IMG/VR virus record: IMGVR_UViG_2061766007_000148 | Source: an uncultured virus (IMG/VR IMGVR_UViG_2061766007_000148) | Taxonomy: Duplodnaviria; Heunggongvirae; Uroviricota; Caudoviricetes | DNA: 30,797 bases | Reading direction: 5' to 3' (one strand) | Shown here: positions 1 through 30,797 of the stretch, in pieces | Numbering within the stretch: the stretch's first letter is position 1 | How the letters are laid out: every line of letters begins with the position of its first letter | Translations under genes and position numbers: made by a program | Notes under the pieces: model-generated | What the model saw: only the letters and a program-made list of their open reading frames with translations | Told to the model about the DNA's origin: nothing | The model's database searches: none

Positions 1-53
1 AATACTGGTTATGAGTAATTTCCTATGTTATTTATGTCAGGAGAACACGACAA

Positions 54-263
54 ATGAGCGAATATGCGGGGCAGAATAAAATAGCAGAACTTGTATTCTG
101 TATTATTTTATGGGTACTTCCGGCAATTGTAATGATACAGACGGTAACCGATCTCGGAATGTGCGTCTTTGCATTCACCTGTATAACAGGGATATGTTTT
201 ACGGCAATGCAGATTATCTTGGGGGAAAAATCAAATGAAAATACTCAGCCCGAAACGATATGA
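54..263 (+). CDS. Small membrane protein (2 TM)
   Basis: Two hydrophobic segments; upstream AGGAG. Confidence 0.6.
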   Translation: MSEYAGQNKIAELVFCIILWVLPAIVMIQTVTDLGMCVFAFTCITGICFTAMQIILGEKSNENTQPETI

Positions 264-405
264 AAACATGTTTTACATAGATGACGAGGGACATCTTCAC
301 GAGATGACCTTTGCGGATATACTCATCGACACAGTGTGTCAGGTCGGCGGCACATTCTGCGGTGCCGCACTGGTAGGAATGATATATGCCCTGATAGTTT
401 GGTGA
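235..405 (+). CDS. Small membrane protein, 56 aa (not in ORF track)
   Basis: Translated by hand: MKILSPKRYENMFYIDDEGHLHEMTFADILIDTVCQVGGTFCGAALVGMIYALIVW; GGGGG RBS upstream; C-terminal TM. Confidence 0.6.
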   Translation: MKILSPKRYENMFYIDDEGHLHEMTFADILIDTVCQVGGTFCGAALVGMIYALIVW

Positions 406-409
406 TATT

Positions 410-3400
410 ATGTATAAAAAAAAAGAATCAACAAAAATAACAACAACAGACAATAACTCTCTTTTTCACATCGCATTAGTCTGTATTTTGATTTTTGGCA
501 TCGTCGGTATTGTTTCCGCGGACACATCGGTCGCATGGACAAAGGAGATCGGCGATGTCTTAGCAGCTGATATGGCTGAGGATGGGAGCATAATTTATGC
601 GGCAATTGCTGACGGTGCGGACTCTACGCTGTATGTGTATGATTCACAGGGCACACAGCAAAACACATTCAGCATATCGGGAGCCGTTCAGGAAATTGTC
701 TGCACAGCTGACGGGAGCAAAACGGCGCTTTATACTGATGGAAACGAGGTCTATTATATTGACGATGGGCAAATAACATGGACTGAACAGTTTACGGATA
801 TCACGGATATTGATATCTCGGATGTCGGCAACGTGCTGATTGTAGAATCCGGCATATTTCATAAATATCTCTCAAATGGTAATCTTGATTACAATTCAAC
901 TGCGGGCACATTTGATCTCGGAGTTATCGATCCTAATGATGATTATGCAATTGTTCAGTCAGGCACATCTAAACTTGACAAATATGTAATCACGACAACA
1001 GATGATTATTGGGCAGTTAATAATTATAATTCGTTTAATACAAATTTTGCGGATTTCCAAAACCTTTTGATTCTATATACCAATCCGGATCAGACTGAGG
1101 CAATTATACTATCAAATACAACTCTGGGAGATGAACTTTGGGAACAGGTTTATGACTATATTGCCGTTTCAGATTCATCATTGAATACAACAGGGGCATA
1201 TAATTATTTGGATACTTTAGGAGCAGTATGGACAGAACAAACAGCCTCGGCGGGATGGTCTGCAAGACAATCAGCATGTAGTTGGGTTATCGGAGATAAA
1301 TTATTTATTGGCGGCGGATCTACAGGCAGTACTTTAAATGATGTTTGGGTGTCTGAGGATTACGGTCAAACNNNNNNNNNNGAGAACAGGCAGTACTTTA
1401 AATGATGTTTGGGTGTCTGAGGATTACGGTCAAACATGGACTCAACAGACTGCCTCGGCGGGATGGTCTGCAAGACATTCAGCATGTAGTTGGGTTGTCG
1501 GAGATAAATTATTTATTGGCGGGGGNNNNNNNNNNCGGCATGTAGTTGGGTTGTCGGAGACAAATTATTTATTGGCGGCGGATCTACAGACAGTAATTTA
1601 AATGACGTTTGGGTGTCTGAGGATTTAGGTATTACATGGACTCAACAGACTGCCTCGGCGGGATGGGCGGCGCGATATGTGGCNNNNNNNNNNAAGAACA
1701 GGCAGTAATTATTTTAGGGATGTTTGGGTGTCTGAGGATTTAGGTATTACATGGACTCAACAAACAGCCTCGGCGAGATGGTCTGCAAGGCAATTAGCAT
1801 GTAGTTGGGTTGTCGGAGATAAATTATTTATTGGCGGGGGATTTTCAGGCGGTAATTTAAGAGATATTTGGGTGTCTGAGGATTTTGGTCAAACATGGAC
1901 TCAACAGACTGCCTCGGCGGGATGGGCGGCGCGATATGTGGCATGTAGTTGGGTTGTCGGAGACAAATTATTTATTGGCGGCGGATCTACAGGCAGTAAT
2001 TTAAATGACGTTTGGGTGTCTGAGGGTTTGTTGCAAATTCAGCCGTCCTCAACAGGACAGACATGGTTATTCTATAATTATCAAGGCAGTTCTCCGCAGC
2101 ACACACAGACAACATACAATAACGCGGTTGATTTCACAGGCACATATGAACTGCGCACAAAGCCGACATTATCTATCTATGAGTATCAGGCATCTAAAAC
2201 AGTCACAGGAGCGATAGAGTCTATCAGTGTATCGGATGCGGGAGATTGGTTAGGAACAGCAACGGCATCAAGAGTCTATCATGATCAGATTACGTCTTCA
2301 GGATTTGGAACATCCTATAATGCGGTCTTAGGCAGTGAGGGTACGGTATATGGGATAGCGACGGCTAACGAGGCGGCAATGTCCGTTATCGGACAGGGAC
2401 AATATACTGACATATACAGTCAGATCGCGGCGAGAGTGGGAACATACACGGCGGGCGGAGATGTTCGGCATGTGGATATTGCCGGTAATGCATTGTGGGC
2501 AACGTCGGGAGGATCCGACGGCAAGATGTATCTATTCAGTAAAGATCAATCTTCAAATTGGTATCTCGAATATTCCTCAGAAAGCGACAATCCGATAACG
2601 GCGTTAAAGATTGCTACAAGCGGGAATTTTGTCTTGGCGGGTCGCACTGACGGTCTGACATTCTATCAGCAGACATCTCCGGCTCCTGAGCCGAGTACAA
2701 ATACCTTCTGGTTTACCCTTTACGCATACAAAGACAGTGATTCATACAGAAATGTGGGAATAAATGTCTCTATTTACAATAACAATCTATGGAGTCCTTT
2801 TGCACAAGGCTTGACGGATTCCGTCGGAAAATATGTGATTTTGCTCACGGCAGGTCAAAATTATAAATTTGATGTCGGCAACGGTGAAAAGATCATGATT
2901 TATCAGGCAACACCGAACGTGAATTCACAGACAATTTCCATATACTCAAGCCCGATAAGCTCTTCCGTCACATACGGCGCGACATGGGATACACAGGCGG
3001 GCGGAATTCAGTTCAAATATGCCGATTCATCGGGACAGACACAAAATGTGAATGTCAAAATTATGCGGACGGATACATGGGAAACAGTCTATGATGAAAC
3101 GTTTACCGGAACGGAATCGATTAACGAGACACTTCCGATTATCGATGATACTACGTCGTATAAAGTCGAATTTTCGGCAAACAGAGTTTCGGGAGTCACA
3201 AGAAACAACTTCTTTGTCTCGGCATCTCAGGATATTATACCGATTCCGTTGGACAAAAACATCCTCAATGTTTTGTTCTCGTGTCTGCTCATCCTGATTG
3301 CGGGGTTATTCAGCTATATGTCCGCAATTCGCGGTGCCGTGGTTGTCGCGATGTGTGCGATATTCTTCACATACCTCGGATGGCTTACAATTCCGTGGCA

Positions 3401-3461
3401 TTGGCTTATTATTGCGATAGTAATTGCAATGGTTGCGGGATTCACTCAAAGGAGGTCTTAA
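410..3461 (+). CDS. Large secreted, C-terminally membrane-anchored beta-propeller adhesin/spike-like protein; probably one gene interrupted by assembly gaps
   Basis: Signal peptide ending GIVSA; WD40/PQQ-like blades; 48-aa Kelch/Asp-box repeats; beta-rich stalk; about 3 C-terminal TM helices. Frame changes coincide with N runs at 1372-1381, 1526-1535 and 1684-1693. Confidence 0.75.
1228..2025 (+). repeat. Tandem 144-bp coding repeats (Kelch-like GG..W plus Asp-box SxDxGxTW)
   Basis: Unit WTQQTASAGWSARxSACSWVVGDKLFIGGGSTGSxLNDVWVSEDxGxT, near-identical at DNA level; up to about 8 full or partial copies; true copy number hidden by gaps. Confidence 0.95.
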
Positions 3462-3462
3462 T

Positions 3463-3885
3463 ATGATAAAAGGTTATCAAATCGCGATGTTTTTATTCAT
3501 CCTGAACTTGTCCGTGGCTTTGATGTCGGAGATGGCGCTTTTCGGAGCGGCATATCCCGGACTTCAATATTCATCCAATTTAAGCGGAAATTGGACTTAT
3601 ACGTATGATAGTGATACAAACAATTACTATCTTGCAACGGACACCGGATTAATATCAACTGTAAATTACTCTGATTTCCAAATGACGGGATTGGATGAGA
3701 CATCCATATTGGATGTATTAGTCATGTTCGGCAGAGCTTTATATAATTCAACGGTGTATTTGCCGTTCTTCTTACAGTCCTTGGGAATCCCTACCGCGTT
3801 AAGTGCACTGCTGACGGCGCCCGCATGGTTTGCGTACGGTGCGGCAGTATTACAGATAGTACGCGGTGTGATATTTGAAGACTGA
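3463..3885 (+). CDS. Membrane protein, putative envelope/structural component
   Basis: GGAGGT RBS before ATG 3463; N- and C-terminal hydrophobic helices; follows the adhesin directly. Confidence 0.7.
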   Translation: MIKGYQIAMFLFILNLSVALMSEMALFGAAYPGLQYSSNLSGNWTYTYDSDTNNYYLATDTGLISTVNYSDFQMTGLDETSILDVLVMFGRALYNSTVYLPFFLQSLGIPTALSALLTAPAWFAYGAAVLQIVRGVIFED

Positions 3886-3903
3886 AGAAATATTCGGGGG
3901 AAT

Positions 3904-4347
3904 ATGATGGATAAAGAGAAAATAAAGAAAATAACTGCAAAATCAAAAATACCGTTAGTAATCCTGATAATACTCACGGTGTTACAGGTAGGGGTTGTTT
4001 CCGCATTGAATCTGGAAAACATATCAATTCCCGATTACAACTACGGAACATTCACCCAATATTGGTATCACCCGGATGCCGAGGTTTTTGACGGATTCGG
4101 ATTTGCATATTCGATGATAGCGCCATTGACCACTGTTTGGGGAGCGTGGTTTTTCGTGGTCATCTGGTCGGCGATTATATATCGTTCGTATGAGAAAACC
4201 GGCAACATCACGATGCCCATCGTGCTCGGCATCCTGACCTCGACAATATGGGGTGTCCTGATACCGCAGGAAGCCGCGATGGTGTGGACAACCATGCTCG
4301 GTATCGGTATTGCGGCATTGATTGCCAAATACATGTTGGACAGGTAA
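3904..4347 (+). CDS. Signal-peptide, multi-TM membrane protein
   Basis: GGGGG RBS; signal peptide ending GVVSA; about 3 C-terminal TM segments. Confidence 0.75.
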   Translation: MMDKEKIKKITAKSKIPLVILIILTVLQVGVVSALNLENISIPDYNYGTFTQYWYHPDAEVFDGFGFAYSMIAPLTTVWGAWFFVVIWSAIIYRSYEKTGNITMPIVLGILTSTIWGVLIPQEAAMVWTTMLGIGIAALIAKYMLDR

Positions 4348-4366
4348 ACGGATAACGGGGGTAATA

Positions 4367-4534
4367 ATGAAAACAGAACTGGTATTCAGAGATAAATCGG
4401 GAAGGGACATAACCCTTTCCGAAATTGTTGACATGGATGCGGGAGAACTCATCCATGCATACACGGTCACAAAAAACAACCTCATTAGGTTGGGAACATA
4501 CTCTCAATCGGATTGTTTAATAAAGTTCAGATAG
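4367..4534 (+). CDS. Small hypothetical protein (55 aa)
   Basis: GGGGG RBS before ATG 4367; MKTELVFRDKSG... Confidence 0.6.
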   Translation: MKTELVFRDKSGRDITLSEIVDMDAGELIHAYTVTKNNLIRLGTYSQSDCLIKFR

Positions 4535-4565
4535 ATCTGTATTTAGGGAAAAGGGGATTGAAAAA

Positions 4566-5102
4566 ATGAGAGATAATGAGGTACAATTGTATTTGGTGCT
4601 TGATAAGTTGGGATATCCTTTGGATAAACTTAGGAATCCCGACGGAGACGGTGACAAATACCCGGAAAACCGAAGTATTCAGGCAATGATATATCTGTTT
4701 CAAAGATGCGGAGTATCGCTCGGATACGAATTTCAATGGTTGGAAGATATACCGTATTGTTATGATCTTACATGGACATATCGACACTTAAAAAGTGCAA
4801 TAGATTGCTCGGAAAAAGATCATACATGGTACAAAATAGATAATGTAGATCCGACCGTGTTTGAGACATGCAATGCGCTGTTGGAAAATCCGAAATCGGT
4901 AGGTGCAGACAAACCGAAATGGGCGGAATTTCTGTCGGCAATCGATTATCTCAACAAATCGGTAAATCGTCCGTACACCATACAGGACGAAGATGTAAGG
5001 GATTACATCAAAAATTTATACAAAGACCGGATTGAAAAATTTGATTTTTGCTATAAATTAGCGGTATTGCGGTTGGACAATTTTTATGCAATTTCAGGAT
5101 AA
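4566..5102 (+). CDS. Panacea (SocA/DUF4065)/YwgA-like protein, possible antitoxin
   Basis: IQAMIYLFQRCGVSLGYEFQW..IPYCYDL resembles the family pattern LQKLxYxxQ..G..LxYxF.W..GPYS.xL; later WAEFLSAIDYL. The conserved K and G are substituted. Confidence 0.55.
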   Translation: MRDNEVQLYLVLDKLGYPLDKLRNPDGDGDKYPENRSIQAMIYLFQRCGVSLGYEFQWLEDIPYCYDLTWTYRHLKSAIDCSEKDHTWYKIDNVDPTVFETCNALLENPKSVGADKPKWAEFLSAIDYLNKSVNRPYTIQDEDVRDYIKNLYKDRIEKFDFCYKLAVLRLDNFYAISG

Positions 5103-5117
5103 GGGGGAAATTACAAA

Positions 5118-8100
5118 ATGGGACAGGATATTACACCAAACAACGGGGCAACATCAACAACAAACACGATGAGTCCGAGAACATTATCTCCGCAAAGTGC
5201 GGGATCAACGACTCCGACAATAATCAGTCAGTCAAATGCCGACAGAAGACGCAGAGCGATTGCCGAAAAAGAGGCAAGACGCAGAGAAAATTTGGCGGGT
5301 AATGTAGCCAAAGCTGAGCTTGAACGTGAATATAAACGATTAAGAGAAGCGGAAGGGGCGGCAAACAAAAGAGCTGAAGAACGAAAAGCCGCGGCAAAAA
5401 GTGAGAAAGTAACATTTTATTCAGGCGGTGTGAATAGTCCGTTAAAAATCGAGAGAGTGTCCATCGGAGATTATCTCGGAGATCAACTCCAAGGTGCACA
5501 GGCACCAGTAGTTGACCCTGAAGAATTCAGACAGTTTGAGACAATCGGGGATCAGGGAGATTCACAAAATTATGATGCCGCATATGCAGGATTGGAAAGA
5601 CTTGCCGGTTCGGTCAATAAACAACTCGAACAGGAAGCAAAAGAAAAACGATTGATGGAAAATGTAAGAAGTTTTGCAATCCTTACAGGTTCATCAATGG
5701 TCGGTCAGGGCAGTTCATACACTCCGATGACGGTAGAAGCAAGGGAAGCACACCTGAACCTTATTGAAGATCCCACCATTGATACGGATACCAGACAGCG
5801 TTTAATTGAGGATATCAGACGCGATGACGTAAATAAGGGTTACGTCACCGAAGGTGACCAGACCAAACTTATGAATATCGCACTTTCATCAACCGCGCCA
5901 AAAGACGCAAAGCAGTTCGCATTTAACTATCTCGGTGAGATTGGATCAACCGTCGGTAAAGCTGATTTCAACAAATCCGCTGACGCCATCTATGTCTCAC
6001 AATATGACAAAACAACAAAGTCAATGGCGGACAGAATGACAGGTTCCATCTATGATGTTCAGCAGGACAGAACCAGTCCAAATAAAACGGAAAATGACAA
6101 AATCTACACCGAATTAAATGCCAAAGATAAGGCAAGCGACATGGACGCAAATACCCGTGCGGCAGTTCTTGCGAATGTAGAAGGCGGCAATCAGGCATTA
6201 AATACACTCCGCAGAGCAAGAGAAAGCGCTGTCGAAGCGGGAGATGTCGGGGTTCCGGGATACTTTGTCAAAGATGAAGAGACGGGAGATTCCAAATTTG
6301 TCCCCGATAAAAATGCAGGCACGGTATATTATGAGACGGATCCTTTGAAAGACGAACAGGTAAAGCACGCGGAAGCGCTCTTTGCAAAACAGAATGCCGA
6401 AGTTCAACAGAGGATGCTTGACAACCCGAATTATGTTGAATCTATTTTAAAAGTCAACGACGAAAACAAGAGGGATTTGTCATCCGATGCCTTCATGAGA
6501 GAGCAGGCGGCAACGGAAAACAGGTACGGCAACACGGACTGGACAAGTGCGGGAGGAGAAAGTGCGGCGGAGGCGATGGCGGACGGCAGAGACTCCACAA
6601 CATACAGCCGATTTAAAGCCGCACCCGATTCCGCAACCAATGAATATATCCTGATCTCGCGTGACGGCAAACAGAGATACACACTGCGCACGGGAGATAA
6701 CGGCGGCAATTTTGTAATTTACGGATGGTCGGGTGATGTCGTTGCATCCGGAGATTCCGCGGAAGGATTGCCTTCGGCGCTCAAAAACCTCGACATCCCG
6801 TTCAACGAAGATACCTTCAACCCGTATATTCCCGATGCCGACAGTACCCGCGTTATGCTCGATGAGGAGACCGATTTGGGTGACCTCGATACACCGACAA
6901 GGTTCAAGGCGGACACACTCGGAACAATCAGGACAAATGAGGAGATCCGTAATGCCGAAGCAGACCGCAGAGATGCCGAGATGTTGGCACAGTTTAATGC
7001 GGCAAAGAACGGCGCGTCTGACGGATTTGAAGATTATTTCAATACCATAGACGAGATGGGTAATGAACTCGATAATGCGCTTGCCAAGGATAATGCGGAT
7101 TATCAAAAGGCGATGGCGGAGCTGAAAGAGCCGGTGGACGAGTCGGCAATGTCCCGATTACAGCGCTTTGAAGGTTTTGACGGTGCTCAGGATAATTTCA
7201 TGCAGACCGTTGATCGCATGAAAGGTATGCCGGGCACATCCGCAATGCCCGATGCTGGTTACGGAGGAGAGTCCTATGGCGGAGGAGACTTTGCGGGAAA
7301 TGCGGGCGGAGATTTCGACGAGGACGAATACGGCGAAGAAGATTACGGCGGAGAAGGTTACGGCGGTGAAGAACTCGGAGACGGAGATTACGACGATGAG
7401 GAATACGGAGATTTCGGTGCCGAAGGCGAAGACTCGGAAGACGCAGACTACTCTTATGCGGGAGGACAACTCGCGGACAGAGCGGGCGGAGAGGATTTCA
7501 CGGAGGCAGGATTCTCCGACGGCGGTTATGCCGGTAATGCCGGTGCACAGCCGGACTTCGGCGGTAATTTCGCGGATGCCGACAGCGGATTCAGAGATAC
7601 ATCACCGTTAAGAGCGGCGCCGACCGAAAGTTTTCCGGGCAAATCTCCGTTTATATCGGCGGCGGAAAACACCCGCGAAGCACTCAACCTGAAACAGAAA
7701 AACATCTCGGATGTGCCGAAGTACACGGAACGTGACCACACTCTGAAAGAGAGGACGAAAACAATCATAGATCAGATGGATGTCGACAGGGAAATGTCCG
7801 AGATATTACAGAATATCGGACTGCTCACCGAAGGCGGCACGGATTCCGCGGGGAAACCCGTAGGCGGGCTGTATTCGACGACAAAGAAATATTCCGATAC
7901 CGTGGATGAGCTTGTCAAAAGCGGCAATCTGATACCGACAGACACAACCCGTGAAACCATCTACTCGGAGAAGGACAACCCCGACAGAAACGTAGATGTA
8001 TATACTAACCTTATGTGGTCATCGAGAGCAACACCCGAAGCGGTAAACAGGTTCAACGAAGTTGAACAGGAGATGATTAAAGCTCAGGAAGACCTGAACA

Positions 8101-11100
8101 ACGAATATCAAAGACTCTCCGATAAAGCACGGGAAAAAGAGCAGTTGGAGAAAGAGATATACGGAGGAATCCCCTATGCCGCAAAGGAAACTGTTCACAC
8201 GGTTTTACCAGACCCCAATTTAGTCAGAAAAACGCTGAACGTTGCTGACTACTTTACCCCCGGTACGAGACAAATCCGCATGTTGCATGACGATATGGGA
8301 GATGCTTGGAATACCCTGTGGGGAGGAGAGACAAAATCAAAGCTCACCGCGGACTATTGGAAAGATAAACTCGAAAACGGGTCTCCTTTAGCCTACGGAC
8401 TCTTTAACTACGATGATTTCTATGAAAACCCCGTCAGTTACGGTGCCGAGTATGCGGCATCATACGCATTAATGGGAGGTCTCGGTGCGGCAATGAGAGC
8501 GGGGTCAAAAAGATTACCCGGTGTATATCATACTGTCGTCGATCCACTGAAAAACAAAGAACTGATACAGAAAAGCAAAAAGTACATGGATGAAATCACA
8601 GGAAATCTGCCGAGAAGTCCGGTAAGTTTACAATATACTAAGGTAGACTTACCGTCAGGTACGGCTAAATCTCTTTCAGTAGTAAGACGTGTAAAGAATC
8701 TCGATATTGTAAAACCAATAGTTACTAAAGTCAGTGGTTCACAATTCCCTCTCGCCAATAGATTATATTTCGGAGATCCAAAACTTTCATCAGGTGTTCT
8801 TTTAATTGACCAGAACACAGGAAAACAGTTAGAGGCATATATTCCTAAATCAGGTATAGAGACTTCATATGTTCGCGGAGCTGTAAATGAACTATTAGAA
8901 GAGAGTAAAAAGGATCCTACAGATTATATGATGTATGGATTTAAAGATAATGAGTCATATCAGAAATCACTTCAAAATGCACTTGACAGATTCAGTATTA
9001 TAACGGATTTAAATAAACATATTCAACATGCAAGTCCTGTTGTTATTCAGTCTTTGGAACCTCATGTACAAAAAGTAATTTCCGCGAAAAAAATCTTTAA
9101 ATTCCCGGAAAAAGTCAGTAAAGCAATTGTTAAGACTATGAATGAATTCAAAGTTCATTCACAGTCATCACTTACACAATTCGGTCAGGGATGGGAATTC
9201 GGCGGAGGCGGACTGTCAAGAAACCCGAATGATTTTGATTTATTCGTCAAAGACCCAAAGGAATTCATTGAGGCTCTTGCAAAAAGAATTAACGATATAG
9301 AAGGACGCGAAGTTGTGTATATTAAAGGAAATAAACTTCTGTTAAAAGACACAGGAGAGGAATTTTTTGATGCACACTCTATGGAGCAGTTTGGTGCGGG
9401 GGATCTATTCTCCGGCATGGGTATACGGACGGAGTTACCCGCAAAAATCGAGGGTACGGATGTTACAACCACGACCATGGCTCAACAGAATATCAACAAA
9501 GAAACGGCATTATTTAACTTTACACGCCCGAAAGTGTATTTAAAATACTCGGAAGCATTCGGCGAGGGCAAGCCCGGTGTAGGATGGGTACAGCCGCGTA
9601 AAGAAGACCGTGCGAAAGACTTACAGGACTTTTCATTCGGAACAATGGATCAGATTAATCAGATGTTGCTGTCCCCGAATGCAAAAGAAAGAAAAGAGGG
9701 TCTGAAAGCATTAAAGTCATTCCAAAAATTCCTGAAAACCTACGGAGATGAAGCATACGATGCGATAATGGATAATTATGCGCAATTTAAGAAACTGCAC
9801 GGCGGCACAACCAAACCCTTCAAAGGTGAGGTCATCCGCATTGATAAATTCGGCATAAACTCATCACCTGAACAGGGAGAAAAAGCAATTAATGCGACAA
9901 TGAAGACTTTCAAGAAAGATCCTCAAGTAATATCCATTCTTGAGACAATCCGCAATAACCTTAATTCCGATACCGTTGTAGGTGTCCCATTAGGACTGTT
10001 CATGACGGCAACGTATATTCAATCCGTTGCGACAAGGGTTGCAAATAATGAAACAACCCCACAACAGATCATGTCTCACGAAATCATACCGATGCTTGTA
10101 GGTGCAAAACTCAGCGGAAAGAGTCTGATCAAATTCGATGAATGGAATGCTTTCAGAAAGCGTAACAGATACATTCCCCCGACGGTTCTTGCGGAATGGG
10201 ATCTTGTTTCCGGTGCAAGAAAATTCCCAAGTATGCAATATGATTATGATAATCCAAAAATGAGACAGGAATTTATAGATATGTTTGGTCGAGAAGGGGG
10301 CGCAATGAAAAGAATTGAAAACCAAGGCATTGAAGTCTCAGATAATGTCAAAATGGCAGGTATAAGAGTACAAAGTCAACCTTCAGATGAGATTCGTAAA
10401 AATGTAATAACTGTCAGACCGACTAAGTATAAAGAAAGTGATATATTTTCAGGATCACTTAGTCCAGATGAAGCATCTCTGCATTTTGACCGCACCGATT
10501 ATGATTATGATAAAATCAAAAAATCATTTGGTCTTAATTTTATACCCGCCGAATATAAACCCCCTATTGTATATAACACACTGAGTACTCGAGAAATCGG
10601 TCAGGTTCCTTTTGGTATGGGGGAGGCAAAAACAAAAGAGTATATCTTAGAGAATCTAAAACCAGATCAATATGCCGCAATATCTGCAAAAACCGCAGAA
10701 CATAAGAAAATATGGGCTGAAAAAGAGGGAACAACAAGACCTAATAATCAACTCCAAATAATAGATAAGACTGCATTTACCATACACAATGATAAGCGTG
10801 TGGCTGTGGATACATTAGGTGTCATTCCAACAGGGGCTTTGGAAACAGATGTAAAAATTAATGTCTTCAATAAAGGATATACCCCATCAAAAAAAGAAAA
10901 GCACTCCTATAAATTAGATGATTTGTTTACGGAAACTCAGCTTGCATTTTTAGAAGACAATGTATTTTATAAAAGACAAGCATTGTCAGGAATTAAGAAT
11001 CGAGTATCTAAATATATAAATACAAAAGCCAATCAAAAATCGCAACTAAATCAACAAAGATTCAACATGGCATCTAAATTATATGATATGATCCAAGAAG

Positions 11101-12113
11101 AACAATATAAGAATGATAAAATTATACACGATTGGGAATCGAGACGTCTCATATCCTCAATACCACACAAATTGCCAAAACGATATGAATCGGGCAACCC
11201 GTTTGCGGCAAGCCCATTATATACATTTAAAACAGAGGAAAAATCTAAAGAGACATACAAAAACCCGTTTGACTTAGATTATAAATTGCCGGATTACTTC
11301 TCGCCAAGCAGTCCTAAGAGGGTTATGTCAGGGGACAACTCCGGCAGGTATTCAAAAAAAGGCACAACCAAATCACCGCCATCCATACCGTCAAAACCAA
11401 CGACAAAATTACCGCCATCCGTGCCGTCAACACCGACAACTAAATCACCGCCATCGATACCATCCGTGCCATCGACACCTACGACAAAATACCCCCCATA
11501 TACACCATCAAGACCCCCGACAACTAAATCACCGCCATCGATACCATCCGTGCCATCGACACCTACGACAAAATATCCCCCATATACACCACCAAGACCC
11601 CCGACAATAAAATCCCCGCCATCATCACCCCCCATAATAGTACCCCCAACAACCATAACACCGCCGACAAAGAAGAGGAGAACCATAAAAATCGATATCG
11701 ACAAAAACAAAGACAAGAAAAAGAGACTGAACGCGAATGTGTTTAATCTTGAAAACGTAGAAATCCCGATTGTTCGCGGATGGGAAGCATTTACTGCGGA
11801 ATACACCCCCGTTTATGAACTTCCGGCAAACAAACAGACTTTCTATGAATTCGGAAACACAATCTCGAAGAACATGCCTGATTTAAAGTCAGACAATACA
11901 TTCACAAACCCATTCACAAACCCGTTTGAATTCCCGACCGCAAAAAGCAATCCCAAAACCAAACCCAATCCCAAATCCAAGTCGAAATCCAAATCAAACA
12001 CAAAACCAAATACCAAAACAAACACAAAATCAAGCGCAAAATCGAATAAAAAATCAAAACAGAAATCAAAAACTAAGAAGTCAAATCCTTTTGACTTCAT
12101 AAATCTCATATAA
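5118..12113 (+). CDS. Giant (2331 aa) modular/polyvalent protein with candidate nucleotidyltransferase and ADP-ribosyltransferase-like domains
   Basis: Uninterrupted ORF with GGGGG RBS; N-terminal coiled coil; acidic Gly tract; SRNPNDFDLF..FFDAH..K..RAKDLQD; R..FSGS..EKE; Pro/Thr repeats; Lys-rich tail. The CDS is certain; the domain calls are tentative. Confidence 0.85.
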   Translation: MGQDITPNNGATSTTNTMSPRTLSPQSAGSTTPTIISQSNADRRRRAIAEKEARRRENLAGNVAKAELEREYKRLREAEGAANKRAEERKAAAKSEKVTFYSGGVNSPLKIERVSIGDYLGDQLQGAQAPVVDPEEFRQFETIGDQGDSQNYDAAYAGLERLAGSVNKQLEQEAKEKRLMENVRSFAILTGSSMVGQGSSYTPMTVEAREAHLNLIEDPTIDTDTRQRLIEDIRRDDVNKGYVTEGDQTKLMNIALSSTAPKDAKQFAFNYLGEIGSTVGKADFNKSADAIYVSQYDKTTKSMADRMTGSIYDVQQDRTSPNKTENDKIYTELNAKDKASDMDANTRAAVLANVEGGNQALNTLRRARESAVEAGDVGVPGYFVKDEETGDSKFVPDKNAGTVYYETDPLKDEQVKHAEALFAKQNAEVQQRMLDNPNYVESILKVNDENKRDLSSDAFMREQAATENRYGNTDWTSAGGESAAEAMADGRDSTTYSRFKAAPDSATNEYILISRDGKQRYTLRTGDNGGNFVIYGWSGDVVASGDSAEGLPSALKNLDIPFNEDTFNPYIPDADSTRVMLDEETDLGDLDTPTRFKADTLGTIRTNEEIRNAEADRRDAEMLAQFNAAKNGASDGFEDYFNTIDEMGNELDNALAKDNADYQKAMAELKEPVDESAMSRLQRFEGFDGAQDNFMQTVDRMKGMPGTSAMPDAGYGGESYGGGDFAGNAGGDFDEDEYGEEDYGGEGYGGEELGDGDYDDEEYGDFGAEGEDSEDADYSYAGGQLADRAGGEDFTEAGFSDGGYAGNAGAQPDFGGNFADADSGFRDTSPLRAAPTESFPGKSPFISAAENTREALNLKQKNISDVPKYTERDHTLKERTKTIIDQMDVDREMSEILQNIGLLTEGGTDSAGKPVGGLYSTTKKYSDTVDELVKSGNLIPTDTTRETIYSEKDNPDRNVDVYTNLMWSSRATPEAVNRFNEVEQEMIKAQEDLNNEYQRLSDKAREKEQLEKEIYGGIPYAAKETVHTVLPDPNLVRKTLNVADYFTPGTRQIRMLHDDMGDAWNTLWGGETKSKLTADYWKDKLENGSPLAYGLFNYDDFYENPVSYGAEYAASYALMGGLGAAMRAGSKRLPGVYHTVVDPLKNKELIQKSKKYMDEITGNLPRSPVSLQYTKVDLPSGTAKSLSVVRRVKNLDIVKPIVTKVSGSQFPLANRLYFGDPKLSSGVLLIDQNTGKQLEAYIPKSGIETSYVRGAVNELLEESKKDPTDYMMYGFKDNESYQKSLQNALDRFSIITDLNKHIQHASPVVIQSLEPHVQKVISAKKIFKFPEKVSKAIVKTMNEFKVHSQSSLTQFGQGWEFGGGGLSRNPNDFDLFVKDPKEFIEALAKRINDIEGREVVYIKGNKLLLKDTGEEFFDAHSMEQFGAGDLFSGMGIRTELPAKIEGTDVTTTTMAQQNINKETALFNFTRPKVYLKYSEAFGEGKPGVGWVQPRKEDRAKDLQDFSFGTMDQINQMLLSPNAKERKEGLKALKSFQKFLKTYGDEAYDAIMDNYAQFKKLHGGTTKPFKGEVIRIDKFGINSSPEQGEKAINATMKTFKKDPQVISILETIRNNLNSDTVVGVPLGLFMTATYIQSVATRVANNETTPQQIMSHEIIPMLVGAKLSGKSLIKFDEWNAFRKRNRYIPPTVLAEWDLVSGARKFPSMQYDYDNPKMRQEFIDMFGREGGAMKRIENQGIEVSDNVKMAGIRVQSQPSDEIRKNVITVRPTKYKESDIFSGSLSPDEASLHFDRTDYDYDKIKKSFGLNFIPAEYKPPIVYNTLSTREIGQVPFGMGEAKTKEYILENLKPDQYAAISAKTAEHKKIWAEKEGTTRPNNQLQIIDKTAFTIHNDKRVAVDTLGVIPTGALETDVKINVFNKGYTPSKKEKHSYKLDDLFTETQLAFLEDNVFYKRQALSGIKNRVSKYINTKANQKSQLNQQRFNMASKLYDMIQEEQYKNDKIIHDWESRRLISSIPHKLPKRYESGNPFAASPLYTFKTEEKSKETYKNPFDLDYKLPDYFSPSSPKRVMSGDNSGRYSKKGTTKSPPSIPSKPTTKLPPSVPSTPTTKSPPSIPSVPSTPTTKYPPYTPSRPPTTKSPPSIPSVPSTPTTKYPPYTPPRPPTIKSPPSSPPIIVPPTTITPPTKKRRTIKIDIDKNKDKKKRLNANVFNLENVEIPIVRGWEAFTAEYTPVYELPANKQTFYEFGNTISKNMPDLKSDNTFTNPFTNPFEFPTAKSNPKTKPNPKSKSKSKSNTKPNTKTNTKSSAKSNKKSKQKSKTKKSNPFDFINLI
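11433..11607 (+). repeat. 84-bp tandem coding duplication (PTTKSPPSIPSVPSTPTTKYPPYTPxRP) within a longer PTTK-rich tract
   Basis: Copies start at 11433 and 11517 and are nearly identical; degenerate shorter units run from about 11365 to 11670. Confidence 0.9.
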
Positions 12114-12119
12114 ATACAC

Positions 12120-12126
12120 TTTTTTT
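12120..12126 (+). terminator. Oligo-T archaeal terminator candidate
   Basis: T7 run just after the stop of the giant gene, between convergent genes. Confidence 0.45.
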
Positions 12127-12141
12127 GAAACTTTTCGGGAA

Positions 12142-12534
12142 TCACCTCGCGAAAATGGGGAAATTGCTCACCGCGGCAATACACTGAATCAGATCGTTGA
12201 GCTTTTGGGGCAATTTGTCTAAAGTTACCTCGGCAGAAAGTACATATTCATTGTCACACTTGATGCCGAACCTGTTTGTCGTTATCTCAAGACAGCGTGT
12301 GAAATGCTCTTCAGGGATAACCCAACCGGAAAATCTGATACTTCTGATAGTATCACCAAAATCTGATAGTATAATTTTGTCAGACTCCATCCGCGCATAC
12401 ACTTGTATGCAGTCGTTATCACCGTCAAGAAAAGGTGTCGTAATCTCAATCCATCCGCTGATATCCGCTTGGGTAACCTGATTGTTGAGCCAATTGATAT
12501 AAGAATAAATCATGTTGGATTTTGTCAAAACCAT
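12142..12534 (-). CDS. DUF1828-family protein
   Basis: YINWL..WIEITTPFLDGDNDCIQVY..IILSDFGDT..LNDLIQCIAAVS matches the DUF1828 pattern. Confidence 0.75.
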   Translation of the reverse strand: MVLTKSNMIYSYINWLNNQVTQADISGWIEITTPFLDGDNDCIQVYARMESDKIILSDFGDTIRSIRFSGWVIPEEHFTRCLEITTNRFGIKCDNEYVLSAEVTLDKLPQKLNDLIQCIAAVSNFPIFAR

Positions 12535-12574
12535 AAAAAAACAACCTTTTAAAAAGTAAAAGACATAAAAGCAG

Positions 12575-12600
12575 ATACTATCAAAAAAATATGATAGTAT
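12575..12600. repeat. 9-bp inverted repeat ATACTATCA-N8-TGATAGTAT (operator or terminator)
   Basis: Seen directly; lies between two minus-strand genes. Confidence 0.6.
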
Positions 12601-12603
12601 AGC

Positions 12604-12738
12604 TTACCAACCCATATATCCCCATAACCATCTGATAAATATCAGACAGCCAATGAAAACAAACAGTTTGTTTCTCGAAAACCAGTCATCAGGTTCTTCC
12701 TGAATTTCCGCGTCGGCGGAGTCAACCTGAGTGTTCAT
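12604..12738 (-). CDS. Small membrane protein (44 aa)
   Basis: GGGTGG RBS-like site before MNTQ; C-terminal TM. Confidence 0.55.
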   Translation of the reverse strand: MNTQVDSADAEIQEEPDDWFSRNKLFVFIGCLIFIRWLWGYMGW

Positions 12739-12868
12739 ATAGCATCCACCCGGAAGACATCTTTGATCAATGTTATCGTCAAGCATAGTTGATGAGTCTA
12801 TACATCTGAGAAGTAATAAATTTTTCCACTGAAAAATGAGGTGACTGTAAAATAATTAAAAAATGATT

Positions 12869-13042
12869 TTAGAATCTGTGATATAATTTTTCTTCATCCA
12901 AATGTTTTCTTAACTTTATAAGTCTGTTAAGAATTTTCAGAAGTTCTTCATCATTCTCAGAGGTAAGTGTGTATAAGTGATCTCTGTCAATTTTTCTTAA
13001 TTCGGTGATGCATCTTTTGATTGTAGGATTTTCTATTGCCAT
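12869..13042 (-). CDS. Small helical protein, 57 aa (not in ORF track)
   Basis: MAIENPTIKRCITELRKIDRDHLYTLTSENDEELLKILNRLIKLRKHLDEEKLYHRF; AAGGGGGAA RBS. Confidence 0.65.
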   Translation of the reverse strand: MAIENPTIKRCITELRKIDRDHLYTLTSENDEELLKILNRLIKLRKHLDEEKLYHRF

Positions 13043-13060
13043 TTAAAATTCCCCCTTTTG

Positions 13061-13507
13061 TTAATATGTCCTTTTTAAAAGGTATCTGCTTAACTCATCC
13101 GGTAATCTCAGTTTATACATGTTTGGAAAAATACGTTCAGATCTTGCTTTTGTTTTGGGATCACTAAAAAGTACATACCAATACTTTTCTTCAGGAGATA
13201 TCGGAGTAGTAAGAAGTTTTATTATCTGTCTTGGAGACACCCCTAAATATCCGACATTTCTTGAATCCGGATCGTTCGGTTTACCATAAATAATAGATAC
13301 TTCCAAACTATCACCATCACGTGTCATATACTTAAAATTATTTTGGTATGATACAAGTGAAAACACTTCACCCCAAAAAGACCTTACATTTTTAATAACT
13401 TTCCAATCTCCGAGTTTATAGCAAGGGTATCCATAATAAGTGGTTACAATGACTTTTCTGACCCTCGGAGATTTTACGTTTTGTGTTGTTTTATTGTAAT
13501 TCGGCAT
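13061..13507 (-). CDS. Basic hypothetical protein (148 aa)
   Basis: AAGGGGGAAAAT RBS before MPNYNK; start revised from 13651. Confidence 0.7.
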   Translation of the reverse strand: MPNYNKTTQNVKSPRVRKVIVTTYYGYPCYKLGDWKVIKNVRSFWGEVFSLVSYQNNFKYMTRDGDSLEVSIIYGKPNDPDSRNVGYLGVSPRQIIKLLTTPISPEEKYWYVLFSDPKTKARSERIFPNMYKLRLPDELSRYLLKRTY

Positions 13508-13612
13508 ATTTTCCCCCTTTGGAAAATGTATTCCGTAAAAGAATTTGACGGCAACAATATAAAAAAATACATTACAATTTTTGCGGAGATTGAGGAAATC
13601 CATGCCGGAATG

Positions 13613-13787
13613 AACTGTTGCAAAAAATGCAACAGTTGAAATCCACGACATCTACGAACAAAAAAGAACTGTTTCCAAAAAGGAAAGAGTTCAGTATGTG
13701 CAAAATTTGCACAAACTCAAAGGATATATTTTTTGTAACTGCACATACGGAAAAACCGATAAAAACCCCTCGAATTCGAGGGGTTTT
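13613..13787. repeat. Cluster of three inverted repeats in a divergent intergenic region
   Basis: AACTGTTGCA-A5-TGCAACAGTT (13613-13637); GTGCAAA-A-TTTGCAC (13698-13712); 26-bp perfect palindrome AAAACCCCTCGAATTCGAGGGGTTTT (13762-13787). Confidence 0.9.
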
Positions 13788-13859
13788 AGATCCCCGCAAC
13801 ACCACATCTTATCCAAAATGGAGATAATTTTATCATATCCGAAAGACAAATTATGGAGC

Positions 13860-14372
13860 ATGGAATATCTCATCATAGTAGACTACAAAAGTGATGCCGA
13901 ACGAAAGCGCATAGATTATGCAATCGGACGGTGGAAAGACCGCGCAGAAATAGAAAAACCGCGCGGTGCGGTTATCCGATACGGCGGCGAAAACATAAAT
14001 GACTTTTTGGATGATTTGTATCCGCGGACAAGTCACGGCAGGGAATCGGTACATGTTTTTGCCGGAGAAATCTATTCACCCGACATCCCCGAACAGGTTC
14101 GCACTTTGAAATACACTACGAAAACGGAAGAATCATCCGTCCGGGATTTCCTGAAATATATCCTGACCCGAATAGGAGCCGTATTACACACGGCAGATGC
14201 CGAAGTATGGAGTTACACTGCAAACACAAAAAAAGGTCGGGTTGACATAGACATATCAATCAAAACCGAAGATGTGACCATGATAATGATAACCGCACGC
14301 GGATACGGAGAAGTTGTCGCATTTATCTTGGACAAACTCAAAAAAGAGATGGATATATACCTGAAAATATAA
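13860..14372 (+). CDS. Archaeal-type hypothetical protein (170 aa, DAERKRIDY motif)
   Basis: Globular alpha/beta pattern from MEYLIIVDY; the upstream extension in the ORF track runs through the palindromes and is probably non-coding. Confidence 0.7.
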   Translation: MEYLIIVDYKSDAERKRIDYAIGRWKDRAEIEKPRGAVIRYGGENINDFLDDLYPRTSHGRESVHVFAGEIYSPDIPEQVRTLKYTTKTEESSVRDFLKYILTRIGAVLHTADAEVWSYTANTKKGRVDIDISIKTEDVTMIMITARGYGEVVAFILDKLKKEMDIYLKI

Positions 14373-14401
14373 GTTTTATTTCCGCGAAAACGATTATAAG
14401 G

Positions 14402-14418
14402 GTTCGGAATTTCCGAAC
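14402..14418. terminator. Inverted repeat GTTCGGAA-T-TTCCGAAC between convergent genes
   Basis: 8-bp arms seen directly; function inferred from position. Confidence 0.4.
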
Positions 14419-14427
14419 ATCCAAAAA

Positions 14428-14721
14428 TTATTTTTTTGCCTTTTTCAGCTCTTCTATCTTCTGATCAATCAAAGAATTGTAAATGCTGTTTATCAAATCC
14501 GTATCTTTTACGAGAGTCGATTCTTCAGACCCGTCATTGGTCAGCAGGTACAAAATATTGTTCATGGTATTTTTCTGAGAAAGTTCTCTCTCGGCTTTCT
14601 CCTTCATTGCCTGCCGCACCCATCCCGCAAGGGTTTGTGAATTGTTTTTTGCCAAGGTAAAACACTGATCGTACAACTCCTTGTCTACCTTAAACGCTAA
14701 CCGACAACCTGTAACACTCAT
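14428..14721 (-). CDS. Ribbon-helix-helix (CopG/Arc-like) regulator, putative repressor
   Basis: RLAFKVDKELYDQCFTLAKNNSQTLAGWVRQAMKEK shows the strand-helix-helix pattern. Confidence 0.7.
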   Translation of the reverse strand: MSVTGCRLAFKVDKELYDQCFTLAKNNSQTLAGWVRQAMKEKAERELSQKNTMNNILYLLTNDGSEESTLVKDTDLINSIYNSLIDQKIEELKKAKK

Positions 14722-14892
14722 AATTTAGTATTATTCAATATCATATTTATACTATAACTATACCTTTTGTCAGCATTTGTTACATATGATTATTTATAGT
14801 ATGACCACTTACATACAATTAATCACTATTATCTCAAATCGGTGTATTGGTTATCACCGTATGACAGCGTTTTGAGAGTGCAGGTGATATAA
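14722..14892. promoter_or_regulatory. Divergent promoter/switch region
   Basis: AT-rich; inverted TATA-like elements ATACTATAA (14749-14757) and TTATAGTAT (14794-14802); GTATGAC twice (14799, 14859); AGGTGA RBS at 14882. Confidence 0.6.
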
Positions 14893-15141
14893 TTGATCGA
14901 AAAAACAACTGTAAAACCGCGGGGTTATGAACAACCCCAAACCAAGACCCTTTTGGTCAGTGTCAGATTACCCGTCGATATCGTATCCGAGATTGACATA
15001 AGGGCTGAACAGGAGATGCGCACACGTTCAAATTATGTCTATAAACTGTTTATGGACAGTTGGAATCGTATGCATGAGGTAAAATATACCCCGATGCGTA
15101 AGAATCTGAACGGGTGCATTGTTGAAAATGTAGAAAATTAA
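14893..15141 (+). CDS. Ribbon-helix-helix regulator (first gene of the right operon)
   Basis: LVSVRLPVDIVSEIDIRAEQEMRTRSNYVYKLF is a typical RHH; TTG start with AGGTGA RBS. Confidence 0.8.
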   Translation: MIEKTTVKPRGYEQPQTKTLLVSVRLPVDIVSEIDIRAEQEMRTRSNYVYKLFMDSWNRMHEVKYTPMRKNLNGCIVENVEN

Positions 15142-15170
15142 TACGGATTTCTTAAAATTCGGAGATTAAT

Positions 15171-15557
15171 ATGACAGATACTATATGTGATGAAAAAGTG
15201 TCGACAGGATCGCCAGACTCGGAGACACCCGCATACCTCATTGACGTAACCAGTGCATACGAATACTGTGACTGGTTGGGCAATATCCGCGGACGTGAAG
15301 AGTTCACCGATCAGGTTGTCAGAACAGAAGACCTTCCCACAGAACTCACCGGATGGCGTGATGCCTATCTGCAAGCTCTTTTTATGAGGAATGAACGGTT
15401 AGAACTCGGAATCGAGGGGAAAATTATCTGGATTTGCGCAAACATCTGCAAATTTAAGCCGATAACCAAAAAGCACAGCGACCCCCGAAACGTGAAATAC
15501 ATAAAAGTCGGGTTTATGACACATGTCAAACCCATCCGCGGAGTTGAGAACACATGA
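15171..15557 (+). CDS. Hypothetical protein, family D (paralog of 20183)
   Basis: GGAG RBS; AYLIDV..WICANICKFKP aligns with AWFIDV..WISSNIYRCKP. Confidence 0.75.
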   Translation: MTDTICDEKVSTGSPDSETPAYLIDVTSAYEYCDWLGNIRGREEFTDQVVRTEDLPTELTGWRDAYLQALFMRNERLELGIEGKIIWICANICKFKPITKKHSDPRNVKYIKVGFMTHVKPIRGVENT

Positions 15558-15802
15558 AATGGACACGAGACTTCACGGAGCCGCCAGAAGACCCCGACGT
15601 GTTTGAGACCTCGGTTCTCAAAGCCGTAGAGATGATAAGAGACGACGGTTCGATTTATGTATCTCACAAAGACATCTGCCGCTACAACAGATGGAATTTC
15701 TCGCGAAGAACTTCGCATAGAATCGGAAGAGTTCTTAACAGTAAATTCTCGCTGATTCGGGTGAGTAACCGCACAATCTACATGATGCCGGAGGCGGCAT
15801 GA
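15554..15802 (+). CDS. Putative winged-helix DNA-binding protein, family C (paralog of 26113)
   Basis: DGSIYVSHKDICRYNRWNFSRRTSHRIGRVL; ATGA overlap. Confidence 0.75.
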   Translation: MKWTRDFTEPPEDPDVFETSVLKAVEMIRDDGSIYVSHKDICRYNRWNFSRRTSHRIGRVLNSKFSLIRVSNRTIYMMPEAA

Positions 15803-16041
15803 ATCGCCGCACGTATGTTGAGTCCGTGGGATTCGTGATTCAGCTCCGCAACGGTGATGAGTGGACTGCCGTCAATGAGGAGGAGACCTACGAGTCAAAA
15901 GGACTTGTTGCAACTACCCGCGACCTTGACCTCCTGAACACAATCTCGTGTGGCATAACTCAGCTGTTCGATGAGATCGAGGATTTGGAGAAATGGGTTG
16001 AACGACACAGGGCAAAACTCACAGAAGGTAAGGAAGAATGA
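15799..16041 (+). CDS. Hypothetical protein
   Basis: GGAGG RBS, ATGA overlap. Confidence 0.7.
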   Translation: MNRRTYVESVGFVIQLRNGDEWTAVNEEETYESKGLVATTRDLDLLNTISCGITQLFDEIEDLEKWVERHRAKLTEGKEE

Positions 16042-16083
16042 ACGATGAACAACTGAGAACACTGTTGATGGAGGTATTGCACT

Positions 16084-16533
16084 ATGACTGACAATCAGAC
16101 CGAAGACTACGACCCGCAAAAACACATCAGTCCATACGGATTCGGACTTTTGGGTGAGATTGTCTCCGACAGCGAACCCGCGGATTTACCCCTGCCGAGA
16201 TACCTTGTGTACAGCAAGCTCAAAGCAGTCGAAAACGCACGTTACAAGCTGTCAATTGCCGTCGGAAGCGACATCCTGAGAGCCGAGAAAGGCATCACCG
16301 CCGAAGACGAAAAACTTCTGAAATCCCTGCAATCCGCGGAGATATGTATCAGAGACGCATACGAACGTCTTGAAGATGTCTGGGATGTCTACACAAAAAC
16401 AATTGACGGATTCATGTATATGCGTGCAAAACGGGAAGCATACCTTGACGCGCTTGAAGCGCTCAGTAAAGGAAGAACGCTTTCGATAGACATCCCGCAA
16501 AAAACGGAAAAACCGGTGTATCGGTATGAATGA
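16084..16533 (+). CDS. Helical-hairpin protein, family A
   Basis: ISPYGFGLLGEI and ITAEDEKLLKSLQSA motifs; GGAGGT RBS. Confidence 0.75.
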   Translation: MTDNQTEDYDPQKHISPYGFGLLGEIVSDSEPADLPLPRYLVYSKLKAVENARYKLSIAVGSDILRAEKGITAEDEKLLKSLQSAEICIRDAYERLEDVWDVYTKTIDGFMYMRAKREAYLDALEALSKGRTLSIDIPQKTEKPVYRYE

Positions 16534-16894
16534 TATTTCGATGGATATGCTCAGCATATATTCCGCGGAACACCTGAGAAGGTTTTTAAGCATGATGGGC
16601 GCGTCACACGACATGTTTCTTGCGATAAGCAACATCATGAAAAAGCGTGCGGAATTATCCGAATTTACCGAAAATCTCAACCGCGGATTAAAATTCGGGG
16701 AAGAGAACACCGATGATCCGTTATCGAATACCGACAGGAAACTGTTGAAACTGCTTGAAAACTCGGAAACGTCGTTTGCCGAGATATCAAACCATCTGAA
16801 TTCAGCTTATGAAATATATTGTAAAACCATGGAGCCTTTGTACAGAATTTACGATAACAGCCAGATCCCCACAGGTTACCATGACGGAGAATGA
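16526..16894 (+). CDS. Helical-hairpin protein, family A
   Basis: LSNTDRKLLKLLENS motif; overlapping start. Confidence 0.75.
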   Translation: MNDISMDMLSIYSAEHLRRFLSMMGASHDMFLAISNIMKKRAELSEFTENLNRGLKFGEENTDDPLSNTDRKLLKLLENSETSFAEISNHLNSAYEIYCKTMEPLYRIYDNSQIPTGYHDGE

Positions 16895-17193
16895 TTGATA
16901 TGACAATTAGAGGTTTATTTACCAAAAAAGAAAAAGACAGTGAAGTAGTCGAATACACCAAAGCGCTCTTTTCGCTTGGAACAACTCTGACCCTGCTGAT
17001 AATACTCACTTTTGCACTGGTCGGAAGAATGATACTTCACCACGAACAGCTCTTGACTTTCCCGTTTGATTATGCGGAATTCGTATTGTTACCGATACTC
17101 GGAGTGTTTGTTCTCTACACGTACCTTACTGCCGTTGAGATTTATGAAAAACTCTCCGACGAGACAAAATTTGTGAGAGTTCACGGAGCATAA
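16891..17193 (+). CDS. Membrane protein (2 TM)
   Basis: Two hydrophobic helices; ATGA overlap. Confidence 0.7.
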   Translation: MIDMTIRGLFTKKEKDSEVVEYTKALFSLGTTLTLLIILTFALVGRMILHHEQLLTFPFDYAEFVLLPILGVFVLYTYLTAVEIYEKLSDETKFVRVHGA

Positions 17194-17217
17194 TCAAAAA
17201 AATACGGGAGACAACAT

Positions 17218-17634
17218 ATGCCTGCAATATATCCTCATCCGGAAACTCAGCGTGTGGAATCCGAGATTCAGAAAATAGATAAAGTCTATGCCGACGGATG
17301 GTTACTCTACGATGCCGCGGAAAGAATCTCGCAGAGTGTGGCGGCAGTCGGTAATCTTCTGCGCTCACTTCGTAACAATCTCGGAGATCCCGGTATTGCC
17401 GCACAGCTCAAACAGAATGCCGACGACATCAAACTCATCATGTATCTCGAACGGATTGAAGAGACTCTTCAACCCTGCGGAGATATTCTGACAAAATGCG
17501 AAGATACCGTTCGGGATGTCAGAAACGGTCTTGTCCAGATAAACTACAAAAAGACCGTTCCTCAACCCGTAGACAACGGATTTGTGCAAACCAATCTTGC
17601 CGACCATGACGCAAATCGGGAGGACACACCATGA
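17218..17634 (+). CDS. Helical-hairpin protein, family A (divergent)
   Basis: QNADDIKLIMYLERI motif; GGGAG RBS. Confidence 0.7.
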   Translation: MPAIYPHPETQRVESEIQKIDKVYADGWLLYDAAERISQSVAAVGNLLRSLRNNLGDPGIAAQLKQNADDIKLIMYLERIEETLQPCGDILTKCEDTVRDVRNGLVQINYKKTVPQPVDNGFVQTNLADHDANREDTP

Positions 17635-18035
17635 GTAACGAAATCCCTGAGAACGTCTCCGACGGCAACACCGGGGAATACCGTCTCACTCGAAACGGAT
17701 GGATAATCTTAGGTGAAATTCTCAAAAACGGATGGTGGGATTGGATGCCTACATATTCTAAGTTTGATATGACTCTCGGCACCCTGAACGAGTCCATTCT
17801 GAAACTGAAAAAAGAAGCGACATTCAATGCTCAAAACAACGTGAACAACCTCGATGTGCTTAAACTCATCGAGGCTTTGGAAAACGCAAAGGAGGGTATT
17901 GAGGACAGTTACGCGAAAGTCACCGATGCCATAAATGTTTTTGAGGAGATAATTTCGGGAATCGAGGAAGTTGACGAGTCTGAAAAATTCGACGATGAAT
18001 TCATACAGCGTTGCAAAGGGGAGGCGGACATATGA
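17631..18035 (+). CDS. Helical-hairpin protein, family A
   Basis: LTRNGWIILGEI, KLIEALENA, FEEIISGIEEVDESEKFD. Confidence 0.75.
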   Translation: MSNEIPENVSDGNTGEYRLTRNGWIILGEILKNGWWDWMPTYSKFDMTLGTLNESILKLKKEATFNAQNNVNNLDVLKLIEALENAKEGIEDSYAKVTDAINVFEEIISGIEEVDESEKFDDEFIQRCKGEADI

Positions 18036-18616
18036 CTCCGACACCCTACAAACTCCGCAATGAAATCTGTGAGACCGTCGCGGATATTCAGGCGGATTTG
18101 GAAACCCTGTATGAGTGGTATGAGAACTACAAAATCGATACTGACTCGAAAGATGAACTCAAGACCATCCGCGAACACTTTACCGATGTCGGGGACAAAC
18201 TCGAAAACATCCAGAGCGATGATTACAGATTTCTCGACAATCATCTCAAATATGAACTCCTCGGAAAATGGTCTCGGATGTCCTTATCCGTAAAAAAATC
18301 GCTCTCGAAAATCGGGCAGGGCGACATGACCAGACTCCGTATAGATACCGAAAAAGAGCGTGAAAACCTGTTGGATGTCATCGACGGCGCTTGGACATAT
18401 TACAGTTTTGTCCTCGGCAGGATTCACGAAGTGACGGGCACAACCGAGCTATCGGCACTGCTCTACGGGTACACCGATGATGAATCGCGTATTGAATGGT
18501 TAATCGACCAATATGTGGATATGAGCAAACTGACCCCGACCGAAACACCTGCCGTGCAACAATCACGGATTCAGGATTCGGTTCGGGAGACAGCCGCGGA
18601 GGAAAACCATGCTTGA
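18032..18616 (+). CDS. Helical protein; N-terminus resembles family B
   Basis: GGAGG RBS, ATGA overlap at 18032; amphipathic helices. Confidence 0.7.
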   Translation: MTPTPYKLRNEICETVADIQADLETLYEWYENYKIDTDSKDELKTIREHFTDVGDKLENIQSDDYRFLDNHLKYELLGKWSRMSLSVKKSLSKIGQGDMTRLRIDTEKERENLLDVIDGAWTYYSFVLGRIHEVTGTTELSALLYGYTDDESRIEWLIDQYVDMSKLTPTETPAVQQSRIQDSVRETAAEENHA

Positions 18617-18722
18617 GGCATATCTCGAAGTTGTGACTTTTGCATACATGTTTCTCCTCGGCGTTGCTGTGGGATTCATTGGATATGTTTTATACAGTAT
18701 AAGGGATTGGAGGTGGGAATAA
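18609..18722 (+). CDS. 37-aa single-TM protein (not in ORF track)
   Basis: MLEAYLEVVTFAYMFLLGVAVGFIGYVLYSIRDWRWE; GGAGG RBS; fills the gap between neighbouring genes exactly. Confidence 0.65.
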   Translation: MLEAYLEVVTFAYMFLLGVAVGFIGYVLYSIRDWRWE

Positions 18723-18723
18723 T

Positions 18724-19299
18724 ATGGAATTTATTCTTATTGGCGGAGCAGGTTTCGGAATAGGTGTGATTTGCGGAATTGTGGATGCATACCGCATGAA
18801 CAGACTGGATGAACTTGATGAAAAGTCGTCCGTTCGTGAAGCACGCAATTACATCCGCGAAAAACTTCATTATTACAATGCCGATGCCGTCAAAAAAAGA
18901 CTTGAAGAAGAACGTGAGAAAGACAAATTGAAAGTTGAAATTAACGACAACATCTCATGTTTAATTCGTGAAATCAAGTCCGATTCGGAGAAAGTACGCG
19001 AGATTGACCGCGGATATTCCCGGTTAAAACAACAATTGTTGTTGTTTAAAGAGCAGATACAGGTAAATGAAAACATTCCGCATTCACCTCAAGTATTGCC
19101 GGGAAATACCGCTACCAAAAAAATAGTCTGTGAACCGTTACTGTACAGCATACTTCGCAGAATTGAGATTGCATCAATGAAACTTAAAGGATCGCATGAA
19201 CCGTATCTGCTCATGAGATATGAGATTGAGCGTGTTCTTGCCGAGAAAAATATTCATGAATGTTTCGGTATTGAATTGCCGGAGGAGAAAGAGGAATGA
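18724..19299 (+). CDS. N-terminally anchored coiled-coil protein
   Basis: GGAGGTG RBS; Gly-rich N-terminal TM followed by a charged heptad region. Confidence 0.75.
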   Translation: MEFILIGGAGFGIGVICGIVDAYRMNRLDELDEKSSVREARNYIREKLHYYNADAVKKRLEEEREKDKLKVEINDNISCLIREIKSDSEKVREIDRGYSRLKQQLLLFKEQIQVNENIPHSPQVLPGNTATKKIVCEPLLYSILRRIEIASMKLKGSHEPYLLMRYEIERVLAEKNIHECFGIELPEEKEE

Positions 19300-19682
19300 C
19301 AGAGACACAGTGTGATAAAGAAGAATTGCTTGCAATTATTGATAACATGGTCAAAATCATCGACGAAGATCAGATATCACTTCGATATATCAACAGTTTC
19401 CACAGGGACATACTCGACGGACTTGAAAAAATAAATAAATTTTTTAATAATCCGGGAACCAAAACGGGAAAATCCCTGAATAAGGATATTAAAAAATTAG
19501 ATTTATTCTTTGACATGTTAGATTCTCAAAAAGAACTTGCATTCGTCAGACTCGAAAAAACGGGAGAAATACGCAAACTTTGTGAAGAATTATTATTTTG
19601 CATGACATCTGCCAAATCGGTCGATGAAATAGTTAAAAGTTGGGATTATATTCTGAAAAAGAATGGTGAACGGGGTGATTGA
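19296..19682 (+). CDS. Helical protein, family E (paralog of 24268)
   Basis: IDNMVKIIDED..GLEKINKFF..KLDLFF. Confidence 0.7.
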   Translation: MTETQCDKEELLAIIDNMVKIIDEDQISLRYINSFHRDILDGLEKINKFFNNPGTKTGKSLNKDIKKLDLFFDMLDSQKELAFVRLEKTGEIRKLCEELLFCMTSAKSVDEIVKSWDYILKKNGERGD

Positions 19683-19685
19683 AGA

Positions 19686-19949
19686 ATGACATTTTGTTTA
19701 TTCAGGACGCTCTTTGGCACCCCTGAATCTGAAACAGGAGATATAGAGGACGCATGTCTCATCGTCATATTGCCGTCAATCCCCGGATTTATCTGTGCGG
19801 GGCTTTGGATAGCGGCGACATATATCCACAGTTGGATCTTCAATACGGTGCTGTCTGAAAATTGGATTGCCGTGTCGTTTTGTTGGGGATTTGCACTTGG
19901 AATTGCATTGGTAATAACTTGGGTCTTGGTGCTTACCTCAAAATGCTGA
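19686..19949 (+). CDS. Membrane protein (2 TM)
   Basis: GGGGTGA RBS; two hydrophobic helices. Confidence 0.7.
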   Translation: MTFCLFRTLFGTPESETGDIEDACLIVILPSIPGFICAGLWIAATYIHSWIFNTVLSENWIAVSFCWGFALGIALVITWVLVLTSKC

Positions 19950-19964
19950 CCCGGAGGATAAAAG

Positions 19965-20186
19965 ATGGCAGTATTAGTCGTTTATGATGAATGGAGTATG
20001 CTTATAGGCTTATGGACAGGATTCTTCGGGGGTCTTTTAATGGCAGTTCTTATGGGTTTGGTAGGAATGTTGTTTTATGAACCGATATTGAATGCAAAAA
20101 TTATAACAATCTCCTCGTTATTGGCGGGATTTGTTGTGGCAGGTATTGTATATATCATCTGCACTGCGGAGGCGAAATACGAATGA
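19965..20186 (+). CDS. Membrane protein (2 TM)
   Basis: GGAGG RBS; two hydrophobic helices. Confidence 0.7.
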   Translation: MAVLVVYDEWSMLIGLWTGFFGGLLMAVLMGLVGMLFYEPILNAKIITISSLLAGFVVAGIVYIICTAEAKYE

Positions 20187-20686
20187 TATCACCAAATCGC
20201 TGTCAGAACTGCGTGGGCACACACAGAATCAGAGAATTCAACGGAAAAGATTACCGTGTGTCGTCCGGGGATCTGTGTTGGATAACTCATCAGGCAATCC
20301 GCGACAGTGAAATAGATGCCGGATGCGAAAACTACTACGATACCGGTGCCAAGGCATGGTTTATCGATGTTTACTGTGATATCGAGTCCGCCGACCGCAA
20401 CGGAAAACGTATCAAATTCGTTCAGGACAAAGAACCTATTGTCAGGGTAAGGGACATATCTCAGCAATTTGATGAATGGACTGACATTTATTGGGAAGCG
20501 ATGAAACAACTTTCCAAGAGGATGTTTTTGCCCATGAACAACGAAGGAAAATGGATTTCCTCGAATATTTACAGATGCAAACCGAGGAAAGAGACAGAAG
20601 AATACAAAAGCGGCATCCGAACAATTACAGTCTCGTTTAAGACTACACTATTGTTGCATCCGCACGGTATAGGAACAATTTGTTAA
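20183..20686 (+). CDS. Family D protein with an N-terminal Cys (putative Zn) module
   Basis: CQNC..C..C N-terminus followed by a region aligning with 15171. Confidence 0.75.
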   Translation: MISPNRCQNCVGTHRIREFNGKDYRVSSGDLCWITHQAIRDSEIDAGCENYYDTGAKAWFIDVYCDIESADRNGKRIKFVQDKEPIVRVRDISQQFDEWTDIYWEAMKQLSKRMFLPMNNEGKWISSNIYRCKPRKETEEYKSGIRTITVSFKTTLLLHPHGIGTIC

Positions 20687-20687
20687 A

Positions 20688-20939
20688 ATGACCGAAACAG
20701 ACAACAAAATCAAAAATAATCCGAGAGATGAGTTGATTGAAAAAATTACAATCAAACTTCAGGACATTAATTTCCTTATCGAGAGGATTCAGAGATGTAC
20801 CCCTCAAGATACGGATTTTCAGGGAATTACGATTCAGGAATTAAATGATTGTTATGAGGATTTGGTTAAAGGAGAATACCTTTTGGAAATGTTCAGAGTT
20901 CTCATTATCGATGAGGATGATTGGGAGACAATAGTATGA
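20688..20939 (+). CDS. Small helical-hairpin protein, family B
   Basis: IEKITIKLQDINFLI..ITIQEL..LLEMFR, similar to 25172. Confidence 0.7.
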   Translation: MTETDNKIKNNPRDELIEKITIKLQDINFLIERIQRCTPQDTDFQGITIQELNDCYEDLVKGEYLLEMFRVLIIDEDDWETIV

Positions 20940-21352
20940 TTGAGGATACTTTAAGATTAAGCAAACACGGGCGTAAAATCTCAAAAGAGATTGGAAATAT
21001 CTATCTTTTGGAAGATTTGGAAACGCTTGAGGAGAGATTGAGAAAGTACACGGAGTTGATCCATGACAGATACATAGAACTCTCGGAGAAATTTACGGAA
21101 GAGAGAATCGGAGAAGCATCACGGAAAGTGATTACACGGGGAGATTATGACCTCATGAATGTCCTCGGCGTAGGTTACGGAAAGATGGATGCCGCATTAT
21201 ATTCTCTGAAATCCGTTATTGAAGAGTACAAACTGTTCAGGGATAAGATATCCGGTTATGAGAAATATCCGATAAACATGATGAAGGAAGACGAATACGA
21301 AAAAGAAGAGGAATACGAAAAAAAATCAGCAAAACAGGAGAAAACCACATGA
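20936..21352 (+). CDS. Helical-hairpin protein, family A
   Basis: LSKHGRKISKEI, ITRGDYDLMNVL, IEEYK. Confidence 0.75.
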   Translation: MIEDTLRLSKHGRKISKEIGNIYLLEDLETLEERLRKYTELIHDRYIELSEKFTEERIGEASRKVITRGDYDLMNVLGVGYGKMDAALYSLKSVIEEYKLFRDKISGYEKYPINMMKEDEYEKEEEYEKKSAKQEKTT

Positions 21353-21714
21353 TAGACAGCACATACGAATTAAGCCCGTTTGGGAAGAAGATCGCGGAAA
21401 ACCTCACAAAGACAGAGAACACGGAGAATATGCAGTTATTCATGAAGATATTCAGGATGAACTCGGATATCATCTATCACTCTTTTTTGGAGATGGAACA
21501 GGAATTCAAAAAAGAAAGTGACCCTGAACATTCACAGTCAGTAAAGCTCACTCACGGAGATGAAATACTTTACAAACTGCTTGAAAAAACCACTTTCAAA
21601 TTTATGAGTATGTATGAACCTCTGAATTACAACATCGAAGAATACAAAGGGTTTTATGAATCGCTGAAAAGAGTCAACAATCCCGAAATCCTGACACCGC
21701 CGAAGGGGGCATAA
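21349..21714 (+). CDS. Helical-hairpin protein, family A
   Basis: LSPFGKKIA, MEQEFKKE, LTHGDEILYKLLEK. Confidence 0.8.
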   Translation: MIDSTYELSPFGKKIAENLTKTENTENMQLFMKIFRMNSDIIYHSFLEMEQEFKKESDPEHSQSVKLTHGDEILYKLLEKTTFKFMSMYEPLNYNIEEYKGFYESLKRVNNPEILTPPKGA

Positions 21715-21716
21715 TC

Positions 21717-22358
21717 ATGACATCACAGAAAACAACAAAATCAACAACGAAACCAACGACAAAATCAACGACGAAACCAACGACAAAATCAGCAACAAAT
21801 CCCGTAAAGGATACAGCAACGAAAACGACGGATAAGAAAGCCTGTCATTGCAATGACAATTGCGTACGCCACGGAGATTGCGGATGCGAAAACTGCAACG
21901 ACAATCACAACGATGACTATGACTCCTACGGGCGTATGTTACCGATATCTCAAAGGATTTTGGGGCACATTTTATCAGTCGACGACAAGGGATTGGAAGA
22001 TATCAGGAGTATTTTGGAGAATACATCAATAGAACTCAAGATGGGGCATGAATATCTTGAGATGCTTTCAAAGGAAAGGGTTGCAGATCCGAAGGATAAA
22101 GTTATAGACCCGTTTCCCATACCGGACACAAAACTGATTGCAATATTCAAACAGATGGAATCGGACATCCAAAACGCCATGACAGCCTGTGAAGATGCTA
22201 TCTCGGATTTCATCTCTATCAGAGAACATATCGAGGATATGAAAAAAGACGGTCAGGTTTGGAAAGATATTGCAGAATGGTATCTGGGCGAGAAAACGGA
22301 TGAGGAGCAGGATGGTGAAGAGGATGAGGACAATGATGACAACGAGGAGGAATGGTGA
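21717..22358 (+). CDS. Family A protein with N-terminal TTK(S/P) repeats, Cys/His cluster and acidic tail
   Basis: TTKSTTKPTTKSTTKPTTKS; CHCNDNCVRHGDCGCENC; LPISQRILGHI; PDTKLIAIFKQM. Confidence 0.75.
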   Translation: MTSQKTTKSTTKPTTKSTTKPTTKSATNPVKDTATKTTDKKACHCNDNCVRHGDCGCENCNDNHNDDYDSYGRMLPISQRILGHILSVDDKGLEDIRSILENTSIELKMGHEYLEMLSKERVADPKDKVIDPFPIPDTKLIAIFKQMESDIQNAMTACEDAISDFISIREHIEDMKKDGQVWKDIAEWYLGEKTDEEQDGEEDEDNDDNEEEW

Positions 22359-22594
22359 TGACTGAATTATCACAGAATACGGAATTGGTTATCAAAAGCA
22401 TTCACAGTCTTTTGAATGATATCGGTGAGGAAATCGACAAATCCTCACTTTTGATCAGATCCGGTCTAATGACCGAGGAAGAGTTTTACAAAGCACTTCA
22501 GCAATTTGAGTATGAACTAAGCGATTACAGGACATATTGGCATTACCCGCCCGAAGATGAAGATAAATTTTCGGAGTGTGAAGAGGATGACTGA
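22352..22594 (+). CDS. Small helical-hairpin protein, family B
   Basis: IKSIHSLLNDI..MTEEEF..LQQFEYELSDY. Confidence 0.7.
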   Translation: MVMTELSQNTELVIKSIHSLLNDIGEEIDKSSLLIRSGLMTEEEFYKALQQFEYELSDYRTYWHYPPEDEDKFSECEEDD

Positions 22595-22955
22595 TTCAGA
22601 CATCCCGAAAAAAGAAAAAATGCCCGAAAATGCCGAAGAATATCTTCAGGATGTCGTAAATCAACTGAAAAGGTTCGGGGATGTGAGAGTTATAACCGGA
22701 TCTAACGTTGCGGAAACAGAAAACATACCTGAAAATATCGATAGTCTTATTCGGGAGATTGTGAGTCTTCTTGAAGGGCTTGAACACACCTCGGCAAAAC
22801 TGAGCAGATATTTCAGAGATTCGCAATTTGAACCTGTAAGTTACTCGGAGAGTGAACTGGAGGCATACGCAAAAAAACTGCAAAATGCCGATAATGAACT
22901 CAACAACTTCATAGACAAATACACGGATCCCGATCAGTGGTGGGAGATGGCATGA
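22587..22955 (+). CDS. Helical-hairpin protein, family B
   Basis: IREIVSLLEGL..YSESELEAY..LQNADNELNNF; start revised to 22587. Confidence 0.7.
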   Translation: MTDSDIPKKEKMPENAEEYLQDVVNQLKRFGDVRVITGSNVAETENIPENIDSLIREIVSLLEGLEHTSAKLSRYFRDSQFEPVSYSESELEAYAKKLQNADNELNNFIDKYTDPDQWWEMA

Positions 22956-23314
22956 GAACCGACGACAAAAACCTCAGCCCGTTCGGACAGCAGATTGCAG
23001 ACGATGTTGCAATGTCCGAAGTCGGGGAATTGTTTACACAGTTAATCTCCAAATTCAAAGAGCATTCCGACCTAATATATGAGAAATATCTCATTATGCA
23101 ACAGGAATTCAAAAAAGAACCTCTCGATGAATTTAAAGATAAAATTGTTCTTACACAGGGGGATGAGGATTTGTATTACCTCCTCGAAAGAGCCGCATTC
23201 AGAATGATGAGTATGGATACAAATCTGCATGATATGGGATATACGTATTCCAATTTTTGCGATCTTGTTGCCAGATATTCACGAATTAAGACCGGAGATA
23301 TCAACGTTGCCTGA
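22952..23314 (+). CDS. Helical-hairpin protein, family A (closest to 21349)
   Basis: LSPFGQQIA, MQQEFKKE, LTQGDEDLYYLLER. Confidence 0.8.
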   Translation: MRTDDKNLSPFGQQIADDVAMSEVGELFTQLISKFKEHSDLIYEKYLIMQQEFKKEPLDEFKDKIVLTQGDEDLYYLLERAAFRMMSMDTNLHDMGYTYSNFCDLVARYSRIKTGDINVA

Positions 23315-23348
23315 TAAAATCAGCAAAATCTAAAAAAAGGTGGAAAAA

Positions 23349-23699
23349 ATGAGTTTAATTAAAATCGAAAAGAAAAGCATTACGAAAAAAGGCATTATTG
23401 ATGAATTATATACCGCATTCTTTAAGAATCCACAGTTGTTTTCTGTATGGTGTTCCGGAGTCTTCTTTATAGGCATAATTATATTCGGCATGGAATTGTG
23501 GAATATGTATAACCCCGCAGTCTATGAATTTATAGAAACATTTCATGATCCCAACACAACGGAAGAAGATGTCTTATTTGCCTATTGGTGGTTTTTTACC
23601 CTGAATCTTGTGATGTTTGTATATACAACATACCACACATTACAGCTCATAAAAAAGATTCAAGTCTGGAAAAAGAGAGATGAAGAGGAAAAAGCATGA
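23349..23699 (+). CDS. Membrane protein (2 TM)
   Basis: AGGTGG RBS; two hydrophobic helices. Confidence 0.7.
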   Translation: MSLIKIEKKSITKKGIIDELYTAFFKNPQLFSVWCSGVFFIGIIIFGMELWNMYNPAVYEFIETFHDPNTTEEDVLFAYWWFFTLNLVMFVYTTYHTLQLIKKIQVWKKRDEEEKA

Positions 23700-23989
23700 C
23701 AACACCTGAAAAAGATTTTATTATCGACCGAAAAAATCTGATTGACCAGATTCATGAAGAAATCTCGGAGATACAGAGTATTTTTGAAGATATTGAGAGA
23801 AATCTCTCAATTTATACCAAATATGTAGATGCAGATCATTACTCGGACACCTGTTTGAAATGTCATTATTGCGAGTTGGATATGTTCAAAGAAGTGCTCT
23901 GTGTATTTGATGAAAGATACTCAATGTCGGATTGTGACCCGCAAATAGATATTTTGTCAGATAACGGGGATGCCGGGGATGAGGAATAA
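23696..23989 (+). CDS. Acidic helical protein, family B-like
   Basis: IDQIHEEISEI..YSDTCL..; ATGA overlap. Confidence 0.7.
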   Translation: MTTPEKDFIIDRKNLIDQIHEEISEIQSIFEDIERNLSIYTKYVDADHYSDTCLKCHYCELDMFKEVLCVFDERYSMSDCDPQIDILSDNGDAGDEE

Positions 23990-24264
23990 TGGTGGAAAGA
24001 TTTGTGTTTAAAACACCGGTATGGGAATTGGCGGCAATCTCGGCATTTTGCGGTATGACTGCGGCAATTGCATTTTACATAATGAAATTTCACCCGGTTA
24101 TGATTGCGCTTGGAGGAATCGTGTCTTTTGCGGTAATATTTTTCCTGTTGAAAATCACGGATGATATAAACTGCCCGACACTCACATACCTCTCGGAAGA
24201 AGACGTTGAGAAAATCAGAGCATGTCTGATAAAACAAGAGGATAACGATACAAAAGAGGTGTAA
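23989..24264 (+). CDS. Membrane protein (2 TM)
   Basis: TAATG overlap; two hydrophobic helices. Confidence 0.7.
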   Translation: MVERFVFKTPVWELAAISAFCGMTAAIAFYIMKFHPVMIALGGIVSFAVIFFLLKITDDINCPTLTYLSEEDVEKIRACLIKQEDNDTKEV

Positions 24265-24267
24265 ACA

Positions 24268-24534
24268 GTGAACAAAAAAGAACACATGATATCCGACATC
24301 GACAAGATGATCGATATAATATGTAAGGATTTTAACCGCGCAAAGCAGGGTTTAAAAGAATTAAAGCAATTCTATCATACTGACCCCGATATTAACGAAG
24401 AAAGACTGTTTCTTTTATTCGGTGAAATCTTGGAGCTGTCCCGTCACATCAGCAGATTGGCAGACAATCCCATCCTTTATCAGTCGGATCAAACCATAAT
24501 AGGCAAAGCATTCAAAGATGACCCGCAGGAGTGA
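24268..24534 (+). CDS. Helical protein, family E
   Basis: GAGGTG RBS, GTG start; IDKMIDIICKD..GLKELKQFY..RLFLLF. Confidence 0.7.
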   Translation: MNKKEHMISDIDKMIDIICKDFNRAKQGLKELKQFYHTDPDINEERLFLLFGEILELSRHISRLADNPILYQSDQTIIGKAFKDDPQE

Positions 24535-24836
24535 CGACGATATAAATTACCGTTAGATTTTAGGAGATATTATGAAAACGATAACTGAACTTAGAGAAAT
24601 GGCACAGCAGATTAAGGCATTCGCAGTCAACAAAAAACAGTGCGGCAGATTAAATAATCTGTTTGTTGAGGATTGTAAGGATTTTATCTTTAACAGCAAC
24701 GGCACCGCGTGCAGTATCAGGTTTAACAATGTTGTTATTGATGATGTGAATGAGTATTTTGATAGTATTATCGTATTTAACTCAAATGATGAAAAAATCG
24801 ACGAGATAAAACTATTAACACAGGAGTGACGACGAT
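24526..24836 (+). repeat. 16-bp direct repeat CAGGAGTGACGACGAT flanking a single gene
   Basis: Exact copies at 24526-24541 and 24821-24836. Confidence 0.9.
24572..24829 (+). CDS. Hypothetical protein inside the direct repeat
   Basis: AGGAG RBS; beta-rich and AT-rich; unlike neighbouring families. Confidence 0.7.
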   Translation: MKTITELREMAQQIKAFAVNKKQCGRLNNLFVEDCKDFIFNSNGTACSIRFNNVVIDDVNEYFDSIIVFNSNDEKIDEIKLLTQE

Positions 24837-24882
24837 GCCCCGGAAAAAGCTGACCCCAGAAGAGGAGGAAAACAATGGTTAA
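24835..24882 (+). pseudogene. 15-codon remnant of a 25172-like paralog
   Basis: MPRKKLTPEEEENNG* versus MAKKKLTPEEEEKRK; also similar at DNA level. Confidence 0.6.
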
Positions 24883-25153
24883 GACAAAATTAACTTTTGA
24901 TGAGGAGTTGGAACGTAGACAGATTCTTGAACAGATCGGAAATGAATTGGAAGCGGTAAGATCCCTGTTATATGAGATGGCAAAATACTATGTTCCGCAA
25001 ACATACGATATAGAAAATTCAACAAATAAACAACTGATTAAAAAATTGGATAAAATTCAGAAAGTTGAAGGGGAAATAATAGAGTTTCGTGAGAAACACA
25101 TCCCCGATGAAATTTGGTATATGATTCCGAGAAAAGAACCTGTAAAAGTCTGA
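24875..25153 (+). CDS. Family B protein (close tandem paralog of 25172)
   Basis: KLTFDEELERRQILEQI..TNKQL..FREKHIPD..W. Confidence 0.8.
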   Translation: MVKTKLTFDEELERRQILEQIGNELEAVRSLLYEMAKYYVPQTYDIENSTNKQLIKKLDKIQKVEGEIIEFREKHIPDEIWYMIPRKEPVKV

Positions 25154-25171
25154 ATATGGAGGTGATAAATA

Positions 25172-25432
25172 ATGGCAAAAAAGAAATTGACCCCCGAAGA
25201 GGAGGAAAAACGTAAACAAATCCTTGAGAGTATCAACAACAAACTGGAGGATATCAATTGTATGCTGAGATTGATGGCGTCCTGCTACACTCCGAAGATG
25301 TTTGAGTTGGATGAGTGCACAAACAAACAGTTGGAACGGTTCTTAAAAGGATTGAATAAGGTAGATATAAAATTGGAAAATTTCCGAGAAAGGCACATCC
25401 CCGACGTAAATTGGGAATTTGCTGAATTATGA
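25172..25432 (+). CDS. Family B protein
   Basis: GGAGGTGA RBS; KLTPEEEEKRKQILESI..TNKQL..FRERHIPD..W. Confidence 0.8.
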   Translation: MAKKKLTPEEEEKRKQILESINNKLEDINCMLRLMASCYTPKMFELDECTNKQLERFLKGLNKVDIKLENFRERHIPDVNWEFAEL

Positions 25433-25443
25433 GGTGAACCTGA

Positions 25444-25722
25444 ATGAAACCATCGGAAAATGACAAACTAATAAAAGTTAAAGGAATCATCGAGGGGCTG
25501 ACAATAGAGGGTATCAACAAAAAATTGAACACTCTCAAATCAGTTTCCGCAGACATTTCCGAACGTATGACACATGCGGAGTTCTGCCCCGAAAACTTTA
25601 CGATTACGGAAATGCTCGCGTATGAGAATTATCTGTTATCCCTGAATTCCGAATTATCGGATATCAAAACAAAGTTACTCTTGCCGGATGAATGGAGGTT
25701 AAATTATAATGCCAACAACTGA
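25444..25722 (+). CDS. Family B protein
   Basis: GAGGTGA RBS; IEGINKKLNTL..FTITEMLAY..LNSELSDI. Confidence 0.75.
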   Translation: MKPSENDKLIKVKGIIEGLTIEGINKKLNTLKSVSADISERMTHAEFCPENFTITEMLAYENYLLSLNSELSDIKTKLLLPDEWRLNYNANN

Positions 25723-26116
25723 AGAACTCAAAGAAGGTGTCATAAGCGACGGCGCATGTCTGATTTTAAACTACCTGACGGCATGTACGGATAATCAGAC
25801 GCATTTAACTCTGTTAAAATCGGCAAGATACCATATCGGTGAGTATCATAAAGAGCTCATGAAAGCAAAAATCGGTATTGACGCAATAATCCAAATCAGG
25901 CGTCAACAAAATAATCCCCCGATATCGGGGGATAACAAACTGTCATGGATTCTTCAAAGGAAATGTGAGGATATGACCAATATATTAAACAGATTGGATT
26001 TTTCGATATCGGCATATGATCAGGTAATTAATCAGATATCCGAGATTCACGACGGGCATTACATCCCGAACCGCAAAGACGGACAAAACCAGTACAGTGG
26101 AGATGTTAACAAATGA
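25709..26116 (+). CDS. Helical-hairpin protein, family A
   Basis: GGAGGT RBS; ISDGACLILNYL; ISGDNKLSWILQR; YDQVINQISEIHD. Confidence 0.75.
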   Translation: MPTTEELKEGVISDGACLILNYLTACTDNQTHLTLLKSARYHIGEYHKELMKAKIGIDAIIQIRRQQNNPPISGDNKLSWILQRKCEDMTNILNRLDFSISAYDQVINQISEIHDGHYIPNRKDGQNQYSGDVNK

Positions 26117-26370
26117 GTTACACGATAAAACGCAACATAAAAGAGACCCCGACAGACCCGACCGAATTTGAAAATGCGGTAAGGTTTACAATCCAAAGGA
26201 TGGTTAAAGACGGGTCTATATATGCATCATATCGCGACATCTTCTACTATAACAGATGGACTTTTTCCGGTCACACATCCCGGAGAATCGGGCGTGTGCT
26301 TCGCAACAAGCTCAACATGAAACAGATAAATCCGAGATGCTATAAAATCCCAGAGGAGTTGATGGCATGA
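26113..26370 (+). CDS. Putative winged-helix DNA-binding protein, family C
   Basis: DGSIYASYRDIFYYNRWTFSGHTSRRIGRVL, clear paralog of 15554. Confidence 0.75.
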   Translation: MSYTIKRNIKETPTDPTEFENAVRFTIQRMVKDGSIYASYRDIFYYNRWTFSGHTSRRIGRVLRNKLNMKQINPRCYKIPEELMA

Positions 26371-26777
26371 ATGAAGAAAAGAAAATCATCAACACATTTC
26401 CCTTAACCCTTGACGGTATGGAAATCCTTGACGGAATTGCTAATTTTGAATTCTGGACGGAGAATCATGCAATGTCCGCAATTGATGAAAAAAACAGAGA
26501 GATTGAGGAGTTGATTAAAAGAGCCGAAGAACTTGTCAAAACAAACCCGTGCCCGCACAATGAGGGAGTTCTCAGAATCCTGAAAGGATTAAAGACAAAA
26601 GCCGAGGAACTCACGGACACGATATACCGCGGCATTGAAGATTATATGGATTTATTTGCGGATTTCAACGAAATTCACTTCAAAGAGGCATTTGACGATG
26701 ATGATTTGAGACTTTACAATGCGGAATTGTTTGATGAGGAATATCTGAGAAAATACTCAGAGGAGTCACAAAGATGA
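26367..26777 (+). CDS. Helical-hairpin protein, family A
   Basis: LTLDGMEILDGI; NEGVLRILKGL; FNEIHFKEAFD. Confidence 0.75.
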   Translation: MNEEKKIINTFPLTLDGMEILDGIANFEFWTENHAMSAIDEKNREIEELIKRAEELVKTNPCPHNEGVLRILKGLKTKAEELTDTIYRGIEDYMDLFADFNEIHFKEAFDDDDLRLYNAELFDEEYLRKYSEESQR

Positions 26778-27151
26778 CGGATGATGAATTATACAGGTAT
26801 CAGATAAGTTCTGAGGGTCTGAAAGCACTTAACGGTATTATCAAATACACTGAGTATGATCAGCTGGACGGAACATACATGGCAATCGGGGCTAAAGCCG
26901 AGGAGGTCAAAAGACAGATAGACAGAATTAATAGTTTAAAAGCGGATTACAAGCCGCTGTCAGAGGAGGATGAAGAACTCCTCGGTATCTTGGAGAGCGC
27001 ATATGAGCGGTTGGATGAACTTGCGGATGATGCTTACACAGCCGCCGAAGAATTTGACGAAATTATCTCGGCATTGCAGACTATTCATGACCGCGAGTAT
27101 TTTGACGTAAATGACATAAATCAGATGGAAGGGAGAGCTTATAGAAAATGA
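26774..27151 (+). CDS. Helical-hairpin protein, family A
   Basis: ISSEGLKALNGI; LSEEDEELLGILESA; FDEIISALQTIHDREYFD. Confidence 0.75.
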   Translation: MTDDELYRYQISSEGLKALNGIIKYTEYDQLDGTYMAIGAKAEEVKRQIDRINSLKADYKPLSEEDEELLGILESAYERLDELADDAYTAAEEFDEIISALQTIHDREYFDVNDINQMEGRAYRK

Positions 27152-27417
27152 AAAGTCTCATATTCAAATATGATTCCGAGGGAGCGTTCTTGGAAAATAT
27201 CTTCCGAATTGTATTGTTAATCAACAGTTTATTCCTGCTTTGTATATTTACGGGAGATACATTCACAAGCATAGTAATATTTGAGGGAGTTATAGTGGTT
27301 GAACTCACATATCAAGTGATTACCGAATTTACCGAGATGTTGGCACCGTATAAGGCACCGGATGAATCGTGGTGGTCGGTAATTTACAGAATATTCAGTC
27401 CGGGGATAAATCCATGA
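27148..27417 (+). CDS. Membrane protein (2 TM)
   Basis: ATGA overlap; hydrophobic hairpin; weakly similar to 27414. Confidence 0.7.
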   Translation: MKSLIFKYDSEGAFLENIFRIVLLINSLFLLCIFTGDTFTSIVIFEGVIVVELTYQVITEFTEMLAPYKAPDESWWSVIYRIFSPGINP

Positions 27418-27629
27418 AAGGTTTTCTGTATATCGATAAGAATGAAGACCCTGACGCGGATATAAAGAATATGTTCATAATATTACTGTTTCTGGGCGGA
27501 TTTGTGATACTCACAATATTAACGAATATCCCGACAAGTGCGGCGGTATTCTTGGGAATATTGGGTTTGGATATACTCAGTTACGGAGTAAAAGATTTTG
27601 TAAACGAAATAAGGAGAATTAAGTTATGA
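27414..27629 (+). CDS. Membrane protein (2 TM)
   Basis: ATGA overlap at 27414; hydrophobic hairpin. Confidence 0.7.
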   Translation: MKGFLYIDKNEDPDADIKNMFIILLFLGGFVILTILTNIPTSAAVFLGILGLDILSYGVKDFVNEIRRIKL

Positions 27630-27844
27630 CAACGGTAAAAGACAGGTGCGTAAAGGTCACCGAAAAACAGATGGATGAGTTGGCAACGGATTTGCTCATG
27701 ATTGCCTCGTATCTTAACAGACTTGATATCAGACAGTTCAGTCAGACCGGTTTGGATAAACTTGCGGGCAATCTCATCAAAGCCGAAAAACATTGTAAAG
27801 AAATTGGAAATCTGGTAGGATATCATAATATGAGGGAGATGTAA
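27626..27844 (+). CDS. Small helical protein, family B-like
   Basis: AGGAG RBS; helix-FSQTGL-helix. Confidence 0.7.
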   Translation: MTTVKDRCVKVTEKQMDELATDLLMIASYLNRLDIRQFSQTGLDKLAGNLIKAEKHCKEIGNLVGYHNMREM

Positions 27845-27846
27845 TC

Positions 27847-28041
27847 ATGAAACCGTCACAAATCGAGATTTATAATGAACTTGAGAAAACCCGAAAATCG
27901 TATCTGAAAATACTGGACATATGCCGCACGGAAAGACCGTTTAATCATAAAAACGCTTCCGCACTTAAATCCGAAATCCACTGCGGATTACGACATATGG
28001 AAAGAATGCAAGGGTGGATTGCCGAGGATCAGTCTGAATAA
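27847..28041 (+). CDS. Small helical protein
   Basis: GGGAG RBS; last gene of the dense operon. Confidence 0.65.
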   Translation: MKPSQIEIYNELEKTRKSYLKILDICRTERPFNHKNASALKSEIHCGLRHMERMQGWIAEDQSE

Positions 28042-28129
28042 TCTGGATTATCCGGGATTGACTAATCGGATCTAAAATCGTTTTACTTAAAAAGGATGAA
28101 AAAAAGTACATTACGTTAGTGAGGTAGAG

Positions 28130-28306
28130 ATGATATACGTAACACAAGAAGAGTTTGAGGCAACAGCACTCAACATGATTTACGCTATCGGACAGTTATC
28201 TAACACTTTACCGTCTGAAAGCACGATAGAACGATGTAAATCGGAATTACTCAAATCTGGTATGATAAAAATAATAAATGAAGGGGGAAAATATGAGAAT
28301 AATTAA
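28130..28306 (+). CDS. Small hypothetical protein, 58 aa (not in ORF track)
   Basis: MIYVTQEEFEATALNMIYAIGQLSNTLPSESTIERCKSELLKSGMIKIINEGGKYENN; GAGGT RBS. Confidence 0.6.
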   Translation: MIYVTQEEFEATALNMIYAIGQLSNTLPSESTIERCKSELLKSGMIKIINEGGKYENN

Positions 28307-28570
28307 TTTATATCATGGTAACGATACATTATATGATGATTCCCATATTTTGTCGCCGACAGGATGGATCGCCAGATCCCCGCGGGACACTACTATCTAT
28401 GAAGTTGATGAGCTATATAGTTTTCCCCAGAATTCGTTTGCTACACCAGTTGTAACTGAGGGTAAAACCGATAACTTTTTTTATGCAAAAATAAAAGTGA
28501 CGCCTGACGCCACCGGGACATTGCCTGAAAAAATTTTGACACCCCACTTTTGCAAAAAAGTGGGGTGTCA
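28293..28570 (+). CDS. Hypothetical protein, 5' part, running into an assembly gap
   Basis: AAGGGGGAAAAT RBS before MRIINL; open to the gap. Confidence 0.55.
28537..28570. repeat. Perfect 15-bp hairpin TGACACCCCACTTTT-GCAA-AAAAGTGGGGTGTCA
   Basis: Seen directly; ends exactly at the start of the N run (28571-29121). Confidence 0.85.
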
Positions 28571-29121
28571 NNNNNNNNNNNNNNNNNNNNNNNNNNNNNN
28601 NNNNNNNNNNNNNNNNNNNNNNNNNNNNNNNNNNNNNNNNNNNNNNNNNNNNNNNNNNNNNNNNNNNNNNNNNNNNNNNNNNNNNNNNNNNNNNNNNNNN
28701 NNNNNNNNNNNNNNNNNNNNNNNNNNNNNNNNNNNNNNNNNNNNNNNNNNNNNNNNNNNNNNNNNNNNNNNNNNNNNNNNNNNNNNNNNNNNNNNNNNNN
28801 NNNNNNNNNNNNNNNNNNNNNNNNNNNNNNNNNNNNNNNNNNNNNNNNNNNNNNNNNNNNNNNNNNNNNNNNNNNNNNNNNNNNNNNNNNNNNNNNNNNN
28901 NNNNNNNNNNNNNNNNNNNNNNNNNNNNNNNNNNNNNNNNNNNNNNNNNNNNNNNNNNNNNNNNNNNNNNNNNNNNNNNNNNNNNNNNNNNNNNNNNNNN
29001 NNNNNNNNNNNNNNNNNNNNNNNNNNNNNNNNNNNNNNNNNNNNNNNNNNNNNNNNNNNNNNNNNNNNNNNNNNNNNNNNNNNNNNNNNNNNNNNNNNNN
29101 NNNNNNNNNNNNNNNNNNNNN

Positions 29122-29330
29122 CTTATTGTAAACAAACCCTTGAGGCATTCAGAAATAAGGGTTATTATATCTCGGATGAGCTTGCCCGTGAACTGATTAT
29201 CGAGTATGTCCGCATGTTGCATGATACCGGAAAAGATGACGAGGTTTGGGAACGTCGTCAGAGAGAATATGAATTAGAATACGGTGGCACGGTAGAATAT
29301 GGCGGATTTAATAAGGATTGGTGCACATAA
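29122..29330 (+). CDS. 3' part of a hypothetical gene emerging from the gap
   Basis: Open frame ending in a TAATG overlap with the integrase start. Confidence 0.55.
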
Positions 29331-30520
29331 TGCCCTTCAGCAGAGATTCCAAATATTCTCCTGAACTTTCCATCTCACGGAATTTGAGACTCGGAAACAT
29401 CACGGAGGATGATGCGGAAATAATCCAGAATTATATCAACCACATAGGGGTGGTAAATAACCTCGGTGAGTCACGTAAAGCTACAATTGCATCCCTGTTG
29501 TGCGCATTAAACAAAACGGAACCTCGTGTACCTGTTCGAGGACTGACAAAAGAGATTATCTATCAGAAAGTAACCAATGTCAAATCAGCGGAATTCACTC
29601 AGAACACGCAAAGATCCATAATCTCGATTGGCAAGGCATTCTGGGTATATCTGATTAAAACTAAGATAATCAACGGTAATATCGAAGATATTAAAAACAT
29701 CAAAATACCCCCTATAAACTTTGAAACGACATCTCCCGATGAGATATTCACACCGTCGGAAGTCCTTGAGATGATTCGATGCGCAAACAATACTCGCGAC
29801 AGAGCATTTATCGCAACACTGTATGAAAGCGCTTGCCGGATTTCCGAGATTGCAACACTCAGATGGAAAGATGTATTTCCTGATAAATACGGCGCGAAAA
29901 TCTGGGTCTTTGACCATAAAGCAAAAAAAAGAAAGTTTTGCAGACTGATAATTGCCGCACCGCACCTTAATGAATGGAGGAATCAGTATGAGTCCTTTTC
30001 TTCGGCAAGCGGAGATAATTTGGTTTTTGTGACTCTTTATAAACAAAAACCACTCAAATACAGAACATATGATATAATCTTTAAAAGAGTCGCAAAAAAA
30101 GCAGGGATTACCAGACCGGTTCATCTTCATCTCATGCGGAAAACACGTATAACACATATGGTTCGTGAAAATTACAACGAATCTATCATCAAACTTGTTG
30201 CATGGGGAAATCCCAACACACGTATGATGCCGACATATACCAGACTCTCTGAAGACAATATCGATGCGGAACTTTTGAGTCACGGCGGCATCGTAGACCG
30301 TGAAGACGTTGTCGAGTCCATCAAATCACAGAAATGTATGCGGTGCGGCAACATCATAGCACCCGACCAGAAATACTGCCCGCATTGCGGAATGAGCACA
30401 GATCCGTCACTCATTAACCGTGAAATGAGCATAAACCCTGAACTCCTCACAAAAATATTACAGATTATTCAGGATCAGCAAAATCCCGAAAATTCGGACA
30501 ATGCGGGGGGTAAAAAATGA
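29330..30520 (+). CDS. int: Tyrosine recombinase/integrase with C-terminal zinc ribbon
   Basis: RDRAFIATLYESACRISE (catalytic R), HLMR (HxxR), VAWG..PTYTRL (Y nucleophile); CMRC..CPHC. Confidence 0.92.
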   Translation: MPFSRDSKYSPELSISRNLRLGNITEDDAEIIQNYINHIGVVNNLGESRKATIASLLCALNKTEPRVPVRGLTKEIIYQKVTNVKSAEFTQNTQRSIISIGKAFWVYLIKTKIINGNIEDIKNIKIPPINFETTSPDEIFTPSEVLEMIRCANNTRDRAFIATLYESACRISEIATLRWKDVFPDKYGAKIWVFDHKAKKRKFCRLIIAAPHLNEWRNQYESFSSASGDNLVFVTLYKQKPLKYRTYDIIFKRVAKKAGITRPVHLHLMRKTRITHMVRENYNESIIKLVAWGNPNTRMMPTYTRLSEDNIDAELLSHGGIVDREDVVESIKSQKCMRCGNIIAPDQKYCPHCGMSTDPSLINREMSINPELLTKILQIIQDQQNPENSDNAGGKK

Positions 30521-30797
30521 CCGAAACATTATCTGACAGGATTGGTATTCCCGAAGGGCTTTACGACAAGCTCTATTCCGAGATGGTGGATGTCTTTATC
30601 ACAGGAAGGTGCGAAGATATTCTGACTGGATATCCCGCCGAATGCATAGATTTCATCTTTACATCTCCTCCGTATGCGGACATGAGAAATTACGGAATAT
30701 CGGACTCAAAAATATCTCCTGATTGCTATGTTGAATGGTTCATGCCGAAAGCCGCGGAATTTTACAGGGTTCTGAAAAACACAGGGTCTTTTGTCTT
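30517..30797 (+). CDS. Site-specific DNA methyltransferase (N4-C/N6-A, beta class), 5' part (not in ORF track)
   Basis: MTETLSDRIG..ITGRCEDIL..CIDFIFTSPPYAD..EFYRVLKNTGSFV; motif IV SPPY; ATGA overlap with the integrase. Confidence 0.88.
   Translation, partial: MTETLSDRIGIPEGLYDKLYSEMVDVFITGRCEDILTGYPAECIDFIFTSPPYADMRNYGISDSKISPDCYVEWFMPKAAEFYRVLKNTGSFV

Follow-up and report, generated by a model that had tools for sequence, protein, structure and literature searches.

Operon layout and member genes

The window (the whole 30,797-nucleotide stretch of DNA that was analysed) belongs to a mobile element, which may be a virus or another kind of integrative element. It carries a tightly packed plus-strand operon of 39 ORFs that begins with a ribbon-helix-helix gene, preceded by a 170-bp AT-rich divergent intergenic region, and ends with a tyrosine integrase. 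Paralog groups within the element make up more than half of these ORFs, and the largest group is a family whose typical member is a soluble, acidic protein of about 120-150 aa (pI 4.2-6.2, without a transmembrane-like segment). Small ORFs with transmembrane-like stretches are interspersed in the operon (e.g., 16891, 18724, 19686, 19965, 23340, 23989, and 27369). An earlier note on this DNA had listed 11 ORFs as members; their coordinates are all correct, and all lie on the + strand. They are given here with three other genes of the operon; leave-one-out values refer to the profile searches described in the next section.

14893..15141, + strand: first gene of the operon, weakly CopG-like ribbon-helix-helix protein (Pfam RHH_5, E 7e-4, below cutoff)
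16084..16533, + strand: subgroup B2 member, 149 aa, pI 5.0; leave-one-out E 7e-7, rank 1; both motifs; orthologs P0011, P0012, and P0017
16526..16894, + strand: subgroup B2 member, 122 aa; leave-one-out E 9.5e-8, rank 1; central motif LSNTDRKLLKLL; ortholog P0020, 61% identical
17218..17634, + strand: marginal, unproven member, 138 aa; lacks both strict motifs
17631..18035, + strand: subgroup B3 member, 134 aa, net charge -15; leave-one-out E 1.8e-7
20936..21352, + strand: subgroup A member, 138 aa when counted from ATG 20936 (open frame from TTG 20921)
21349..21714, + strand: subgroup A member, 121 aa; modelled, pLDDT 90.5
21717..22358, + strand: probable member, fused form, 213 aa; hhalign and leave-one-out matches
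22952..23314, + strand: subgroup A member, 120 aa from the ATG at 22952; both motifs
25709..26116, + strand: subgroup B4 member, 135 aa; leave-one-out E 4.5e-6, rank 1
26113..26370, + strand: basic 85-aa protein, pI 10, directly upstream of the 26367/26774 pair
26367..26777, + strand: subgroup B1 member, 136 aa, net charge -17; phmmer against 26774, 1.8e-9
26774..27151, + strand: subgroup B1 member, 125 aa, net charge -17; leave-one-out E 3.6e-11
29318..30520, + strand: tyrosine integrase carrying a zinc ribbon at its C-terminus; last in the array of same-strand genes

Start and stop codons of coupled genes overlap by 4-8 nt: the start of 16526 lies 8 nt inside the end of 16084, and 26367 is the first gene of a translationally coupled pair with 26774. 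The ATG starts at 20936 and 22952, like most others, have a strong Shine-Dalgarno site in front of them. The fused form, 21717, combines N-terminal TTKP/TTKS repeats and a Cys/His-rich stretch with the family domain (residues ~69-186) and an acidic tail. The integrase matches Pfam Phage_integrase (2.9e-19), zinc-ribbon models, and the phrog_1 integrase; in NCBIfam, archaeal XerA scores best but stays far under its cutoff. Of the 10 phage-collection records that it matches, eight come from archaeal viruses (22-27% identity). The archaeal origin assumed in the earlier note is plausible, not proven. Capsid, portal, or other hallmark genes were not recognised in the window with Pfam and PHROG.

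Homology and predicted fold of the family

Sequence comparisons show that the listed ORFs represent one real family, which is unclassified in every library searched. An all-vs-all phmmer search of the 39 operon ORFs returned 18 pairs at E<1e-3, compared with 0 in each of 10 shuffled sets; 22952 matches 21349 at 7.9e-21, and 20936 matches 22937 and 21349 at 1.6e-9 and 3.8e-9, respectively. For the leave-one-out searches, each of the nine core members in turn was withheld, and an HMM of the other eight was run against 468 sequences that included decoys. The withheld member came first in eight of the nine cases; 26367 was second, after 21717. Reversed and shuffled decoys ranked below every core member. 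Enriched profile-profile comparisons within the family gave P values from 1e-4 to 6e-10 (A vs. B1, 7.7e-8; A vs. B2, 3.8e-8; B1 vs. B2, 2.6e-8; B2 vs. B3, 1.1e-8; B1 vs. B3, 6.4e-10; B1 vs. B4, 1.3e-4 over 106 columns), with subfamily profiles aligning end to end and in register. Helical, acidic ORFs of the operon that lie outside the family served as controls; their best P was 0.0092 in 50 subfamily comparisons and 0.0048 in 10 comparisons with the whole-family profile.

Among the 11 listed ORFs, membership is firm for nine, probable for 21717, and marginal for 17218. The 21717 protein was matched in every leave-one-out search (E 1e-5 to 1e-3) and aligns with the whole-family profile in hhalign at P 1.2e-5 (probability 81%, 111 columns). 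The 17218 protein came in at E 0.57 and rank 20, and its own four-sequence profile, aligned with the whole family over 86 in-register columns, reached P 0.0023, close to the best control. The earlier count of about 11 copies therefore holds for nine firm members and one probable one, leaving 17218 at the margin.

The two motifs proposed earlier are real but, in strict form, less widespread than claimed. The strict central motif, [LI][ST]xxDxxLxxxL, had been described as common to all 11 ORFs; it occurs in six of them, in 0/28 other operon ORFs, and on average in 0.019 sequences of a shuffled set of the 11 family proteins (1000 shuffles). The N-terminal motif, [LI][ST]xxGxx[ILMAV], was claimed for nine ORFs and is found in seven (0/28 others). 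Across 37 members, the turn region usually reads [LI][ST]xx[DE].

AlphaFold2 models of two members, computed from separate alignments, converge on one layout. The 26774 model (pLDDT 86.5) places helices at residues 13-24, 28-57, and 64-107, with a terminal beta-bridge between residues 9-10 and 109-110 as its sole beta contact, while 21349, modelled from an A-only alignment (pLDDT 90.5), has helices at 10-20, 25-57, and 69-110. In both, a short N-terminal helix packs on a long antiparallel heptad hairpin, and this agreement shows the predicted form of a member to be a three-helix rod, a short helix on a coiled-coil hairpin. Mapped onto the models, both motifs are helix N-cap boxes, one for helix 1 and the other for helix 3, with the central motif lying at the tip of the hairpin. 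The long heptad helix noted earlier is borne out by a periodicity peak at 3.5 residues in both long helices. Conserved hydrophobic columns occupy 7/30 positions of helix 2 and 13/44 of helix 3, the rest being variable and acidic; conserved positions are almost all core (a/d) residues, and the surfaces have diverged.

Structural matches to the models are generic. The top match of both is 3u0c_B, the coiled-coil region of IpaB, a type III secretion translocator (VIA Z 11.0, with rmsd 2.4 over 100 residues, and 9.4), below the Z of ~13 stated as the noise level for long helical proteins. The CT398/HP0958 hairpin 4ilo_B (Z 10.8 and 8.6) is also below that level, and prefoldin 2zdi_A and 1fxk_C (Z 9.4), Vipp1/PspA (8qfv_0, Z 9.3 and 8.2; 4whe_A, Z 9.1), and the ESCRT-III protein Vps24 (6zh3_B, Z 8.1) likewise lie within the helical noise.

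Could the likeness among these ORFs be no more than the coiled-coil composition of a helix-rich operon? Members are only 13-27% identical to the first sequence, the fold is a common one, and 17218 is inseparable from the controls; however, the other helical acidic ORFs of the operon fail to align, the decoys fall below each true member, and the motifs are confined to the listed ORFs. We regard this explanation as scarcely credible and as largely refuted in this analysis.

The family matched nothing in Pfam, PHROG, NCBIfam, PADLOC, or PDB families, in keeping with the remark of the earlier note that it was not recognised. The lone weak PHROG match is phrog_21564, of unannotated function, hit by 26774 only (E 3e-4). 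When 37 members were scanned against Pfam at E<=0.1, none of the 25 listed families, of 49 in all, was matched by more than three members, and the other 24 were each matched by a single member. Profile searches of Pfam, PHROG, PADLOC, and PDB yielded no enzyme or DNA-binding family.

Relatives, selection, and possible functions

A search of 1.84 billion representative proteins returned only 31 matches, nearly all of them orthologs of individual window paralogs, and the family is confined to a narrow group of elements from ruminant-gut metagenomes. A 52-row tree places the orthologs carried by other elements with their respective window paralogs and recovers the two subfamilies proposed earlier (21349/22952/20936 and 17631/26367/26774/25709). 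The syntenic element L003 keeps 8/8 members within the stretch that it spans, in the same order and in one-to-one orthology, with no copy-number turnover seen. Identities to its orthologs range widely (20936, 98.6%; 17631, only 51%; 25709, 34%), and the B1 pair is adjacent there too (9612-9992 and 9986-10357), 26367 having its own ortholog clade. Wherever dS was measurable, dN/dS falls well short of 1 (diverged orthologs, 0.14-0.26; near-identical block, 0.09-0.73); judged by these ratios, each paralog is under purifying selection. Own ortholog clades together with this selection indicate that the duplications are old and that the copies look non-redundant. These data show that old duplications, both tandem and segmental, brought the family to 10 copies (possibly 11), and the strongly diversified expansion of a single fold envisaged in the earlier note stands on the shared model layout, the full-length profile alignments, and the lack of a match to any known family.

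Since conservation is limited to the core, the surfaces have diverged, and a catalytic or nucleic-acid-binding signature is absent, the members are most likely protein-binding rods. Our preferred reading, offered tentatively, is that they are non-redundant adaptors or scaffolds, paired or heteromeric, in the service of the element's own process. The acidic rods would bind proteins, and the coupled neighbours 16084/16526, 20936/21349, and 26367/26774 would probably operate two by two, or within a larger heteromeric group, in some process of the element itself, a pairing inferred only from gene adjacency and fold. Subunits of a hetero-oligomeric assembly were among the guesses of the earlier note. 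The hydrophobic a/d stripe is narrow, which counts against adaptor pairs; packing of the three helices within one molecule already satisfies it, so nothing in the sequence requires oligomerisation.

It is possible, if rather doubtful, that the family is instead a host-directed binder repertoire, in which each acidic rod neutralises a different host protein (a defence, replication, transcription, or division factor) while the element is being established or induced; this restates the earlier idea of anti-defence or host-interaction decoys. In the accessory regions of temperate viruses, small proteins often target the host. The operon resembles such regions in its layout (a small regulator, many small ORFs, and the integrase last), which counts against the adaptor and scaffold reading. 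The position of the family in a long array of small, mostly unannotated ORFs between control region and integrase suits host binders. The strong acidity (net charge down to -17) and the conserved cores with diverged surfaces also suit host binders. In the variable flank, dN is 0.42-0.70 for members and 0.12-0.37 for 26113, 27626, 27847, and the integrase, which fits host-directed diversification and is a further count against adaptors, and flanks bearing B-type members have been swapped between elements otherwise 96.5% identical. On the other hand, all eight members are retained in L003 without turnover, dN/dS stays low, and no PADLOC or PHROG anti-defence model matches (PADLOC, 0 matches for the 11 listed ORFs). 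Purifying selection and the stability of the one-to-one orthology suit fixed roles without redundancy better than they suit decoys with a fast turnover, while still being compatible with host targeting.

We consider it unlikely that the members are assembly subunits of a particle or membrane-remodelling apparatus, a hetero-polymeric set acting with small membrane proteins on the model, in principle, of prefoldin, scaffold, or ESCRT-III/PspA systems. Such a role would accord with the transmembrane-like ORFs in the operon, the fixed and conserved paralog set, and the prefoldin, Vipp1/PspA, and Vps24 superpositions; those superpositions all fall below helical noise, however, no Snf7, PspA, or Prefoldin model scored above cutoff, the proteins are acidic rather than presenting a basic membrane-binding face, and the window yielded no recognised hallmark gene. 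A bolder version is improbable in our estimation: the ten paralogs would be subunits of a previously unseen hetero-oligomeric coiled-coil machine in an element of a ruminant-gut (probably methanogenic) archaeon, adjacent pairs forming four-helix modules that, joined by the small membrane proteins of the operon, would build up a rod or lattice serving in egress, transfer, or the remodelling of the host.

The order of basic and acidic genes raises one further reading, to which we assign a very slim chance: that members act as anti-repressors or co-regulators of 15554, 26113, and the ribbon-helix-helix protein and tune the switch between integrated and active states. The basic proteins 15554 and 26113 (pI 9.4-10) contrast in charge with the acidic members; 26113 and 15554-15802 are paralogs (phmmer 9.4e-21), and a basic-then-family order occurs twice (15554, 15799, 16084/16526; 26113, 26367/26774). 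In L003, too, a gene resembling 26113 precedes the B1 pair, separated from it by three additional ORFs. However, DNA binding by the basic proteins finds no support in Pfam, PDB, or the atlas (26113 has no Pfam or structure match), A-type members have no such basic neighbour, and ten partners for two or three regulators are hard to justify.

In mobile elements of gut archaea, most genes are without known function. A fixed, orthologously conserved paralog set in a small region suggests a multi-part system rather than random gene accretion; partners, once found, would annotate a sizeable share of these elements. They could also bring to light a new module for assembly or for control of the host, in microbes with a possible bearing on methane production in the rumen.

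Comparison with known systems

The WXG100 proteins (EsxA/EsxB) are likewise helix-turn-helix hairpins of ~100 aa; their genes form tandem pairs, the two partners being diverged paralogs, and are present in several copies. The long antiparallel hairpin is present in our models, but these have an additional N-terminal helix and the terminal beta-bridge. W-x-G occurs anywhere in 0/37 members, EsxA chains appear among the weak Foldseek rows at E values >1, and WXG100 Pfam matches are absent for window proteins at E<=0.01 and among the 25 of 49 families listed for the 37 members at E<=0.1; Pfam recognised no secretion-system genes near the family.

The motifs resemble the C-terminal helices of MarR-type regulators, which read LTxxG... 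and then LSxxE..L..LL, in the wording and order of two helix-capping motifs; the resemblance arises because both are generic N-cap boxes. The models are purely three-helix rods with no winged-helix domain upstream. No MarR or other winged-helix protein appeared among the PDB profile matches with E values of 1 or less, and MarR was absent from the Pfam families listed; window proteins had no MarR or HTH family match, and an HTH_AsnC-type match occurs in 1/37 members at E 0.019.

Archaeal prefoldin (GimC) beta and alpha subunits are also coiled-coil hairpin-like rods with short beta elements, and are paralogs that form a hetero-oligomer. In prefoldin, beta hairpins lie between the two helices; the family topology is reversed, with an all-helical tip between the long helices and a beta-bridge joining the termini. 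Prefoldin_2 was matched by 20921 only (1/37 members; 17.6 bits vs. a cutoff of 27.6, E 0.004-0.01). ESCRT-III, PspA, and Vipp1 share the long alpha-hairpin core and belong to many-paralog families that co-assemble, but our proteins are about half the length and acidic; no window protein reaches E 0.01 with the Snf7 or PspA Pfam models, which are also absent among the 25 of 49 families listed.

The best superpositions for both models, the IpaB coiled coil and the CT398/HP0958 hairpins, involve larger proteins from unrelated contexts at 5-11% sequence identity, a likeness that is a shared arrangement and no evidence of kinship. What the operon encodes is a new family of a generic fold.

Membership of the hairpin family

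Our analysis shows that one rod-like fold underwent an old expansion into paralogs, which are kept as a fixed set and match no family in the searched libraries. All-versus-all phmmer comparison of the 39 operon ORFs (named here by start coordinate) yielded 18 pairs at E<1e-3 and none in each of 10 shuffled sets. The earlier note had listed about 11 copies of a helical-hairpin protein (16084, 16526, 17218, 17631, 20936, 21349, 21717, 22952, 25709, 26367 and 26774), ascribing a central [LI][ST]xxDxxLxxxL motif to all of them and an N-terminal [LI][ST]xxGxx motif to nine. Both motifs proved exclusive to the listed ORFs; the strict central form occurs in only six of the 11 (0/28 other operon ORFs), and the N-terminal motif in seven rather than nine (again 0/28). 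Leave-one-out HMMs, run against a 468-member set comprising 39 real, 39 reversed and 390 shuffled sequences, recovered every core member: eight of the nine ranked first, and 26367 came second to 21717. The latter was matched every time, and 17218 was missed (E 0.57).

Profile-profile comparisons by hhalign used profiles of window members enriched with external homologs and with orthologs from L003, a syntenic metagenome locus. Subgroup A (20936/21349/22952) aligned with B1 (26367/26774) at P = 7.7e-8 and with B2 (16084/16526) at 3.8e-8; B1 aligned with B3 (17631) at 6.4e-10, with B2 at 2.6e-8 and with B4 (25709) at 1.3e-4, and B3 with B2 at 1.1e-8, the alignments being in register and mostly ~100 columns long. 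In 50 control comparisons, which used further helical ORFs from this operon, the lowest P was 0.0092. The similarity therefore goes beyond generic coiled-coil bias, which as a sole explanation is essentially excluded; the chance that no single family exists is close to negligible. ORF 21717 matched a 37-sequence family profile at 1.2e-5 over 111 columns, while 17218, represented by its own four-sequence profile, reached 0.0023, with the best of 10 controls close behind at 0.0048. On these sequence comparisons we firmly assign nine ORFs to one family, regard 21717 as a probable fused member and consider 17218 marginal, so that the proposed homology stands and the count falls to 10 supported members.

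The operon and its element

The family lies among ~39 small plus-strand ORFs packed densely from 14.9 to 28.3 kb, many with overlapping starts and stops and nearly all preceded by GGAGG-like ribosome-binding sites. Almost none of the operon proteins matched Pfam, PHROGs, NCBIfam or PADLOC. The operon is bordered by the following features:

Window left end, upstream of the operon: Kelch/BNR-repeat ORFs
Operon start, preceded by an AT-rich divergent intergenic region of 170 bp: weak CopG-like ribbon-helix-helix gene
29318-30520, array end: tyrosine integrase with a zinc ribbon
Next after the integrase: start of an N6/N4 DNA methylase

Because the integrase matches in the phage collection are mostly archaeal-virus records (8 of 10, representing six distinct viruses, at 22-27% identity), an archaeal host is plausible for the element. 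DNA close to window 16084-23314 is present in 20 sequencing runs from nine studies, and 17 of the 20 contain half or more of the words sampled; 13 of those 17 are gut metagenomes from cattle, sheep or other animals, covering six studies besides the possible source. A related element also occurs in an isolate-like run. One metatranscriptome library contains contigs (366, 213 and 502 nt) that fall on 20183, 20936, 21349 and 21717 (span 20397-21899, 90-99% likeness), a weak hint that this region is transcribed, DNA carry-over being possible in that library.

Several observations concern the remainder of the window. Tandem repeats of ~144 nt at 1188-2086 underlie the left-end Kelch/BNR-like ORFs, and runs of N occupy 1372-1381, 1526-1535, 1684-1693 and 28571-29121, the longest (551 nt) within ORF 28278-29330. 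A giant ORF (5118-12113, 2,331 aa) went unmatched in Pfam, PHROGs, NCBIfam and PADLOC and lacks an evident signal peptide; its N terminus is charged and coiled-coil-like, its C-terminal tail Lys-rich, and it carries Pro/Thr/Ser/Lys-rich repeats at 11353-11610, which the N-terminal TTKP/TTKS repeats of 21717 resemble at the DNA level (61-72%). Between this ORF and the operon, in an oppositely oriented gene group, 12142-12534 (minus strand) encodes a DUF1828 protein that matches PDC-M24B, a candidate defence model (E 5.7e-30), as well as phrog_5059 (E 3.9e-26).

In-element paralog groups account for ~21-23 of the 39 operon ORFs. Beside the hairpin family, they comprise:

20688-20939, 22557-22955, 24875-25153, 25172-25432 and 25444-25722: family C, a second in-operon paralog family of 83-132-aa helical proteins
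22352-22594 and 23696-23989: possible extra members of family C
15554-15802 and 26113-26370: basic-protein pair, 82-85 aa, 46-47% identical, pI 9.4-10
15171-15557 and 20183-20686: Cys-rich pair (E 6e-10)
27148-27417 and 27369-27629: small-protein pair (E 5.5e-5), with a hydrophobic stretch in 27369

Family C, absent from the earlier list, is held together by 24875 versus 25172 (E 4e-21), with its other members linked at 3e-7 to 7e-4; no alignment joined it to the hairpin family (P>0.02). A recurring gene order, Cys-rich or basic protein followed by a family pair, suggests old segmental duplications.

Fold, divergence and proposed role

An AlphaFold2 model of 26774 (mixed 14-sequence alignment; pLDDT 86.5, pTM 0.68) contains helices at residues 13-24, 28-57 and 64-107; residues 9-10 and 109-110 are joined by a small beta-bridge. 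The independent model of 21349, built from a subgroup-A-only alignment (pLDDT 90.5), has helices at 10-20, 25-57 and 69-110 and shares with the first its helix layout and generic top structural matches. Two models from separate alignments thus predict the same three-helix layout, in line with the original structural reading of one diversified fold. In this layout the motifs map to helix N-caps, at S12 for helix 1 and S63 for helix 3, and the hairpin tip carries the central one. In an alignment of 37 sequences, 7/30 positions of helix 2 and 13/44 of helix 3 are hydrophobic columns, recurring with a period of 3.5 residues, and the remaining positions are mostly variable and often acidic. The pI of the members is 4.2-6.2, and none of them has a transmembrane-like segment.

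Based on core-only conservation, the lack of an enzymatic or nucleic-acid-binding signature and the translational coupling of several neighbouring members, we infer as the likeliest role, though at somewhat less than an even chance, that these rods would bind other proteins as adaptors or scaffolds, non-redundantly and possibly in pairs. An assembly function, structural or membrane-remodelling, is in our estimate distinctly unlikely, and a role as regulatory partners very improbable.

L003, which lies on a 75-kb contig, is syntenic with the window and keeps all eight members of its covered range in the same order. DNA identity between window 18012-24872 and L003 391-7225 (6.9 kb) is 96.5%; in the flanks it falls to 65-83% or below detection, with breakpoints at gene boundaries (where 18011 starts and immediately ahead of 24875); the two elements are mosaics. 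L003 has three extra ORFs (8013-9615) upstream of its 26367/26774-like pair and a C5 post-integrase methylase versus N6/N4 in the window, and its flank orthologs retain 51% (17631), 34% (25709), 46% (26367) and 38% (26774) protein identity. Another mosaic arrangement is seen in a sheep-gut contig: over 14800-24401 it shows 133 differences from the window, the stretch 24541-25188 is missing, and beyond 25432 the two diverge; with 24875 also lacking an L003 counterpart, the copy number of family C varies.

In a maximum-likelihood tree of 52 rows (omitting 17218, P0022 and the 97-aa fragment P0023, the latter two from the protein search), each window paralog groups with its orthologs from other elements in a separate clade, and the subgroup A members are monophyletic; the duplications are therefore older than the divergence of these elements. 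The dN/dS comparison across related elements found constraint: ratios are 0.09-0.73 in the conserved block, where changes are few, and 0.14-0.26 in diverged orthologs with measurable dS, where dS is near saturation, and within these limits no positive selection was seen. In the variable flank, dN is 0.42-0.70 for members versus 0.12-0.37 for the other genes measured. With dN/dS below 1 and high member dN, the family is thus constrained yet fast-evolving at the protein level. This rapid divergence, together with operon position and member acidity, would suit a repertoire of host-directed binders or anti-defence proteins, the main rival to the adaptor or scaffold role; the stable one-to-one orthology speaks against it, and we consider it rather unlikely.

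Distribution and comparison with known families

Searching 1.84 billion representative proteins with a profile gave 31 matches at E<=1e-3. One, P0022 (842 aa), is a repetitive protein matched only over short coiled stretches and was discarded as an artefact. By BLAST, 29 of the remaining 30 are each related to a particular window paralog (23-99% identity); P0031 had no BLAST match, and the tree places it with subfamily A. No domain was found in the N-terminal extension of P0012. Word-based searches returned three homologs for 26774, two for 21349 and three for 17218. Neither the representative-genome contig scan with 26774 nor the IMG/VR viral contig scans with 26774, 21349 and the D pair gave a match. 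In the protein atlas, 26774 had no usable match and 26113 only leads below 0.9. Two candidate relatives of the D pair were set aside, L001 (a bacterial MAG, from the representative-genome contig scan with the D-pair alignment) as spurious, on an 11-residue match only, and ORF 4566-5102 as unrelated despite a common 8-residue word.

No Pfam family matched more than 3 of the 37 members, the PDB sequence profile search returned coiled-coil noise only, and Foldseek of the models against PDB and BFVD gave no match at E<=0.001. No description of such a family was found among the literature matches listed. WXG100 was rejected, being absent from the Pfam families listed and its W-x-G motif from all 37 members, as was prefoldin, which missed the profile cutoff and differs in topology. 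The two-motif wording of the family is reminiscent of MarR, a resemblance dropped after Pfam and PDB profile searches gave no backing. The structural Z scores against ESCRT-III/PspA lie within the noise. IpaB (3u0c_B) is the best structural match of both models, followed by CT398, the DMS3-RDM1 complex and designed bundles, but its Z values of 11.0 and 9.4, like those of the other matches named, fall below the tool's stated noise level for long helices. Overall, the family is new, narrowly distributed and generic in fold.
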